Shown here piece by piece: positions 1-64,000 of a DNA stretch of 64,000 nt (its first letter is position 1; the number at the start of each line of letters is the position of its first letter). The DNA comes from Actinomycetes bacterium. Its GTDB lineage: Bacteria; Actinomycetota; Actinomycetes; Jiangellales; Jiangellaceae. Where the stretch lies: assembly GCA_021793295.1 (NCBI GenBank), contig JAJYTA010000004.1, positions 442 to 64,441 of the forward strand. The letters run 5' to 3'. A model generated the notes under the pieces. It did no database searches and had not been told where the DNA came from. It saw nothing but the letters and a program-made list of their open reading frames with translations. The position numbers and the translations under genes were made by a program.

Positions 1-792
1 GTTCACGCCGTCGCCGGTCAGCGTTCCGTTGCTGTTGCACGCGATGTACTGAGCCGACTGGCCGTCCGAGAGGCCGTTGATCGGACCCTGCCACAGCCAC
101 GGCAGCGCGCAGATGTTGTTGCCCGCGTTGATGCCGTCACCGTAGGTGGTGCCGTCACTGTTGCACGCGACGTAGTGTGCCTCCTGGCCCTCCTCGAACA
201 CGTTGACCGGGCCCTGCCACAGCCACGGCAGCGCGCACGCGCCATTGAGCACGTTGATGCCGTCGCCGTACGTCGTCTCCTCGGTGTTGCAGACCACGTA
301 GTAGGCGGACTGGTCCTCGTTGCCGGCGTTGAGCGGGCCCTGCCACAACCACGGCGCGGCGCAGGTGTTGTTCAGGATGTTGATGCCGTCGCCGTACGAC
401 TCGGCACCGTTGTTGAGGATGTTGATCCCGTCACCGATCGATATGCCGCTCGTGCCGTTACACGCCTCGTAGTAGGCCTCTTGCCCGCCGGAGAAGACGT
501 TGAACGGACCCTGCCACAACCACGGCAGTGCGCAGACGTTGTTGCCGATGTCGACGGCGTCCAGGCCCAGAGCGTCCAGGGCCTGGTCGACCTTGTCGTC
601 AGCACCTGCCTGGCCGAGCATGCCGAGCAAGGACCCGAGTTCACCGACGCCGGAGTCCTGGAGATCTGTCACTCTGGGGCCATCGGACGACCCGGATGCC
701 CCCGTATCCGCGAACGCCATCGTCCCCATCCCGAGGCCGACGGCAAGGGCCGTGCCGGTTACAACGGCACCGCCCAAGACTCTCTTCAGCAC
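1..792 (-). CDS. Secreted 42-aa Cys/Trp/Asn repeat protein (3' end outside window)
   Basis: Hand-translated; absent from ORF track because it has no stop in the window. GTG at 792 with GAGGGG SD, signal peptide MLKRVLGGAVVTGTALAVGLGMGTMAFA, four CAxPWLWQGPxN repeats. Confidence 0.85.
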   Translation of the reverse strand, partial: MLKRVLGGAVVTGTALAVGLGMGTMAFADTGASGSSDGPRVTDLQDSGVGELGSLLGMLGQAGADDKVDQALDALGLDAVDIGNNVCALPWLWQGPFNVFSGGQEAYYEACNGTSGISIGDGINILNNGAESYGDGINILNNTCAAPWLWQGPLNAGNEDQSAYYVVCNTEETTYGDGINVLNGACALPWLWQGPVNVFEEGQEAHYVACNSDGTTYGDGINAGNNICALPWLWQGPINGLSDGQSAQYIACNSNGTLTGDGVN

Positions 793-1094
793 AATTCCCC
801 TCAAATCTTCTCAGGTGTCATCGGGGCCACTGGATCATTTCCCACCCCGCCGAGAAGTACATTCGGCGCTGGTGACAGTGATGTCAAGCTCATTTTCCTA
901 ATGTCACTGATGTCGTCAGCACATTGACTCGAACATCCCTACTTTCGAATCTTCACTGAATTGCGCATTGATGTCCGAAACGTGCCGCAGTGCCCGGCCG
1001 GCTCGCTCGGGGCTCCGCCGGATGTCACCGATACCGACCACCCCGTGGACACACTCCCCCAAGGCGGCACACCCGTCTGCGAAACTCGCTTTCC

Positions 1095-1799
1095 GTGCGC
1101 CGCGACGTCATTCCGAGCCCGAACATCTGGAACCATCCGCGTGTCTACGAACTCGAGAACCGCGGTGTCGATCCGGATGGCGTACTCGAGGCGGCGATGC
1201 GGCGGGTGCATGACTGGGCGGCGCAATCGGTGCTCGACGTCGGCTGCGGCTCCGGCTTTCATCTTCCGCTGTTCGCTGCCCGCGCCTCTCACGTGACCGG
1301 CGTGGAGCCGCACGAACCGTTGGTGGCCGCCGCCAGGCGCCGGGTCGCCCGTCTCGAGCCCGAGTTCCGCTCGCGCATCGACGTCCGGCGTGGAACGGCT
1401 CAGCAGCTCCCGGTCCCGTCGGCTTCGGTCGACGTCGCGCACGCGCGCTGGGCCTACTTTTTCGGTCCCGGCTGCGAGCCCGGCCTGACCGAGCTCTCGC
1501 GGGTGATGCGCCGCGGCGGCACGGCGTTCGTCATCGACAACGACGCCACTCGGTCCACGTTCGGTCGCTGGTTCCGGCGCTCGAATCCGTCGTACGACCC
1601 GGAGGCCGTCGAGCGATTCTGGGGCCGGCAGGGCTGGCACCGCGAACGACTCGACATCCGCTGGGAGCACCCCGATCGACAGACGTTCGAGCAGGTCGTC
1701 CGCATCGAGTTCCCGCCGCAGGTCGCCGACGCCTTCTTGACGACACATGCGGGCACGACGGTCGACTACGCCGTGAACCTCTTCTGGCACGAGTTCTGA
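1095..1799 (+). CDS. Class I SAM-dependent methyltransferase
   Basis: VLDVGCGSG motif I; start estimated at GTG 1095 within ORF 990..1799. Confidence 0.85.
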   Translation: MRRDVIPSPNIWNHPRVYELENRGVDPDGVLEAAMRRVHDWAAQSVLDVGCGSGFHLPLFAARASHVTGVEPHEPLVAAARRRVARLEPEFRSRIDVRRGTAQQLPVPSASVDVAHARWAYFFGPGCEPGLTELSRVMRRGGTAFVIDNDATRSTFGRWFRRSNPSYDPEAVERFWGRQGWHRERLDIRWEHPDRQTFEQVVRIEFPPQVADAFLTTHAGTTVDYAVNLFWHEF

Positions 1800-1845
1800 A
1801 CTCCGCCATGAGCCCTGACCATGTCGGAGCCGGCCGATACCGTCT

Positions 1846-3240
1846 ATGACCATGGCCAAGGCAGCACAGATCTTCCGGTGCAGCGAGTGCGGCTGGACCA
1901 CGGCGAAGTGGGTCGGCCGCTGCGGCGAATGCCAGACGTGGGGCACTGTCACCGAGTCCGCCACGGGGTCGGCACCGCGTACTGGGGCCACGCTCGCCGG
2001 GCCGGTCAGTCAAACCGCGCAGCCCATCGGGTCGGTCGGCATCGACGTCGCGCGCTCGCGCCCCACCGGGGTCGACGAGTTCGATCGCGCACTGGGTGGC
2101 GGACTCGTCCAAGGGGCGGTCATCCTGCTCGCCGGCGAGCCGGGTGTCGGCAAGTCGACCCTGCTGCTCGACGTCACCGCTCGGTGGGCCCACGAAGCAG
2201 GACGCGCTTTGTACGTCACCGGCGAGGAATCCGCCGCCCAGGTCCGGCTGCGGGCCGAACGAACGTCGGCGGTGGCCGATCAGCTGTTCCTGGCCGCCGA
2301 AACCGACCTGTCGGCGGTTGTCACCCACATCGACGAGGTCGATCCCTCACTCATCGTCCTCGATTCGGTGCAGACCGTCGCCAGTCCGGCGGTCGATTCC
2401 GCACCCGGCGGCGTCAACCAGGTCCGCGAGGTCGCTGCGGCCATGATCCGCATCGCCAAAGAGCGCGGCATCGCGACCATCCTGGTTGGCCACGTCACCA
2501 AGGACGGCGGCATCGCCGGCCCGCGCGTGCTCGAGCATCTCGTCGACGTGGTCCTGCAGTTTGAGGGCGATCGCCACTCCCGGCTGCGGATGGTCCGCGC
2601 GGTGAAGAACCGCTATGGCCCGGCCGACGAAGTCGGCTGCTTCGATCTCTCCGACACCGGCATCACCTCACTCGCCGACCCCACCGGCCTGTTCTTGTCC
2701 CAGCACGCCGCGCCGGTACCCGGTACCTGCATCACCGTGACACTCGAGGGCCGCCGACCGCTGCTGGGGGAGGTTCAGGCGCTGGTGGCGCCATCGGCGC
2801 TGGCTTCCCCGCGCCGGGCCAACAGCGGCCTCGACTCGTCCCGCGTGGCGATGGTGCTCGCCGTGCTCGAACGCCGCGGCGGCATCAAACTCCGCGAGGC
2901 CGACGTGTACACCTCGACCGTGGGCGGCGCGAAGCTCACCGAACCTGCCGCCGACCTGGCCGTACTACTCGCCGTGGCCGGCGCGGCCCATGGTTCGCCC
3001 ATCCCGGCCGGCACCACTGCGCTGGGCGAGGTCGGCCTGGCCGGAGAGATCCGGCGCGTCACCGGGTTGCAGCGGCGGCTGGCCGAGGCAGAGCGGCTCG
3101 GCTTCACCCGGGCGCTGGTGCCCCCGGACCCCGGCCCGGTCCCGGCCGGCATCAAAGTCGTCGAAGTTCCGGACGTCGGACAGGCCCTCGCCATGGCAGC
3201 GGACTCCGCGCTACACGGGGCATCCGGAGCCTCTCGGTGA
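1846..3240 (+). CDS. radA: DNA repair protein RadA/Sms
   Basis: CSECG..CGEC zinc finger, GEPGVGKS Walker A, KNRYG motif, Lon-like C-terminus. Confidence 0.97.
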   Translation: MTMAKAAQIFRCSECGWTTAKWVGRCGECQTWGTVTESATGSAPRTGATLAGPVSQTAQPIGSVGIDVARSRPTGVDEFDRALGGGLVQGAVILLAGEPGVGKSTLLLDVTARWAHEAGRALYVTGEESAAQVRLRAERTSAVADQLFLAAETDLSAVVTHIDEVDPSLIVLDSVQTVASPAVDSAPGGVNQVREVAAAMIRIAKERGIATILVGHVTKDGGIAGPRVLEHLVDVVLQFEGDRHSRLRMVRAVKNRYGPADEVGCFDLSDTGITSLADPTGLFLSQHAAPVPGTCITVTLEGRRPLLGEVQALVAPSALASPRRANSGLDSSRVAMVLAVLERRGGIKLREADVYTSTVGGAKLTEPAADLAVLLAVAGAAHGSPIPAGTTALGEVGLAGEIRRVTGLQRRLAEAERLGFTRALVPPDPGPVPAGIKVVEVPDVGQALAMAADSALHGASGASR

Positions 3241-3392
3241 ACCATTCAGACCGTTCTGTCCGATCTTTGTCACCGTTCGGCACCGAAGGCCATAGACTGA
3301 TACACCCGGCGCTACTCGTCGTCGGTCACGACGACACGAGCCGCCGTACACTGAAGCCACGACGATAGCCGTTATGTCACGACAGGGGTCAC

Positions 3393-4487
3393 GTGCAGGG
3401 CAACGATCGAGCCGGCGCCGACGCCAAACTGCGCCAGGCTCTGGCAGCTGTGGCACCCGGCACCGCCCTGCGTGAAGGCCTCGAGCGGATTCTGCGCGGG
3501 CGAACCGGGGCGCTGGTCGTCCTCGGCCATGACAAGCGCATCGAGCAGATGAGCACCGGCGGCTTCGACCTCGACGTCGAATTCAGCGCCACCAGGCTGC
3601 GCGAGCTGGCGAAGATGGACGGCGCGATCGTCGTCGACAGCGACTGCACCCGCATTCTGGCCGCCGCCACTCAGCTGGTGCCCGACCCCTCGATTCCCAC
3701 CACCGAGTCCGGCACCCGGCACCGCACCGCAGAGCGGGTCGCGAAGCAGACCGGTTTCCCGGTCATCTCCGTCAGCCAGTCGATGCGCATCGTCGCCATC
3801 TACGTCGACGACATCCGCTACGTGCTCGAAGATGCCGGGCAGATTCTCTCCCGGGCCAACCAGGCCCTGGCCACGCTCGAGCGGTACAAGCTGCGCCTCG
3901 ACGAGGTCTCCGGCACCCTGTCGGCCCTCGAGATCGAAGATCTGGTCACGGTGCGCGACGTCGTCGCCGTGGCGCAACGACTCGAGATGGTCCGGCGGAT
4001 CTCGGTGGAGATCGACGGCTACGTCGTCGAACTGGGCACCGACGGCCGGCTGCTCAGCCTGCAACTCGACGAGCTGGTCGCGGGGGTCGACGTCGACCGT
4101 GAACTGGTCATCCGCGACTATCTTCCGGCGCCGTCGGGCAACCGCGGCCGGACGCTGAGCGAGGCCATCCACGATCTCGACAACCTGTCCGGCGTCGAGT
4201 TGCTCGACCTCGGTTCGGTGGCGCGCACTCTGGGTTTCCCCGGCGGCGGCGAGCAACTCGACGCCGCGGTCAGCCCCCGCGGCTTCCGCCTGCTCGCTCG
4301 CGTGCCGCGCCTTCCCGACAGCGTCATCGAGCGCCTGGTCAATCACTTCGGTGGGCTGCAGAAGTTGCTGGCCGCCAGCGTCGACGATCTGCAGGCCGTC
4401 GACGGCGTCGGCGAGAATCGCGCCCGCAGCGTCCGAGAAGGGCTCTCCCGGCTGGCCGAGTCGAGCATTCTGGAGCGCTACGTCTGA
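3393..4487 (+). CDS. disA: DNA integrity scanning diadenylate cyclase DisA
   Basis: DGA and GTRHRTAER motifs, C-terminal HhH, follows radA. Confidence 0.97.
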
Positions 4488-4576
4488 CGGCGACGGCCCG
4501 ACGAGTACGTGCCGCCAGCGTTCCGCGTCACCTCGATGCCGGCATCGCTTGATCTGATCAGGCCTGGACACAGACA

Positions 4577-4608
4577 TGGGGCCCGCGCGGTATCCCGCGC
4601 GGGCCCCA
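4577..4608. terminator. Hairpin between convergent genes
   Basis: TGGGGCCCGCGCGG-TATC-CCGCGCGGGCCCCA, perfect 14-bp stem. Confidence 0.7.
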
Positions 4609-4652
4609 CCATCAGCCGATCGTGGTCACGTCGGCGTCATGGGTCTGTCGCC

Positions 4653-5855
4653 TCAGCTGTGCGCCACGACCTCTTCAGCGATACCGCCGGGCGGAACCTG
4701 GACCGAGAGCTCCGGGAAGCTCAGCAGCCCGACCTCGGCGGTGGCGACCTCGACGTCACCCAGCAGCGGCATCGGAGCGCTCAGCGTGACGCGCAGCGCC
4801 AGCCCGCCGCCGGAGGCCTCGGCCGTCGTGCCGTCCTCGGCCAGGACGCTGTCGTCGTCGCGGTAGTCGGCGAAGTTGAGGTTGACCGCGAGACCGTTGA
4901 GGTCGAAGGTCTGGTCGAACCCAGGCTCGACGTCGATGACCTCCTCGCCCGCGACGTGCAGCTCCAGCGCCGGCAGGTCGTAGTCGAAGGTCGCGCCGCC
5001 GGGCTCACCGGTGGCCTCGAGCCGGCCCCAGCTGTTCGGCGTCTCTCCGTCGTCGGAGCCCGCGAAGCCCACGGAGATGCCGCCGTTCTCGGCCCCACCG
5101 AGCACGCTCACGTCACCGAAGCGACCGCTGACCTCGGCGTAGCCACCCAGCGAACCGTCCTCCTTGGCGAAGGTCCCGGTCTCCTGCAGCAGCTGGCCGG
5201 CCCCGATCGAGATGACCGACTCGTCGACCGGAAGGTCGATCGGCAGCAATTCGGTCACCGGCCCGAGGTCGGACGCGTTGAGCAGATCCACCTGGCCAAC
5301 ACCGGAGTACAGGCTGGTCAGCACGCCACCTTCGGCACCCTCGGAGACCAGGTCGCTGTTCCAGTTGGCCTTCGCCTCACCCGAGATGGCGCTGAGGCTG
5401 CCGACCACCGGCACCTCGATGCCGTGGAACCCGTACGTCGCGGGCTCCTCTTCCTCCGGCAGCGCCGTCTGCTCGACCAGGTACGGCACGTCGAAATCGG
5501 CGCCGAGCCCGCCGACGTTGGCGATGGTGCCGAATGCGCGCGAGTACACGCCCGGGTCTTCGCCTTCGATCCCGGCCGAGTTGGCCTCGGACTCGATCTG
5601 GCCGACCGTCACGTTGGCGTCGACCTCTGGCACCGGGACCGGCAGCGGCAGCCCGCTGGCGACCTCGACCTGCGCCGTCGCGTAGTAACCATCCGCGACG
5701 ATCTGGAAGTCGTCGGAGCCGACGTACACCTTGTCGTCGGCAGCTTGTGCCTGCAAGCCCACGCAGCCGACCGCGAGCGCTGTGCCCGTCGCTCCGGCCA
5801 CGACCCGGACCGCGTGACGACGCGTACGCGCGGCGCCGGCTATTGGCCTAGACAT
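4653..5855 (-). CDS. Acidic secreted protein of unknown function
   Basis: ATG 5855 with GAAGGAG SD; signal peptide ending AQA; Asp/Glu/Gly-rich mature region. Confidence 0.8.
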   Translation of the reverse strand: MSRPIAGAARTRRHAVRVVAGATGTALAVGCVGLQAQAADDKVYVGSDDFQIVADGYYATAQVEVASGLPLPVPVPEVDANVTVGQIESEANSAGIEGEDPGVYSRAFGTIANVGGLGADFDVPYLVEQTALPEEEEPATYGFHGIEVPVVGSLSAISGEAKANWNSDLVSEGAEGGVLTSLYSGVGQVDLLNASDLGPVTELLPIDLPVDESVISIGAGQLLQETGTFAKEDGSLGGYAEVSGRFGDVSVLGGAENGGISVGFAGSDDGETPNSWGRLEATGEPGGATFDYDLPALELHVAGEEVIDVEPGFDQTFDLNGLAVNLNFADYRDDDSVLAEDGTTAEASGGGLALRVTLSAPMPLLGDVEVATAEVGLLSFPELSVQVPPGGIAEEVVAHS

Positions 5856-6176
5856 AACTTCTCCTTCTAGTACTCGAGTTGACTCCACCCGATTGACGGG
5901 CCCGGTGCGGATTTAACGAACACACCAGCCGCTGACGCTAACTACAGTCACTACGGCTAGTCAATGACATTCGTACTTATGACTCGAAGATCCACTTGAA
6001 CCGCTTCGAGCTGGGCGTTTTATGGTTGACATTGCGGCACAAACGCTAACTGTCCGCATACTCGTGGTTCCACTGAATGTGCAGCAATGTCCGATTACCG
6101 CGTCGGCTTTCGCGAAATCCGGCATTGCGCCCGGATCGATCCCGTGGCCCCGCCGATCGGTTCCATCGGGCGGTGT

Positions 6177-7052
6177 GTGACGATCGCTGGCGTGCGGGAC
6201 TCCGTTCTGTCGTGGTACGCGGCCAACGCACGCGATCTGCCCTGGCGTGCCGCCGATCGCACGCCGTGGGGTGTCCTCGTCAGCGAGGTCATGCTTCAGC
6301 AGACACCGGTGTCGCGCGTGGAGCCGGTCTGGCGGGAGTGGCTCCGGCGGTGGCCGTCCCCGGCAGCGTTGGCGGCCGAGCAGCCTGCTGCCGCCATTCG
6401 CGCCTGGGGCAGGCTCGGCTACCCTCGGCGCGCACTGCGCTTGCACGCCGCTGCTCGCGTCATCACCGACCGGCACGCCGGCTCCGTGCCTTCCGGCTAC
6501 GACGACCTTCGCGCACTACCTGGCGTCGGCGATTACACGGCGGCAGCGGTCGCCTCGTTCGCCTTCGGCGCCCGGCATGCCGTACTCGACACCAACGTGC
6601 GCCGGGTGCTCGCCCGCGCGATCAGCGGGTCGCAATACCCACCGCAATCCGCGACGGCAGCCGAGCGCCGGCTGGCCGAGGAGCTCCTACCGGAGCCCGA
6701 GGACGCACCCACCTGGTCGGTGGCCGTCATGGAGCTCGGCGCGGTCATCTGCACCGCGCGAGCCCCACGCTGCGGAGAATGCCCGATCGCGGGCGAATGC
6801 ACGTGGCGGCTGGCCGGTTCTCCCGCCTATGCGGGCCCGCCCAGACGCGGTCAGGCCTGGGAAGGGACCGACCGGCAAGCACGTGGCCGGCTGCTGGCCG
6901 TCCTCCGTGAAGCGTCGGGACCGGTCGGCAAAAGCGCGTTGGACGTCGTATGGTCCGACGCACGGCAACGAGAGCGCGCACTCGATGGGTTGGTCGCCGA
7001 CGGACTGGTCGAGCCGCTCGATGGCGACCGGTATCGCCTGCCGAGTAGCTGA
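6177..7052 (+). CDS. mutY: A/G-specific adenine glycosylase
   Basis: RDLPWR, SEVMLQQT, LPGVGDYTA HhH, Cx6Cx2Cx5C Fe-S motif; start estimated. Confidence 0.95.
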   Translation: MTIAGVRDSVLSWYAANARDLPWRAADRTPWGVLVSEVMLQQTPVSRVEPVWREWLRRWPSPAALAAEQPAAAIRAWGRLGYPRRALRLHAAARVITDRHAGSVPSGYDDLRALPGVGDYTAAAVASFAFGARHAVLDTNVRRVLARAISGSQYPPQSATAAERRLAEELLPEPEDAPTWSVAVMELGAVICTARAPRCGECPIAGECTWRLAGSPAYAGPPRRGQAWEGTDRQARGRLLAVLREASGPVGKSALDVVWSDARQRERALDGLVADGLVEPLDGDRYRLPSS

Positions 7053-7163
7053 CACGTGGCTTGCCCCGATGTGACCCCTCTTGACCCGCGGTAATCATTT
7101 CGCTACGTTCCGCCTCAAGCTGGTTTGCTGAAAACGGCAACCGCCCATGTCGGGGAGGCCAGT

Positions 7164-9008
7164 ATGCCGCGCACGTCCAGCTCCACCCGTCATCGCCGAT
7201 CGGGCGCCGCGGTTGCCGTGGGATGTGCCGTGGCTTTGGTGGCCGCGCCGGCCGGCGCTGTCGGCGACGCGGGTTCCGACGGCCGCAGCACGTCCGGCTA
7301 CGTTCAGGCACAACTCGATGCGATGACGCTGGAAGAGAAGGTCGGCCAGCTCTTCGTCACCCACGTGTACGGCACCGACGCCACCGAGGTGACCGCTGAG
7401 CAGGCGGCCAAGAACCAGGCGGCCTACGGGGTGGACACGCCGGCTGAGGTGGTCGACAAGTACCACCTCGGTGGGGTCATTTACTTCTCCTGGTCGCAGA
7501 ATGTCGACGACCCGGTCCAGGTGGCCCGGTTGTCCAACGGCTTGCAGGCAGCGGCCACCGACGACGGTCCCCCGCTCATGATCGCCGCCGACCAGGAGAC
7601 AGGCATCGTGGCCCGGATGCCGCCGCCGGCAACGGAGTTTCCCGGTGCCCAGGCTCTGGCAGCCGGCGGTGAAACCCGCGATGCCCGACGGGCAGCGACC
7701 ATCACCGCTCGCGAGCTCCGTGCCGTCGGCATCACCCAGAACTTCGCTCCCGTCGCCGACGTCAACGTCAACCCGCACAATCCGGTCATCGGCGTGCGCA
7801 GCTTCAGCTCCGACCCGGGCATCGCCAGTGAGTTCGTCCGTGCCCAGGTAGCCGGCTACCAGCGCGGGCACGGCGTCGCCGCGGCGGCCAAGCACTTCCC
7901 CGGCCACGGCGACACGAGCGAGGACAGCCACGTCGAACTCCCCGCGATCGACCACACCAGGGCGGAATGGGAAGCTCTGGACCGCCCGCCGTTCGACGCT
8001 GCGATCGACGCCGGCGTCGACGTCATCATGACCGCCCACATCGTGGTGAACAGCCTCGACCCGTCCGGCGACCCGGCCACCTTGTCGCACCCGATCGTCA
8101 CCGGCCTGCTCCGGGAAGAGATGGGCTACGACGGCGTGATCATCACCGATGCGATGAACATGGACGCCATCGTCGAGAACTGGGGGTCCGACGTCGCCGG
8201 CGTGCTGGCTCTGCGGGCCGGGGTCGACCAGTTGCTCGTACCCGAGGACGGCCATATGGACGTCATGTACCAGTCGGTGATCGACGCTGTGCGCAGCGGC
8301 GAACTCAGCGAGGAGCGCATCGACCGCAGCGTCGCCCGAGTTCTGGAGCTCAAGCTCGAGCACGGCGTGGTCGCCAATCCCTACGTCGACGTCTCCGCGG
8401 TCGACCGTCGCGTCGGCAACCGGGCCCATATCGCGACCGCCCAGCGGATCACCGGCCGCACCGTCACGGCGTTGCGGAACACCGGTGCCGACGGTCAGCC
8501 GGTGCTGCCGATCCAGGCGGAGGGCGCCTCGGTGTTGGTCGCCACCGCGAACGGCGCCGCGGGCACGGCCGCGGCCGCAGCGCTACGCGAGCACGGAGCC
8601 GACGTCGAGGTGTTGAACACCGGCACCCGTCCGACCGACGTCGACATCGCCGCAGCGGTCGAGGCCGCGCCCGCCCACGACCTGAGCGTGGTGATCACGT
8701 CGAAGGCGTGGGACACCAGCGGCACCGATCCCGAGGGCCGGCAACGCCAGCTCGTCACGGCCCTCACCGAGACCGGCACCAACGTGGTCGCCGTGGCTAC
8801 CCGCGATGCCTACGACGTCGCCTACCTACCGCAGGAAGCCGGTTTCCTCGCCGCGTACTCCTCCACCGCAGTCTCGATGCGAAGTGTCGCCGGTGTGATC
8901 GCCGGCACCATCAATCCGACCGGGCGGCTGCCGGTGGACGTCCCCGCAGCCGACGGCTCCGTGCTCTACCCGATCGGAGCCGGCCTGTCCTGGCCCGCCG
9001 AACGCTGA
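7164..9008 (+). CDS. nagZ: Secreted GH3 beta-N-acetylhexosaminidase
   Basis: KHFPGHGDTSEDSH motif, IITDAMNM nucleophile region, signal peptide; ATG 7164 after GGGAGG. Confidence 0.9.
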   Translation: MPRTSSSTRHRRSGAAVAVGCAVALVAAPAGAVGDAGSDGRSTSGYVQAQLDAMTLEEKVGQLFVTHVYGTDATEVTAEQAAKNQAAYGVDTPAEVVDKYHLGGVIYFSWSQNVDDPVQVARLSNGLQAAATDDGPPLMIAADQETGIVARMPPPATEFPGAQALAAGGETRDARRAATITARELRAVGITQNFAPVADVNVNPHNPVIGVRSFSSDPGIASEFVRAQVAGYQRGHGVAAAAKHFPGHGDTSEDSHVELPAIDHTRAEWEALDRPPFDAAIDAGVDVIMTAHIVVNSLDPSGDPATLSHPIVTGLLREEMGYDGVIITDAMNMDAIVENWGSDVAGVLALRAGVDQLLVPEDGHMDVMYQSVIDAVRSGELSEERIDRSVARVLELKLEHGVVANPYVDVSAVDRRVGNRAHIATAQRITGRTVTALRNTGADGQPVLPIQAEGASVLVATANGAAGTAAAAALREHGADVEVLNTGTRPTDVDIAAAVEAAPAHDLSVVITSKAWDTSGTDPEGRQRQLVTALTETGTNVVAVATRDAYDVAYLPQEAGFLAAYSSTAVSMRSVAGVIAGTINPTGRLPVDVPAADGSVLYPIGAGLSWPAER

Positions 9009-9039
9009 CCCACCGACCCCACGAGCACCGGGAGACCCC

Positions 9040-10347
9040 ATGGATCGCCGTCAGTTCCTCGCCGCCAGCGGCCTCGGCGTGGCTGCCGCCGCCGCGTGGC
9101 CCGCGACCGCCGCCGCACGTCCTGGAGCTGCCTCGCGGCCACCGGGCCGCGCCGACACAGCGCCGACCGTCCAGGTCGGCGCGGAGCGGTGGGCTGCGGA
9201 CGGTTGGTCGGCCCTGAGCGGGCATCGCGTCGGCGTCATCTCCAACCCGACCGGCATCCTGACCGACACGTCGCACATCGTCGACAGCATGGTCGCCTCG
9301 GGCAACGTCAACATCACCGGCGTGTTCGGCCCTGAACACGGCTTCCGCGGTTCGGCGCAGGCCGGCGACTCCGAGGACACCTTCACCGACCCTCGCACCG
9401 GGGTCACGGTCTACGACGCCTACGGCGCCCAGGAAGCCCACTTCATGAACATGTTCGCCGAGGCCGACGTGGAGGTCGTCGTCTTCGACATCCAGGACGT
9501 CGGTGCTCGGTTCTACACCTACATCTGGACCATGTGGTCCGCGATGCGCGCGGCGGCGCGGATGGATCTGAAGTTCGTCGTGCTCGACCGGCCCAATCCG
9601 CTCGGCGGCACGGCCTACGGTCCCATGCTCTACCCGGGCTACGAGTCCGGCATCGGGCAGCGCTACATCGTGCAGCAGCACGGCATGACCGTCGGCGAGC
9701 TGGCTCAACTGTTCAACGGGGAGTTCCTGCCGGACGACGCCGGCGCCGTCGTGGACGACCTGGAGATCGTGGAGCTGGAGGGGTGGCGCACCGACATGCG
9801 CTACGCCGACACCGGCCTGCCGTGGGTGCTGCCCAGTCCGAACATGCCCACGCCCGACACCGCCCAGGTGTACGTCGGTACCTGCCTGTTCGAGGGCACT
9901 GCGCTGTCGGAAGGCCGGGGGACGACCCGGCCGTTCGAATTCATCGGCGCGCCCTACGGCACGTATCACTGGTCGGACGCGCTGAACGAGGCCGGGTTGG
10001 CCGGCGTGGACTTCCGCGAGGCCTACTTCTCGCCGACGTTCAGCAAGCACACCGGCGAGACCTGCGGTGGCGTCCAACTGCACGTCACCGATCCGCTGGC
10101 CTTCGACCCCATCCGTACCGGAGTCACCATGCTCGTCACGGCGAAGCAGCTGTATCCCGACGACTTCGCCTGGCGAGGCGGTGGGGACAGTGACGGGTTC
10201 ATCCACCTCCTGCACGGATCGGACCGGCTGCAGACGATGGTCGACGCCGGCGCGTCGGCGGACGAGATCGTGGACTCCTGGCGCCACGAGCTCACCCGGT
10301 TCGACGCCACGCGGCGGCGCTACCTGATCTACCGGGGCCGGCGATGA
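9040..10347 (+). CDS. namZ: Tat-exported exo-beta-N-acetylmuramidase NamZ (DUF1343) family
   Basis: MDRRQFL Tat signal; PEHGFRG, DIQDVGARFYTY, DRPNP, PSPNMPT, SEGRGTTRPFE motifs. Confidence 0.92.
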   Translation: MDRRQFLAASGLGVAAAAAWPATAAARPGAASRPPGRADTAPTVQVGAERWAADGWSALSGHRVGVISNPTGILTDTSHIVDSMVASGNVNITGVFGPEHGFRGSAQAGDSEDTFTDPRTGVTVYDAYGAQEAHFMNMFAEADVEVVVFDIQDVGARFYTYIWTMWSAMRAAARMDLKFVVLDRPNPLGGTAYGPMLYPGYESGIGQRYIVQQHGMTVGELAQLFNGEFLPDDAGAVVDDLEIVELEGWRTDMRYADTGLPWVLPSPNMPTPDTAQVYVGTCLFEGTALSEGRGTTRPFEFIGAPYGTYHWSDALNEAGLAGVDFREAYFSPTFSKHTGETCGGVQLHVTDPLAFDPIRTGVTMLVTAKQLYPDDFAWRGGGDSDGFIHLLHGSDRLQTMVDAGASADEIVDSWRHELTRFDATRRRYLIYRGRR

Positions 10348-12083
10348 TGCGGCGGGCCGGTACGGTGGCCGCGGTGGGTACTCTCGCGCTGACCGGCGTC
10401 GTGGCCAGCCCGGCCGGTGCTGACGACGGCCTGGCGCGGTTCGACCGGCCGCAGTCGGGGTTCATGCCGCCTGCCACCGTGCTCGAGCAGGCCGAGCCGG
10501 CCGATGCCGGTCTCGACCCGGCTCGGATCGAGGCCTTGACCGCGGCAGCGGCGTCCTACACCGAGCCCGCACCGGGCGCGGATCACCCGCTGTACGCCAG
10601 CTCCGTGGTGCTGGCCGCCCACGACGGGCAGATCGTGGCCGAGGACGCCGCCGGCTGGTCGCTCCGCTACGCCGACGCCGACGGGACGCCGCTGCCCCCG
10701 GACAAGCGGGTGGCGGCGACCACCGACACCATCTACGACCTGGCATCGGTCTCGAAGCTGTTCACCACCATCGTCGTCCTGCAGCAGGTGGAGGCCGGGC
10801 TGATCGACCTGGACGCGCCCGTGGCCGATTACCTTCCGCCGTTCGCGGCGAACGGCAAGCAGGACATCACCGTGCGGCAGTTGCTGACGCACACCAGCGG
10901 CCTGGTCTCCTGGCTGCCGTTGTGGCGTGAGCCCTCGAACCAGGCGCGGTTCGACGCCGTCATGAACGCCACGCCCGAAGCCGAGCCGGGCACTGCGTAC
11001 GAGTACTCCGACCTCAACATGATCACCGCGGGGTGGGTCGCCGAGGAAGTCACTGGACGCGGCCTGGCTGAGCTGGTGCGTGAAGGCATCACCGACCCGC
11101 TCGGCATGGACGACACCGGCTACAACCCGGCACCGGAACTGCTGCCGCGGATCGCGGCCACCGAGTTCCAGGCCGTCCCCGACCGCGGCATGGTGCATGG
11201 CGAGGTTCATGACGAGAACGCCTGGTCGTTCGGTGGCGTCGCGGGACACGCGGGCGTGTTCGGCACCGTCGACGACCTCGCCCGGCTCGCGCAGGCGATC
11301 CTGAACGGCGGAGCATACGACGGCGCTCGCATCCTCGACCGCGCCACGGTCGAGGCGATGCTCACCAACGAGAACGAGGCGTTCCCCGGCAACGATCACG
11401 GGCTGGGCTTCGAGCTGAACCAACGCTGGTTCATGGACGCGCTGTCCTCGCCGTCCACGGCCGGACACACCGGGTACACCGGCACGAGCATGGTCATCGA
11501 TCTACAGTCGCGCTCGTTCGTCATCCTGCTGACCAACCGGGTGCACCCCTCGCGGGACTGGGGCTCGATCAACCCGGCTCGCCGGGATGTCGCCCACGAA
11601 CTGGCCTACGCGCTCGCCGTCGCACCTCGCTCCGGTGACACCTCGTGGGCGGCGGCCGACGGCGGATCGGCCACGTCGACGCTCGACCTGCCGGTCCGGT
11701 TGCAGGGCACGTCGACGGTGACGTTCGACCTGTTCGCCGACACCGAGAGCACCGACCTGCTCAGCCTGCAGATCTCCACCGATGACGGCGAGAGCTGGGA
11801 GCCGGTGCCGTTCACCGCCCGCCACGGTGACGAGCGGATCGAGGCCGACGACGGCGTGGTCAGCGGATACCACGGGCGGCATTGGTGGCCGGCGCGAGCG
11901 GAGCTGCCGGGTGTGTCCGGCGACGCGGTGCTGCGCTGGACCTACACGACCGACCCGCTCTACGAGGGCCGGGGCGTGCACGTGGACGACGTCAAGGTGC
12001 GGACCCGGGGTCTGCCGACGTTCCACGGCGAGAAGCACCCCGAGGCGTTCACCGCCGACGGCTGGTCGCTCGTGGCCCGCTGA
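10344..12083 (+). CDS. Secreted class C beta-lactamase-like serine hydrolase (AmiE-like) with C-terminal beta-sandwich
   Basis: SVSK, YSD, LLTHTSG, GHAG and HTGYTG motifs; overlaps namZ stop by 4 nt. Confidence 0.85.
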   Translation: MMRRAGTVAAVGTLALTGVVASPAGADDGLARFDRPQSGFMPPATVLEQAEPADAGLDPARIEALTAAAASYTEPAPGADHPLYASSVVLAAHDGQIVAEDAAGWSLRYADADGTPLPPDKRVAATTDTIYDLASVSKLFTTIVVLQQVEAGLIDLDAPVADYLPPFAANGKQDITVRQLLTHTSGLVSWLPLWREPSNQARFDAVMNATPEAEPGTAYEYSDLNMITAGWVAEEVTGRGLAELVREGITDPLGMDDTGYNPAPELLPRIAATEFQAVPDRGMVHGEVHDENAWSFGGVAGHAGVFGTVDDLARLAQAILNGGAYDGARILDRATVEAMLTNENEAFPGNDHGLGFELNQRWFMDALSSPSTAGHTGYTGTSMVIDLQSRSFVILLTNRVHPSRDWGSINPARRDVAHELAYALAVAPRSGDTSWAAADGGSATSTLDLPVRLQGTSTVTFDLFADTESTDLLSLQISTDDGESWEPVPFTARHGDERIEADDGVVSGYHGRHWWPARAELPGVSGDAVLRWTYTTDPLYEGRGVHVDDVKVRTRGLPTFHGEKHPEAFTADGWSLVAR

Positions 12084-12094
12084 CGGCCGCGGGT

Positions 12095-12883
12095 TCAGAT
12101 GACGTCGATGAGGTCGGCAACCGAGTCGATCACGTGATTCGGCTGGAACGGGTACCGGTCGATCTCAGCGCGCGTCGTCGAGCCAGTCAATACCAGGTAG
12201 GTCGACAGGCCGGCCTCGATGCCCGCCACGATGTCGGTGTCCATCCGGTCGCCCACCATGGCGGTGGTCTCCGAGTGCGCCTCGATGCGGTTCAGCGCGC
12301 TGCGGAACATCATCGGGTTGGGCTTGCCCACGTAATAGGGGTCTCGTTGGGTCGCGCGGGTGATCATGGCCGCCACGGCGCCGGTCGCCGGTAGCGGCCC
12401 TTCGGGGGACGGGCCGGTGGAGTCCGGGTTCGTCGCGATGAACCGGGCGCCGCCGCCGATGAGCCGGATCGCCCTGGTGATGGCCTCGAAGGAGTACGTC
12501 CGGGTCTCACCGAGCACGACGTAGTCGGGGTCGGTGTCCGTCAGCACGTAGCCCACCTCGTGCAACGCCGTCGTCAGGCCGGCCTCGCCGATGACGTAGG
12601 CGGTGCCGTGCGGCTTCTGGTCGTCGAGGAACTGAGCTGTGGCCAGCGCGGAGGTCCAGATGGACTCCTCCGGCAGGTTGATACCGGATGATCTGGCCAG
12701 GCGGGCCTGCAGGTCTCTGGGTGTGTAGATCGAGTTGTTGGTCAGCACGAGGAACCGCCGTTCACGGTCGGCCAGCCGCTGCAGGAATTCCGCTGCTCCG
12801 GGGATGGCCTGTTGCTCGTGCACCAGAACGCCGTCCATGTCGGTCAGCCAGCATTCGATCTTCCGCTCACTCACGTTTCCCAC
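12095..12883 (-). CDS. HAD-IIA (NagD-family) hydrolase
   Basis: DMDGVL, GKPNP and GDRMDTD motifs. Confidence 0.93.
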   Translation of the reverse strand: MGNVSERKIECWLTDMDGVLVHEQQAIPGAAEFLQRLADRERRFLVLTNNSIYTPRDLQARLARSSGINLPEESIWTSALATAQFLDDQKPHGTAYVIGEAGLTTALHEVGYVLTDTDPDYVVLGETRTYSFEAITRAIRLIGGGARFIATNPDSTGPSPEGPLPATGAVAAMITRATQRDPYYVGKPNPMMFRSALNRIEAHSETTAMVGDRMDTDIVAGIEAGLSTYLVLTGSTTRAEIDRYPFQPNHVIDSVADLIDVI

Positions 12884-13064
12884 TGTAGGTGCCTCCCACG
12901 CCCAGTGTCGGGCTCACGATTCTGAGGCTCTACCCTCTGACGGGAAGACCAACCGCGATCTGTTGCCCAGCCGGTATCGAATTGTGAAGCGGGCGTACGG
13001 CTGTCGGGCCCATCAGGTAAGGTCGGCCCGGTTTACCGAACACTTCACATCAGGAGATCACCTA

Positions 13065-13475
13065 ATGAATCGTGTCACCAAGGTCGCGTCGATCCTCGGG
13101 GCCACCGCGCTCGTCATGTCGGTGACGGCCTGCGGCAGCGACGGCGGCGACTACTGCGACGAGCTCAAGAACACCGAGTCCGAGCTCTCCGACGCCGACA
13201 CCGCCCTGACCGACCCCGGCGCGTTGTCGGACATGACCGAGAAGCTGGAATCGGTCGCCGATTCGGCCCCCGACGAGGTCAAGGAGGACTGGACCGCGGT
13301 GACCGACGCGTTCACCACGCTGTCCGAGCTCGACGTCGACTTCAACGACCCCGAGGCCATGAGCGACCCGGAGGTCATGGAGCAGCTGGAGGGCATGGCT
13401 GACGTCCAGACGAACTTCGAGAACATCGCCACGCACGCCGAGGAAGAGTGCGACGTGGACATGGGCACGCTCTGA
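13065..13475 (+). CDS. Small acidic lipoprotein
   Basis: AGGAG SD, lipobox VTAC, two further Cys (YCD..ECD), helical acidic body. Confidence 0.8.
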   Translation: MNRVTKVASILGATALVMSVTACGSDGGDYCDELKNTESELSDADTALTDPGALSDMTEKLESVADSAPDEVKEDWTAVTDAFTTLSELDVDFNDPEAMSDPEVMEQLEGMADVQTNFENIATHAEEECDVDMGTL

Positions 13476-13521
13476 CGGACCCGTCACTCGCGGACGGATT
13501 CGTTCGCACCGGGTGAGCCGA

Positions 13522-13558
13522 AACGGCCCCGCCTCCCGATTCGGGAAGCGGGGCCGTT
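13522..13558. terminator. Bidirectional terminator hairpin
   Basis: AACGGCCCCGC...GCGGGGCCGTT with inner TCCCGA/TCGGGA, between convergent genes. Confidence 0.75.
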
Positions 13559-13578
13559 CTCGTACTGCCGTCGTGCGG

Positions 13579-16119
<2,541 letters not shown>

Positions 16120-16433
16120 CAGTGGCGCTCCTTGCCGAGCGGTCGGCTGTGAGGGCTGCAAGCTCCCACATCTGACCATTCGATGCTATATCCGCCCCCG
16201 GTCGCATCCCCGATGGTGCGCCCGGGGAGTGAGACATGGTGCGGACCTGTCTTACGTTCCGTGCCGTAAGAACACCACGTACGGCGCCCGATGTTCCACT
16301 CCAGAGCACTCAGCAGGCCCGCGTTCGCTGCAGGCGAAGCCAGGGCGCAGCCTGCTGACCGCGCCAGTGGCCATCGGGGCGGGCTCCGTAAAGTGGCTCG
16401 CGGGCCGTCGGTCACGAAAGTCGGGAGTCGTGG

Positions 16434-17831
16434 GTGGGCATCGTGCGTCATCGTCCGGCGTGGGCCGGCGCTGCCCTACTGGCTGTGGCCGCGCTGGCCG
16501 GCTGCACCGGGGGCGTGGACACGGCGTCGTCTCCGGCGACCTCGACGGCACACGACGCCGGCTCGAAACCGGGCACCGCGCAGTTGCCGGACTCCCCCGT
16601 CGGACGGCAGGCGCGATGGGTCCTCGACGAGCTCGGCCACGACACGGGACCGGCGGTCGACGTGGCCGCGGAGCGATTCGCCGCGGAATTCCTCACCGAG
16701 GTCCCGGCTGATGACGTCAGGACGGTCTTCGACCAGTTGCGCCCGCTCGGCCCGTGGCGCCCGGTGAGCGTGGACGTCACCGGGCGGGACGCGGTGGTCG
16801 GGCTGCTCGACGGCTCCGGACGGTCGTGGCGCATGGTCATCTCGGTGGATGCCGACGGCGACATCACCACCCTGGTCGTCCAGCCCGCGCCCGGCGCCGA
16901 GGCCCCGGCGGCGTCGACGTGGCAGGACCTGCACGATCAGCTCACGGCGCTCGACGCGGACGTCGGGCTGTTGGCGGCGCGCGTCACCGATGCCGGCCGA
17001 TGCGAGCCGATCAGCCGGATCGACCCCCGCTCTCCCCGGCCGATCGCGTCGATCTTCAAGTTGTACGTGCTCGGCGCGCTCGCTACCGCCGTGGCCGACG
17101 GCGACGTCGCCTGGAGCGACCAGCTGACCATCACCGACGACACCCGCAGTCTGCCGACCGGTGAGCTGCAGAACGAGCCTGACGGCACCGGAGTGTCGGT
17201 GGCTGAAGCCGCCGCCGGCATGATCGCCGTCAGTGACAACACCGGAGCCGACCTCCTGGCCCTGTTGCTGGGTCGCGACGCCGTCGAAGCGGCGATGGCC
17301 GACATGGGCCACGCGGATCCGCAGCTGAACACGCCGTTCCTGACCACTCGGGAATTGTTCTCGGTGGGGTGGGGCCCCGGAGGGCTCCGCGACCGGTGGG
17401 CAGCAGCCGACACAGCCGGTCGCCAGCAGATGCTGGCCGGGCTACCGTCCGGCGCATTGCCGCTGAGCGCGAGCGACGTGCGCGATCCGGCCTGGCCGGC
17501 CGGCGTCGGGTGGTTCGCGTCGGCCGCTGACGTCTGCGCGGCGTTGGTCTCGCTGCACGAAGAGACCGGCACGGCGAACGACCAGCAGCTGCGCGACATT
17601 CTCAGCAGCAATCGCGGCGTGAACATCGACTCCGACATGTGGCCCTACGTCGCGTTCAAAGGTGGCAGCGCGCCTGGGGTGGTCACGGGGTCGTGGTACG
17701 CCGAACGCGTGGACGGGCACCGATTCGTCTACGTCATGCTGGCTGCGGCCGCCGAGCCCTCGGCGCTCGCCGATCACACCGCGTTCTTCCAGCTCGCTGA
17801 GGACGCCTTCGACCTGCTCGCCGAGCAGTGA
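16434..17831 (+). CDS. LpqF/Cpe-like lipoprotein serine hydrolase (class A beta-lactamase fold)
   Basis: Lipobox LAGC, SIFK, SDN and KGG motifs. Confidence 0.8.
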   Translation: MGIVRHRPAWAGAALLAVAALAGCTGGVDTASSPATSTAHDAGSKPGTAQLPDSPVGRQARWVLDELGHDTGPAVDVAAERFAAEFLTEVPADDVRTVFDQLRPLGPWRPVSVDVTGRDAVVGLLDGSGRSWRMVISVDADGDITTLVVQPAPGAEAPAASTWQDLHDQLTALDADVGLLAARVTDAGRCEPISRIDPRSPRPIASIFKLYVLGALATAVADGDVAWSDQLTITDDTRSLPTGELQNEPDGTGVSVAEAAAGMIAVSDNTGADLLALLLGRDAVEAAMADMGHADPQLNTPFLTTRELFSVGWGPGGLRDRWAAADTAGRQQMLAGLPSGALPLSASDVRDPAWPAGVGWFASAADVCAALVSLHEETGTANDQQLRDILSSNRGVNIDSDMWPYVAFKGGSAPGVVTGSWYAERVDGHRFVYVMLAAAAEPSALADHTAFFQLAEDAFDLLAEQ

Positions 17832-17890
17832 ACACGTAGGGAGCGGATGCCGTCGGTCGTCACTGGTGTGGCGGGCGTGCCGCCCCAAGC

Positions 17891-18223
17891 TCACCAGGGG
17901 CCGTACGGCCCGTCGTGGGTGGTGGAGCCCCGGCGTCCGCCACCCACGGCGCGCACGGCGGGGCGTACGTCGACGAGATAGACCGCGGCGCCGACGACGC
18001 CGATGATGTTGAGGAAGAACAGCGGCGCCGGGAAGACGGCCAGTTCGACCACCGTCGCCACACCGAGAATGCCCAGCCAGATCGGCTTGGTCAGCTTTCC
18101 GGCCGCAGGGAACGCTCGCGTGGGAACCCGGGCGGCGTCGATCAGGGCGTAGCCCTTCAATGCCAAGGCGGCCACGCCGAGCGACACCAACAGCCACGAC
18201 TGGAAGTCCCCGAACGTGTTCAC
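17891..18223 (-). CDS. DUF2516 family membrane protein
   Basis: AFPAAGKLTKPIWLGIL and VYLVDVRPAVR; GTG at 18223. Confidence 0.85.
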   Translation of the reverse strand: MNTFGDFQSWLLVSLGVAALALKGYALIDAARVPTRAFPAAGKLTKPIWLGILGVATVVELAVFPAPLFFLNIIGVVGAAVYLVDVRPAVRAVGGGRRGSTTHDGPYGPW

Positions 18224-18317
18224 GCGTCCACTGTACGTGACGCCGCTCGACAGCCAAGGAGTGCTTTGTCGCGGATTTCCGCTGTCGAACTCCGCAGGCT
18301 GCCGGCGACGACGACGG

Positions 18318-18806
18318 TCAGCGTGACTTGCGCTTCTGACTGAACGTGTCGGCAGCCTTCTCCGTGACCTCGGCGACCTCGTCGGCAGCACCGGCCACGT
18401 ACCCTCGCACGTTCGCCACGACGGTGTGCACGGCGGGGCCGTACTGGCCGCGCAGCCGCTCGACGACGCCCTCGCCGCGCACAGAGAGCTCGCCGTAGGT
18501 CTTGACGGCCTCACGCGAGGCGGTTTCGACGCGCTCGCGCAGCCGCTGCGGAAGGTCGGCGGCTCGCCCCTGCGCCTGCAGGACCAGTTCGGGGAAGCTG
18601 GCGCGCCACGCCTTGACATCGGCCGGCAGCTCGTTGAACCGGCGGCGCACGTCCGCCCGCAGCTCGTCGTCGCCGACCACGCCGGATACGCGTGTCGGCA
18701 GCTCACGCAAGGTGGCGACCGCGGCGTCGGCGGCGCCGGCCATCGCGTAGAGCGGGTTTCGCTCGGCCGCTGGGGCCTCGGTCTCGGTGGTGTGAACGTC
18801 GGTCAT
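18318..18806 (-). CDS. HBHA/TadA-like coiled-coil protein
   Basis: PLYAMAGAAD and YGELSVRGEGVVERLR motifs; lies between XRE and DUF2516 as Rv0474-hbhA-Rv0476 do. Confidence 0.7.
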   Translation of the reverse strand: MTDVHTTETEAPAAERNPLYAMAGAADAAVATLRELPTRVSGVVGDDELRADVRRRFNELPADVKAWRASFPELVLQAQGRAADLPQRLRERVETASREAVKTYGELSVRGEGVVERLRGQYGPAVHTVVANVRGYVAGAADEVAEVTEKAADTFSQKRKSR

Positions 18807-18811
18807 GGAAG

Positions 18812-19165
18812 TCACCCTTCTTCGGTCCGCTCGCCGCGCCGGGCGGCGACGAACGAGGCATAGACGTCGAGCAGCGCGCGCTTTTGCTGCTCGTCGAGGA
18901 TCGGGTCGGCGAGGATGGCGTCCTGGACGTCGCTGACCCCGCTCGGTTCGTCGAGCAGACCCGCCCGCACGTACAGCGCCTCGGACGAGATCCGCAGCGC
19001 CTTGGCGATCTGGTGCAGCACGTCGGCCGACGGCTTACGCAGCCCACGCTCGATCTGGCTCAGATACGGGTTGCTGACTCCGGTCAGGTCGGCGAGCTGT
19101 CGCAACGACAGCTGCGCACTGCGACGTTGCTCGCGCAGGAACTCGCCGATGTCCACCTTCGCCAT
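18812..19165 (-). CDS. XRE-family HTH regulator (Rv0474-like)
   Basis: LSLRQLADLTGVSNPYLSQIERGLRKPSA; TAGCAT -10 element 6 nt before ATG suggests a leaderless mRNA. Confidence 0.92.
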   Translation of the reverse strand: MAKVDIGEFLREQRRSAQLSLRQLADLTGVSNPYLSQIERGLRKPSADVLHQIAKALRISSEALYVRAGLLDEPSGVSDVQDAILADPILDEQQKRALLDVYASFVAARRGERTEEG

Positions 19166-19227
19166 ACCACGATGCTAGCTAACAATTGCAAGCATTCGCA
19201 AACTAACAGCTAGCACCCGGACGGTTG

Positions 19228-20604
19228 TCACCGCGGAATCGGCACCACCGGCAGCCCGTCGGTGAGCTCGGTCAACGTGAGCAGGACGAGCGACGACGTC
19301 CAGGCCAACGGCGCCACCGAGGCCGGCTCGGCACTGGAGTCGACCTTCTCGGGCAGCGACCCGTGCGGGGTCCGGTAGGTGTCGAGGAACGTCAGCAGCC
19401 GCTCCGCATGATCCCGTTCGCCCTGGCCGGCCAGCGCCAGAGCCAGCAGGCCGGTCTCGGGAGTCCAGGCCACCCCGACGTCCTTGGTCCACGCCTCACC
19501 GGGTCGGTGCCCACCGTTCGGAACCCGCAGGGCCTCCTCGGCTGAGACCACGGCATCGCGCACGGCAGAGGCCGGCGGCGCGAACGGCGGGGCGAGGAAG
19601 GTCACCGCGGCGTCAGCTCCCCCGTCCGGCAACGTCCGGGGGTAACCATGCGAGCCGAACCGCTCGTGCAGGGCGGCGTCGAGCCGGGCCGAAGCCGCGC
19701 GCCACGCGGTGTCGTCGACCCCCAACTCCGGGGCGAGCGCGATGGCGGCGTGCAGCCCCGAGGCCAACGGCGCCGCCACCCCGAGGGTCACCTCCGACTC
19801 GGACTTCTCCCAGTAATCCGACGACACCTCGGGCAGCCCGTCCTCGTCGAGCGAGTCGACGATGGCATCGGCCGAATCCACCGCCGCCTCGCGCATCGTG
19901 TCGATGACGTCGGCAGCCAGGTCGTCGTCGGGCTCGGAACGCAGGAAGGTCCACAGCGCCCACAGCACCCAGCCGGCCCCGTCCAGCTGCTGCGGCCGGT
20001 CATCGGGCGGACCACTGCCGTCGGTCCGGTATCGCGCCTCCCACCGGCCGTCCTCCGGCGCCACCCCGGCCAGGAAGCCGAACACGTCAGCGGCGTCGTC
20101 ATGGTGCCCGGTGACCGCGAAGGCAGCGATGGCGAACGAGGCGTCGCGCGGCCACACGTACCGCCACGACGACACCGGAGCCGCCATCAGCGCTCCGGAG
20201 TCCGACGTCAGCGCGCGGAGATCGAGCAGGGCTCGTTCGGCCATGTCCGCGTACTCGGTGCGCTCGCCCGGAATGGTGCCGGCGCGAAGCCAAGCACGGT
20301 CAGCCGCGACGCGGCGGGCCACGGCCGGGTCGTGGTGGTCCGCCGTGCTCAAGACGCTGGTTCCGGGCACGAACGTCGCCGACGACGACGGCGCCACCGT
20401 CGCCGTCTCACCGGAGGGCTCCACCTCGATGCCGCTGGCACGCAGGTCCAGAACCGTTCCGCTGGTCGGCGCCATGCTGACGGCGGCGATGACGATGATC
20501 ACCGCCGCAAGTCCGATTCGCCATGCGTAACGGCGCAGGAAGAGCACGTCGCCACGGTACATCGCGCGCCGCCTCTGGCGCCGTGCGGAGGTCGCGGCGA
20601 TCAC
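19228..20604 (-). CDS. Exported/membrane-anchored GH15-like glycoside hydrolase
   Basis: [13 protein letters not shown] and LPEKV..PLAW motifs; N-terminal hydrophobic segment; start overlaps upstream stop. Confidence 0.75.
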
Positions 20605-21617
20605 CAGGACCGCGCGGCGCGAACCTCTCCCACCACGGCACCGCCGCCTCGCACCGGAACCGTCGCGAGCTCGGCCGGCACCGAAGCGTCGACGCCCAGC
20701 CGCTCGAGCGCCGCGACCAGAGCGACCATGCGCGCCCGCGCGCCGCCGTCGTCGATCTTGACCGCGACCGCTCGTCCGTCCGGCAGCCCGGCCGCCAGCA
20801 CGGCTTCGGCGCCACCCTTGCAGAACAGCCCCGGCACGCTGCGGATGAGTTTCGCCTCGTCGCGGGACGTCCCGCTGACGAACTCCGGGTGCATCCTGAT
20901 CGCGTCCACCACGCGCCGCTCCGGGCTACCGCTCGGCGCCGTGGCCAACGCCTGGTACATCCGCGCCAGCCCGGTCAGCGTCAGTGCGAACAGCGGCGCA
21001 CCACAGCCGTCCACGCCGGTGTGCGAGACCGGTTCGCCGGCCAGTTCGGCGACCGTGGCTCGAATCGCCGTCTGCAGTGGATGCGCGGAGTCGAGGTAGT
21101 CCGCCGTCGACCACCCGTTGACCACGCACGTGAGCAACATCGCGGCATGCTTGCCGGAGCAATCGGCGGCCAGAGCGGACTCGTGCTCGCCCTGCCTGGC
21201 CATCGCCAGCATGGAAGCGGTGTCGCCGGGCCACCCGGGGGTGTTCTGGAGCGCGGACTCCTCGAGCCCGGCTTTGCCCAAGATGTCCAGCGCGCCGTGC
21301 CGGTGAAACCGCTCACCGGAGTGGCTGGCCGCGGCCAACGCGAGCAGCTCACCCTCCAGCGGCAGCCCGAGCCGGGCCATCGCCACCGCCTGCGCCGGCT
21401 TGTTCGCCGAGCGCGGATACATCGGCACGTCGACGTCTCCGGCCTGGAGCACGACCGAGCCGTCGGCATCCACCGCCACGACCGAACCGTGATGCCTGGA
21501 CTCCACGAGACCCGACCGGACGACCTCGGCCACGACGACGGTCCGGGTCGGCCCGTGGGATGGTTCCCGGACTGGCTCCTGGACTGGTTCCCGGGCTGGT
21601 TCCTGGGCTGGCCTCAC
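20601..21617 (-). CDS. L-asparaginase II family protein
   Basis: [26 protein letters not shown] and KGGAE motifs. Confidence 0.88.
21561..21608. repeat. 4 x 12-bp tandem repeat in asparaginase N-terminus
   Basis: TGGTTCCCGGAC TGGCTCCTGGAC TGGTTCCCGGGC TGGTTCCTGGGC, encoding [AV][QR]EP x4. Confidence 0.8.
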
Positions 21618-21701
21618 GCGAACCTCCTCGTCTCGCGCTCGATCCTGTCACGGTGCCCCGCTGCAGGGTCGGCCACGTCGCCGGTGGCAAGATCTGTGAC
21701 C

Positions 21702-22139
21702 ATGCGTGCAGTGATCCAGCGAGTCACCTCGGCCTCGGTCAGCGTCGACGGTGACGTCGTCGGTGCCATCGATCCGGGGGACGGCGCACAGGGCCTGCTC
21801 GTCCTGGTGGGCGTCACCCACGACGACGACAACGACACGGCGGCGAAGCTGGCCCGCAAGGTGTGGGGCCTGCGCATCCTCGATGATGAGCGTTCCGCCT
21901 CCGACGTGGGCGCGCCGATCCTCGTGGTCAGCCAGTTCACGCTCTACGCCGACACCGCCAAGGGACGCCGCCCGTCGTGGGGCGCGGCCGCTCCCGGCCC
22001 GGTGTCCGAACCGCTGGTCGAGGCGTTCGTCGCCGCGCTTCGCGACCTGGGTGCTGACGTCGCCACCGGCGTGTTCGGCGCGGACATGCAGGTCAGCTTG
22101 GTCAACGACGGCCCGGTGACGCTGATCGTCGACGTCTGA
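21702..22139 (+). CDS. dtd: D-aminoacyl-tRNA deacylase
   Basis: MRAVIQRV start, SQFTL and NDGPVT motifs. Confidence 0.97.
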
Positions 22140-22153
22140 TCCCGCTGACGGCC

Positions 22154-23143
22154 TCAGCGCAGTTGCGGGCGGACGTGCAGCCCGACCTCAGGATCGACGA
22201 CGACCTCTTGGGCGGCAGCCACTCCCCCGGCCACCAGGTCGACGTCCACCGGCACGTTGCGCTTGACCACCGCGAGTGCGATCGGGCCGAGTTCGTGGTG
22301 ATGCATCGCCGTGCCGACGTAGCCCACGACTCGCTCGCCGTGGATGACGTCGTCACCGTGGGCGGGCAGGTGTTCCACCGAGCCGTCCAAATGCAGCAGA
22401 ACCAGCCGCCGCGGTGGCCGGCCCAGCGTGTGGACCCGAGCCACGGTCTCCTGGCCCCGGTAACACCCCTTGTCCAGGTGTACCGCGGTACCGATCCAGC
22501 CGACCTCGTGCGGAATGGTGCGTTCGTCGGTCTCGCGTCCCAACCGGGGCTCCCGGGCCTCGATCCGCAGGGCCTCGTAGGCCCAGACGCCGGCCGGCGA
22601 GCCGGCGGATCCGAGATAGCTCACCAGCTCGTCTCGGGGGACGAACACGTCGCGGCCACGGTCGGTGACCCGGGCCAGCAGCGTGGAAGGCTGCGCAAGC
22701 GGCTCCCACACGACGGCGTAGCGCTCGCTGACGTCGTCGACCTCGACCTGCGACCAGAACGTCATGGAACGCAAGTAACCGGTCAACGCCTCCGTGGTGC
22801 CGGGCTCGACGTGGAACCAGATCGCCTCGCCGTCGTCGACCCCGTACAGCGCGTGCTCCACCCGGCCGTTCGCGTCGAGGATCAACGCCGACGTCGCCTG
22901 CTGCGGCTCGAGGTGTTCCACGTGCTGGGTCAGCAGCTGGTGCAGCCAGCTCAAGCGATCGGGCCCGGCCACACGTACGACACCGCGGTGTGACAGGTCC
23001 ACCACGCCGTCACCGGCGGCCAGCATGCGCTGTTCGCGCAGCGGGTCACCGTAGTGCGCGGCGACCCCGGCGTCGGGTTCGGCCGCTGCCACGGCTCCGG
23101 GTCGGTCCAACCACGGGCTGCGATAGGTCTGATCGGCGCTCAT
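22154..23143 (-). CDS. ygfZ: YgfZ/GcvT folate-binding protein
   Basis: KGCYRGQE signature; start estimated at ATG 23143. Confidence 0.93.
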   Translation of the reverse strand: MSADQTYRSPWLDRPGAVAAAEPDAGVAAHYGDPLREQRMLAAGDGVVDLSHRGVVRVAGPDRLSWLHQLLTQHVEHLEPQQATSALILDANGRVEHALYGVDDGEAIWFHVEPGTTEALTGYLRSMTFWSQVEVDDVSERYAVVWEPLAQPSTLLARVTDRGRDVFVPRDELVSYLGSAGSPAGVWAYEALRIEAREPRLGRETDERTIPHEVGWIGTAVHLDKGCYRGQETVARVHTLGRPPRRLVLLHLDGSVEHLPAHGDDVIHGERVVGYVGTAMHHHELGPIALAVVKRNVPVDVDLVAGGVAAAQEVVVDPEVGLHVRPQLR

Positions 23144-23190
23144 ACTGCCTCCAACACCGACACCGGGCGCACCCATCCCGGTGGATCCGG

Positions 23191-23709
23191 TCACCCCTGG
23201 GCCTCGGATGCTCCGGTGACTCTCTTGAGCTCGGCCGACAAGTGCGGGGTGAGCTCATGGCCCATGGCCGACATCTCGTAGACGTACATCAAGGTGCCCT
23301 TGACCAGACCATACAACCGGTGCCCAGTCCGGTAGTCCTTGGCGCCCTCGGTCTTCAGTACGCCTCGGGTCGCCATCTCGATCTTGGCCGGCTCGACCTG
23401 GCCGATGTAGATCTCCACGAAGCCCGTGGGGTGGCTGAGCAGCACTTCGATCTCGCCGTCGGCCTGTGGGCGCCAATAGCCGGTCTCCCGCGCGGCAGGC
23501 CGCACCAGGTTGCCGTCGTCGTCGAGGATCCAGCTCTTGCTGGAGTACGACAGGAACGGTTTGCCCGGCAGGTAGGTGAACTCCACCTCCTGGCCGAACC
23601 GGAAGGCCTCGATGGTGGGGTAGTCGCCGAGTCCAACGCCTTCCCAGCGGCCGAGCAGCCACGAGATGGGGTAACACGCCTCGTGGAGGTCGTCGGGGAT
23701 CTCGATCAC
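23191..23709 (-). CDS. Nitrobindin/FABP-like (DUF1794) protein
   Basis: WLLGRWEGVG..YPTI, RETGYWR and terminal HLSAEL. Confidence 0.9.
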   Translation of the reverse strand: MIEIPDDLHEACYPISWLLGRWEGVGLGDYPTIEAFRFGQEVEFTYLPGKPFLSYSSKSWILDDDGNLVRPAARETGYWRPQADGEIEVLLSHPTGFVEIYIGQVEPAKIEMATRGVLKTEGAKDYRTGHRLYGLVKGTLMYVYEMSAMGHELTPHLSAELKRVTGASEAQG

Positions 23710-23715
23710 GGTGAT

Positions 23716-23817
23716 TCAGGCCCGGCCCTGGTAGAGCTTGCGCGCGACGAACACCGCGATGACTCCGGCGGCCACGCTGACCAGGACGAGCGGGCCGGTG
23801 AAGGCGAATTCCAGCAC
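23716..23817 (-). CDS. 33-aa single-TM small protein (leaderless)
   Basis: VLEFAFTGPLVLVSVAAGVIAVFVARKLYQGRA; TAGACT -10 element 7 nt before GTG. Confidence 0.6.
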   Translation of the reverse strand: MLEFAFTGPLVLVSVAAGVIAVFVARKLYQGRA

Positions 23818-23868
23818 GTACCGGAGTCTATCCCCGGCGCCACACGCGCCGCCGTAGGCTGGGGTGCC

Positions 23869-24231
23869 ATGGAGCGTCGCCTCGTCGTCAAGGTCACCGC
23901 AGGTACCGATGCGCCGGAGCGCTGTTCGCAGGCGTTCACGGTCGCTTCGACGGCACTCGCGGCGGGGGCGACGGTGTCGCTGTGGCTCACCGGGGAGTCG
24001 GCGTGGTTCGCGCTGCCCGGCCGCGCCGCTGAGTTCGAGCTGCCGCACGCGGCGCCGTTGCCCGACCTGCTGGACGCCCTGGTCGCAGGTGGCACGGTGA
24101 CGCTGTGCACGCAGTGTGCGGCGCGGCGCGAGATCGGGCCCGACGACGTCCTGCCCGGCATCCGCATCGCCGGAGCGCCGACGTTCGTCGAGGAGATCCT
24201 CGCCGACGACGTCCGCACTCTCGTCTACTGA
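23869..24231 (+). CDS. DsrE-family protein
   Basis: ERCSQAF, LWLTGE and CTQC motifs. Confidence 0.85.
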   Translation: MERRLVVKVTAGTDAPERCSQAFTVASTALAAGATVSLWLTGESAWFALPGRAAEFELPHAAPLPDLLDALVAGGTVTLCTQCAARREIGPDDVLPGIRIAGAPTFVEEILADDVRTLVY

Positions 24232-24232
24232 A

Positions 24233-24490
24233 AAATGATCATGTTCACTAGGTGATTGCCTGCCGTACCACCCTTGCACGCCTGGTGATGCGACAGATCG
24301 CCTCGTGGTGCCACCCGGCGATTCGCCTCGTGGCGCCCACCCGACGGTTCGCCTCGTGGCGCTACCCGGCGGTTCACCTCGTGGTGCCACCCCGCGGCCG
24401 GCCGTCGAGACACACCACTAGGCGTTGTGCTGCATCACCAGGCGTGCACGGGTGGTGGACCAGGCGAATACCTAGTGAACATGATCATTT
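24233..24490. repeat. MITE/REPIN-like element: ~59-bp terminal inverted repeats around 4 x ~25-bp tandem units
   Basis: Outer 21 bp perfect (AAATGATCATGTTCACTAGGT); internal units TCGCCTCGTGGYGCCACCCGGCGGT-like at about 24298-24398. Confidence 0.8.
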
Positions 24491-24500
24491 GACACGAACC

Positions 24501-24797
24501 TCAGGGGACGTGGACGTCGACCTCGGTGACGCCGGTGTCGGCCACGACGGCGCGATCCACCGGCTGCGCCCCCGGCGCGAGCGTCCGCAGCTTCCAGGTG
24601 CCGGGAGCAGCGAAGAACCGGAACTGTCCCGTCGTGCTCGTCGGCACCTCGGCCGTGAACTCACCGCCGGAGTCGAGCAGCCGCACGTACGCACCGGCCA
24701 GGGGCGCGTCCGCGCGGTGCACCACGCCCTGGATCACCGTCTCCTTCGTGACGTCGACGCCGTCGAGCGAGACGCCTCCAGTGGTGGCTCCGCACAT
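24501..24797 (-). CDS. sseC: DUF1416 (SseC-like) protein
   Basis: MCGA start, GAYVRLLDSGGEFTAEV, GQFRFFAAPG. Confidence 0.9.
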   Translation of the reverse strand: MCGATTGGVSLDGVDVTKETVIQGVVHRADAPLAGAYVRLLDSGGEFTAEVPTSTTGQFRFFAAPGTWKLRTLAPGAQPVDRAVVADTGVTEVDVHVP

Positions 24798-24800
24798 GAC

Positions 24801-25649
24801 TTACACCGTCCCCGGCTCGTCACCCGTCGCGACCGGCACGCCGATCAGGGAGCCGTACTCGGTCCAGGATCCGTCGTAGTTCTTCACGTTCTGCACACCC
24901 AGGATCTCGCGCAGCACGAACCACGTGTGCGACGAGCGCTCGCCGATCCGGCAGTAGGCGATGGTGTCCTTGTCGAAGTCGACACCTGCCTCGCTGTACA
25001 GGGCGCGAAGCTCCTCGTCGGAGCGGAAGGTGCCGTCGTCGTTGGCCGCCTTGCTCCACGGCACGTTCGCCGCCGTCGGGATGTGGCCGCCGACCTGCGA
25101 GACCTCCTGCGGCAGGTGCGCCGGAGCCAGCAGCCGGCCGGCGTATTCGTCGGGCGAGCGCACGTCGACCAGGTTCTGCTGGCCGATCGCCGAGATCACC
25201 TCGTCGCGGAAGGCCCGGATCGAGTTGTCGGGGTCCTTCGCGGTGTACGTGGTGGCCGCGCGCTCGGGCACGGTGTCGACGAGTTCGCGGCTCTCGAGCT
25301 CCCAGATCTTGCGGCCGCCGTCGAGCAGGCGGACGTCCTCGTGGCCGTAGACCTTGAAGTACCAGTAGGCGTACGCGGCGAACCAGTTGTTGTTGCCGCC
25401 GTAGAGGACGACGGTGTGGTCGTTCGCGATGCCCAGCCTGCTGAGCAGGGCCTCGAACTGCTCCTTGGAGACGAAGTCGCGACGTACCGGGTCACGCAGG
25501 TCACTGGTCCAGTTGATCTTGACCGCGCCCTTGATGTGGTTCTTGTCGTAGGCCGTGGTGTCTTCGTCGACCTCGACCAGAACGACCTTGGGGTCGTCGA
25601 GATGTTGCTCGACCCAGTCGGCCGAGACGAGAGCGGACTCGCGACTCAT
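24801..25649 (-). CDS. cysA2: Thiosulfate sulfurtransferase (tandem rhodanese)
   Basis: YCRIGERS active loop, NYDGSWTEYG. Confidence 0.95.
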   Translation of the reverse strand: MSRESALVSADWVEQHLDDPKVVLVEVDEDTTAYDKNHIKGAVKINWTSDLRDPVRRDFVSKEQFEALLSRLGIANDHTVVLYGGNNNWFAAYAYWYFKVYGHEDVRLLDGGRKIWELESRELVDTVPERAATTYTAKDPDNSIRAFRDEVISAIGQQNLVDVRSPDEYAGRLLAPAHLPQEVSQVGGHIPTAANVPWSKAANDDGTFRSDEELRALYSEAGVDFDKDTIAYCRIGERSSHTWFVLREILGVQNVKNYDGSWTEYGSLIGVPVATGDEPGTV

Positions 25650-26104
25650 GAAGCCACCTCCGTGGTGGGGTTGGGGTGATGGGACGGTATGAAGCGCCGG
25701 TAGGTGAGATAGATCTCGCAGCCCAGGCAGAAGCCGAAGGCGGCGTTGAGGAACGCGGCCGCGAATGCGGCGCCGACGGCTACGTACGTGACGAGCTCGA
25801 CCGACACCACGTGCCCGGCTAGTCCGACCAGGCCGAAGATCAGCCCGACGGCTTGCGCGAACCGTGGCGCGGCTGCGTCCTCGAGGTGTTTCGGTGCGCT
25901 GAGACGTGGGCGCACCGACCACGCGAAGAGCCGTCCGTACGGCGAGGCTGCCGGGCCGGCCAGTGCGCCGACGGCGAAGACGAGCGTCTGCGCGGCCAAG
26001 ACCCAGCTACTACCGGTGAGCAGTGCGACGGCGAGAACAACGGTGGTCAGCGTCGCTGCGAAGCGCAAACCACGGGGATCGACCCCGGGCGAAGTGCTCT
26101 GCAT
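25646..26104 (-). CDS. DUF4395 membrane protein
   Basis: VDPRGLRF, PRFAQAVG, FLNAAFGFCLGCE; AGGAG SD. Confidence 0.9.
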   Translation of the reverse strand: MQSTSPGVDPRGLRFAATLTTVVLAVALLTGSSWVLAAQTLVFAVGALAGPAASPYGRLFAWSVRPRLSAPKHLEDAAAPRFAQAVGLIFGLVGLAGHVVSVELVTYVAVGAAFAAAFLNAAFGFCLGCEIYLTYRRFIPSHHPNPTTEVAS

Positions 26105-26211
26105 GACTCTCCTGACGTGGAAAAGACGGATGTACAACGTCGTGAACGGCGGTGTTCGTCGGACACTGCTCGACGGCACCCGCGGAAGATCGTGCCCGCG
26201 ACCGTTCCTCG

Positions 26212-26289
26212 TCAGGACATGCGACAGAGCATGGAAGCCGCACGACCGAAGTCGATGGCGCGGCGCTTCCACAGCTCTGTACGGAACAT
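26212..26289 (-). CDS. Leaderless Cys attenuator leader peptide (Ms5788A-like)
   Basis: MFRTELWKRRAIDFGRAASMLCRMS; TAAGCT -10 element 7 nt before ATG; its 3' end is complementary to the DUF4395 SD. Confidence 0.75.
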   Translation of the reverse strand: MFRTELWKRRAIDFGRAASMLCRMS

Positions 26290-26384
26290 GCCATCGAGCT
26301 TACGGCCCCTGGAGACCCACGTCATCGCGATGGCCATATGGTGAGACACACGTCTCAAGGTGTGGCCCGAATTTGGACGGCCGG

Positions 26385-26810
26385 TCAGGCCGGCAGCGCG
26401 GCGCGGACGTCGTGGAGCCGGGGCGCCCCGCTCGCGCGGCCGACGATTCGTCCCGTGTGGTCGAGCACCAGCGTGGTGGGCGTGCGCAGCACAGTCAGTC
26501 GGCGAACCAGATCGAGATTGGCTTCGGCGTCGATCTCGACGTGGACGACGCCCTCGGTGTCGGCCGCGACGTGCGCCAATGTCGCCCGCGCTGCGCGGCA
26601 GGGTTGGCAGAAGGCCGACGAGAACTGCACGAGCGTGGCTCGTTCGCCGAGTTCGGCGCCGATCTCGGCTGCGCTCAAGCGTTCGCCGGTGTCGGCGTCG
26701 GCGTGATCGCTCGGCGTCGCTGGCCGCACCCGCCCGTCGCGCCGGCGCTGCCACACCCCGAAGGTCGAAGCAGCGACCAGCACAGTGAGAAACACGATCA
26801 CACCCGTCAC
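26385..26810 (-). CDS. Membrane-anchored thioredoxin (ThiX-like)
   Basis: N-terminal TM, FCQPC motif, cis-Pro TPT. Confidence 0.88.
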   Translation of the reverse strand: MTGVIVFLTVLVAASTFGVWQRRRDGRVRPATPSDHADADTGERLSAAEIGAELGERATLVQFSSAFCQPCRAARATLAHVAADTEGVVHVEIDAEANLDLVRRLTVLRTPTTLVLDHTGRIVGRASGAPRLHDVRAALPA

Positions 26811-26857
26811 GCTCGGGACAACAGCGCCGTGGCGGCCGATGTTCCGGGGCCGCCGGA

Positions 26858-27868
26858 TCAGCCGACGAAGATCCGCCCCAGAACGAACGCAGCAGGTGCT
26901 GACGCCACGAACGGCAGCGTGACACGCATCGCCAGCAACGCACCGGCGCCGCGAACACCGGCGGGAGCGCCCACCGGCGCATCGTCCGGTTCGCCGGCCG
27001 GCTCAGACATGCTGTCCGGCTCAGCCATGCCCGCGGACTCAGCCGAGCGGGCCGCGCTTTCGGCGCCGACGCCGGACCCACCGATTCGATGAGCGGCGCG
27101 CTGTCCGACTCGCTCGTGCTCGGACCGGGCTCCGACGCGCCTGGAAGCCGCGACGGCGTCGTCAGCCAGGCGGTCGACGGCGGCGAAGGCGATGGCCGCC
27201 ATCAGCCCGGAGAAGGCCGTCACCACGACCGCGCTCACCGGGGGCACCGCCTCGCCGATGCGTTCGACGGTCATGACCACGGCTCCGGCAGCGACCGCAC
27301 CCAGCAGTACCCCGACCACCCGCCGCGCCCCGCGCGAGACCGGAATCGCCTCGACCAGCCCGACGGCACCGACCCCGAGCAGCGCCAGCCCCACGGAGTA
27401 GACGCCGTCAGCGGACTCGCGCAGCGCGACCCAGCACACCGGGAGGACCGCCGCCACGCAGGAGGCCACACTGACCGCCAAGGATGAGGTGAGACCGACC
27501 CGGCCGTCACGCCGCCACAGCTGCACGACGATCGCCAGCACCAACGACGGGCCGAGCACCGCGGCCATCGGCGCCAGGTCGGCCGAGCGCTCGGCATACG
27601 TCCACGCCAGCGCGCCGCCGCCGGAGGCAAGCGCCAGTGCGGCCATCCACCGCGCCGACGTCGTTCCGGTCGTCGCCACCGCTCCGACCGCGAAGAAAAC
27701 GATCACCAGCGCCACGGCACCGACGAGCGCCGTGCTGCCGGCCGTCGAGGCCAAAGCCAAGACGCCCGCCAGTACGGCGACGGTCAACGCAGCATGGACG
27801 GAGGGCACACAAAGAATGCTTCCAGACCCCGATGCCGTCACCGCGCCGAAATGGCAACAAGTCCACAA
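26858..27868 (-). CDS. Multi-pass membrane protein of unknown function (start uncertain)
   Basis: About 9 hydrophobic segments; low-complexity acidic loop near C-terminus. Confidence 0.65.
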   Translation of the reverse strand: MWTCCHFGAVTASGSGSILCVPSVHAALTVAVLAGVLALASTAGSTALVGAVALVIVFFAVGAVATTGTTSARWMAALALASGGGALAWTYAERSADLAPMAAVLGPSLVLAIVVQLWRRDGRVGLTSSLAVSVASCVAAVLPVCWVALRESADGVYSVGLALLGVGAVGLVEAIPVSRGARRVVGVLLGAVAAGAVVMTVERIGEAVPPVSAVVVTAFSGLMAAIAFAAVDRLADDAVAASRRVGARSEHERVGQRAAHRIGGSGVGAESAARSAESAGMAEPDSMSEPAGEPDDAPVGAPAGVRGAGALLAMRVTLPFVASAPAAFVLGRIFVG

Positions 27869-27894
27869 CGACTCGCCATCGCCGAACGAACGGT

Positions 27895-28155
27895 TCAGCC
27901 TCCGGCGAACGGAGGCAGCAATTCGACGATCGAGCCGTCGCGCAGAACGATCTCGTCGTGGCGGCGGGAACCAGCCGGAGTCTCGTCGACGACGACCGCG
28001 CAGATGCCGAGCACCGCCGCGAAGCGGGAATCGGCTCCGTACGCCGAGCGCACATCGGCCAGGGCCGTCGCCAGGGTGTCGGCCTCCACGACCTGTTCGG
28101 CCACGCCCGCAGCAGACCGCAAGGCGGCCCAGTAGCGCAACGTCACCCGTGCCAC
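27895..28155 (-). CDS. MoaD/ThiS sulfur carrier
   Basis: [12 protein letters not shown] start region; C-terminal LPPFAGG. Confidence 0.9.
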
Positions 28156-28159
28156 GGCG

Positions 28160-28957
28160 TCACTCTTCTCTCGTCTGCTCGACCACCCACGCACCGATCC
28201 GCCGGATCAGCGGCTCGGTCGCTCCGGCTTCGGCGTGCCCGAACCCGCGCTCCAGCCACAGCGTGGCATCGCCGGCCGCCGAGTGCACGTGCCACGCGTG
28301 ATGCAGCGGGAAGTAGTCGTCCTCGTCGCCGTGCACCACCAAGAGCGGGACGTCGACCTCGGCTGCCGCGGCTCGCGCGTCGATGGGGTCGGCTGCCCAA
28401 CCGGCCGGCGACACCCGGGTGCGCCGGGTGAGCCGGAGCACCGTGCGCCCGACCCGGGTCAGGATCAACCGGTGCAGCGTGCGCATCGCGGCGGTCCCGC
28501 GGTAGTGCCACTCGCCGGGTACGCTGACGGCCACGACGGCGTGCACGCCCCGGTGCAACGCGGCGTGCCGGACCACGACGGCCGAACCGAGCGAGAACCC
28601 CACTGTGGCCACCCGCCGGTACCCGAGCGCGTGCGCCCAGTCGATGGCGGCGTCGACGTCGAGCACCTCGCGCCAGCCGAGCGTGGAGTGACCGCGCGAG
28701 CGACCGTGCCCGCGCAGGTCGATCAGGACCACGCCGGCGCTTTGGCTCAGCCAGCCGGCGATGAGCCGCATCTTCGGGCTGCGCGAGTTCTGGGTGAATC
28801 CGTGCGCGACGACCACCGCGAGGTCGTCGTCGGGATCCGCGCCGGGAAAGTGCTCGCCTTGCAGGACGGTGCCGTCGGCGGCGAGCAGGCGCCGACGCTG
28901 CCCCGTGCGCGCCGTACGCGCCGCATCCGGGGCGTCTGGAGCGAGCCGGTCGGCCAT
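28160..28957 (-). CDS. Alpha/beta hydrolase
   Basis: HGF, GFSLG nucleophile elbow, HGDED and GHAE. Confidence 0.88.
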
Positions 28958-29080
28958 GTCCGCTATTCTCCCTTACGAGGGACCTGGGCGACGACGCCGC
29001 CGGGTCCCTTGTGCGTTCGTGACGGATCACGCACCCGGGCGAACGTGACGTGCGAGCACGTCCGGAGGAGGGGCGTACCG

Positions 29081-29857
29081 ATGCCGACCATCGTTCTGCT
29101 GACCAACTCACCCCAGTCGTCGGCCGACGTGTTGCCCGCGCTCGGATTCCTCCTACACCAGGTACGGATCCTGCCGGCTGAAGCGTCAGCGCTGGTCGAT
29201 GCGCCCAGCGGCGACGTCGTCATGGTCGACGCGCGTCGCGACCTGACCCACGCGCGTGCCCTGACCCGGGTGATCCGCACGACCGGCATCGACGTCCCGC
29301 TGATGGCCATCGTCACCGAGGGCGGTCTGGCCGCGGTCACGGTGGAGTGGGGCATCGACGACGTCATGCTCGACACGGCCGGACCGGCCGAGGTCGAGGC
29401 CAGGCTCCGGCTGGCGCTGGGCCGCGTCGCAGCCACCAACGACGACTCGCCGGACGAGATCCGTACCGGTGAGCTCGTGATCGACGAAGCCACCTACACC
29501 GCGAAGATCGCCCGGCGCACCCTCGACCTCACGTACAAGGAGTTCGAGTTGCTGAAATTCCTCGCCCAGCATCCCGGGCGCGTGTTCACCCGCGCTCAGC
29601 TCCTGCAGGAGGTGTGGGGCTACGACTACTTCGGCGGCACCCGGACGGTGGACGTCCACGTGCGCCGGTTGCGCGCGAAGCTCGGTCCCGACCACGACGC
29701 CCTCATCGGCACGGTCCGCAATGTCGGTTACCGCTTCGTGCCGCCGCAATCGCGCACGGGGCGTACCCACCCGGGCAGCGAGGCCTTGCTCGGTGAACCC
29801 GATCAGCCCGCGAGGGCTGACGACGAGGCGGTCGACTCCACCGCGTCCACCGACTGA
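29081..29857 (+). CDS. glnR: Nitrogen regulator GlnR (orphan OmpR family)
   Basis: LLTN..VLPALG..VDARRDL atypical receiver, winged helix [15 protein letters not shown], adjacent to mshD. Confidence 0.9.
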
Positions 29858-29892
29858 CGGCCGGGCCGGCGGGCCACCGTACGCTCAGCCCC

Positions 29893-30804
29893 ATGGCCAT
29901 CTTCGCCGCAGGCGCCTTCGATGCCTCCACCCTCGCGGTCATCAGCCAGTTCGCCGACCGCGCCCGGGCGGCCGACGGCGTGGCGCCGTTCTCCGACGAC
30001 TTGTGGGCCGCGGCGAGGCAGGGGCGCACCGAGCTCACGCTGACGCTGACCGACCAGCATGAGGACGTCTGCGGAGTGGCCTTCACCGCGCACCAGGGTG
30101 ATCGACTGGCCGCCGAACTGCTGGTCGATCCGCAGCGACGACGCCGTGGCTTCGGCGGCCAGTTGCTGGCGGAGTTGCTGGACCGTACGGACGGCGAGCT
30201 GTGGATCTGGGCGCACGGTGATCTGCCCGGCGCCCGCGCGCTCGCACGGCGCCACCGCCTCGAGCGTGCCCGCGAGCTCCTGCAACTCAGACGGCCGGTA
30301 GGTCCTGACGCTCCGCCGCTTCCCGAGGTTCGGCTGCCGGACGGCGTGCGGATCCGTACCTTCGTGGTGGGCCAGGACGAAGCAGCATGGCTGAAGGTGA
30401 ACAACGCCGCGTTCAGCTGGCACCCGGAGCAGGGCGGGCAGACGATCGACGACATCCGCGCGGCGGAGTCCGCGGCAGATTTCGACCCGGCCGGGTTCTT
30501 TCTCGCCGTCGACGACGCCGATCAGGTCCTGGGCTTTCACTGGACCAAGGTGCACGCCGAAGATCCGTCGAATCCCGGCGGCGGGCCGATCGGCGAGGTC
30601 TATGTCGTCGGTGTGCACCCGGCAGCACACGGGCGCGGTCTCGGGGCTGCGCTCACCGCCGTCGGGCTACAGCATCTCGCCGACGTCGGCGGTGTCGAGA
30701 CCGTTCAGCTCTACGTCGAAGGCGACAACGCCGCAGCGCTGAAGGTCTACGAGCGTACCGGCTTCACCAGGCACGCGGTGGACGTCGCCTACCGGCGCGC
30801 CTAG
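29893..30804 (+). CDS. mshD: Mycothiol synthase
   Basis: Tandem GNAT; NNAAFSWHPEQG, GFHWTKVH, GEVYVVGV, LYVEGDN. Confidence 0.95.
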   Translation: MAIFAAGAFDASTLAVISQFADRARAADGVAPFSDDLWAAARQGRTELTLTLTDQHEDVCGVAFTAHQGDRLAAELLVDPQRRRRGFGGQLLAELLDRTDGELWIWAHGDLPGARALARRHRLERARELLQLRRPVGPDAPPLPEVRLPDGVRIRTFVVGQDEAAWLKVNNAAFSWHPEQGGQTIDDIRAAESAADFDPAGFFLAVDDADQVLGFHWTKVHAEDPSNPGGGPIGEVYVVGVHPAAHGRGLGAALTAVGLQHLADVGGVETVQLYVEGDNAAALKVYERTGFTRHAVDVAYRRA

Positions 30805-31625
30805 TCGTCGCGGGCGGCGAGGGCGAGCACCCGCCGGGCTTGCTCGACCATGGCAACGTCGAGGAACGAGCCGTCGGCCAGGACCGCTGTACCGTCGCCG
30901 AGGCTGGCTGCCGCCTCGACCGCGGCCACCACCTCTCGAGCCCGGCCGACCTCGGCCGCACCCGGCCGGAACGCCGCCTCGATGACCGGCAGCTGCTTCG
31001 GGTGGATCGCGGCCCGGCCGACGAACCCGAGTTGCCGCCCGCGCCGGGTCGACTCCGCCAATCCGTCCAGATCCGCGAGGTCCGGATAGACGGCCATCGC
31101 CGGCGGTGGCAACTCTGCCGCGCGCGCCGCCACCACGATCCGCTGCCGGCACCAGTCCAGCCCGTCCGGCCCAGTGACCCCGAGATCGGAGCGCAGATCC
31201 GCTTCGCCGAGGCCGATGGACGCCGCCCCCGGCGCCTGGGCGATCTCGAACGCCGCCTCGACGCCGCGGGCGGACTCGATCAGGCAATGCACCGGCCGCT
31301 CACCGACTGCCGCCACGACTCGCGCGACGTCGGCCGCGCCGGTCACCTTCGGCACTCGCACCGCCACCGCCGGTGGCAAGTCGGCGACCATGGCGAGATC
31401 GGCCGTGCCCCACGGTGACGACGGCGCGTTCACCCGCACCTGGACCGCCCGGTCCGGATGGGCGGCCAGGAGCGCCGGTACCGCCGACCGGGCCGCTTCC
31501 TTCGCAGCCGGCGCCACGGCATCTTCGAGGTCGAGGATCACCTCGTCGGACGCGGACCCCAGCGCCTTGTGCGCCCGGTCCGGCCGGTCCGCCGGCACGT
31601 ACAGCAGGGTCAGCACGAGCGTCAT
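30801..31625 (-). CDS. CitE/HpcH family acyl-CoA lyase
   Basis: LYVPADRP, LDLEDAV, IES, GEADL and IHPKQ motifs. Confidence 0.9.
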   Translation of the reverse strand: MTLVLTLLYVPADRPDRAHKALGSASDEVILDLEDAVAPAAKEAARSAVPALLAAHPDRAVQVRVNAPSSPWGTADLAMVADLPPAVAVRVPKVTGAADVARVVAAVGERPVHCLIESARGVEAAFEIAQAPGAASIGLGEADLRSDLGVTGPDGLDWCRQRIVVAARAAELPPPAMAVYPDLADLDGLAESTRRGRQLGFVGRAAIHPKQLPVIEAAFRPGAAEVGRAREVVAAVEAAASLGDGTAVLADGSFLDVAMVEQARRVLALAARDD

Positions 31626-32809
31626 ACCGCACCGGCCCCGCGTAGCTCGGCGATCTCAGTGGCGGTGTAGCCAAGATCACCGAGCACCTCGTCGGTGTCC
31701 GCGCCGTGGGCGCGCCCGGTCCACCGCACCTCGCCCGGCGTCGCGGACATCCGGAACAACACGTTCTGCATGGCCACCGGCCCCAGATCGTCGTCGTCCA
31801 TGGTCACGACGGTGCCGAGCGCGGCCAGCTGCGGGTCGGCGACGACGTCGGAGGCGTCGTACACCGGCGCGACCGCAGCCTGCGCTTCCTCGAAGGCTTC
31901 GACCACCTCGGCCCGGGTCCGTTCGGCCACCCACGCGGCGACTGCGGCGTCGAGCTCCTCGACGTGCTGGGCCCGGCCGGCACCCGTGGCGAACCATGGT
32001 TCGTCCACCAGCTCCGGCCGGCCGACCAGGCGCATCACTCGCTCGGCGATGCTCTGCGAGCTGGTGGACACCGCGACCCAGCGCCCGTCCCGAGTGCGGT
32101 ACGTGTTGCGCGGCGCGTTGTTCACCGAGCGGTTCCCGGTGCGCGGCTGAATGGTCCGCAACTGGTCCCAGCGGGTGATCTGCGGGCCGAGGACCGACAG
32201 CATCGGCTCGATGATCGAGAGGTCGACCACCTGGCCCGCGCCGGTCCGCGACCTGGCCTGCAACGCGGCGGTCACCGCGAACGCCGTCGCGAGCGCGGTG
32301 ATGCCGTCGGCCAGGCCGAACGGCGGCAGAGTCGGTGGGCCGTCCGGTTCCCCGGTCATCGCCGCGAATCCGCTCATCGCCTCGGCGAGCGTGCCGAACC
32401 CGGGCCGGCGCCGGTACGGGCCGACCTGGCCGAAGCCGGTGACACGGGCCAGCACCAGGCCGGGGTTGTCCGCCGACAACTGGTCGTAGCCGAGGTTCCA
32501 GCGCTCCAACGTGTCCGGCCGGAAGTTCTCGATCACCACGTCGGACTGTGCGGCAAGCCGCAGGAACACCTCCCGGCCGCCGGGCTGGGACAGATCGGCG
32601 GTGACCGTCCGCTTGTTCCGCCCGAGCGTCTTCCACCACAGGTTGTGGCCGTCCTTGGCTGGTCCGTGCCCGCGGGACGGGTCCGGCCGGCGCGGATGCT
32701 CGACCTTCACGACGTCGGCGCCCATGTCGCCCAGATGCATCGCCGCGATCGGCCCGGCGAACAGCGTCGCCGCGTCCACGACGCGGATGCCCTCCAACGG
32801 CCCGCTCAC
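31622..32809 (-). CDS. Family III (CaiB/BaiF) CoA-transferase
   Basis: GADVVKVE, ENFRP, GFGQ and LAD catalytic region. Confidence 0.93.
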   Translation of the reverse strand: MSGPLEGIRVVDAATLFAGPIAAMHLGDMGADVVKVEHPRRPDPSRGHGPAKDGHNLWWKTLGRNKRTVTADLSQPGGREVFLRLAAQSDVVIENFRPDTLERWNLGYDQLSADNPGLVLARVTGFGQVGPYRRRPGFGTLAEAMSGFAAMTGEPDGPPTLPPFGLADGITALATAFAVTAALQARSRTGAGQVVDLSIIEPMLSVLGPQITRWDQLRTIQPRTGNRSVNNAPRNTYRTRDGRWVAVSTSSQSIAERVMRLVGRPELVDEPWFATGAGRAQHVEELDAAVAAWVAERTRAEVVEAFEEAQAAVAPVYDASDVVADPQLAALGTVVTMDDDDLGPVAMQNVLFRMSATPGEVRWTGRAHGADTDEVLGDLGYTATEIAELRGAGAV

Positions 32810-33726
32810 CGGCCCACCTCCGCGGCATCGAGGAAGGCGTCGATCTCGGCGCGGCCCGGCATCGACGACGATGCACCGAACCGCTGGACCGACAGCGCGG
32901 CCGCAGCGGAGGCGCGGCGCAGCGAGGCGGACCAGTCCACGCCTTCGGCGAGCCCGACCGCGAGGACGCCGGCGAAGGTGTCCCCGGCCGCGGTGGTGTC
33001 GACTGCGTCGACGGCGAACGGCGGCACTCGGCGCACCGTAGGCTGATCGGCCGCGCTGACGTGCAGCGCACCCGAGCGGCCCAGCGTGATGACGACGTCA
33101 CGACCACCGGCGGCCAAGCTGCGAGCCGCCGCGTCCGCAGCACCGGCGCCGGTCAGCAGCGCCGCCTCGTGCTCGTTCGGGACCAGGACGTCGACCGCGG
33201 CGAGCAGCGAGTCCGGCAGGGGAACCGCCGGCGCCGGGGTGAGAACGGTACGCACACCACGTTCTCGGGCATATGTCGCGGCCGCGCCGACGACCGCCAG
33301 CGGCAGTTCGAGCTGGAGCAGGAGCAGGTCGGCGGCCTCGATACCCGCCCGATGGTCCTCGGTGAGAGAGCTGACCGTGCCGTTGGCTCCGGGAACGACG
33401 ACGATCGAGTTGTCGCCGGCCGCGTCGACGACGATGTGCGCGGTCCCGGTCGGCTGGTCGACAGTGGCCAGCCCGGACACGTCGATACCCGCATCGCGCA
33501 GGAGGTTGGTGATCCGACGCCCGTGCTCGTCGTCGCCGACCGCACCGAGAAACGTCACCGTGCCACCGGCTCGGGCCGCCGCCAGCGCCTGGTTGGCACC
33601 CTTGCCACCGGGAACGGTGTGCAACGAATGTCCCGGGACGGTCTCGCCCCGCTGCGGCGCCCGGTCGACGGTGACGACCAGGTCCATGTTGGCGCTGCCG
33701 AGAACCGCGATTCTGCCGCCGCTCAC
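32806..33726 (-). CDS. rbsK: Ribokinase (PfkB family)
   Basis: GSANMD, GGKGANQA, PNEHE and DTTAAGDTF motifs. Confidence 0.9.
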   Translation of the reverse strand: MSGGRIAVLGSANMDLVVTVDRAPQRGETVPGHSLHTVPGGKGANQALAAARAGGTVTFLGAVGDDEHGRRITNLLRDAGIDVSGLATVDQPTGTAHIVVDAAGDNSIVVVPGANGTVSSLTEDHRAGIEAADLLLLQLELPLAVVGAAATYARERGVRTVLTPAPAVPLPDSLLAAVDVLVPNEHEAALLTGAGAADAAARSLAAGGRDVVITLGRSGALHVSAADQPTVRRVPPFAVDAVDTTAAGDTFAGVLAVGLAEGVDWSASLRRASAAAALSVQRFGASSSMPGRAEIDAFLDAAEVGR

Positions 33727-35033
33727 TGGCGTATCTCCCTTCGCTCGGCGACCGCGAGCGTCCGGCGGGCCAGTGCGTCGAACCCGATGCCGTCGAATCC
33801 GCTCAGCGTGGAGGTCACCCGATTGCGCAGCGGCGCCGTCCAGCGTTGCGGCAACCCGGACGCGCCGGTCAGCGCGCCGGTGATCGAGCCGACCGTCGCA
33901 CCGTTCGAGTCGGTGTCCCAGCCGCCGCTGACGACGGCGGTGATCGAGCGCTCGAAGTCGCCCGCGCCGTACACGAGCGCAGCGACGACCAGTGCGGCGT
34001 TGTTCAGCACGTGGACCCAGTGCAGGTGCCCGTAGCGTTGCTCGATCGCATCGACGACGGCCTCGAAGTCGCCGTGCCGGCCCGGCAGCGCCCGGGCGAA
34101 CCGCACGGCCTCGGCGTACCGGGAGGACGCAGGGACGACGGACAACCCGGTGTCGAGTACGTCGTCGACCGACGAGGCCACCACTGCGCTTGCGCAGGCC
34201 GCAGCGACGAACATCTCGCCGTACACGCCGTTGCGGGTGTGACTGAGCACGGCGTCGCGCCAGGCCAGCTCGGCGGCCCGAGCCGGGTCACCGGGACACG
34301 CCCAGCCGAACACGTCACCGCGGATCTGCGCGCCGATCCAGTCCCGGAACGGGTTGCGCACCCGCGCGGTCTGCGGTGGGACGTGACCAAGAAGGAGGTT
34401 GCGGTAGGCCACTCGCTCGGCGGTGAACACCCGCCCGGCCGGCAACTCGAGCAGCCAGCTCTCGGCGACGTCCTCGGTGGTCACCTCCGTCCCGTGCGCT
34501 TCCAGCAGAGCGAGGTTGAGCATCGGGAAGTTGAGGTCGTCGTCCTCGGGCATGCCGTCGATGTTCTCGGCCAGGCTGGTCGGCGCGCTGCGTCGGTTCC
34601 AGGGCCACCGTGCGGCGACCTCGTCGGGTAGTCCCACGGCGGTGAACCAGTCGTCGAGCGGCCATCGCCCGGTCGCTTCGAGGATCTCGCGGATGCCCCG
34701 GCGCGGGATCTTCTCGACCGGCTTGCCGAGCAGGCAGCCGGCCGCCCGGCCCAGCCACGCACCGTGTACCCGGTCGTAGGAAGTGGCGGCGTCCGGCCCG
34801 GGATGCACCGGCTGAGTCACCGCGCGAATGGCGTCGAAGTCCGTCGGCTCGGACTCGTCATAGACAGACCGCCGAGCGTCGATCTCGTCGAGCAGGTCCG
34901 CGGCGACCACGCTGCGATCATCGGTCGTCGCGTCCCAGCGCGACCGCAGCCCCGCCACGTCCACGCCGTCCTCGTCGGCCTGGGCGAACGCGTGCTCGAC
35001 GAGCTCATCCGGCCGCACCCAGGTGAGCTGCAT
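33723..35033 (-). CDS. ADP-ribosylglycohydrolase-fold protein D (N-terminal extension)
   Basis: AGCLLGKPVE, EDDDLN, GWDTDSNGAT. Confidence 0.88.
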   Translation of the reverse strand: MQLTWVRPDELVEHAFAQADEDGVDVAGLRSRWDATTDDRSVVAADLLDEIDARRSVYDESEPTDFDAIRAVTQPVHPGPDAATSYDRVHGAWLGRAAGCLLGKPVEKIPRRGIREILEATGRWPLDDWFTAVGLPDEVAARWPWNRRSAPTSLAENIDGMPEDDDLNFPMLNLALLEAHGTEVTTEDVAESWLLELPAGRVFTAERVAYRNLLLGHVPPQTARVRNPFRDWIGAQIRGDVFGWACPGDPARAAELAWRDAVLSHTRNGVYGEMFVAAACASAVVASSVDDVLDTGLSVVPASSRYAEAVRFARALPGRHGDFEAVVDAIEQRYGHLHWVHVLNNAALVVAALVYGAGDFERSITAVVSGGWDTDSNGATVGSITGALTGASGLPQRWTAPLRNRVTSTLSGFDGIGFDALARRTLAVAERREIRQ

Positions 35034-36181
35034 CAGTGCATCAGCTCCTCGAACGCCGCATCGGCGGCAGCTGTCCGGGCACGATCGGCGGCCCGGATCT
35101 CCATCGCCACGGCCGCCAGCCGCTCCCCCGGTGCGACCAGGTCGGTCCGGCTGGCGCTCGCGACGGCGTCGCACAGGTCGGCGGGCACGGCCGAGCGCCC
35201 GCCCAGCGTCCCGGCGATGGCGCCGGCCATCGTGGCGATCGAGTCGGAGTCGCGCCCGTAGTTGACCCCGCCGAGCACGGCGTCCCGCCAGTCACCGCCG
35301 GCGATGGCCAGCATGGCCAGCGCTATCGGCAGCTCCTCGATGGCATGCAGCCGGCTCGGCCGCCGGGCACCGAGGCCCTGATCGCGGTAGTCCTCCCCCA
35401 CCGTGTCGTACGGCGCGACGGCCCGCCGGAGCTTGCCCGATTCGACCGCCTCGGTCCAGTGCCCGATGGACGCCGTGGCCTCGAGCACGGCGTCGATCGC
35501 CGCTCGGGTGCCGTCCTTGGCCAGCCGGCTGGCGGTCGAGAGAACGTCATCGATCGTCGCCCGAGGTGCGGCGGCAGCGGCGACACAGGCCGCCATGACA
35601 CCGGCCGCCTCGCGGCCGTACGACGACTGGTGCGCGCCGGCGACATCGATGGCCTCGGCGTATGCGCCGTCCGGATCGGCGGCGTTCACAATGCCGACCG
35701 GCGCGATGTACATCGCCGCGCCGCAGTTCACCGCATTGCCGACGCCCGCCTCGCGCGGATCGGCGTGCCCCCAGTGCAGCCGCAGCGCGATGTACTTCTC
35801 GGCGAGGAATACCCGCTGCAGGGGCAGCGCCCGGGCTTCGAGTTCGGGGATCCACGTCTCGCGGCCGATCATCAGCGGCACCAGACGCTCCGCCACGTCG
35901 TACGCACTGAGGTGGGAACGGGCCTGTTCGTACACCTCGACGAGCAGGTGGGTCATCAGGGTGTCGTCGGTGACGTGCCCGTCGCCCTTGTGGTACGGCG
36001 CGATCGGGCGAGCGGTCTTCCAGTCCTCGAAGTAGGGGGGAACGATGCCCTCCACCCAGCCGCCCCAGCGCTGCCGGATCTGCTGCGGTGACCAACCCTC
36101 CGTCGCTCCCCCGAGTGCATCACCAACGGCGGCGCCGGTCAGGCAGCCGACCGCGCGGTCCACGAGCGCGTTATCGGTCAC
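35033..36181 (-). CDS. ADP-ribosylglycohydrolase-fold protein C
   Basis: GDALG, TDDT, GRDSDS; GTG 36181 overlaps upstream stop. Confidence 0.9.
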   Translation of the reverse strand: MTDNALVDRAVGCLTGAAVGDALGGATEGWSPQQIRQRWGGWVEGIVPPYFEDWKTARPIAPYHKGDGHVTDDTLMTHLLVEVYEQARSHLSAYDVAERLVPLMIGRETWIPELEARALPLQRVFLAEKYIALRLHWGHADPREAGVGNAVNCGAAMYIAPVGIVNAADPDGAYAEAIDVAGAHQSSYGREAAGVMAACVAAAAAPRATIDDVLSTASRLAKDGTRAAIDAVLEATASIGHWTEAVESGKLRRAVAPYDTVGEDYRDQGLGARRPSRLHAIEELPIALAMLAIAGGDWRDAVLGGVNYGRDSDSIATMAGAIAGTLGGRSAVPADLCDAVASASRTDLVAPGERLAAVAMEIRAADRARTAAADAAFEELMH

Positions 36182-37236
36182 GAATCGCTCTCTCCCCTCC
36201 ATGCGGCCAGCTGCCGCGCCAGTTTCACCAGATCTGTTCCAGCGAGGTCCCCTGTGCAACACCCCGCCAGCCATCGGCACCGGGCTACCCAACCGGCCGG
36301 CCAGGAGTCCGCACCGCAGGCCGCCCCGACCAGCGCACCGGTCAACGCCGGTGCGCTGTCGGCGAGCGCCGGCAGGCACACCGCCGCCGTCACCGCGTCG
36401 ATCGGCGCCCCGCGCGATCGCTCGTTGACCTGTGCCAACGCGAGAGCGACCGGGACGGTTTGGGCCGCTGCCACGCCGTAGCTGTAGACGTGATCGACCA
36501 GCTCGGCGAGCGCGGGGACGGCTTCGGCGGGCGAGCCGGCCCGGGCGGTCGCTGCCAGCGCACGTTCGGTCGTCTCCGCCAGCAGCCCGTTCGACGGGAG
36601 CCGGGACGCAGCAGCGGTCCACGACGCCACGAGCGGCTCCCCCGCGATCAGCCGGGCGACCGTCTCGGCGATCACCTGTGCGGCGGCCACCCCGTCGTCG
36701 GCGTTGGTCACTTCGGCGTCCCACCCCGCCACCTGCGCGGCGCGTGCCGGGTCCGGAACGGCCGCGGCGATCGCGACCGCGCGGATCGCCGCGGCGTCGT
36801 CGAAATGATGCGGGTTGTCGTGCCCGCTGACGGGCGGATCGATGCCGCGCCGAAGCGAGTCGGCTGCGGTGGCGACGCTGATCCGGCCGCGAGGCAACGC
36901 TTCGTCCAGCGCGGCTCGGCGCCAGCCCGCGTGCACACCGGCGCGGGTGATCGGCCCGGCGGAGTCGAGCAGCCACCGGGCCGTCCACGCTGCCCATTCC
37001 GCGTCGTCGCTGGGCCCCAGTCGCAGCGGCTGCGTCGGCTGGTTCAACGAGAACGGCACCGGAAGCGTCGTGACCTGCTCGGTCTCGGAGAACTCCACCA
37101 GCTCGCGGTGCAGGCGACGAGTCCACGGCGGGAGCAGGTGCGCCCGGTGCCGCACCGATGGCCACCCCGCCGCGTCACCGATGGCCAGCCCGAGCAAGGC
37201 CCCGGCGACCCGATCTGGTTCCGTCCGAGCGCTCAC
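36178..37236 (-). CDS. ADP-ribosylglycohydrolase-fold protein B (degenerate C-terminal motif)
   Basis: GDAAG and SDDAE present; LADSA replaces DxD[TS]. Confidence 0.85.
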   Translation of the reverse strand: MSARTEPDRVAGALLGLAIGDAAGWPSVRHRAHLLPPWTRRLHRELVEFSETEQVTTLPVPFSLNQPTQPLRLGPSDDAEWAAWTARWLLDSAGPITRAGVHAGWRRAALDEALPRGRISVATAADSLRRGIDPPVSGHDNPHHFDDAAAIRAVAIAAAVPDPARAAQVAGWDAEVTNADDGVAAAQVIAETVARLIAGEPLVASWTAAASRLPSNGLLAETTERALAATARAGSPAEAVPALAELVDHVYSYGVAAAQTVPVALALAQVNERSRGAPIDAVTAAVCLPALADSAPALTGALVGAACGADSWPAGWVARCRWLAGCCTGDLAGTDLVKLARQLAAWRGESDS

Positions 37237-38183
37237 GCCGAGACCCCCGCACGCTCGGTCAGGCGGTCAGCGAGGTCCAGCGGATGCCATCCGGCCACCA
37301 CCGGCCCCAGGCACCGGCCGGACACCGGTCCGATGAGCGCCTGCCACGCCGCCGGGACAGCACCGAGCCCGCCATGAGCACCCGCCAAGGCGCCGGCGAT
37401 GGCCGCGGTCGTGTCGGCGTCGCGCCCCATCGCCACCGCACCCGGGACGGCCGCGGCGAACTCGCCCTCGGCGGCGAGGAAGGCCGCGAACGCCAGCGCG
37501 ATCGCCTCCGGGCCGAGGTCGGTCCACGGGTACTGCGACACCACGACGGCATCGAGCAGGGCAGCTGTGTCGCCGGCGTGGGCCACCGACGCCGCCAGCG
37601 ACCGGGCCGTCCAGGAGTCGGCGGGAACGGCGCGCCGGGCATGATCGACGATCTCGCCCGGTTCGGCCCCGCCCATCGCCGCCGCCACCGCGGCGGCGAC
37701 CGCGACGCCCGCGTGGATGCCTTCGCCGTCGTGGCTGACCGCTCCGTCGACGGCTGCCAGCCGCGCCGCTTCGGCCGGCTCTCCGGCGGCGAAGACACCG
37801 TGGACCGCTGAGCGCATCGCCAGCCCATCGCTCCAGGAGTGCAGGTGCCGGCCGCTGGCCGGTGGCCGGATTCCGGCGCGCAAGTTCTCCAGCGTTCCCA
37901 GCTCGCTGAATCCGGCGCCCGGGAAGCCCGCCCGGTCGGCGAGGTGCGTCACCCAGGCATCCGCGACGTGGTCGCTGGTCAGGTCAGGTCCGTGGGTGAG
38001 CAGGAGCAGAGCGCTGAAGGTCGCGTACTCGGTGTCGTCGGTGCCGGCCGGCTCGTCGGTGAGGAACCCGTCGATCCGGCCCCACCGCTCGGCGATCGCC
38101 GCAGCGGTCATGTTCTCCGCCGGGGCGCCCATCGCGTCGCCCACGGCCAACCCGAGCAAGCACCCTTGCGCTCGTTCCCGCAT
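37233..38183 (-). CDS. ADP-ribosylglycohydrolase-fold protein A
   Basis: GDAMG, TDDTE, GRDADT. Confidence 0.92.
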   Translation of the reverse strand: MRERAQGCLLGLAVGDAMGAPAENMTAAAIAERWGRIDGFLTDEPAGTDDTEYATFSALLLLTHGPDLTSDHVADAWVTHLADRAGFPGAGFSELGTLENLRAGIRPPASGRHLHSWSDGLAMRSAVHGVFAAGEPAEAARLAAVDGAVSHDGEGIHAGVAVAAAVAAAMGGAEPGEIVDHARRAVPADSWTARSLAASVAHAGDTAALLDAVVVSQYPWTDLGPEAIALAFAAFLAAEGEFAAAVPGAVAMGRDADTTAAIAGALAGAHGGLGAVPAAWQALIGPVSGRCLGPVVAGWHPLDLADRLTERAGVSA

Positions 38184-38196
38184 GCTCGCACCCGCC

Positions 38197-39489
38197 TCAG
38201 CGCTGGTATCGCTCGAGGATCGCGTTGCCCTCGTCGACGAGCTTCGAGCCGAGGTCGTCCATCGACAGCGAGTTGGCGAAGAACTCCTCGATCGCGGGGT
38301 TGGCGACCTTGTTCTTCCACTCCTCGTAGCCGCGCACCGTCTGGAACGGCGCCTGCTCGAGGATCGCGCCGGAGGCTGCAGCGACCGGCCAGTCCGGGGT
38401 CTCGGTCAGCACCTCGTTCTCAGCGGCGCCCTCGCTGGCCGGGATCATCCAGTCGCCCTTGGCCAGCGTCGCCTGGTTCTCGGCATTGAGCAGATACTCC
38501 AAGAAGGCCATCGCTTCCTCGGGGTGCTCGGTCTCCGCCGCGATCGACACGGTCTGCGGCGCCGCCGCCTGCGTCTGCGACTCGCCCTTCAGGGCCGGGA
38601 TCGTGACCCATTCGAAGCCCTCCGGCGCCTGGTCCATGATCTGCTGACGGAACCAGATGCCCTTGGGGAGCAGCGCGTACTGCCCGTCGAAGAAGCCGGG
38701 CAACGGGTCCGAACCGCCCATGCCGATGGCTTCGGGAGCGGCGGACTGGTCCACGTACAACTGGTCGTGGATGCGCTGGAGGACCTCCTTCTCCGCATCA
38801 CCGAACACCACCTCGCTGGCGCCGTCGGATTCGGTGAAGAACTCCCCGCCGAAGTTGAGCGCGAGGTTGAGGATGCGGTTCGCCGGGTCCTTCAGCGTCC
38901 ATGCCACCCCGTAGGTGTCGGCATCGGTGAGCTTGCGTGAGATCTCGGCGAACTCGTCCCAGGTCCATGGGTCGTCGGGAGCCGGAACCTCGATTCCGGC
39001 CTGGTCGAGCAGCGCCTTGTTGGCGAAGATCACCTGCGCGTCGAGCAGGAACGGCACCGCGTAGACGGAGTCGTCGAAGGTCACTGCGTCCCACGCGCCG
39101 TCGCGGATGTCGTCCTTCATCTCGTCGGAGATCATGTCGGTGAGGTCGAGCAGCCAGCCGCGGTCGGCGAAGTCCTGCAGGTAGGAGGACTCGTAATGCA
39201 CCAGATCCGGTGCTGTGCCGCCTTCGAACGCCGTCACCAATTGGTCTTGCACCGACGCCCAGTCACCCTGCAGGTACTCCACCTGGATGTCAGGGTGGTC
39301 GGCGTTCCACTGCTCGATGATCTCCTTGTTGGCTTCGATCGATTCCGGCTGGAATGCCAGGGCTTGGAAGGTGAGCTGGACGGGGCCGTCATCGGTACCG
39401 GAGCTGTCTCCGGCGCCGCAGGCCGCGAGCACAAGACCGGTGCTCATCGCCGCGGTCACGACGGTCGCTCTGCGCACGATGCTCTTCAC
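38197..39489 (-). CDS. Carbohydrate ABC substrate-binding lipoprotein
   Basis: GTG 39489 after GGAGG, lipobox LAAC, CUT1-type fold. Confidence 0.92.
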   Translation of the reverse strand: MKSIVRRATVVTAAMSTGLVLAACGAGDSSGTDDGPVQLTFQALAFQPESIEANKEIIEQWNADHPDIQVEYLQGDWASVQDQLVTAFEGGTAPDLVHYESSYLQDFADRGWLLDLTDMISDEMKDDIRDGAWDAVTFDDSVYAVPFLLDAQVIFANKALLDQAGIEVPAPDDPWTWDEFAEISRKLTDADTYGVAWTLKDPANRILNLALNFGGEFFTESDGASEVVFGDAEKEVLQRIHDQLYVDQSAAPEAIGMGGSDPLPGFFDGQYALLPKGIWFRQQIMDQAPEGFEWVTIPALKGESQTQAAAPQTVSIAAETEHPEEAMAFLEYLLNAENQATLAKGDWMIPASEGAAENEVLTETPDWPVAAASGAILEQAPFQTVRGYEEWKNKVANPAIEEFFANSLSMDDLGSKLVDEGNAILERYQR

Positions 39490-39527
39490 GGTTGTCCTCC
39501 TGAACGAGGGTTCGAACGGACAGGTCT

Positions 39528-40364
39528 TCATGACTTCACCGCACCGCCGAGCAGCCCCCCGACGAGGCGCCGCTGGATGATCGCGAAGAAGACGAGGCTG
39601 GGAATGGTCGCCACCAGCGCGGCCGCGGCGAGCGGACCGAGCCGGGCGACCCCGTCGGCGCCGATGAACTTCACCAGCGTCAGCGAAATGGTCTGGAGCT
39701 CGGGCGTGCGCAGGAGCACCAGCGCGAACAGGAATTCGTTCCAGGCCGACACGAACGCGAACATCGCCGCGGCCACCACACCCGGTACGAGCAACGGCGC
39801 CACCACTTCCCGCAACGCCCGCAGCTTGCCGGCTCCGTCGATCGCCGCCGCCTCCTCGAGCTCGACCGGAATGCCGCTGACGTAGCTGCGCAGCATCCAC
39901 AGCGCGAACGGCATGCTCCAGACGACGTACACGATGATCAGGCCGAGCTGGGTGTCGTACAGACCGGCGTTCCGCAGGACCAGGAACAGCGGGATGATGA
40001 CGAGGATGAACGGGAACAGCTGGCTGAGCAGCACCCACAGCATCGTCAAGCGGCTGACGGCCGACCGGTACCGAGCCATCACGTAGGCCGCCGGGATGGA
40101 CAGGACCACGGTGATCAACGCCGAGGTGCCGGCCACGACGACGGTGTTCAGCAGCGCGCGGGCGATGGGTTGCTGCTCGAAGGCGACCCGGAAGTTCTCC
40201 AGCGTGGGGTTCTCCGGGATGATCGTGGGCTCGATCCGAGCGATCTCCGGTGGTGTCTTCAACGCCGTGGAGAGCAGCCACAGCAACGGGAAGGCGAGAA
40301 AGACCAGGTAGGCGATCAGCGCCACGTACTTGCCGGGGGTGGACAGAGAGCGGAGCACGCGCAT
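39528..40364 (-). CDS. Carbohydrate ABC permease (MalG-like)
   Basis: ELEEAAAIDGA EAA loop, WNEFLFA. Confidence 0.93.
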   Translation of the reverse strand: MRVLRSLSTPGKYVALIAYLVFLAFPLLWLLSTALKTPPEIARIEPTIIPENPTLENFRVAFEQQPIARALLNTVVVAGTSALITVVLSIPAAYVMARYRSAVSRLTMLWVLLSQLFPFILVIIPLFLVLRNAGLYDTQLGLIIVYVVWSMPFALWMLRSYVSGIPVELEEAAAIDGAGKLRALREVVAPLLVPGVVAAAMFAFVSAWNEFLFALVLLRTPELQTISLTLVKFIGADGVARLGPLAAAALVATIPSLVFFAIIQRRLVGGLLGGAVKS

Positions 40365-40367
40365 GAT

Positions 40368-41312
40368 TCAGTCCGCCTCCTTCAGCCGGCGACGCAGGTA
40401 GAGCACGACGAACACGGCCATGACGATGACCATGGCGTTGCCCAACGCCGCCGCGTACGCGTAGTTGCCGTACCGGAACGCCTCCTCGTAGGCGAAGAGC
40501 AACGGCAGCCGGGTGGCGCCGCCGGGACCGCCCTGGGTGAGGACGTACACCAGGCCGAAGGAGTTGAAGTTCCAGATGAAGTCCAGCGTCGTCATCGCGA
40601 ACGCCACCGGCCGCAGCGCGGGCCAGGTCACCGCGCGGAAGCGCTGCCAGGCATTCGCCCCGTCCACGGCCGCCGCCTCGACCAGTTCGGTCCGCACGCT
40701 CTGCAGCCCGGCGAGCAGAACGACTGTGGTCTGCGGCATCCCGGCCCAGACGCCGACGACGATGACCGCGGGCAGCGCCAGCGACAGCGACGTCAACCAC
40801 TCGACGTTCGAGTCGATGACGCCGAGGTCTTTGAGGACGCTGTTCAGGATGCCCGCGTTCGGGTGATACACCAGCCGCCACATGATGCCGATGACCACCT
40901 GGGGCATCGCCCACGGGACGATGGCGAGCGTCCGCGCCAACCAGCGCATCCGGATTCGCTGATTGAGCAGCAGCGCCAGCCCCAAGCTGGCGAAGAACTG
41001 CAGGATCGTCACCCCGAACGCCCAGACCAGGCCGATCCGGAACGACTCCCAGAAGTAGGAGTCCCCGAGCATGGTCGCGTAGTTGTCCAGCCCGGTGAAC
41101 GAGAACTCCAGGTCTCGGCCGGCGCGGGCGTCGGTGAAACCGAGGTAGATCCCCCGCAGCAGCGGGTACAGGCTGAAGATCACCACCGGGATCAGCGCCG
41201 GGACAGCGAGGAACAGCGCCTCCCGGTTCAGCCCGAGGAACGTCCGCCGGGGCTGCGCGGCGGTGGGCTCGGGTGCCGGTGGCCGAACTGTCGGCGTACG
41301 CGTCGACGTCAT
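40368..41312 (-). CDS. Carbohydrate ABC permease (MalF-like)
   Basis: EAAAVDGA loop, FTGLDNY. Confidence 0.93.
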   Translation of the reverse strand: MTSTRTPTVRPPAPEPTAAQPRRTFLGLNREALFLAVPALIPVVIFSLYPLLRGIYLGFTDARAGRDLEFSFTGLDNYATMLGDSYFWESFRIGLVWAFGVTILQFFASLGLALLLNQRIRMRWLARTLAIVPWAMPQVVIGIMWRLVYHPNAGILNSVLKDLGVIDSNVEWLTSLSLALPAVIVVGVWAGMPQTTVVLLAGLQSVRTELVEAAAVDGANAWQRFRAVTWPALRPVAFAMTTLDFIWNFNSFGLVYVLTQGGPGGATRLPLLFAYEEAFRYGNYAYAAALGNAMVIVMAVFVVLYLRRRLKEAD

Positions 41313-42307
41313 CGGCTACTCTCCCGGATGGTCAACGATGGAGGGACGGTGACCCGCTCCGGCGGCGAATCGTCGCCGTTCATCCGAGCGAGCAAGAGCT
41401 TCGCGGCGATCCGCCCACGGTCGGCCGAGCCCAGGGACACGCTCGACAATGGCGGGAAGCTGGTGGCGGCCAGAGTGGTGTCGTCCATGCCGACGACGCG
41501 CACGTCGTCCGGGACGGTCCGGCCGAGTTCGCGCAGGGCATGCAGGGTGCCCATGGCGATGAGGTCGTTGGCTCCGAACACCGCGTCGACGTCGGTCCGC
41601 GTCAGCACCTCACGAGCGGCCCGCCGGCCGGACTCGAACTGAAAGTCGGCGAACTCCACCAGGTCGTCGTCGAGAGGCAGCCCGCAGGCGGCGAGCCCGG
41701 CACGGTAACCGGCGTACCGGGCTTCGCCGGGCACGGTGTCGATCGGGCCGTCGATGAACGCGATGCGCCGGGCTCCTGCGGCGTACAAGTGCTCGACGGC
41801 CATCCGCGCGCCCACGCGGGAGTCGGCGCGTACGTTGTCGACCGACACGTCGTCGGGCAGCAGCCCGATCACGATGACCGGGACCGCGGTTTCGCGCAGC
41901 GCGGCCACATGGCGCCCGGTCACCCGCAGCGGGCACAGGATCAGGCCGTCGACGTAGTTCTGGCTCAGGCTGTCCAGCACGCTGACCTCGTCCTCGACGT
42001 CGGCACCGGTGCTGTGCAGGAGCAGCCGGTACCCGGCGTCGCGCAGGACCGGCTGGATCTGGCGGACCATCTCCAAGTAGGCGGCGTTGCCGATGTCCTC
42101 CATGGCGAAGGCGACCTGGGCGGTGTGGCGCGTCTTCAGCGACTGCGCCACCTGGCTGGGGACGTACCCGAGTTGCTGCACCGCCGCCTCGACCCGGGCG
42201 ACCATCTCGGCGTTCGACGTGTTCCCGTTGAGTGCGCGCGACACCGAGGAGATCGACACACCGGCGACCTTGGCGACCTCATGGATCGTCGGCCGTCGGC
42301 GCTGCAT
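41309..42307 (-). CDS. LacI-family transcriptional regulator
   Basis: PTIHEVAKVAGVSISSVSRALN HTH; ATG 42307 after GAGGAG. Confidence 0.95.
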   Translation of the reverse strand: MQRRRPTIHEVAKVAGVSISSVSRALNGNTSNAEMVARVEAAVQQLGYVPSQVAQSLKTRHTAQVAFAMEDIGNAAYLEMVRQIQPVLRDAGYRLLLHSTGADVEDEVSVLDSLSQNYVDGLILCPLRVTGRHVAALRETAVPVIVIGLLPDDVSVDNVRADSRVGARMAVEHLYAAGARRIAFIDGPIDTVPGEARYAGYRAGLAACGLPLDDDLVEFADFQFESGRRAAREVLTRTDVDAVFGANDLIAMGTLHALRELGRTVPDDVRVVGMDDTTLAATSFPPLSSVSLGSADRGRIAAKLLLARMNGDDSPPERVTVPPSLTIRESSR

Positions 42308-42322
42308 CGAGATCAACTCCTC

Positions 42323-42369
42323 GGAAACGTTTCCAGCAGTGGCGACATCCCGGCCCTGGAAACGTTTCC
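42323..42369. promoter_or_regulatory. Two LacI-type operators GGAAACGTTTCC (42323-42334, 42358-42369)
   Basis: Two identical perfect 12-bp palindromes 35 bp apart upstream of the LacI gene. Confidence 0.85.
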
Positions 42370-42382
42370 GGGATGTCCCGAC

Positions 42383-42412
42383 ATTTAAAGACCCGGCTGG
42401 GCTCGCCGTCAA
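42383..42412 (-). promoter_or_regulatory. Housekeeping-sigma promoter of the ARH operon
   Basis: TTGACG-N18-TTAAAT immediately upstream of the operators. Confidence 0.65.
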
Positions 42413-42479
42413 GCCGGCGATACCGATCCGTGACCGGGACGGCGCAGGGGCTGGTCGGACTTGGGCGCGAAGGCGCTGG

Positions 42480-43307
42480 TCAGGGTTTGCGCGCGAGGGC
42501 GCCGACGATGAGATGCTGCACCGGCAGCAGCGGACCGAACCGCGGCCCGCTCGGCCACCAGTCCGCGACGTAGACCAGGCCTGGCTCGAGTACGTCGAGG
42601 CCGTCGAGGATCGGCTCGAGCTCCGCTCTGGTACGGAAATTCGTCCGGCCGGCCGAACCGGACGACATCACCTCGGCGGCCTCCATGGCCATCTCGTGGT
42701 ACTCGTTCTCCGGGTCGAAGGCGTGGCTGAATGCGACGTAGGACCCCGAGGGCAGGGCATCGACGTATTGACGCATGACCCCGGCCGGGTCGTCAGCGCA
42801 GAAGTGCAGGCTCGCCAACTGGAGGAACGCCACGGGCTGGGTGAAGTCGATGTGCGCCTGCACGACCTCGTTGTCGAGGACCGCCGACGGGTCGAAGATG
42901 TCCGCCGCGGCGAAATGAGTCCGGTCGTTCTCCTCGAGCAGAGCCCGGCCGTGCGCCAGCACGATGGGGTCGTTGTCGATGTAGACCACCCGCGCGTCCG
43001 GATTGATCCGCTGCACCACCTGGTGCACGTTCTCCGCCGTCGGCAACCCCGAGCCGCAGTCCAGGAACTGCTCGATCCCGACCTGGTTCGCCAGGTAGCG
43101 GCACACCCGCACCAGGAATGCGCGATTCTCGTTCGCCGCCTGCATGACCTCGGGCGCGGCAGCGTTGAGCTGGGCCAACATCTCGCGGTCGACGGCGTAA
43201 TTGTCCTTGCCGCCCAACGCCGCGTCGTACACGCGGGCCGTACTCGGCTTCGTCGTGTCGATGTGCATGGGCGCAGGCCCGTCTTCGGCCGACTCGGCAC
43301 TGGACAT
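42480..43307 (-). CDS. Actinomycete S-adenosyl methyltransferase (PF04672-like)
   Basis: [45 protein letters not shown]. Confidence 0.9.
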
Positions 43308-43512
43308 CGATCAACCTCGCACGTCGACTCCGGGCTGTGTCACGGGCGGACTGCCACCCCTGCTCGGCCATCGTCCGCTGATCACCGAGCGGGGCGAGTA
43401 TAACCACGTCACCGGGGCTGGGGGCTACCCTCTGACAGCCATTTTTCACCGATGGTCATCAGGCGGCGAAGGTCGTCCGAGCTGTGGGTCCGCCATCACG
43501 GGGACCGTCTGG

Positions 43513-43534
43513 GTCTACCCAGTGTTCACCCGGG
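43513..43534 (+). promoter_or_regulatory. Possible PHO box upstream of ppk
   Basis: GTCTACCCAGT GTTCACCCGGG, 11-bp spaced units; first unit degenerate. Confidence 0.4.
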
Positions 43535-43551
43535 CGTGCCAGCATTTCTTC

Positions 43552-45630
43552 ATGGCCGAGCTGACGAAGACCGAGGAGCGCTACCTCGATCGTGAGCTAT
43601 CGTGGCTCGCCTTCAACTTCCGGGTTCTCGAGCTCGCCGAAGATCCTGATCAGCCCCTGCTCGAGCGGGTACGTTACCTGGCGATCTGCTCCAGCAACCT
43701 CGACGAGTTCTACATGGTGCGCATCGCCGGGCTGAAACGGCGCATCGCCGCGGGCGTGGCCGTCCCCGCCGCCAGCGGCCTGATGCCGCGCGAGGTCCTC
43801 GAACGCACCTTGGAGCGAACGCGCGAGCTGATGGCGCGGCAGACCAAGTGCTTCCGCTCCGACGTTCTGCCAGCTCTGGCCGCCGAGGGCATCGACATCG
43901 TCCGCTGGGACGATCTCGCCGAAGACGAACGCCCAGCGCTGCGGCAGTTGTTCAGCGAGCGGATCTTCCCGGTGCTGACGCCGCTGGCCGTCGACCCGGC
44001 CCATCCGTTCCCGTACATCTCCGGCCTTTCGCTCAATCTGGCGGTGGTGGTGCGCAACCCGCGGACCGGAACCGACCACTTCGCCAGGGTCAAGGTGCCG
44101 CCGAACTTCGCCCGCTTCCTGCCCGTGACCGATCAGCGATTCGTCCCGCTCGAGGACGTCATCGCCGCTCACCTGGGTGACCTGTTCCCCGGCATGCAGG
44201 TCCTCCAGCACCACACCTTCCGGGTCACCCGGAACGAGGACGTCGAGGTCGAGGAGGACGACGCCGAGAATCTGCTGACCGCGATGGAACGTGAGCTGAT
44301 GCGCCGTCGCTTCGGCCCGGCGGTCCGCCTGGAGGTCGAGGAGACCGTCGACCCGCACGTCCTCGACCTGTTGCAGCGAGAGCTGGGGGTCAGCGACGGC
44401 GAGACGTTCATGCTGCAGGGTCCGCTCGATCTCACCGGGCTCGACGACATCGCCGACATCGACCGGGCCGAGCTGAAGTACCGGCCGTTCCTGCCCGCCA
44501 CGCACCGCGATCTGCCGGATGTCGAGTCAGCGTTGCCCGCGGACATGTTCGCCGCGATCTCCAAGGGCGACGTGCTCGTCCACCACCCGTACGACTCGTT
44601 CTCCACCAGCGTGCAGCGCTTCATCGAGCAGGCCGCCGCTGACCCGCGCGTGCTGGCGATCAAGCAGACCCTGTACCGCACCAGCGGGGACTCGCCGATC
44701 GTCGATGCACTCGTGGACGCCGCCGAGGCCGGTAAGCAAGTGCTGGCGCTGGTCGAGATCAAGGCGCGGTTCGACGAGCAGGCCAACATCACGTGGGCGC
44801 GCAAGCTCGAGCACGCGGGGGTTCACGTCGTCTACGGCATCGTCGGGCTCAAGACGCACTGCAAGCTCTGCCTGGTCGTGCGCGACGAAGCCGGCGGCGT
44901 CATCCGCCGCTACAGCCACATCGGCACCGGCAACTACCACCCGAAGACCGCCCGCGGCTACGAGGACCTGGGGCTGCTCACCGCCGACCCGGAAGTGGCC
45001 GAGGACGTCAATCTGCTGTTCAACACGCTGTCCGGCTATTCGGTCGACTCGGAGTACCGCCGGTTGCTGGTGGCCCCGCAGGGTTTGCGCAGCGGGATCA
45101 TCGAGCGGATCGAACGCGAGATCGAGCATCGTCGGGCCGGTCGGCCGGCCCGGATCCGGTTCAAGCTCAACAGCCTGGTGGACGAGTCGATCGTCGAGGC
45201 GCTGTACTCGGCGTCCGAGCACGGCGTGCCGGTCGACATCTGGGTGCGCGGCATCTGCAGCGTGCGCGCCGGCGTTCCTGGCCTGTCGGAGAACATCCGG
45301 GTGCGCAGCATCCTGGGCCGGTTCCTCGAGCACTCGCGGATCTTCGCCTTCGACAACGGCAGCGATCCGGAGTACTGGATCGGCTCGGCGGACCTGATGC
45401 ACCGTAATCTCGATCGCCGGGTCGAGGTCCTGGTCAAGCTGGGTCGCCACGAGCATCTACGCGAACTGGCCGGGCTGTTCGATCTCGCCTTCGACCCGGG
45501 CACCGCGTCGTGGCACCTGAAACCGGACGGGTCGTGGGTACGCGAGCACCTCGGTCCCGACAACGAACCGTTGATCGACCTGCAGCAGATGCTCATCGAA
45601 CGCAAGCGGCGCCGCCGGAGCGCGTCGTGA
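43552..45630 (+). CDS. ppk1: Polyphosphate kinase 1
   Basis: [44 protein letters not shown]. Confidence 0.97.
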
Positions 45631-45673
45631 GCCGCACCGTGGGAGCAACGGGGCCGACGGACGGCGGGCGGCG

Positions 45674-46570
45674 ATGACCGCCGGCACCACGACGGGCGGC
45701 ATCGTCTTGGCCGCAGGTGCGCTCGTGTGGCGCGAGACAGCCGACCGGGGCATCGAGGTGTGTCTGGTCCATCGCCCGAAGTACGACGACTGGTCGCTGC
45801 CCAAGGGCAAGGTCGCCGCCGGCGAGCACCTGCTGGCCTGCGCGGTCCGCGAGGTGAAGGAGGAGACCGGCCATGACGTCGTTCTCGGCCGGCCGCTGCC
45901 CCCGCAGGTCTACGATGTCGACGGCCGGCCGAAACGGGTGTCGTACTGGCTGGCCGAGGCGGCCCCGTCGGCGCCGCCCCGCGCCCCGGACGCCGAGATC
46001 GACGACGTCGCCTTCGTCGCCGTACCGGAGGCGATCAGCCTGCTCACCCACCAGCGCGACGCCGATCTGGTCGCCGCGGCCGTCGGCGGCCCGCTCCGGA
46101 CCACGCCCCTGGTGCTGGTCCGGCACACCGAGGCGAAGCGGCGCCACGAGTGGGCCGGCCCGGATTCCGACCGGCCGCTGTCGGCTCGCGGCGCGGCCGA
46201 CGCCGTGGCGTTGACCGCGCCACTCATGACCCTCGGCGCGCGCCGGATCATCGCCAGCGACACCGTGCGATGCGTCGACACCGTCCTGCCGCTCGCCCGG
46301 CAACTGCGCATCGAGGTGGAGCGCGAGCCGCGGCTGTCCGAGGCGAGCCTGGCCGACGCCGAGGCGCAGGCGCCACATCCCGCGGTGTCGCTGGTACGCG
46401 AGCTGTTGCGCGACGACGAGGGCGTCATCGTGTGCTCCCACCGCCCCCTGTTCCCGATCCTGTTCGACGCCGTCGGTGTGGACCCCCCGCCCGCGATGTC
46501 GCCGGGCGCCTTCCTGGTCGTCCACCACCGTGACGGCGACGTCGTCGCCACGGACCACCACCAGCTCTGA
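45674..46570 (+). CDS. mutT1: Nudix hydrolase plus histidine phosphatase domain (MutT1-like)
   Basis: HRPKYDDWSLPKGK, REVKEETG Nudix box, RHT motif. Confidence 0.9.
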   Translation: MTAGTTTGGIVLAAGALVWRETADRGIEVCLVHRPKYDDWSLPKGKVAAGEHLLACAVREVKEETGHDVVLGRPLPPQVYDVDGRPKRVSYWLAEAAPSAPPRAPDAEIDDVAFVAVPEAISLLTHQRDADLVAAAVGGPLRTTPLVLVRHTEAKRRHEWAGPDSDRPLSARGAADAVALTAPLMTLGARRIIASDTVRCVDTVLPLARQLRIEVEREPRLSEASLADAEAQAPHPAVSLVRELLRDDEGVIVCSHRPLFPILFDAVGVDPPPAMSPGAFLVVHHRDGDVVATDHHQL

Positions 46571-46687
46571 GGCCGGCCGCCGACCCGGCGAGCCTGCCAG
46601 ATTAACCCGCAGGCCACGTGTTCACCTGCGGTGTTCACGTGACCGTCAGCACATGGCCGGCGCAGTGCCGCATTCTGTGCGACAACC

Positions 46688-46731
46688 GTTCATTCCGCGT
46701 TCACTCTTCGCCGGTCACGGCGTCACCTGGC
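46688..46731 (+). promoter_or_regulatory. PHO box upstream of pstS
   Basis: GTTCATTCCGC GTTCACTCTTC (11-bp direct repeats), an in-phase CGTCACC at 46721, and TAGCTT -10 at 46737. Confidence 0.8.
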
Positions 46732-46787
46732 CTCTTTAGCTTGACGAGTGTCACGCAGTCGACACAGGTCCAGGAAGGACATCGGAC

Positions 46788-47924
46788 GTGAACCTCAGCA
46801 TCGCTCGCCGCGGGCTGGCCCCTCTCGCTGTGGCCGGCGCCGCGGCACTCGTGCTGGCCGCCTGTGGCTCGGACCCCGACACCAATCCGGCCGACGACAC
46901 CGAGAACGCCGGTGACACAGCTGACAGCAGCGAGGCCGACAGCGACCTGTCGGGCAGTCTCAACGGTGCCGGCGCCAGCTCCCAGGAGGCTGCCCAGCAG
47001 GCGTGGATCGCCGGCTTCCAGCAACAGCACCCGGGGGTGACCGTCAACTACGCCCCGGAGGGTTCCGGCGCCGGGCGGGAACAGTTCACCTCCGGCGCGG
47101 TGCCGTTCGCCGGCACCGATGCCTACCTCGACGATGAAGAATTGGTCGCCGCCGAGGAAGCGTGCGGTGCTCCAGCCGTCGACCTGCCGCTCTACATCGA
47201 CCCGATCGCGCTGCCGTACAACCTGCCCGGCGTCGACACGCTGAACCTGCGCCCAGAGGTCATCGCCGGGATCTTCGACGAGCAGATCACCACCTGGAAC
47301 GACCCCGCGATCGCCGAGTCGAACCCCGACGTCACGCTGCCGGACCTGCCCATCACCCCGGTGCACCGCTCCGACGAGTCCGGCACCACCGAGAACTTCG
47401 TCGACTACCTGTCCAAGGCGGCCCCGCAGGCCTGGCCGCACGAGGTCAGCGGCGATTGGCCGGCCGGGCTGTCCGGCGAGGCGGCTGCTCAGACGCCGGG
47501 GGTCATCCAGGCCGTCGAGGCCGCGGAAGGCACCATCGGCTACGCCAGCGCAGCCGCGGTCGGCGACATGACCACCGTCGCGGTCGGCGTCGGCGACGAG
47601 TTCGTCGAATACTCCGCCGAAGCCGCCGCCGCGGTCGTCGCCAGTTCGCCGCAGGCCGAGGGCCGGGCCGAGAACGACTTCGCCGTCGACCTCGCCCGCG
47701 ACACCACCGAGTCGGGCAACTACCCGATCGTGCTGATCTCCTACATCGTCGCGTGCACGGCCTACGACGACGCCGCGACCGGCGAGCTGACCCAGGCCTA
47801 CCTCAGCTACCTGGCCAGCGAAGAGGGTCAGCAGGCCGCCGCCGACGCTGCCGGTTCGGCCCCGATCTCCGACGAGATGCGCGCGGACGTCCAGTCCGTC
47901 ATCGACTCCATCGAGATCGGCTGA
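46788..47924 (+). CDS. pstS: Phosphate ABC substrate-binding lipoprotein
   Basis: Lipobox LAAC, GAGASS, GSGAG, HRSDESGTT. Confidence 0.95.
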   Translation: MNLSIARRGLAPLAVAGAAALVLAACGSDPDTNPADDTENAGDTADSSEADSDLSGSLNGAGASSQEAAQQAWIAGFQQQHPGVTVNYAPEGSGAGREQFTSGAVPFAGTDAYLDDEELVAAEEACGAPAVDLPLYIDPIALPYNLPGVDTLNLRPEVIAGIFDEQITTWNDPAIAESNPDVTLPDLPITPVHRSDESGTTENFVDYLSKAAPQAWPHEVSGDWPAGLSGEAAAQTPGVIQAVEAAEGTIGYASAAAVGDMTTVAVGVGDEFVEYSAEAAAAVVASSPQAEGRAENDFAVDLARDTTESGNYPIVLISYIVACTAYDDAATGELTQAYLSYLASEEGQQAAADAAGSAPISDEMRADVQSVIDSIEIG

Positions 47925-48016
47925 CCTCCCATCGCACCACACCGCCGTCCCGCCGCCGGGCGTCCCGACATCACCGCAGGGCCGCCCGGCTCGAGGCGCG
48001 ATACGGAGCTGACACC

Positions 48017-48973
48017 GTGACCATCACCACCACAGACGTGCAGACGCCGCCGAACGCGTCGAGCACGCCGGCCAAGAACCGGGCGGGCGACCGGAACTTC
48101 TCCTGGGCGACCCGCGGTGCCGGCATGCTGATCCTCGTCGTCCTCGCCGGCGTCGCCGCGTTCCTGCTCCTCGAGTCGTTGCCCGCACTGAGCGCCGACC
48201 CGGCGGACATCGAAGGCGGCGAAGGCTTCTTCGCCTACGTCTGGCCGCTCGTCTTCGGCACCTTGGCCGCCGCGCTGATCGCCTTGATCGTGGCCACACC
48301 GCTCGCCCTGGGTATCGCGTTGTTCATCTCGCACTACGCGCCCCGTCGCCTGTCGCAGGGGCTGGGCTACGTGGTCGACCTGCTGGCCGCGATCCCGAGC
48401 GTCGTCTACGGGTTGTGGGGCATCCAGTGGCTGGCACCGAACGTGCGCGGTGCCTGGCAGTGGTTGGCTGACCACCTCGGGTTCGTCCCGCTGTTCACCG
48501 GTCCGGCCTCGGCCACCGGACGCACCTTGATGACCGCCGGGCTCGTCCTGGCGGTGATGATCCTGCCCATCATCACCGCGATCGCCCGTGAGGTGTTCCT
48601 GCAGACACCGGCGCTGCATCAGGAGGCCGCGCTGGCGCTCGGGGCCACCCGGTGGGAGATGATCCGGATGACAGTGCTCCCGTTCGGCCGGCCCGGCCTG
48701 ATCAGCGGCGTGATGCTCGGCCTGGGCCGGGCGCTCGGGGAGACCATGGCGGTGGCGATGGTGCTGTCGACCGGCGGTTTCACCTGGTCCATGGTCACCA
48801 GCGGCAACAGCACCATCGCCGCGGAGATCGCGCTGGACTTCCCGGAGTCGGCCGGGCTCAAGACCAACACGCTCATCGCCGCCGGGCTCGTGCTGTTCGT
48901 CATCACGTTGGCGGTCAACATGGCTGCTCGCCGGGTCGTGACGCGTCGCCAAGCGTTCTCGGGGGCGAACTGA
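48017..48973 (+). CDS. pstC: Phosphate ABC permease
   Basis: LLAAIPSVVYGLWG, RALGETMAV. Confidence 0.95.
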   Translation: MTITTTDVQTPPNASSTPAKNRAGDRNFSWATRGAGMLILVVLAGVAAFLLLESLPALSADPADIEGGEGFFAYVWPLVFGTLAAALIALIVATPLALGIALFISHYAPRRLSQGLGYVVDLLAAIPSVVYGLWGIQWLAPNVRGAWQWLADHLGFVPLFTGPASATGRTLMTAGLVLAVMILPIITAIAREVFLQTPALHQEAALALGATRWEMIRMTVLPFGRPGLISGVMLGLGRALGETMAVAMVLSTGGFTWSMVTSGNSTIAAEIALDFPESAGLKTNTLIAAGLVLFVITLAVNMAARRVVTRRQAFSGAN

Positions 48974-50076
48974 TGACCACCGACGCTGTGCCCGCCACTG
49001 CCACCGGGACTCTCACCCACCGCCGACTGCCCCGGTACGCCCCGGCGGTCACGCTGGCGCTCTCGGCCGCCGTAGGCGCCGGGCTGTCGGCTGCCGTCGG
49101 GTTCTCCGTCCCCGCGTTCGTGGTGGGCGCACTGCTCGCCTACATGGCCACGATCACCATCGCCGCCGGTGTCGTCGAAGGCCGCCGCAAAGCTGTCGAC
49201 CGACTGGTGACCAGCCTGGTGTACGCCGCCTTCGGCATCGCCCTGGTGCCGTTGACCTCGGTGGTGTGGTCGGTGCTGGCCAATGGGCTGCCTCGGTTCG
49301 GGGCCGAGTTCCTCACGACGTCGTTGCGCAACGTCACCGGCCTGCACGATCAACAGGCCGCCGAAGGCCTCGCGCCGTACATCGGCGGTGCCTACCACGC
49401 CGTGCTCGGTACGTTCCTCATCACGGCGCTGGCGACGCTGATCTCCGTCCCGGTCGGCCTGCTCGCCTCGATCTACCTGGTCGAGTACGGACGGGGTCGG
49501 CTGGCCCGGGCCATCACGTTCTTCGTCGACGTCATGACCGGCATCCCGTCCATCGTGGCGGGACTGTTCGCCGCGGCCTTGTTCGGCGTGTTGTTCGGCG
49601 TCGGCACACGTAACGGCTTCGCCGGCGCCGTCGCGCTGTCGGTGCTGATGATCCCCGTGGTGGTCCGCTCCAGCGAGGAGATGCTGCGCATCGTGCCGAA
49701 CGAGCTGCGCGAGGCCGCGTACGCGCTCGGCATCCCCAAGTGGCGCGCCGTGGTCCGGGTGGTGCTGCCGACGGCGATCTCCGGCATCGCCAGCGGTATC
49801 ACGCTGGCCATCGCGCGCGTGGTGGGCGAGACCGCGCCGCTGATCGTCACCGCCGGCTTCACGTCGTCGATCAACAACAACCCGTTCGCGGACTGGATGA
49901 TGTCGCTGCCGGCCTACGTGTACAGCCAGGCGATGCGCCCGCTGTCCGGGTCGACACCCGAGCCCAGCCTTGATCGAGCGTGGGCCGCGGCGCTCACGCT
50001 CGTGATCATCGTCATGGCGCTCAACCTCGTCGCCCGGTTGGTCGCCCGCCTCTTCGCCCCCAAGAACAGCCGCTGA
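48973..50076 (+). CDS. pstA: Phosphate ABC permease
   Basis: GIPSIVAGLF, REAAYALG, RVVGETAPL. Confidence 0.95.
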   Translation: MTTDAVPATATGTLTHRRLPRYAPAVTLALSAAVGAGLSAAVGFSVPAFVVGALLAYMATITIAAGVVEGRRKAVDRLVTSLVYAAFGIALVPLTSVVWSVLANGLPRFGAEFLTTSLRNVTGLHDQQAAEGLAPYIGGAYHAVLGTFLITALATLISVPVGLLASIYLVEYGRGRLARAITFFVDVMTGIPSIVAGLFAAALFGVLFGVGTRNGFAGAVALSVLMIPVVVRSSEEMLRIVPNELREAAYALGIPKWRAVVRVVLPTAISGIASGITLAIARVVGETAPLIVTAGFTSSINNNPFADWMMSLPAYVYSQAMRPLSGSTPEPSLDRAWAAALTLVIIVMALNLVARLVARLFAPKNSR

Positions 50077-50089
50077 GTAAAGGAATTCG

Positions 50090-50878
50090 ATGCCCGCTCA
50101 CGCCAACCGGATCGACGTCGGCGATCTCAACGTCTACTACGGGTCCTTCAAGGCCGTCGAGGACGTGTCGATGGTCATCGAGCCCGGATCGGTCACCGCC
50201 TTCATCGGCCCCTCCGGTTGTGGCAAGTCGACGTTCATCCGCACGCTCAACCGCATGCACGAGGTCGTCCCGGGCGCTCGCGTCGAAGGCAAGGTCCTGC
50301 TCGACGGCGAGGACCTGTACGGCGCCGACGTCGACCCGGTCGTGGTCCGGCGTCAGATCGGGATGGTCTTCCAACGACCGAACCCGTTCCCCACGATGTC
50401 CATCCGCGACAACGTGCTCGCCGGCATCAAGCTGAACGGCGCTCGGATACGTCGCTCCGAGTCCGACGAGATCGTGGAGCAGTCCCTGCGCGGGGCCAAC
50501 CTCTGGACCGAGGTCAAAGACCGCCTCGACAAGCCGGGTTCCGGGCTGTCCGGTGGCCAGCAGCAGCGCCTGTGCATCGCGCGGGCCATCGCGGTCCAGC
50601 CCGATGTGCTGCTCATGGACGAGCCCTGCTCGGCGCTCGACCCGATCTCGACGCTGGCCATCGAGGACCTGATCAGCGAGTTGAAGAAGAACTACACGAT
50701 CGTGATCGTGACGCACAACATGCAGCAGGCCTCCAGAGTCAGCGACCGCACCGCGTTCTTCAACATCGAGGGCACCGGCAAGCCGGGCCGATTGGTGGAG
50801 ATGGACGACACGGCCAAGATCTTCACCAACCCGAGCGTGCAGGCCACCGAGGACTACGTGTCCGGCCGCTTCGGCTGA
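50090..50878 (+). CDS. pstB: Phosphate ABC ATPase
   Basis: [25 protein letters not shown]. Confidence 0.97.
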
Positions 50879-50909
50879 GCTGCGCCGGTGGACGCCCACC
50901 GGCGCAGCT
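50878..50909. terminator. Hairpin after pstB
   Basis: AGCTGCGCCGGTGG-ACGC-CCACCGGCGCAGCT, 14-bp stem. Confidence 0.75.
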
Positions 50910-50910
50910 G

Positions 50911-52860
50911 TCACAGCAGCCCGGGCAACAGCGGCAGCCCTGGCAGCTCCAAGCCCAGGTCAGGCAGGGCCAGCTCGTCCAGGATGTCGCTGATCTGCTC
51001 CGGCAGCTCCGGCAGGCCGGGGATCCAGCCGGAGTCGATGATCATCACTCCGGTGCTCACCTCGGCCGGTTCCGCCTCGTCGACGTCCCAACTCGCGCCG
51101 GGGCTGGAGTCGTACATCGGCTCCTCGGGCGGAACGTCACCCTCGGCCAACGGCCAGACCACACCCCGGAACCGGCCCGCCTCGGCATAGCCGACGAACC
51201 CGTAGTCGACGGACTCGCCCTTCACCGCGGCCTTACCGTCCGGCGTGATCACCAGCCACTCGAGGTTCGTCGACAGCAGGGTGCGCGTCCCGTCGTCGGT
51301 CGGGACCTCCAGCGCAACGGACCCCAACGGCCGGGTCGAACTGGCCGCCGGGTACTTCGCCACCGCGGCGAAGACGGCATCGTCGAGCGTTCCGGCCCCG
51401 GTGAGCAGGCCGGCCCGGGGGTCGTAGACGACGACCATGGCCGAGGCGCTGTCCGAACCCCCGTCGTCATCGGTGACGGTGATGTCGACGGTGTACATGC
51501 CGGCGTCATCGAAGGCATGAGCGACGTCGCACGAGCCGTCCTGCGCCTCGAATTCCGACTCGCTGCCATCGTCCCAGGTGACCGTGCAGGTGTGCGTGTC
51601 GTTCGCGCCGGGGTCGGTGAACGACGCGGCGATCTCCACGTCGTCCTCGACCCGATACAGGTCCCACTCCTGCGGACCCTCCAGGCTCAGCGTGGGTGCG
51701 ACGTTGTCCAGCGTGACGATCGCGCTGTCGCTCACCGGTGGGTTCACGCCGTCGTCCGCGGTGAGAGTGACCAGGAACTCGCCGTCATCGGTACAGGTGA
51801 TGTCGGTCTTCGGGTTCGCGGGGTCGGAGAACTCGCAGCTCGCGCCCTCGTCGACGCCTTCGCGCGGTTCGTAGGTCCACTGCGTGTCCGGCACGCCGTG
51901 GTCGTCGGCGGCATAGCCGTCCAGCGTGACCGGGGCGCCTTCGTCGCCGCTGACGTCCGGGCCTGCGTTGACCACCGGGAGGAGATCCTCGGGAATCTCC
52001 TCACCCGGGCCGGTCGGCCATTGGCTCGAACCGCCGCCACCACCGCCGCCCCAGTTGCATTCGTGTTCGTACACGTCGCCGATGCCTTGGACGTCTTCCC
52101 ACGGGATGTTGGGCCGGTCGGCCTCCAAGTCCCAGGTGGGGCCACCGATGATGGGCGTGGCCGCATACTGCGCGTGGCACCACAGCTGCTTGAACAGCGA
52201 TTCGAGCTGGTCCTCGGTGAGGTCGTCGGGGAACGGCGTGCGCGAGGTCAGCTCGTCCCACATGGCCTCGGCGTTGTCACCGTCGAGCTGGACGGCGTCT
52301 TCGGTCGGGTACATCGTCGCCGTCACGGCCTTGCCGGTCAGCGACTCGTCCATGTAGATGCTGGTGTGGAAGAAGAATTCCGCGTCGGGGTCGTGGGAGT
52401 AGCTGCCCATCCAGTCCTGCTGGAACTCGCCCCCGTACTCCGGCAGGTCCGAGCCCTCCTCGTGCACCCAGACGTACCACTCCATCTCCTTGATGTGCTC
52501 CCAGGCCTGCCCCGTCCGCACGCCGTGGGCCTTGAACGGGAAGAACCAGCTGCAGTCCTCGCCGGCGTCCCAGGAGCTGACGCCCTCGCCTTCGACGTCC
52601 CAGGTCAGCGCCACCACCAGACCGTCGTTGCACCAGTCGAGAACGTCGAAAGAGTTGACACCGGTCGTGGACGTGCCGGTATGGAAGCCGTGCAGCCCCG
52701 AGTTGAAATGCGCGACCGCCACCCGGTCACCGTCGTCGTCACGCACGCTCTCTTCGCTGGTGGCCGCGCTCGCCGTCGTCATCGCGGCGCCGGGCACGAG
52801 CACACCTGCGGTCAATCCGACGACCGCCGCCAACGCACCGGCCCGCAGCTTGCCCGACAT
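50911..52860 (-). CDS. Secreted protein with DUF2599-like domain and PKD/Ig repeats
   Basis: Signal peptide; QLWCHA..TWDLEADRP; VNAGPD, WDDG and YTVDITVTDDDGG PKD motifs. Confidence 0.75.
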   Translation of the reverse strand: MSGKLRAGALAAVVGLTAGVLVPGAAMTTASAATSEESVRDDDGDRVAVAHFNSGLHGFHTGTSTTGVNSFDVLDWCNDGLVVALTWDVEGEGVSSWDAGEDCSWFFPFKAHGVRTGQAWEHIKEMEWYVWVHEEGSDLPEYGGEFQQDWMGSYSHDPDAEFFFHTSIYMDESLTGKAVTATMYPTEDAVQLDGDNAEAMWDELTSRTPFPDDLTEDQLESLFKQLWCHAQYAATPIIGGPTWDLEADRPNIPWEDVQGIGDVYEHECNWGGGGGGGSSQWPTGPGEEIPEDLLPVVNAGPDVSGDEGAPVTLDGYAADDHGVPDTQWTYEPREGVDEGASCEFSDPANPKTDITCTDDGEFLVTLTADDGVNPPVSDSAIVTLDNVAPTLSLEGPQEWDLYRVEDDVEIAASFTDPGANDTHTCTVTWDDGSESEFEAQDGSCDVAHAFDDAGMYTVDITVTDDDGGSDSASAMVVVYDPRAGLLTGAGTLDDAVFAAVAKYPAASSTRPLGSVALEVPTDDGTRTLLSTNLEWLVITPDGKAAVKGESVDYGFVGYAEAGRFRGVVWPLAEGDVPPEEPMYDSSPGASWDVDEAEPAEVSTGVMIIDSGWIPGLPELPEQISDILDELALPDLGLELPGLPLLPGLL

Positions 52861-52955
52861 TCGCCCTCCACGTTTTCGGGATCAACGCGGAGCACTCTGA
52901 CACAACCGGACAAGTGGTGTGTGCCGTTTTCCGGAATTCGCTGCCGGAAGTCCGC

Positions 52956-53963
52956 TCAGAGTGCGTTCAGTCCGGGCACCAGGTGCAGCAGCCAGTAGCA
53001 GCAGGCGGCGACCAGCCCGGCCATCGGGATCGTGAGCACCCACGCGGTGACGATGTTGCCCGCCACGCCCCAGCGCACGGCCGACATCCGGCGGGTCGCC
53101 CCGACACCCATGACCGCCGAGGTGATCGTGTGGGTTGTGGAGATAGGGGCGTGGAAGGCGAAAGCGGTGGTGTAGAGCACGCCCGCAGCGACGGATTCCG
53201 CTGCGAATCCGTGGGGCGGTTCGAGATGGACGATCCGGCGTCCCAGGGTCCGCATGATGCGCCACCCACCGGCATAGGTGCCGGCGGCCAGCGCGGTGGC
53301 GGCCAGAACGATCACCCACCACTGGACGTGAAAGCCGCTCTGGTAGCCGCCGACCACGAGCGCCAGTGTGATGACGCCCATCGTCTTCTGTGCGTCCTGC
53401 AGTCCGTGACCCAGCGCCATGGCGGCGGCGCTGGCTGTCTGCGCGATCCGGAAGCCGCGGTTGACCCGGCCGACGTGCGCGCGGCGGAACGCCCACTGGA
53501 TCCCCGTCATGACGAAGAAGGCCAGCACGAAACCGACCACTGGCGACAGGATCATCGGGATGACGACCTTGTCCACGATCCCCGACCAGAGCACGTTGTT
53601 CAGCGACGCCAGCGCCGCGCCGATCAACCCGCCGATCAAGGCGTGCGACGACGACGATGGCAGACCGAACCACCAGGTGATGAGATTCCAGGCGATGGCA
53701 CCGACCAATGCGGACAAGACGACCAACAAGCCGCCGTCACCGGTCGGTGCCTCGATGATTCCCTCACCGATGGTGGTGGCCACCCCGGTGCCCAGAAATG
53801 CCCCGATCAGATTCATCACGGCGGCCATGATCAATGCCGCCCGCGGGGTCAGCGCGAGCGTTGACACCGATGTCGCGATGGCGTTTGCGGCGTCGTGGAA
53901 TCCATTCGTGTAGTCGAAGGAAAGAGCCACCACGATGACCGCGAGGATGAGCGCGAGCTCCAC
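52956..53963 (-). CDS. pit: Inorganic phosphate transporter (PiT)
   Basis: GFHDAANA and HGLQDAQK signatures, PSSSSHA. Confidence 0.96.
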   Translation of the reverse strand: MELALILAVIVVALSFDYTNGFHDAANAIATSVSTLALTPRAALIMAAVMNLIGAFLGTGVATTIGEGIIEAPTGDGGLLVVLSALVGAIAWNLITWWFGLPSSSSHALIGGLIGAALASLNNVLWSGIVDKVVIPMILSPVVGFVLAFFVMTGIQWAFRRAHVGRVNRGFRIAQTASAAAMALGHGLQDAQKTMGVITLALVVGGYQSGFHVQWWVIVLAATALAAGTYAGGWRIMRTLGRRIVHLEPPHGFAAESVAAGVLYTTAFAFHAPISTTHTITSAVMGVGATRRMSAVRWGVAGNIVTAWVLTIPMAGLVAACCYWLLHLVPGLNAL

Positions 53964-53966
53964 GGA

Positions 53967-54578
53967 TCAGGACCCCTTGACCGCGATCTGCTCGACGATG
54001 TTGGCGACGGTCTCATAGCCGTCCACCGCAGCCTCCATCGTGTCGACCACATCTTTGAGTTTGACCACCGTGAGCGCGTCGTACTCACCGGTGAACAGCG
54101 TCGCCAGCAGCCGCCGGTAGGTCTGGTCCGCTTGGTTCTCCAGCCGGTTGACCTCGATCCAGTAATCGCTGAGCTCACCGGCCGTACGCAGGCGCGGCAT
54201 GGCATCAGCGGTCAGTTCGGCCGCCCGGTTCAACACGTCCACCAGTTCGCCGACGCCGGTGGGCAACTCGACGACGCGGTACAGCACCATCAGGTCCAGT
54301 GCCGCCTCGACGGCGTCGAGGACGTCGTCGAGCCCACTGGCCAGCCGGTAGATGTCCTCACGGTCGAAGGGGGTGACGAACGTGGAGTTCACCCGCCGGA
54401 TGATCTCGTGGGTGTGTTCGTCGCCTTGGTGTTCCACCTCCTTCAACTGGGCGGCGAGAGACGGCCGGTCGGCCCCGGAATCCAGCGCTTCCGACAGCAA
54501 TCCGACGCCGTCGCGGACATTACGTGCGGCCGCGGCGAACAGGTCGAAGAAGGCGTTGTCGCGTGGGGACAGGCGCAC
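53967..54578 (-). CDS. DUF47 PhoU-like Pit accessory protein
   Basis: EHQGD, TPFDREDI, LENQAD; GTG after AAGGAG. Confidence 0.93.
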   Translation of the reverse strand: MRLSPRDNAFFDLFAAAARNVRDGVGLLSEALDSGADRPSLAAQLKEVEHQGDEHTHEIIRRVNSTFVTPFDREDIYRLASGLDDVLDAVEAALDLMVLYRVVELPTGVGELVDVLNRAAELTADAMPRLRTAGELSDYWIEVNRLENQADQTYRRLLATLFTGEYDALTVVKLKDVVDTMEAAVDGYETVANIVEQIAVKGS

Positions 54579-54673
54579 GAGGCTCCTTATGCCGTGAAAC
54601 AAAGCGAACGGACGGCATGCTAGACGGTGAACAGGTGTGACGCGCGACACGCATGTCCATTGACGTCAAATGA

Positions 54674-56239
54674 TCACCATGTGGGGAGTGGGAGGAATTC
54701 GGGCGGACCGGCCGTCGGCCACCACACGTCGCCGTAAGACTCCCACGACAACACCAACAGGCACACCCCGAGCACGAGGACGGTCACCGGCGCCCACACC
54801 GCCCGTGGCATGCGATTCAGCGGCTCGACGGCGATCTTGAGCCCACGCCGGCTGCGAACCCCACCTGGACCCCACCACACCAGCGCCGTGGTGACGACGG
54901 CACCGGCGAGGTACGGCCCGCGTAGTCCGGACCCGTCCCACAAGGCGACCAGCGACCCGGTGGCCAGCCCGCAGGCCAGCGCGAAGATCGCCTGTCCCAG
55001 CGCCGGCAGCACCGCGCCCAGCACGTCCCACGGCGCGGCCAGCACCGCCAGCCAGCGATCGTTGCGGCGGGTACCCCGCACCTTGCGCCGCTCGTACAGC
55101 CGTCGTTCGATCCGCCACCCGGTCCGCCCGGCCAGCAAGGTCACGACGGTAGCCGCAGCGCCGACGACCGGCGCCCAGCCGAGCAGGAGCACGAGGACGA
55201 CGCCACCGAGCGCGAGCACGACGGAGGCGGCATGCCCGCCCAGGGCGAGACCGCCGCCGGTGGCTGCCGGCCGAGGAGGCGGCGGCTGTGGTGGAGGTTG
55301 CGCGACCGGGCGGGGCCGCTCGGGCGGCGGGACCCTGAGGGCGGCGGTCTCGTCGGTGGCCTCCAGGTCCGCGGCACGCTCGGCCGGTACCGCCGCCGGG
55401 GGCGCGGGCGGCATGGCGAGCGTCTCGGCCGCATCCGGGCGGGCCAGCGCGTCGATGGCCGTGAGCACGGCTTCGGTGCCCGGCCGGGTGGCTGGATCGA
55501 CGCGCAGCGCGCTCGACAGGACGCCGGCCAGCCCGGGCTCCACGCCGGTGAGGTCGTGCTCACCACGGCGGACGCGGTCGAAGACCGCGATATCGGGGCC
55601 GTGGCCGTACGGCGGGCGCCCGGTAGCGGCGAAGACCATGGTCGCCGCCCAGCCGTGCAGGTCGGTCGCGGCGGTCGGGTCGCGGCCGAGGACGGTCTCC
55701 GGCGCCAGGTAACCGGGGGTTCCGGAGATGAAGCCGGTCGCGGTGAGCCGGGTGTCGTCAGCGGCGTGCGCGATGCCGAAGTCGATGAGCACGGGGCCGT
55801 CGTCTGACATGAGCACGTTGGCGGGCTTCACGTCGCGGTGGACGACCCCGGCGGCGTGCACGCTGCGCAGGGCCTCCAGCAGTCCGCGCGCCAAGTCCAG
55901 TAGCGCCGGGCCACGCAGCGGCCCGGACTCGCCGACCAGCCGAGTCAGCGGTACCCCGTCGACGTAGCGCGTGACGACGTACGGCGGGTCGGCGGTGATG
56001 TCGGCGTCGATGACCTCGGCGATGCGCCGGCCGCGGACGCGCCGCAGCGTCGCCACCTCGCGTTCGAACCGGCGGCGTCCGTCCGTGCCGCCCACCAGCC
56101 ACGGGCGCAACGTCTTGACCGAGACCCGCGACCCGTCGGGGGCAGTTGCGAGATACACCACGCCCATGCCGCCTTCGCCGATCTGCTCGGCGATGCGATA
56201 TGGCCCGATCTTGGCCACTTCGGACGGCAATGTGTTCAC
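54674..56239 (-). CDS. Ser/Thr protein kinase with C-terminal TM segments
   Basis: GEGGMGVVY, HRDVKPAN, DFG and GTPGYLAPE; Pro-rich linker. Confidence 0.93.
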   Translation of the reverse strand: MNTLPSEVAKIGPYRIAEQIGEGGMGVVYLATAPDGSRVSVKTLRPWLVGGTDGRRRFEREVATLRRVRGRRIAEVIDADITADPPYVVTRYVDGVPLTRLVGESGPLRGPALLDLARGLLEALRSVHAAGVVHRDVKPANVLMSDDGPVLIDFGIAHAADDTRLTATGFISGTPGYLAPETVLGRDPTAATDLHGWAATMVFAATGRPPYGHGPDIAVFDRVRRGEHDLTGVEPGLAGVLSSALRVDPATRPGTEAVLTAIDALARPDAAETLAMPPAPPAAVPAERAADLEATDETAALRVPPPERPRPVAQPPPQPPPPRPAATGGGLALGGHAASVVLALGGVVLVLLLGWAPVVGAAATVVTLLAGRTGWRIERRLYERRKVRGTRRNDRWLAVLAAPWDVLGAVLPALGQAIFALACGLATGSLVALWDGSGLRGPYLAGAVVTTALVWWGPGGVRSRRGLKIAVEPLNRMPRAVWAPVTVLVLGVCLLVLSWESYGDVWWPTAGPPEFLPLPTW

Positions 56240-56462
56240 CCCACGACGGTAGCTCAGGGACCCGCCTCACCATCGAATTCGCGCCACGGAGCGAATCTGC
56301 TGGGTGGACGGCGCGCGGTCTGCTATTGCTTGTACTTGACGGTGATCATGGGGGCTCGCGTGCGCACGTCTCGCGAGTTGTTGGGGAAGGACGACCCGGA
56401 TGGGGAGCCAGGGGGCGACGGCTCGGCGCGACCGCGCGCAGACAGCTCGGTCGGTGCCCCGG

Positions 56463-57221
56463 ATGCGCCGTCCGGCCAGTCCATTGGTACCCGAGGCGCT
56501 GGGCCGCGCGGTCAATCGCAGCGATCGTCTGGACGCGCTGACCCGGGAGTTGCGGGCGGCCGGGGGCGACGGGCGTACGTCGGCGTGGCTCGCCGAGCGG
56601 CTGGGCGTCTCGGCTCGCACGGTCAAGCGCGACGTCACCGCGTTGCAACAGGCCGGTGTCCCGATCAAGGCCGCCAGCGGTCCGCAGGGCGGCTACTCCC
56701 TCGCCGACGTTCCCGGCGCGGGTTCGGGTGGGCTCACCACCGACGAGGCGATCGCCGTCGTGGTCGCGCTGCAGGCCACACCTGACCAGCCGTTCGCCGC
56801 GGCGGGACGGGGGGCGGTGTCCAAGATCTTGCGATCGCTGAGCCCGGGCGAGCGGGCCGAGGTCGCGCGGGTGGCCGAACGCATCTGGATCCGGCCGGGT
56901 GAACCCACCCCGACGGCTGAGGACACCGTTCGCGACGTGCTCACGCGGGCGGCACGCGAATGTCGCGTCGTGGTGCTCGACTACGATCCTGGCGACGGTT
57001 CAGCGGCTCTGACGCTGCAGGTCGAGTCTCTTGGCTTCGCTCACTCCCGAGGGCAGTGGTTCGCGCTGATGTGGTGCCGCGAGCTCGAAGGCGGGCGGTG
57101 GCTGCGGCTCGACCAGATCGCGGCGGTGCAACTCACCCACGAGACCTACGAGCCGCGGGACGTACGCGACGTCTTCGGACCCGGCGCCGGGTCGGCCGAC
57201 GCCCCGCACGATCACCGCTGA
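56463..57221 (+). CDS. HTH-WYL (YafY-like) regulator
   Basis: LAERLGVSARTVKRDV, GPQGGY, WYL-like WFALMWCR..RWLRLDQI; start uncertain. Confidence 0.85.
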   Translation: MRRPASPLVPEALGRAVNRSDRLDALTRELRAAGGDGRTSAWLAERLGVSARTVKRDVTALQQAGVPIKAASGPQGGYSLADVPGAGSGGLTTDEAIAVVVALQATPDQPFAAAGRGAVSKILRSLSPGERAEVARVAERIWIRPGEPTPTAEDTVRDVLTRAARECRVVVLDYDPGDGSAALTLQVESLGFAHSRGQWFALMWCRELEGGRWLRLDQIAAVQLTHETYEPRDVRDVFGPGAGSADAPHDHR

Positions 57222-57230
57222 CGGCAGCGC

Positions 57231-58265
57231 TCAACGCCGCAGCGGCGCTCGAGCGAACTCGGCGATGCCCTCGGCGAAACCGATCTCGGCCTCGAACCCG
57301 ATGGCCTCGGCCGCCCGCTGCGGTGAGGCCACCACGTGGCGAACGTCGCCCAGCCGGTACTCGCCGGTGACCTGCGCGGCCGGAGCGTCGGCACCGAAGG
57401 CGGCGCACAGCGCCTGAGCCATGTCCAGGACGCTGTGCGGCTGCCCGCTGGCCACGTTCAGCGCGCCGGTCCAGGAGGACTCCAGGGCCAGGACGTTGGC
57501 GCGGGCGACGTCGCGCACGTGAACGAAATCGCGCATCTGGCCGCCGTCCTCGAACACTTTCGGCGCGGACCCGGCCTCCAGGGCGCTGCGGAACAGGGAA
57601 GCGACGCCGGCGTAGGGCGTGTCCCGGGGCATCCGCGGGCCGTAGACGTTGTGGTAGCGCAGCGCGCACACCGCGGCGCCGGTCTCGCGGGCGTACACAC
57701 TGGCCAGGTGCTCGGTGTGCACCTTGGTCGCGGCGTAGACGTTGCGCGGGTCGGCCGGCGCGTCCTCGTCGATCCGAGCCCAGCTCAGCGCCGCGCCGCA
57801 CTGGGGGCACGGCGGATCGAACCGGCCGGCGTCGAGGTCGGCCGCCGACCGGGGGCCGGGCCGCGTGTCTGCGTGAGTTTCACACGTGTAGCGGCCCTCG
57901 CCGTACACGACCATCGACGACGCCACCACCAGCCGGCCGGCGAAGCGGCGCCGCCACAGCGCACGCAACAACGTCGCGGTGCCCAGGTCGTTGTCGGCGA
58001 CATAGGCGCGCACGTCGTCGAGGTCCACCCCCAAGCCGACGCGCGCAGCCTGGTGGCACACGGCATCGACGCCGTCGACGGCTCGCGCCATGGCGTCCTC
58101 GTCGTTGATGTCCACGGTGCGCAGATCGACCCCGGACGGCAACACAGGTGATTCGTCGTGCGCCACGAGTGAGTCGACCACCACCACGTCGGCGCCACGG
58201 TCGACGAGCAGGTCGACGACATGCCCGCCGATGAATCCCGCTCCTCCGGTCACGAGTACTCGCAT
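57231..58265 (-). CDS. NAD-dependent epimerase/dehydratase with Cys-rich insert
   Basis: TGGAGFIG, SS, YAATK, RYHNVYG, RDFVHV. Confidence 0.92.
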   Translation of the reverse strand: MRVLVTGGAGFIGGHVVDLLVDRGADVVVVDSLVAHDESPVLPSGVDLRTVDINDEDAMARAVDGVDAVCHQAARVGLGVDLDDVRAYVADNDLGTATLLRALWRRRFAGRLVVASSMVVYGEGRYTCETHADTRPGPRSAADLDAGRFDPPCPQCGAALSWARIDEDAPADPRNVYAATKVHTEHLASVYARETGAAVCALRYHNVYGPRMPRDTPYAGVASLFRSALEAGSAPKVFEDGGQMRDFVHVRDVARANVLALESSWTGALNVASGQPHSVLDMAQALCAAFGADAPAAQVTGEYRLGDVRHVVASPQRAAEAIGFEAEIGFAEGIAEFARAPLRR

Positions 58266-58287
58266 CGTCTCTCCTCCGTCGAACGTC

Positions 58288-59565
58288 TCACCACGGCGAG
58301 CGCAGCGCCGCCTGCAGCGCGACGGCCACCACGACCTGACTGGACAGCCACCAGCGCGCCGTCCGGGCGGGCTCGCCCACCGCGGCACCGGCCACCAGGA
58401 CCAGGGGCATGAACGGCTGCCAGATCCGTTCGGTCTCGGCCGAGGACAGCCCGGACACGTCGGCCAGCAGCACGACCGCCAGGCCCGACCCGACCACCAG
58501 CCAGGTCCGCAGGTCACGCAGGACCGCCAGACCGGCCGCCGTCGCGGGCCCGACGGCCACGGCGAACACCGCGAGATTCGCCACCACGAAGTAGTCGTGT
58601 GGACGAATCGCGCCGACTCCCGCGTAGTACTGCTGTTGAGTCACTTCGAGCCCGTCCAGCCACCAGTAGCCCACCAGCAGCGGCGCCAGAACCACCGCGG
58701 CTCCCGCGAGCGCGCAGGCCGCCAGGACCGCCCATCGCCGCCGCCACCCGGCGATCACCGCGATCGGCACGGCGAGCAAGGCCAAGCCGAACGACAGCAG
58801 CAAGGCCACCCCGAACACGGCACCGCCACCTACCGCGTACAGCACGCCGGCGCGGCCCGGGCGACCCGTTCCCAACACGATCAACGCCACCCCGGTCAAC
58901 GCGACACCGGCGAACACCACGTCGGCGTTCGTGTGCCAGACCGCGGCCGGGGCGAGCACCAGGAACGGCGCCGCAGCACGAGCCACCCGGTCGCCGGCGA
59001 CCTCACGCGTGATCACCAACGCCGAGACCGCCGCGGCGGCCACGCCGGACAACGCCAGCACGGTGTGAAAGCCGAGTCCGGTCAGCCCGGCCTGCTCGGC
59101 CGCCCACAACGCGGTGATCAGTCCCGGCGGGTGTGCCTGGAGGTGGACGGGCACGGAGTCCTGGTTCTGCACGTACCCGTCCAGGAAGGCGGCCAGGCCG
59201 CCGGCATCGTCCACCAGATGCGTGTGCTGCGCGTAGGCGTACTGGATGTCGCCGAACCCGGTGTCGCCGGGATCGACCACGGCCAGCGCAAGACTCCACA
59301 CCGCCGTGGCCACAGCCACGACCGCGAGCAGACGACGCCAGGGCAGCGTCGCCGCCAGCGGTGGCAGGACGGCGATCGCGGTAGCGCCGATCGCCACGGG
59401 CACCACCAGCCGCCACGTCAGTTCCGCCTCCCACCGGCCGTAGAACGGCACGGCGTAGACCTTGATGTCTTCTGCGGCCTCGCGGACGACGTCGAGACCC
59501 CAGTAGCGCGCGATCAGGATCAGCGCTGCCCAGAGGACCAGCGCGACGGCGACTCGGCGCCTCAC
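58288..59565 (-). CDS. Polytopic membrane protein, GT-C-like
   Basis: About 10 TM segments, HLQAHPPG loop, ETERIWQPF; GTG overlaps kinase stop. Confidence 0.65.
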   Translation of the reverse strand: MRRRVAVALVLWAALILIARYWGLDVVREAAEDIKVYAVPFYGRWEAELTWRLVVPVAIGATAIAVLPPLAATLPWRRLLAVVAVATAVWSLALAVVDPGDTGFGDIQYAYAQHTHLVDDAGGLAAFLDGYVQNQDSVPVHLQAHPPGLITALWAAEQAGLTGLGFHTVLALSGVAAAAVSALVITREVAGDRVARAAAPFLVLAPAAVWHTNADVVFAGVALTGVALIVLGTGRPGRAGVLYAVGGGAVFGVALLLSFGLALLAVPIAVIAGWRRRWAVLAACALAGAAVVLAPLLVGYWWLDGLEVTQQQYYAGVGAIRPHDYFVVANLAVFAVAVGPATAAGLAVLRDLRTWLVVGSGLAVVLLADVSGLSSAETERIWQPFMPLVLVAGAAVGEPARTARWWLSSQVVVAVALQAALRSPW

Positions 59566-60794
59566 GACGGCAGGCGGATGGTGAAGCAGCAACCCCGGTC
59601 CCGATTCGCCACTTCGACCGAACCGGAGTGTGCCTCCACCAGGCCTCGGACGATCGCCAGCCCGAGCCCGCCGCCGCCGGCGTCCCGGCCGCGCGCCGCG
59701 TCGCCACGGAAGGCCACGTCGAACACTCGCGTCAGTTCGGTCTCGGGGATGCCGCCGCACTCATCGACGACCTGCAGCACGACACCGTCGGGGTCGGTCC
59801 GCGACTCGACGACGACCCGGCCGCCGGGCGGGGTGTGCCGCACCGCGTTGTCGAGCAGATTGTCCAAGGCTCGGGTGAACTCGCGGGCCGAGACTTCGAC
59901 GTCGGGCAGCGCACCCACCTGTTCGACCAGCTCGACGTCCTTGACCGAGGCTCGCGTGGCGGCACCGGCCAAGGCATCGGCCACGACGTCGGCCAGACCG
60001 ACCATCTCGTCGCTGAGGCGCAGCGATCCACTGTTGATACGAGACAGCTCGAACAGGTCGTCGACCAGCGCCGTCAGCCGCTCGGCGTCGTCGCGGATCT
60101 GCCGGTGGTATCGCGCGACGGTGTCTTCGTCGTCGGCGATCTTGTCGTCGAGCGCCTCGGCCATCGCGCGGATCGTGGCCAGCGGGCTACGCAGGTCGTG
60201 CGACACCCAGGCGATGAGCTCTCGCCGCGACGCCTCGAGCGTGCGCTCCCGGCGGCGGGACTCGTCCAGCTCGGCCGAGACGTCGGCGAGCTCACGGGCC
60301 AGTGCGGCCAACTCACCCGGGCCGGTGACGTCGTCGGTCGCGGCCCCCAGCTGTACGTCGGCGTCGGCGTCCTCGGGGCGGTCGTCCACCATGGTCCGGG
60401 CGAGGTCGACCACCTGACGAGCGCCGGTGCCGATGTCGTCGCCGAGTTGCAGAGCCGCGCCGACGGCGACCGCCGCGGCCACCGACACCACCACGAACAG
60501 CGCGGCCAGGTCGTGAGTCGAGATGAACATCGCCCAGGCCGAGGCGACGATGCCGCTGACCGTCACGAGCAGCGACGACAACGCGACGACCAACGCCTGC
60601 GCCCGGACCGGCCGGCCGCGGATGGCCCGCAGCACGGTGGCTCCGACCGCGGCGGCCACGCCGGAGGCCAGCACGGTGACCGACACCAGAACGATGGTGT
60701 CGCCGGTGTCCAGCCCGACCGATGCGGCGATGCCGGCGGCCACGATGAGTCCGGCGGCCAGCACCGCCACGCTCCAGCCTTGTCGCGCGCTCAT
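59562..60794 (-). CDS. Sensor histidine kinase (no extracytoplasmic domain)
   Basis: SHDLRSPL H-box, NLLDNA, DECGG, GLGL; 3-4 N-terminal TMs. Confidence 0.95.
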   Translation of the reverse strand: MSARQGWSVAVLAAGLIVAAGIAASVGLDTGDTIVLVSVTVLASGVAAAVGATVLRAIRGRPVRAQALVVALSSLLVTVSGIVASAWAMFISTHDLAALFVVVSVAAAVAVGAALQLGDDIGTGARQVVDLARTMVDDRPEDADADVQLGAATDDVTGPGELAALARELADVSAELDESRRRERTLEASRRELIAWVSHDLRSPLATIRAMAEALDDKIADDEDTVARYHRQIRDDAERLTALVDDLFELSRINSGSLRLSDEMVGLADVVADALAGAATRASVKDVELVEQVGALPDVEVSAREFTRALDNLLDNAVRHTPPGGRVVVESRTDPDGVVLQVVDECGGIPETELTRVFDVAFRGDAARGRDAGGGGLGLAIVRGLVEAHSGSVEVANRDRGCCFTIRLPS

Positions 60795-61501
60795 GCGTGG
60801 TACCGGTACCCGACACCGCGGACGGTCACCAGGTGCCGCGGGTTGGAGGGATCGGGCTCGATCTTCTCGCGAAGCCGGCGGATGTGCACGGTGACCGTCG
60901 ACGTGTCGCCGAAACTCCACCCCCACACGGCTTCGAGCAGTTCTTCGCGACGGTAGGCCCGTCCCGGATGGGTCATGAAGTGCACGAGCAGGTCGAACTC
61001 CTTGGTCGTGAGGGCCACGGTCTCGCCGCCGCGGCGCACCTGGTGGGCGACGACGTCCACCTCGAGGCCGGCACCGAGCAGCGTGCGCGCCGACGACGCC
61101 TCGACCGCGCCGGCCGCGGCTCGCCGCAGCACCGCCTTGACCCGCGCCGACAGCTCCCGGGGCGAGAACGGCTTGGTGACGTAGTCGTCCGCGCCGATCT
61201 CGAGGCCGGCGATCCGGTCGTTCTCCTCACCCAGCGCGGTGAGCATGACCACGGGGATGGGTGCGACCCGGCGCAGCCGGCGGCACACCTCGAGCCCGTC
61301 GAGACCCGGCAGCATGAGATCGAGCACGACGATGTCCGGTAACGACTGCAGGGCGCGGGCCAGGCCCGAGGTGCCGTCCGCGGCGAAGTCGACGTCGAAT
61401 CCGTCGCGACGCAGGTAACGGCCGACCACGTCCGACAGCGCTGGATCGTCGTCGACGACCAGCACCCGCGGGCCCGCAGCGGTATCCATGTCACCCACCA
61501 T
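60791..61501 (-). CDS. OmpR-family response regulator
   Basis: VVDDD, LDLMLPG, DDYVTKPF, TVTVHIRRLREKIE; start may be 61489. Confidence 0.96.
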   Translation of the reverse strand: MVGDMDTAAGPRVLVVDDDPALSDVVGRYLRRDGFDVDFAADGTSGLARALQSLPDIVVLDLMLPGLDGLEVCRRLRRVAPIPVVMLTALGEENDRIAGLEIGADDYVTKPFSPRELSARVKAVLRRAAAGAVEASSARTLLGAGLEVDVVAHQVRRGGETVALTTKEFDLLVHFMTHPGRAYRREELLEAVWGWSFGDTSTVTVHIRRLREKIEPDPSNPRHLVTVRGVGYRYHA

Positions 61502-61604
61502 GCCACCGTCGAGCCGTCTCGTCGGCGGCGTCCAAGGTCCTGGTCAGAAGTCTTTAGCGGCTTTTAAGGTTTACGGCCCGGGTATCTGCCTACGGTCAGT
61601 GGGC

Positions 61605-62234
61605 ATGAAGGACTCGCACGTACTGGTGCTGGCGAAGGCCCCCGAGGCCGGGCGATCGAAGACCCGGCTGTGCCCCCCGTACGCTCCGGACCAGGCCGCC
61701 GAAGTAGCCGAGGCAGCTCTGGCCGACACTCTCGAAGCCGTGGCCGCATCCGGCGCGCGGCGGCGGATACTCGCGCTCGACGGCCCGCCGGGCCCGTGGC
61801 TGCCGCCAGGTTTCGACGTCGTCGCGCAGGTGAGCGGATCGTTCGCGACGCGGCTGCAGGCCGCCTGGGATCACGCCGGCGGTCCAGGTGTGCAGATCGG
61901 CATGGACACACCGCAGGTGACCGCTTCCATGCTGGACCACGCCCTGGGCTTGTTGGACGACCACGAGGCGCTGCTCGGGCTGGCCGAGGACGGCGGCTGG
62001 TGGGCGCTGGGACTGCGCCAGGCCCAGCCGGGTTTGTTCGACGGCGTGCCGATGAGCACGGCCCGCACCGGTTTCGACCAGTACATCCGGCTGCGCGCAC
62101 TCGGACTGGCGGTGCGGATGCTGCCGACGATGCGTGACCTCGACACCGCCAGTGACGCGGCCACGATCGCCGCGAGCGCGCCGGGCACGCGGACGTCGCG
62201 AATCGTGCGGGCGATGCTCCCGCGTGCGGCATGA
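61605..62234 (+). CDS. DUF2064 / TIGR04282-like transferase
   Basis: AKAP..GRSKTRL, GMDTPQ, AEDGGWW, DLDT. Confidence 0.88.
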   Translation: MKDSHVLVLAKAPEAGRSKTRLCPPYAPDQAAEVAEAALADTLEAVAASGARRRILALDGPPGPWLPPGFDVVAQVSGSFATRLQAAWDHAGGPGVQIGMDTPQVTASMLDHALGLLDDHEALLGLAEDGGWWALGLRQAQPGLFDGVPMSTARTGFDQYIRLRALGLAVRMLPTMRDLDTASDAATIAASAPGTRTSRIVRAMLPRAA

Positions 62235-62857
62235 CGGCCGCCAGTACGTCCGGTCACGGGGAATCGATGACCACGGTGCTGCGCCGGCGTGACGGCACGG
62301 CCCAGCAGCTGGCGGTCGACGACTGGACGGCGCCGGCGACGCCGGCCGAGCGCGGACTGCTCCGGTCACTGCACGGGCCCGTGCTCGACCTGGGTTGCGG
62401 TCCTGGTCGGCTCGTCGTGGCCCTGGGCGAACTCGGTATCCCGGCGATGGGCATCGACGCCTCGTTGCAGGCCGTACGGCGGGCGCGCACCCGCGGCGCC
62501 CAGGTCCTGCACTACTCGGTCTTCGACCGGTTGCCTCGTGAGGGCCGATGGCGCAGCGTCTTGCTCTTCGACGGCAACATCGGTATCGGCGGCTGTCCGA
62601 CGACCCTGTTCAGTCGAGTGCGTGACCTGCTGGCCCGCGACGGCCGGGCGCTGGTGGAGACCGATCCCCCGGGCACGACGACCATCGAAGGCGAGGCACG
62701 CCTGGAACGTGCTGGCGAGACCACCAGCTGGTTTCCCTGGGCGTGGGTGGCTGCCGACGACGCGCCGCGGCTGGCCGGCGCCGCCGGACTTCGGTTGACC
62801 GGATGGCACGTCGCCGACGGCCGGTGGTTCGCGAGGTTGCGGAGGCGGACACGATGA
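62231..62857 (+). CDS. Class I SAM-dependent methyltransferase
   Basis: VLDLGCGPGR, DGNIGIGG, WFPW; start 62231 or 62267. Confidence 0.88.
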   Translation: MTAASTSGHGESMTTVLRRRDGTAQQLAVDDWTAPATPAERGLLRSLHGPVLDLGCGPGRLVVALGELGIPAMGIDASLQAVRRARTRGAQVLHYSVFDRLPREGRWRSVLLFDGNIGIGGCPTTLFSRVRDLLARDGRALVETDPPGTTTIEGEARLERAGETTSWFPWAWVAADDAPRLAGAAGLRLTGWHVADGRWFARLRRRTR

Positions 62858-63528
62858 TCGACGTGATCTTGCCGGTTCTCGACGAGGCCGAAGCGATTCC
62901 GTGGGTGGTGTCGAGGATGCCGCCCGGGTACCGCGCCCTCGTCGTCGACAACGGTTCGTCGGACGGGTCGGCACAGGTCGCAGCTGCTGCCGGAGCGCAG
63001 GTCGTGCATGAATCACGGCGCGGATTCGGCGCGGCGTGTTACACCGGACTGGTCGCCGCGAGTTCGACGGTGGTGTGCTTCATGGACTGCGACGCATCGC
63101 TCGACCCGCGAGATCTCCCGTCGGTCGCCGATCCGGTCACCGAGGGCGAGGCTGATCTCGTCCTGGGTGCCCGGCGCGGCGAGCGCGGCGCGCTGCCGCT
63201 TCATGCTCTGGTGGCCAATCGCTATCTGGCTCGTCGGGTCGCGCGCCTGACCGGTGCGCGGCTGAGTGACATCGGACCGATGCGCGCCGCACGGCGGGCC
63301 GATCTCCTCGACCTCGAGCTGACCGACCGCCGGTCCGGGTGGCCGCTGGAGATGGTGCTGCGCGCCGCCAGGGCGGGCTGGCGGATCGCCGAACGGCCGG
63401 TCCCGTACTACGCGCGAACGGGGCGGAGCAAGGTCACCGGGACCGTCCGGGGCACCGCCCAGGCGGTCTTCGACATGCGCCGACGTCTGATGGAGGCGCA
63501 ACGCAGCGTGCGAGAGGAGCACCCGTGA
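62854..63528 (+). CDS. GT2 glycosyltransferase (Dol/polyprenol-P-sugar synthase-like)
   Basis: ILPVLDE, VDNGSSDGS, MDCDAS DxD, SGWPLEM. Confidence 0.92.
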   Translation: MIDVILPVLDEAEAIPWVVSRMPPGYRALVVDNGSSDGSAQVAAAAGAQVVHESRRGFGAACYTGLVAASSTVVCFMDCDASLDPRDLPSVADPVTEGEADLVLGARRGERGALPLHALVANRYLARRVARLTGARLSDIGPMRAARRADLLDLELTDRRSGWPLEMVLRAARAGWRIAERPVPYYARTGRSKVTGTVRGTAQAVFDMRRRLMEAQRSVREEHP

Positions 63529-64000
63529 ACGAGGCGCACAAGGCCGAGATCGGTGTCTTCGGCGGCTCCGGTTTCTACACGTTCCTGTCCGACGTGGAAA
63601 CCGTCACCGTCGACACCGCATGGGGTTCGCCGTCCGGGCCGGTCACGATCGGCTCGATCGACGACGTACGGGTGGCGTTCCTACCCCGGCACGGCCCTCA
63701 CCACGAGTGGCCCCCGCACCGGGTGAACTACCGCGCCAACGTCGATGCGATGCGGCAATTGGGGGTGCACACGCTCCTCGCTCCGTTCGCCGCCGGTTCG
63801 CTGCGCCCGGAGATCCGCCCCGGTGACTTCGTCGTCGTCGATCAGCTCGTCGACCGGACGTCGGGCCGCCCCGACACCTTCTACGACCACTTCGACGAGG
63901 GGCCACAGCACATCTCGCTGGCTGACCCGTACGACGCCGGCGTGCGCCAGACCCTGCTCGCCGCGGCGCGACGCACGGGCGTGCCGGTTCACGACGGCGG
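63525..64000 (+). CDS. mtnP: S-methyl-5'-thioadenosine phosphorylase (3' end outside window)
   Basis: Hand-translated: IGVFGGSGFY, TAWGSPS, FLPRHG, VNYRAN, DQLVDRT; absent from ORF track. Confidence 0.9.
   Translation, partial: MNEAHKAEIGVFGGSGFYTFLSDVETVTVDTAWGSPSGPVTIGSIDDVRVAFLPRHGPHHEWPPHRVNYRANVDAMRQLGVHTLLAPFAAGSLRPEIRPGDFVVVDQLVDRTSGRPDTFYDHFDEGPQHISLADPYDAGVRQTLLAAARRTGVPVHDG

Follow-up and report, generated by a model that had tools for sequence, protein, structure and literature searches.

What does an operon do that joins four ADP-ribosylglycohydrolase (ARH) paralogues to a sugar-type repressor, an importer, a ribokinase and two enzymes of acid-CoA chemistry? The operon lies in a window of 64,000 nt from an Actinomycetes bacterium of the Jiangellaceae (GCA_021793295.1, contig JAJYTA010000004.1, 442–64,441 of the forward strand), and all gene and operator coordinates given here are positions within that window. 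It comprises 11 minus-strand genes, for LacI, two permeases, a binding lipoprotein, four ARH paralogues, ribokinase, a family III CoA-transferase and a CitE-type lyase (Table 1), and none of them has an internal stop. The original prediction of an 11-gene co-oriented operon was confirmed in strands, coordinates and families, with three gene starts corrected, and all of its parts that could be tested on the sequence held. It had also placed overlaps of 1–4 nt between most genes, which is true of eight of the ten junctions (−4 or −1 nt); the other two are gaps of +3 and +13 nt. From lacI onward the computed values are −4, +3, −4, +13, −4, −4, −1, −4, −4 and −4 nt, such that 4-nt overlaps chain most of the genes, and the operon's end abuts the convergent mshD (29893–30804).

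On balance, we favour a catabolic role for this LacI-repressed operon, directed at an oligoriboside taken up from outside, with several ribofuranose units in glycosidic linkage to a hydroxy-polycarboxylic (citrate-like) acid. It is highly probable that the operon is catabolic and releases ribose. The acid module probably belongs to the same pathway, the link between acid and ribose being drawn entirely from gene context.

Table 1. Genes and operator sites of the operon, as positions in the window.
Feature	Length (aa)	Position	Strand	Family evidence and remarks
Operator O1		42358..42369	.	perfect palindrome GGAAACGTTTCC; 1 of only 2 copies in the 4.67-Mb genome
Operator O2		42323..42334	.	perfect palindrome GGAAACGTTTCC; 15 nt before lacI ATG
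LacI-family repressor	332	41309..42307	-	LacI PF00356 + Peripla_BP_3; first operon gene
ABC permease 1, CUT1 type		40368..41312	-	BPD_transp_1; UgpA/MalF-like
ABC permease 2		39528..40364	-	BPD_transp_1; GlcU/MalG-like
Solute-binding lipoprotein, CUT1 oligosaccharide type	444	38197..39531	-	SBP_bac_1, 146 bits
ARH-A	316	37233..38183	-	PF03747, 179 bits; canonical site GDAMGAPAE / GTDDTEY / GRDADT
ARH-B	352	36178..37236	-	PF03747, 106 bits; degenerate site
ARH-C	382	35033..36181	-	PF03747, 160 bits; canonical site GDALGGATE / TDDT / GRDSDS
ARH-D	436	33723..35033	-	PF03747, 178 bits; variant site GCLLGKPVE / PEDDDLN / GWDTDS
Ribokinase		32806..33726	-	PfkB; ribokinase equivalog TIGR02152, 310 bits (cut-off 299.65)
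Family III CoA-transferase	395	31622..32809	-	CoA_transf_3 (PF02515), 412 bits; SUGCT/CaiB-like
CitE/HpcH-type acyl-CoA lyase	274	30801..31625	-	HpcH_HpaI (PF03328), 118 bits

Control by LacI, as first proposed, is supported by two perfect 12-bp palindromes that precede lacI by 15 and 50 nt. The sequence GGAAACGTTTCC occurs nowhere else in the genome, its chance expectation in the window being 0.05 copies, and a GAGGAG Shine-Dalgarno sequence follows directly after O2. Wherever a related locus has lacI, the motif G[GT]AAACGTTT[CA]C lies no more than ~110 nt before that gene. It is conserved in this position in ~70 loci, which represent 8 genera, and is all but absent from the rest of these 20-kb loci; Micromonospora carries it too. 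The lacI start had been placed at TTG 42412 and was corrected to ATG 42307, because orthologues start there and both operators and the Shine-Dalgarno sequence lie upstream of it. The best NCBIfam match of the repressor is RbsR (202 bits, under the cut-off), and UriR is also among the matches. Without inducer, LacI would bind the two operators, which overlap the lacI ribosome-binding region, and block the whole transcript; lacI would thus be autoregulated.

Multi-ARH operons had been said to occur in other actinomycetes, and the neighbourhood comparison revealed orthologous operons in the same order in 80 loci of other species, with LacI, ABC importer, ARH A–D and RbsK as the core; the gene arrangement is therefore not due to chance. 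The genes for the CoA-transferase and lyase were expected to accompany the ARH set, and in 12 actinomycete genera, spread over at least 6 families, they come immediately downstream of the ARH genes (Jiangella, Haloactinopolyspora, Phytoactinopolyspora, Microbispora, Sphaerisporangium, Streptomyces, Actinocatenispora, Micromonospora, Nocardioides, Actinopolymorpha, Actinoallomurus and Actinorhabdospora). Nonomuraea is the exception: in ~45 loci the pair is missing from the operon, and only in this genus is it detached, served by a GntR/FCD regulator and a DctM-like carboxylate permease of its own and without a LacI operator. The acid module can thus work independently, a point against the preferred reading. 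Five Nonomuraea genomes carry the operator in two places only, the operon and a position that in each case immediately precedes a gene for a secreted, beta-propeller-bearing CE1-like esterase, whose nearest solved relatives are family CE1 ferulic acid esterases. In Jiangella and Phytoactinopolyspora this esterase gene is divergent from lacI and has its own operator copy. An operator before a secreted esterase in relatives points to an extracellular substrate. Many relatives also encode a 615–660-aa GH-like/FGE-like protein (a glycosidase-like TIM-barrel); neither it nor the esterase is present in this genome.

The claim that an imported small molecule, and not a modified protein, is hydrolysed gains support from the CUT1-type importer with its lipoprotein binding protein, from the lack of signal peptides in all four ARHs and from the secreted esterase of relatives in the same regulon; in addition, profile searches of the operon genes found no Nudix, macrodomain or ADP-ribosyltransferase gene. 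The binding protein, whose start we set at ATG 39531, has the lipobox LVLAAC. Its best PDB relatives are distant and bind neutral oligosaccharides, which counts against the preferred reading. Together with the two permeases it would bring the compound in, with an ATPase presumably encoded elsewhere.

All four ARHs exceed the PF03747 (ADP_ribosyl_GH) cut-off of 26.2 bits, and they are the only ARH genes, no further PF03747 gene being found elsewhere in the genome. Their motif signatures are conserved paralogue by paralogue, with a full metal-site signature in each of A, C and D; those of ARH-A are kept in 77 orthologues. In ARH-B the catalytic Glu and half of the metal site are missing, and ADSAP stands in place of DxDT. 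This deviation is kept strictly across 80 orthologues, and ARH-B is likely a non-catalytic partner. ARH-C is the most conserved paralogue (64–89% identity), and the Micromonospora and Nocardioides operons, with two ARHs each, include an orthologue of it; the ARH-C start was placed at GTG 36181, which forms a GTGA overlap with the ARH-B stop. ARH-D has a ~90-aa helical N-terminal extension and more than 7000 homologues, all unnamed, and its AF2 model (pLDDT 93.5) is a confident ARH fold, the best matches being DraG, MJ1187 and ARH3 (TM 0.7–0.8, 15–19% identity). The operon ARHs thus share with DraG, ARH1, ARH3 and MJ1187 the all-alpha fold and, in A, C and D, the di-metal motifs, but they are less than 20% identical to any solved member, stand in a metabolic instead of a signalling context and include a probable, conserved pseudo-enzyme. 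Solved ARH3 complexes from the fold-search list contain alpha-linked ribosyl ligands (alpha-NAD+, alpha-1''-O-methyl-ADP-ribose). We know of no ARH-fold enzyme that hydrolyses a plain riboside, which counts against our explanation. ARH-A, C and D would act in the cytoplasm as ribofuranosidases, each for different ribosyl bonds, with ARH-B as their non-catalytic partner.

Release of free ribose, as originally proposed, agrees with a kinase that passes the ribokinase equivalog model, is the sole gene in the genome above the TIGR02152 cut-off and retains, by eye, the motifs with which E. coli RbsK contacts ribose (GSANMD, GGKGANQ, AAGD); it would phosphorylate the released ribose. The ribokinase is absent from several loci (L024, L061, L066, L077, L079, L081, L120 and L121), and neither LacI nor the importer is encoded in some Streptomyces loci; both observations weigh against the preferred reading.

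CitE-family lyases yield acetyl-CoA and a 2-oxo acid. The acid-module proteins have RipC/Ccl, CitE and SUGCT as their nearest named relatives. Among NCBIfam profiles the CoA-transferase reaches no equivalog cut-off, and the lyase scores 147 bits for RipC/Ccl and 126 bits for CitE, both under the cut-offs. All equivalog scores being far under cut-offs, the acid substrate should differ from citrate, itaconate and citramalate. PDB relatives are 4ed9 and human succinate-hydroxymethylglutarate CoA-transferase (9br6) for the transferase, and 8khl/9nzb 'acyl-CoA lyase beta chain' (8e-39) for the lyase. ARH-linked CoA-transferases form one clade (100/99 support), and among 40 relatives a CoA-transferase of at least 77% identity occurs only in 5 tetrad-bearing genomes. 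The transferase would convert the acid to a CoA thioester, which the lyase would cleave to acetyl-CoA and a 2-oxo acid, as in two-step citrate lyase (CitF/CitE) chemistry with free CoA. The same two steps, acyl transfer to a hydroxy-polycarboxylate and then cleavage to an acetyl-thioester and a 2-oxo acid, are found in citrate lyase, the Ict/Ccl itaconate pair and human SUGCT with CLYBL; unlike these systems, the operon has no ACP (CitD), CitF or hydratase, and its acid genes are linked with riboside hydrolysis. Among possible substrates, ribocitrin, which is a tririboside of (S)-homocitric acid from Streptomyces, or one of its congeners, is the most concrete candidate, though a tentative one. 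It would be expected to yield 3 ribose-5-phosphate, acetyl-CoA (or acetate) and 2-oxoglutarate. This model does not explain the esterase and GH-like/FGE-like protein of relatives.

Both proteins would be at home in general ribose scavenging from ribosides or ester-decorated ribose glycans, for example O-acylated ribofuranose-bearing bacterial polysaccharides, with the CoA-transferase and lyase hitch-hiking on the transcript as a separate malate, citramalate or HMG pathway. We consider this unlikely while giving it serious attention, as the autonomous Nonomuraea pair with its own regulator and permease also speaks for it. A further point for it comes from the Bacteroidetes rus loci, which resemble this operon in pairing a ribokinase with a regulator (often LacI) and with a changing set of ribose-releasing enzymes, ADP-ribosylglycohydrolases and esterases among them, for unknown ribose sources (bioRxiv 10.1101/574913); uptake there runs through SusC/SusD in the outer membrane and the enzymes are exported, whereas the present operon has cytoplasmic ARHs, an acid-CoA module and a CUT1 ABC importer of Gram-positive type. 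Hitch-hiking fits poorly with an acid module that stays beside the ARH genes across genera and families even where the ribokinase or GH-like gene is lost, that is translationally coupled through 4-nt overlaps, and whose high-identity CoA-transferase is confined to tetrad-bearing relatives. A furanose other than ribose, in another cis-diol or related pentofuranoside (of apiose or arabinofuranose) that the ARHs would cut from plant-derived hydroxycinnamoyl- or acyl-esterified glycosides, with the esterase being of feruloyl type, would suit the CE1 relationship, the CUT1 oligosaccharide-type importer and the loci without ribokinase. It is quite improbable given the specificity markers of the kinase, the genome's only ribokinase, and given that no locus contains arabinose or apiose catabolic genes.

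Synthesis of a ribosyl-homocitrate compound, through CitE-type condensation of acetyl-CoA with 2-oxoglutarate and with the ARHs as transglycosylases, is hardly credible. CitE-type lyases are reversible, as is established for malyl-CoA lyase, and the importer and LacI are absent from some Streptomyces loci; yet an importer that depends on a binding protein, together with a sugar-type repressor and a ribokinase, is a hallmark of catabolism, the operon has no ribosyl-donor-forming enzyme or phosphoribosyltransferase, and to our knowledge there is no ARH-fold transferase. How ribocitrin is made is unknown (PMC12381216, PMC13136089), which leaves some room for this reading. Finally, the four ARHs might remove ADP-ribose from proteins, nucleic acids or antibiotics, with transporter and metabolic genes as unrelated neighbours, as membership in the family of DraG, ARH1 and ARH3 could suggest. 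This is very unlikely: a dedicated sugar-type repressor governs a conserved operon in which the ARH genes are translationally coupled to those for the importer, the ribokinase and the acid-CoA enzymes, catalytic residues are missing from ARH-B, and the operon has no Nudix, macrodomain or ADP-ribosyltransferase gene. It draws some support from the literature entry for Streptomyces coelicolor SCO2028–SCO2031, uncharacterised putative ADP-ribosyl protein hydrolases (PMC5087735, PMC9411070).

Simpler gene sets follow a similar logic. Corynebacterium glutamicum uriR-rbsK1-uriT-uriH and E. coli yegTUV likewise combine a repressor, a transporter, a ribosyl hydrolase and a ribokinase or PfkB kinase, yegU being an ARH-family gene of unknown function (PMC10819704). 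They have a single hydrolase (in uri, an IU-type nucleoside hydrolase) and MFS-type transporters, and lack the CoA-transferase and lyase. A close counterpart is SCO2028–2031, four consecutive ARH paralogues (DraG homologues) as in this operon, two of which are inactive on U-ADPr (PMC13036486). That no substrate had been assigned to the gene set, as originally stated, agrees with the literature found (PMC9411070, PMC5087735, PMC13036486). Orthology to these SCO genes is suggested by synteny: orthologous Streptomyces loci sit between gltBD-VIT and lgt-trpA, the SCO2025–2036 neighbourhood. Of 10 genomes sampled from a single genus, probably Streptomyces, 9 carry an ARH-B orthologue. Relative to SCO2028–2031, the operon described here adds LacI, the importer and the ribokinase.

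Pfam and NCBIfam assignments bear out the original prediction of 11 co-oriented genes in this interval: a LacI repressor, two BPD_transp_1 permeases, an SBP_bac_1 binding protein, four PF03747 (ADP-ribosylglycohydrolase, ARH) paralogues designated A to D, a PfkB kinase, a family III CoA-transferase (CoAT) and an HpcH/CitE-type lyase. After three start codons were corrected, successive gene junctions measure -4, +3, -4, +13, -4, -4, -1, -4, -4 and -4 nt, a spacing which indicates that all genes of the operon are translationally coupled. A scan for promoters and terminators within the operon found nothing above chance. The operon is preceded by a Methyltransf_19 gene, and its 3′ end abuts the convergent mshD; the lyase and mshD stop codons share 4 nt (30801–30804), so that an intrinsic terminator cannot fit between the two genes. 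No further PF03747 gene is present in the 4.67 Mb genome, which is 99.99% complete. Elsewhere in the window, an ORF on the plus strand (28235–29857), whose C-terminal half contains GlnR_1st and Trans_reg_C domains, encodes a GlnR-type nitrogen regulator; its long N-terminal stretch is probably untranslated.

Coordinates of the ARH operon, its corrected gene starts and its predicted operators
Feature	Position	Strand	Remarks
11-gene operon	30801–42412	minus	Pfam and NCBIfam assignments
lacI start, corrected	42307		ATG
Binding-protein start, corrected	39531		ATG; lipobox LVLAAC
ARH-C start, corrected	36181		GTG
Operator O1	42358–42369		perfect palindrome GGAAACGTTTCC; upstream of lacI
Operator O2	42323–42334		perfect palindrome GGAAACGTTTCC; GAGGAG Shine-Dalgarno immediately after

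The repressor combines a PF00356 helix-turn-helix with a PF13377 periplasmic-binding-protein-like effector domain, and the predicted operator, a palindrome with a central CG, lies at the promoter region of its own gene. With 0.05 copies expected in the window, the palindrome occurs genome-wide only at the two sites before lacI. All related loci that carry lacI have one to three copies of the broader motif G[GT]AAACGTTT[CA]C in the roughly 110 nt before this gene; the motif is essentially absent from the rest of these 20-kb loci and was not found in the Streptomyces loci without lacI; the Micromonospora operon has three operator copies. This distribution marks the ARH operon as a dedicated, autoregulated LacI operon, with LacI as the predicted ligand of the palindrome. 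A promoter scan upstream of lacI called none; by eye, a promoter-like TTGACG-17-TTTAAAT can be discerned at about 42411–42383, which fails the −10 rule of that scan. A third operator-like site in the genome, GTAAACGTTTTC, lies on contig C265 (locus L113, 5966–12545), 20 nt before another CUT1 operon encoding a binding protein, two permeases, a second LacI and a 691-aa S9 alpha/beta-hydrolase with a PD40 beta-propeller. We rejected it as an operator of the ARH operon, as it precedes a different LacI/ABC operon and is probably the site of that regulator; the C265 operon could be a paralogous system or could be cross-regulated with the ARH operon.

Operator searches in relatives extended the regulon to a secreted enzyme and with it to an extracellular step. 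In five Nonomuraea genomes (9–14 Mb), the operator GTAAACGTTTAC has just two locations, the operon and a site that always lies immediately before the gene for a secreted 640–720-aa PF00756 esterase with SBBP beta-propeller repeats. Three Jiangella species and one Phytoactinopolyspora encode this esterase (46–52% identical) divergently from lacI, where it has a separate operator copy. Among solved structures, its nearest relatives are CE1 ferulic-acid esterases and, for the propeller, CylK. The genome of the window has no orthologue of the esterase, nor of a 615–660-aa cytoplasmic protein whose gene is inserted before that of the CoA-transferase in many relatives. Pfam gave no match to the N-terminal 450 aa of the latter. 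Foldseek with a poor AF2 model (pLDDT 58) gave a clear FGE fold at the C-terminus and an N-terminal TIM barrel plus beta-sandwich that weakly resembles GH27, GH29 and GH13, which is suggestive of a glycosidase-like N-terminus.

Conservation was assessed from 80 loci taken from 140 stretches matching ARH-B, which represent Jiangella, Haloactinopolyspora, Phytoactinopolyspora, Nonomuraea, Microbispora, Sphaerisporangium, Streptomyces, Actinocatenispora and Nocardiopsis; the nearest relatives belong to the Jiangellaceae. Wherever no contig end interrupts a locus, the order LacI-ABC-ARH A-B-C-D-RbsK is preserved, apart from Streptomyces loci without LacI and ABC genes and loci without ribokinase. 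Distribution is patchy: within the same family, ARH-B orthologues are present in 5 of the 24 genomes sampled; among 400 evenly sampled Actinomycetota, one large-genome genus (probably Streptomyces) has them in 9 of 10 genomes, and the other 390 genomes have none. Homologues of ARH-D led to further architectures. Micromonospora and Actinorhabdospora have LacI-ABC-ARH C-ARH D-PfkB-[FGE-domain protein]-CoAT-CitE, Nocardioides has the same two-ARH order plus a cytoplasmic PF00756 esterase, and Actinopolymorpha and Actinoallomurus have LacI-ABC-four ARH-CoAT-CitE without ribokinase. We conclude that the operon is a real, conserved and regulated feature. Because the FGE-like protein is encoded in all three two-ARH operons seen and is missing from most four-ARH operons, ARH-A and ARH-B may replace it.

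All four paralogues exceed the PF03747 gathering cut-off of 26.2 bits (A, 179; B, 106; C, 160; D, 178), and none of these cytoplasmic proteins has a signal peptide. Active-site motifs were counted in 76–80 orthologues of each paralogue, and every paralogue retains a signature of its own. Signatures are canonical in ARH-A (GDA[LM]GAPAE / GTDDTEY / GRDADT) and ARH-C (GDALGGATE / TDDT / GRDxDS) and variant in ARH-D (GC[VL]LGKPVE / PEDDDLN / GWDTDS), and the di-metal ligand motifs (N-terminal Glu, [TS]DD[TD] and DxD[TS]) are kept in these three. ARH-B (GDAAGWPA-x / PSDDAEW / [LV]ADSAPAL) deviates: the Glu is missing, and the second metal motif is lost, with ADSAP in place of DxDT. The deviant residues of ARH-B are invariant across orthologues, which points to selection for a non-catalytic or altered role of the subunit rather than to gene decay. 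In its AF2 model (pLDDT 93.5), ARH-D adopts the all-alpha ARH fold, extended by helices at the N-terminus, and Foldseek matched it to DraG (TM 0.80), MJ1187 (0.79) and ARH3 (about 0.7) at 15–19% identity. A PDB sequence search with the ARHs returned no close solved relative, they score far below the cut-offs of the DraG and Tri1 equivalog models, and each of the more than 7000 ARH-D homologues is annotated merely as 'ADP-ribosylglycohydrolase family protein'.

Import would be through a CUT1 carbohydrate ABC system, of which two MalF/MalG-type permeases and the binding protein are present. There is no ABC_tran gene within the operon; actinomycete CUT1 importers usually share an MsiK-type ATPase encoded elsewhere. 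A PDB sequence search with the binding protein returned distant oligosaccharide binders and no clue to substrate. The PfkB kinase is a true ribokinase: it clears the equivalog TIGR02152 (310.0 bits against a cut-off of 299.65) and is the sole gene in the genome to do so.

The acid module, formed by the CoA-transferase and the lyase, has no such clear assignment. The former matches PF02515 over its full length (412 bits), with succinate-glutarate CoA-transferase as best equivalog at 241 bits against a cut-off of 750; the latter matches PF03328 (118 bits) and attains neither the RipC (147 against 375) nor the CitE equivalog (126 against 443). Their nearest named relatives are human SUGCT (succinate-hydroxymethylglutarate CoA-transferase) and Ccl/RipC or CitE, respectively, and since all of these fall far below equivalog cut-offs, the acid is probably a different one. 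Co-occurrence of the module with the ARH set in other genomes, on which the original prediction was staked, holds widely: in seven genera of the ARH-B locus set it comes after the ARH/RbsK genes, and in all it is found with ARH C/D in 12 genera, which span at least six families, a more faithful companion than ribokinase. Among 40 relatives, CoA-transferases at least 77% identical occur just in the five genomes with all four ARHs, and versions 62–65% identical in four genomes without them. In a maximum-likelihood tree, ARH-linked CoA-transferases form one clade (support 100/99), which also includes long-branched Nonomuraea copies. The tree places the window's copy next to that of Haloactinopolyspora alba. 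Nonomuraea is the exception, with about 45 loci stopping at ribokinase. In five of its genomes the module lies at another site, accompanied by a DctM-like permease and a divergent GntR/FCD regulator and without the LacI operator, which argues that it can run on free, imported acid. Extracellular release of the acid, as a further option, would lead one to expect this.

As far as sequence evidence reaches, these results support the overall interpretation proposed earlier, in which an imported riboside is hydrolysed to free ribose and a carboxylic acid that is activated and cleaved. The imported compound would be a hydroxy-polycarboxylic acid bearing ribofuranosyl units, whose ribosyl bonds ARH A, C and D would cut; ribokinase would trap the freed ribose, the CoA-transferase would activate the acid, and the lyase would split it into acetyl-CoA and a 2-oxo acid, in the manner of citrate lyase (CitF/CitE), malyl-CoA lyase and citramalyl-CoA lyase. 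A candidate substrate is ribocitrin, a Streptomyces tririboside of (S)-homocitric acid with ribosyl units probably in the alpha configuration. It fits the enzyme set in that several ribosidic bonds correspond to several ARHs, ribose to ribokinase and homocitrate to the acid module, and its producers are soil actinomycetes, the same group as the operon carriers. We tentatively suggest, as a possible rather than a probable reading, that the operon serves catabolism of ribocitrin-type oligo-ribofuranosides of homocitrate, with the ARHs as dedicated ribofuranosidases, which may act as one A/B/C/D assembly that includes a pseudo-enzyme subunit, and the acid module as a CoA-dependent 'homocitrate lyase'. 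Homocitrate would then pass through homocitryl-CoA to acetyl-CoA and 2-oxoglutarate, the reverse of the homocitrate synthase condensation. This reading leaves the esterase of the regulon and the FGE-like protein unexplained. Streptomyces cultures yielded tentative detections of ribocitrin in 2025 and 2026, both reports citing Takashio et al. 1982 (PMC12381216, PMC13136089). Literature searches found nothing on homocitrate catabolism, homocitryl-CoA or homocitrate lyase, on ribofuranosidases, or on a combination of ARH, esterase and ribose.

Removal of ADP-ribosylation is seen as the role of the ARH fold, and its abundance of paralogues in bacteria (S. coelicolor has eight) is usually taken as a sign of hidden ADP-ribosyl signalling. 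The operon argues instead that a large, widespread ARH subgroup consists of metabolic glycosidases. The Streptomyces loci sit between gltBD-VIT and lgt-trpA, which we take to be the SCO2028-2031 neighbourhood of S. coelicolor. These four genes are listed just as adjacent 'uncharacterized DraG/ARH homologues' (PMC9411070, PMC5087735), in agreement with the earlier statement that multi-ARH operons have no assigned substrate, and neither SCO2028 nor SCO2030 was active on U-alpha-ADPr (PMC13036486). A repressor, a transporter, a ribosyl hydrolase and a ribokinase are combined on the same principle in uriR-rbsK1-uriT-uriH of C. glutamicum, in E. coli yegTUV, which is still without a function (PMC10819704), and in the rus loci of Bacteroidetes. 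ADP-ribosylglycohydrolases and esterases have already been noted, without a substrate, in the rus loci (bioRxiv 10.1101/574913); the likeness is functional only, as those loci encode SusC/SusD, which are absent from this actinomycete operon with its ABC importer. New relative to known systems are a defined operator and regulon, conserved coupling to an acid-CoA module, two-ARH and four-ARH architectures, a conserved putative pseudo-enzyme (ARH-B) and a named candidate substrate. With a regulon (operator, importer and secreted esterase), a chemically coherent pathway and a candidate substrate that can be purchased or isolated, the question of ARH targets becomes directly testable. The pathway predicts a new breakdown route for a hydroxy-tricarboxylate, homocitrate; were the ribocitrin reading true, bacterial ARH enzymes would have their first physiological small-molecule substrate, SCO2028-2031 would be reassigned and a previously unknown CoA-dependent 'homocitrate lyase' would come to light.

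Several loci vary in gene content. Seven from Streptomyces (L030, L034, L036, L042, L043, L060 and L077) have ARH-RbsK-CoAT-CitE without LacI, importer or operator. L044 (Streptomyces sp. NPDC050738) carries, on the opposite strand just upstream of a complete operon, a second partial ARH A/B/C-like set and an extra CitE-like gene (65–4477); the arrangement looks like a local duplication. In Haloactinopolyspora alba (L012, 1–4578), the gene directly upstream of lacI, in the same orientation, encodes a protein longer than 1500 aa that combines GH92 alpha-mannosidase and F5/8 type C domains, with no operator link seen. A convergent gene for a STAS plus microbial-type PARG (macrodomain) protein lies right after ribokinase in Nonomuraea sediminis (L020, 14311–16179); it occurs in 1 of the 80 loci alone, probably by coincidence, and was rejected as a pathway member. 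A Ppx/GppA phosphatase gene, which may be an accessory gene of the operon, comes straight after that of the lyase in an uncultured actinomycete MAG (L024, 17354–18313) and in Actinoallomurus (L121, 12488–13423).

Follow-up and report, generated by a model that had tools for sequence, protein, structure and literature searches.

The closest described counterpart of the gene cluster analysed here is the methylthioxylose (MTX) capping cluster of Mycobacterium tuberculosis, described by Angala and co-workers in 2017 (ACS Chem Biol 12:682, cited in PMC8780516 and PMC11127046), in which 5-methylthio-xylofuranose is reportedly formed from methylthioadenosine (MTA) and delivered to the cell exterior on a polyprenyl-phosphate carrier. 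The H37Rv locus comprises Rv0535 (the MTA phosphorylase, MTAP), Rv0536 (GalE3), Rv0539 (MtxS), Rv0541c (MtxT) and, as a further member, Rv0540. Another counterpart is the modification of lipid A with aminoarabinose by ArnC and ArnT in Enterobacteria, which is controlled by PmrAB and PhoPQ.

The assignments of MtxS to Rv0539 and of MtxT to Rv0541c have been published (PMC8780516, PMC12088412), and the MTX route has been described as starting from MTA as the initial donor and proceeding through a decaprenyl-phosphate-linked intermediate to a GT-C transferase (PMC11127046). Three-component systems for extracytoplasmic glycosylation, such as GtrA/GtrB/Gtr* and those for pentofuranoses (PMC11127046), resemble the present cluster in that a cytoplasmic GT2-type synthase is combined with a GT-C user of the polyprenyl-phosphate sugar on the outside; however, the MTX donor derives from MTA instead of PRPP or UDP-Glc (PMC11127046).

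The cluster studied here lies at the end of the window, the whole 64,000-nt stretch of DNA that was analysed. As predicted from its genes, it is a variant of the already known MTX system, and it probably represents the Jiangellaceae version of the actinobacterial MTX pathway, with a putative product chemistry. This Jiangellaceae actinomycete has all five MTX-capping genes, yet is predicted to be unable to make the mycobacterial acceptor glycan. A conserved two-component system and methyltransferase, an operator-like box, a predicted non-lipoarabinomannan acceptor and the apparent loss of an oxidoreductase are absent from the published mycobacterial model.

Gene content, operon layout and distribution

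The region 57231–64000 consisted of two divergent, translationally coupled operons with eight genes, which carried the domains named in an earlier note on this DNA (Pfam, NCBIfam). The minus-strand operon was ordered response regulator (RR), histidine kinase (HK), GT-C and SDR epimerase, and the plus-strand operon DUF2064, SAM methyltransferase, GT2 and MTAP. Within both arms, neighbouring genes overlapped by 4 nt (ATGA/GTGA) or, in front of the ATG start of the epimerase, were separated by 22 nt containing the Shine-Dalgarno sequence GGAGGAG; the two operons could therefore be considered real. Thus, the two coupled divergent arms of the earlier note were borne out for all eight genes and by the junction overlaps. 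Its expectation that the right arm runs past the window held for the last 99 codons of MTAP, which ended 295 nt beyond the window edge, but not for further cluster genes. Between MTAP and the end of the contig lay approximately 740 nt, in which no ORF had a Pfam match.

Table 1. Features of the cluster, in window coordinates
Feature	Position	Strand	Basis
SDR NDP-sugar epimerase, GalE3 (Rv0536) type, 344 aa	57231..58265	-	Pfam Epimerase, E 5e-45
GT-C-fold membrane glycosyltransferase, MtxT (Rv0541c) orthologue, 425 aa, polytopic	58288..59565	-	Fold model and H37Rv match
Histidine kinase, 410 aa	59562..60794	-	HisKA and HATPase_c (Pfam)
OmpR/PhoB-family response regulator	60791..61501	-	Response_reg and Trans_reg_C (Pfam)
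Candidate response-regulator operator TTTAG-N6-TTAAG	61553..61568	+	Motif conservation
-10-like hexamer TACGGT	61591..61596	+	Spacing of 8 nt to the downstream DUF2064 ATG
DUF2064/TIGR04282-like protein, Rv0540 orthologue, putative MTR-1-P nucleotidyltransferase	61605..62234	+	PF09837, E 4e-24
Class I SAM-dependent methyltransferase, start 62231 or 62267	62231..62857	+	Methyltransf_23/25 (Pfam)
GT2 polyprenyl-phosphate glycosyltransferase, MtxS (Rv0539) orthologue, 224 aa	62854..63528	+	Glycos_transf_2 (Pfam)
S-methyl-5'-thioadenosine phosphorylase, Rv0535 orthologue	63525..64000, ending at 64295	+	NF005876

The cluster was compared with 79 related loci, which came from Jiangellales, Glycomycetales, Acidimicrobiia, Mycobacteriales, Streptomyces and others. 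In 66 of them, epimerase, GT-C, DUF2064 and GT2, the four genes of the core, occurred together, so the arrangement is not a chance one, and 48 of these 66 core-complete loci also contained the two-component system. Judged by gene content across the loci, both the two-component system and the methyltransferase form a conserved part of the cluster in Actinomycetota.

Correspondence with the H37Rv MTX locus

Five enzymes of the window were the reciprocal best matches of a single H37Rv locus (626.4–634.3 kb; 33–55% identity); in the reverse search, the top match of each M. tuberculosis protein in the host genome was the window gene. The earlier description of the product as unknown was therefore too cautious, because the MTX cluster had gone unrecognised. 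Both clusters hold the five enzyme types in one locus, including a soluble GT2 and a GT-C-fold transferase. They differ in gene order, the window genes forming two divergent operons, and in the SAM methyltransferase and two-component system, which are absent from the H37Rv locus; in H37Rv, galE3 and mtxS are instead separated by a gene for a DUF7937 membrane protein and a 548-aa ORF.

The epimerase was 55% identical to the protein at the Rv0536 position over 352 aa (E 4e-117; reciprocal best match), and a Cys/His insertion, C-x2-H...C-P-x-C, was common to both. The GT-C protein gave no Pfam or NCBIfam match, contained at least nine hydrophobic segments and yielded an AF2 model (pLDDT 87.4) whose top Foldseek matches were all GT-C enzymes (STT3, ArnT, AftA, PglB, Pmt and EmbB). 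A whole-genome search of H37Rv placed it at 633058–634272(c) with 33–36% identity over approximately 390 aa (E 1e-43), and it was the sole match of MtxT in the host genome. Homologues 52–64% identical to it have been named 'methylthioxylose transferase' by JGI. Since only about a third of its residues are identical to MtxT, its donor or acceptor specificity could differ.

The GT2 matched MtxS (631734–632363) with 47% identity over 211 aa as a reciprocal best match (E 5e-51), while the next-best GT2 paralogue of the host genome reached 31%. It had no transmembrane segment, and ArnC was its closest solved relative. The DUF2064 protein, the sole match in the host genome, was 43% identical over 203 aa to the protein at the Rv0540 position; the closest solved structure was 3cgx, a 'putative nucleotide-diphospho-sugar transferase'. 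Full-length MTAP was 52% identical to Rv0535 (626478–627185), matched solved MTAPs at E 4e-60 and scored 323.6 bits against the NF005876 cut-off of 306. It was the only MTAP of the host genome, and MtnA could not be found in this 99.99%-complete genome, so that 5-methylthioribose-1-phosphate (MTR-1-P) would lack the canonical route for its salvage.

Predicted pathway, acceptor and alternative readings

Following the M. tuberculosis model, MTAP would phosphorolyse MTA to MTR-1-P, which the DUF2064 protein may convert to a nucleotide sugar and the GalE3-type SDR may bring into the xylo configuration. The soluble MtxS-type GT2 would then load the sugar onto polyprenyl phosphate and, after flipping, the MtxT-type GT-C enzyme would transfer it to an extracytoplasmic glycan. 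The SAM methyltransferase most likely acts on the sugar or its nucleotide-activated form, and the final sugar may, owing to this additional enzyme, differ from plain MTX. The roles of the DUF2064 protein and the epimerase are assignments of that model, and we know of no biochemical demonstration of either in any organism. The published MTX pathway logic and the five reciprocal matches speak for the earlier suggestion that MTAP supplies a 5-substituted ribose-1-phosphate and does more than recycle MTA. The matches to MtxS and MtxT likewise support the proposal, made in the same note, that the GT2 protein makes a polyprenyl-phosphate sugar which the GT-C protein passes to an extracytoplasmic acceptor. 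Unlike the three-component systems, the cluster has no flippase gene: neither its eight ORFs nor the flanking ORFs scanned contained a GtrA, MATE or SMR domain, although a flippase may be encoded elsewhere.

Searches that were positive for the C. glutamicum control detected no arabinosyltransferase of the Emb type (PF04602) or AftA type (PF12250) in the 99.99%-complete genome. The lack of Emb and AftA argues that the acceptor is not lipoarabinomannan (LAM). In contrast to M. tuberculosis, the host would be without Emb/AftA arabinan synthesis and, judged by gene content, its acceptor cannot be mannose-capped LAM (ManLAM), with its mannoside cap.

The same enzyme relay could instead act on another 5-substituted pentose, such as 5-deoxy-xylofuranose from 5'-deoxyadenosine, or an O-methyl or S-methyl-sulfonium derivative, which we consider unlikely. 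MTAP-family enzymes commonly accept 5'-deoxyadenosine as well, and the methyltransferase, which has no counterpart in the M. tuberculosis locus, was conserved here and in 44 of the 79 related loci. Its motifs LDxGCGPGR, GxD and LLxDGNxGIGG were invariant in 23 cluster-linked orthologues. The AF2 model (pLDDT 91.6) was closest in fold to XhnM1, CcbJ, TylM1 and NmbA, and sugar or nucleotide-sugar methyltransferases (TylM1, KedS8 and CcbJ) were among its neighbours. However, the window MTAP scored above the equivalog cut-off for MTA phosphorylase, MTX is the product of the sole characterised member of this gene set, and the absence of the methyltransferase from the Glycomyces and M. tuberculosis loci marks it as accessory and not as a core step.

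A very unlikely variant is that the 'methyltransferase' cleaves SAM to supply MTA, as an AzeJ-type or aminocarboxypropyl-transferase-type class I fold. AzeJ (SAM to MTA and azetidine carboxylate) was among its fold matches (E 2e-9, TM 0.56), but true methyltransferases matched far better (XhnM1, E 1e-16, TM 0.77). Moreover, the gene did not track MTAP across the loci but a molybdenum oxidoreductase, both being present in 37 loci and neither in 20. 

In the closest relatives the oxidoreductase gene lies between DUF2064 and the methyltransferase (L003:3253–4410). The fuller actinobacterial cassette, seen in Haloactinopolyspora alba, Jiangella, Acidimicrobiia MAGs, Streptomyces, Rhodococcus and Gordonia, shares with the window the core genes, the methyltransferase (40–70% identity), the two-component system and the promoter box, and adds this membrane haem b-molybdopterin oxidoreductase (an MsrQ/MsrP-like fusion). 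No orthologue could be found in the window genome, and the class to which the window belongs, with methyltransferase and without oxidoreductase, was rare (3 of the 66 core-complete loci). This pattern indicates that the haem-molybdenum oxidoreductase, the usual companion of the methyltransferase, is lost in the window lineage.

It is highly improbable that the cluster is an ordinary glycosylation system for a polyprenyl-phosphate-linked hexose, mannose or glucose, beside a housekeeping MTAP gene. The GT2 shows weak similarity to the dolichyl-phosphate hexose transferases AglJ and ArnC, and MTAP, as the only genomic copy, must also serve housekeeping. Against this, the GT2 and GT-C proteins matched MtxS and MtxT specifically, MTAP is translationally coupled to the GT2 gene by a GTGA overlap, and MTAP lies inside the cluster in Jiangellaceae, Glycomyces, Rhodococcus, Williamsia, Gordonia and Mycobacterium.

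The arsenic or selenium link raised earlier, an arsenosugar- or selenosugar-type pathway in which TIGR04282-like and TIGR04283-like transferases and a radical SAM enzyme act on a 5'-deoxyadenosyl-As/Se intermediate, is hardly credible: the nearest NCBIfam models of the DUF2064 protein and, weakly, of the GT2 are labelled 'arsenosugar biosynthesis glycosyltransferase', but both scored below cut-off (117.9 against 134 bits for TIGR04282; 39.9 against 182 bits for TIGR04283), Rv0540 of the MTX locus scored similarly on TIGR04282 (113.8 bits), an ArsS-type radical SAM protein (TIGR04167) was absent, the best match in the genome, on another contig, reaching 25.6 bits where the cut-off is 300, and no radical SAM gene was seen in the window cluster or in the related loci inspected.

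Two-component system and divergent promoter

The kinase had transmembrane segments at residues 9–27, 34–52, 67–85 and 96–114 with loops of at most 14 aa, and is predicted to be of the intramembrane-sensing type. Cluster-linked HK orthologues 43–76% identical to it occurred in 54 of the 79 loci (best own-genome paralogue, 37%), and RR orthologues of 54–87% identity in 55 (best own-genome paralogue, 50%); both proteins were nearer to cluster-linked ones of distant taxa than to any paralogue in their own genome. Synteny and motif conservation suggest that both divergent operons are probably controlled by the kinase and the OmpR-type regulator, and the conserved promoter box strengthens the earlier link of the cluster to this system. 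As with ArnC and ArnT, a two-component system would govern an envelope modification made via a polyprenyl-phosphate sugar, and the resemblance extends to the GT2 and GT-C structural matches; the systems differ in sugar, precursor pathway and acceptor, and the window kinase lacks a periplasmic sensor domain.

The likely site of the regulator is the box TTTAG-N6-TTAAG, with two half-sites 11 nt apart, which overlaps the -35 region of the biosynthetic promoter. It was unique in the window, found in 0 of 100 shuffles and matched only twice in the whole 4.67-Mb genome. Thirty related loci contained the consensus TTTCGC-N5-GTAAG without mismatch, nearly always within the divergent promoter of the cluster, and the window box departed from it at 2 of 11 specified positions. 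The TACGGT hexamer is inferred to be the -10 element of a leaderless-type promoter; a TAnnnT hexamer preceding the first biosynthetic start codon by 5–8 nt was conserved in loci of Jiangellales, Glycomyces, Mycobacterium sp. SMC-4, Gordonia, Lolliginicoccus, Nocardia and Geodermatophilaceae. The box was located 22 nt upstream of the hexamer in the window and 33 nt upstream in Glycomyces, which corresponds to one more helical turn with the phase kept.

Gene organization and the counterpart locus in M. tuberculosis

The cluster at window positions 57231-64000 is a real and well-explained feature, namely a known pathway in a regulated variant. Protein comparison placed all five window enzymes with M. 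tuberculosis (Mtb) counterparts on one 8-kb locus of strain H37Rv, the locus for 5-methylthio-xylofuranose (MTX), as listed in the table. When the membrane glycosyltransferase (GT-C) was compared with the whole H37Rv genome, the same locus was recovered (E 1e-43, 36%). The reverse search identified the window cluster as the best match in this genome of each of the five Mtb proteins, and Rv0540 and Rv0541c each had a single match here, at the cluster. A C-x2-H...C-P-x-C insertion is common to the window and Mtb epimerases, and the window DUF2064 protein and Rv0540 scored 117.9 and 113.8 bits against TIGR04282, respectively, both below the 134-bit cut-off. The product class of the cluster can be predicted from these matches. 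PMC8780516 and PMC12088412 describe MtxS (Rv0539) as the maker of the decaprenyl-phosphate-MTX donor, and PMC11127046 gives 5'-methylthioadenosine (MTA) as the origin of the pathway and places the action of the GT-C enzyme outside the cell. Literature searches gave no result for Rv0540 or related locus tags, and only irrelevant papers for MTX combined with Streptomyces, Rhodococcus or two-component systems (TCS).

Since the G+C content of the region is 71-73%, raw ORF lists were noisy. Eight genes were picked out by domain scans (Pfam, NCBIfam), and reading of the start codons revealed two divergent operons, with an ATGA or GTGA overlap at every plus-strand junction. The domain scans, start codons, and stop/start overlaps thus bore out the two coupled divergent arms, and the gene types within them, that the earlier note had described. 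That note also had the right arm continuing beyond the window; MTAP (MTA phosphorylase) does run 295 nt past the end, but no further recognizable ORF precedes the end of the contig. As the ORFs downstream of MTAP had no Pfam match and the contig ends approximately 740 nt past the gene, MTAP is the last gene of the right arm, as far as the assembly shows.

Features of the cluster and its surroundings, with protein matches in H37Rv
Feature	Position (window, unless a locus is named)	Strand	Start, junction or context	Match in H37Rv
Ser/Thr protein kinase	54674-56239	minus	beyond epimerase end of cluster	
WYL/HTH-domain regulator	56400-57221	plus	directly past epimerase stop	
SDR epimerase	57231-58265	minus	start 22 nt beyond GT-C gene, GGAGGAG Shine-Dalgarno ahead	627248-628285 (Rv0536, GalE3), 55% over 352 aa, E 4e-106
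425-aa membrane protein (GT-C)	58288-59565	minus	GTG overlapping HK stop as GTGA	633058-634263 complement (Rv0541c, MtxT), 33% over 406 aa, E 3e-38
Sensor kinase (HK)	59562-60794	minus	ATG overlapping RR stop as ATGA	
Response regulator (RR)	60791-61501	minus	domain scan and start-codon reading	
Divergent region	61502-61604			
Candidate box	61553-61568		within divergent region	
TACGGT hexamer	61591-61596		8 nt upstream of ATG	
DUF2064	61605-62234	plus	first gene of biosynthetic arm	632393-633001 (Rv0540), 43% over 203 aa, E 7e-26
SAM methyltransferase	62231-62857	plus	alternative start 62267, preceded by GGGGAA	
GT2	62854-63528	plus		631734-632363 (Rv0539, MtxS), 47% over 211 aa, E 5e-51
MTAP	from 63525, end past window	plus		626478-627185 (Rv0535), 52% over 248 aa, E 3e-71
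GTCAC-N6-GTCAC repeat	L082:7190-7215, L083:9320-9345, L084:10840-10865, L069:9770-9795		Mycobacteriales loci	

A 104-nt stretch of the window contig, a little past the window end (C248:64655-64756; the last 26 MTAP codons plus approximately 25 nt downstream), was repeated at 94% identity on contig C125 (5260-5363, locus L088), directly after a DUF222/HNH-endonuclease gene (L088:3397-5166). Either the trace of a mobile HNH element or a repeat that breaks the assembly could account for it. The Haloactinopolyspora alba contig likewise ends shortly past MTAP.

The H37Rv locus also differs from the window cluster. In H37Rv, galE3 and mtxS are separated by two ORFs, one of 477 aa (DUF7937 membrane protein, complement) and one of 548 aa (L087:2999-6387), whereas in Mycobacterium sp. 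SMC-4, which is of the fast-growing type, the cluster TCS lies between these genes (L082:5454-7149), exactly at the Rv0537c/Rv0538 position. The H37Rv ORFs of 477, 548, and 449 aa are presumably Rv0537c, Rv0538, and Rv0541c, respectively, which they fit. The window cluster carries a methyltransferase while the H37Rv locus does not. The main uncertainty in the MTX assignment is that the product could be another 5-substituted pentose or one that is methylated further. Chance adjacency of a housekeeping MTAP is contradicted by the translational coupling of the gene and by the fact that six genera carry MTAP within the cluster. The speculative link to an arsenic or selenium pathway in the earlier note did not hold, as all three defining features (TIGR04282, TIGR04283, and ArsS) fail.

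Individual enzymes and the acceptor

The 425-aa membrane protein had no Pfam or NCBIfam match. Its nearest named relatives in a large protein collection were those of H. alba (73%) and Jiangella species (approximately 62-66%), and three homologues at 52-64% identity carry the JGI label 'methylthioxylose transferase'. The AlphaFold model was confident (pLDDT 87.4, pTM 0.90), and its best PDB matches by Foldseek were all GT-C enzymes (STT3, ArnT, AftA, AglB, PglB, Pmt, and EmbB), with a probability of approximately 1, yet with E only approximately 1e-3 and TM of 0.3-0.45. The nearest solved relative of the GT2 protein, which is without a TM segment, was the polyprenyl-phosphate glycosyltransferase ArnC, and that of DUF2064 was 3cgx, deposited as a putative nucleotide-diphospho-sugar transferase.

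The full-length MTAP scored over the equivalog cut-off (323.6 vs 306 bits) and is the sole MTAP in the genome. As MtnA, the isomerase of 5-methylthioribose-1-phosphate (MTR-1-P), could not be detected in this genome, which is rated 99.99% complete, the canonical salvage route for MTR-1-P appears to be missing, in line with a diversion into the sugar pathway. In the model of Angala et al. (2017), MTA is reportedly converted to MTR-1-P and then to nucleotide-MTR, which is 3-epimerised, transferred to decaprenyl phosphate and finally to lipoarabinomannan (LAM). Nucleotidyl transfer and 3-epimerisation, in the middle of this route, are unproven, and the genome could serve for testing them.

Arabinosyltransferases of the Emb or AftA type were absent from the genome, while the Corynebacterium glutamicum positive control was detected. 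Judged by this gene content, mannose-capped LAM cannot be the acceptor here; possible acceptors are a mannan, a lipomannan-like glycolipid, another wall polymer or a glycoprotein. In tuberculosis, LAM carries MTX as a diagnostic epitope, and a complete MTX gene set in a harmless, non-mycolate actinomycete unable to build arabinan could help to find the ancestral acceptor. The finding bears on a question raised in PMC11127046.

Distribution and accessory genes

The neighbourhood survey proposed in the earlier note covered 79 named loci from a scan of species-representative genomes, using tblastn with the eight window proteins and genes within 10 kb. All four core genes (epimerase, GT-C, DUF2064, and GT2) occurred together in 66 of the 79 loci, and 48 loci had the HK and RR as well; loci short of the full core were mostly on short contigs. 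Individually, the epimerase and DUF2064 were each present in 72/79 loci, GT2 in 70/79, the methyltransferase in 44/79, and MTAP in 32/79. The taxa included Jiangellaceae, Glycomyces, Phytoactinopolyspora, many Acidimicrobiia MAGs, Rhodococcus, Nocardia, Streptomyces, Symbioplanes, and Geodermatophilaceae. Among Mycobacteriales, the methyltransferase was also found in Gordonia, Williamsia, Lolliginicoccus, and Mycobacterium sp. SMC-4, together with the TCS save in one Williamsia locus. GT-C homologues were present in 304/401 sampled genomes of the genus of SMC-4 and in 159/401 of the GTDB family of the Rhodococcoides fascians locus (L047). The window RR shared 57-71% identity with cluster-linked RRs of Streptomyces or Acidimicrobiia, and the HK 43-54% with the corresponding kinases, whereas paralogues in its own genome were less close (RR ≤50%, HK ≤37%). 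This argues for orthology of the cluster TCS across taxa and against repeated recruitment.

The SAM methyltransferase (METHYLTRANSFERASE) has an LDxGCGPGR SAM-binding motif and a GxD acidic loop that were invariant in 23 orthologues, as was an unusual LLxDGNxGIGG motif, which points to an active enzyme. Its model was confident (pLDDT 91.6), and the nearest folds were natural-product and sugar methyltransferases, namely XhnM1 (TM 0.77), CcbJ, CypM, NmbA, and TylM1, with the SAM-cleaving AzeJ lower in the list. Sequence and fold searches returned generic class I small-molecule methyltransferases only. With low confidence, a nucleotide-activated or lipid-linked thio-sugar is considered its most likely substrate.

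Between DUF2064 and the methyltransferase, H. alba and Jiangella encode a protein of 385 aa that combines a cytochrome-b561-like membrane domain with an Oxidored_molyb domain at the C terminus. The NCBIfam models nearest to it were those for sulfite dehydrogenase and MsrP, with scores that all fell far short of the cut-offs. Homologues of this Mo-oxidoreductase, covering more than half its length, were present in 50/79 loci. Among the 66 core loci, 37 had both it and the methyltransferase, 20 had neither, 3 had the methyltransferase only, and 6 the Mo-oxidoreductase only; these counts come from mutually related loci and the events are not independent. The window genome has no orthologue, only Mo-domain paralogues at ≤35% identity on other contigs, and DUF2064 directly adjoins the methyltransferase in the window. 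This is read as a loss of the Mo-oxidoreductase in the window lineage, which, with the methyltransferase kept, offers a natural comparison for the roles of both accessory genes. Speculatively, the Mo enzyme may reduce a sulfoxide form of the sugar.

Downstream of MTAP and in the same orientation, Jiangella encodes a redoxin/thioredoxin-like lipoprotein along with a DsbD_TM (CcdA-like) membrane protein (L004:2181-3673, L005:2328-3751), a pair that delivers reducing power to the cell exterior; it had no match in the window genome at E < 1e-6.

Sensor kinase and candidate operator

Residues 9-114 of the HK contain four hydrophobic helices joined by loops of ≤14 residues, and the kinase has no extracytoplasmic domain. 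Intramembrane-sensing kinases have this architecture, which would make a membrane or lipid-intermediate signal likelier than a soluble ligand. The 103-nt divergent region holds a candidate box, TTTAGCGGCTTTTAAG. A related consensus, TTTCGC-N5-GTAAG, was exact in 30 loci (33 sites), nearly always in the divergent promoter of the cluster, against a chance expectation of approximately 0.2 matches in that DNA as estimated from base composition. The degenerate pattern occurred once in the window and in 0/100 shuffles. Two sites were present in the whole genome; a wider regulon was not adopted, as the second strict site (C125, between SDR and LysR genes) was judged a chance match, approximately one being expected.

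The two 5-nt halves of the box (TTTAG and TTAAG; consensus KTWMG) lie 11 nt apart, a spacing that would suit a tandem OmpR/PhoB-type dimer. The TACGGT hexamer follows 22 nt downstream of the box end, and in Glycomyces this distance is longer by one helical turn (33 nt). A TAnnnT hexamer lying 5-8 nt ahead of the start codon of the first biosynthetic gene recurs from Acidimicrobiia to Mycobacterium, which suggests a leaderless transcript with a candidate activator site overlapping the -35 position. A scan for consensus sigma-70 promoters and terminators gave no matches and is uninformative at 71% G+C. In Mycobacteriales loci with the TCS, a different sequence, the direct repeat GTCAC-N6-GTCAC, stands ahead of the biosynthetic operon where other loci have TTTCGC-N5-GTAAG, and the operator seems to have changed along with the regulator. 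The dedicated sensor kinase and the candidate operator offer a possible way to the inducing signal.

In a wider reading, which we put forward as rather unlikely, regulated decoration of the envelope with an MTX-type thioether sugar would be ancient in Actinomycetota, and the sugar would not be a LAM-specific cap. Carried on a non-LAM glycan, it would act as a redox group, either sacrificial or reversible, that goes from thioether to sulfoxide; it would be switched on by the intramembrane-sensing TCS via the conserved operator and repaired in most lineages by an outward-facing haem-molybdenum reductase. If true, the window lineage would amount to a natural mutant in which the repair enzyme was lost while the sugar and the methyltransferase were retained.

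In Glycomyces, a second operator-like box (TTTAGCGGAWCGTAAG) was observed approximately 1 kb downstream of MTAP (L010:4445, L012:4562, L022:4508, L023:4551, L025:4551, L028:4610). It precedes a molybdopterin-oxidoreductase-domain gene, the product of which resembles the fused enzyme in its Mo domain only (37-39%); the Glycomyces Mo enzyme may belong to the same regulon though it lies outside the operon.
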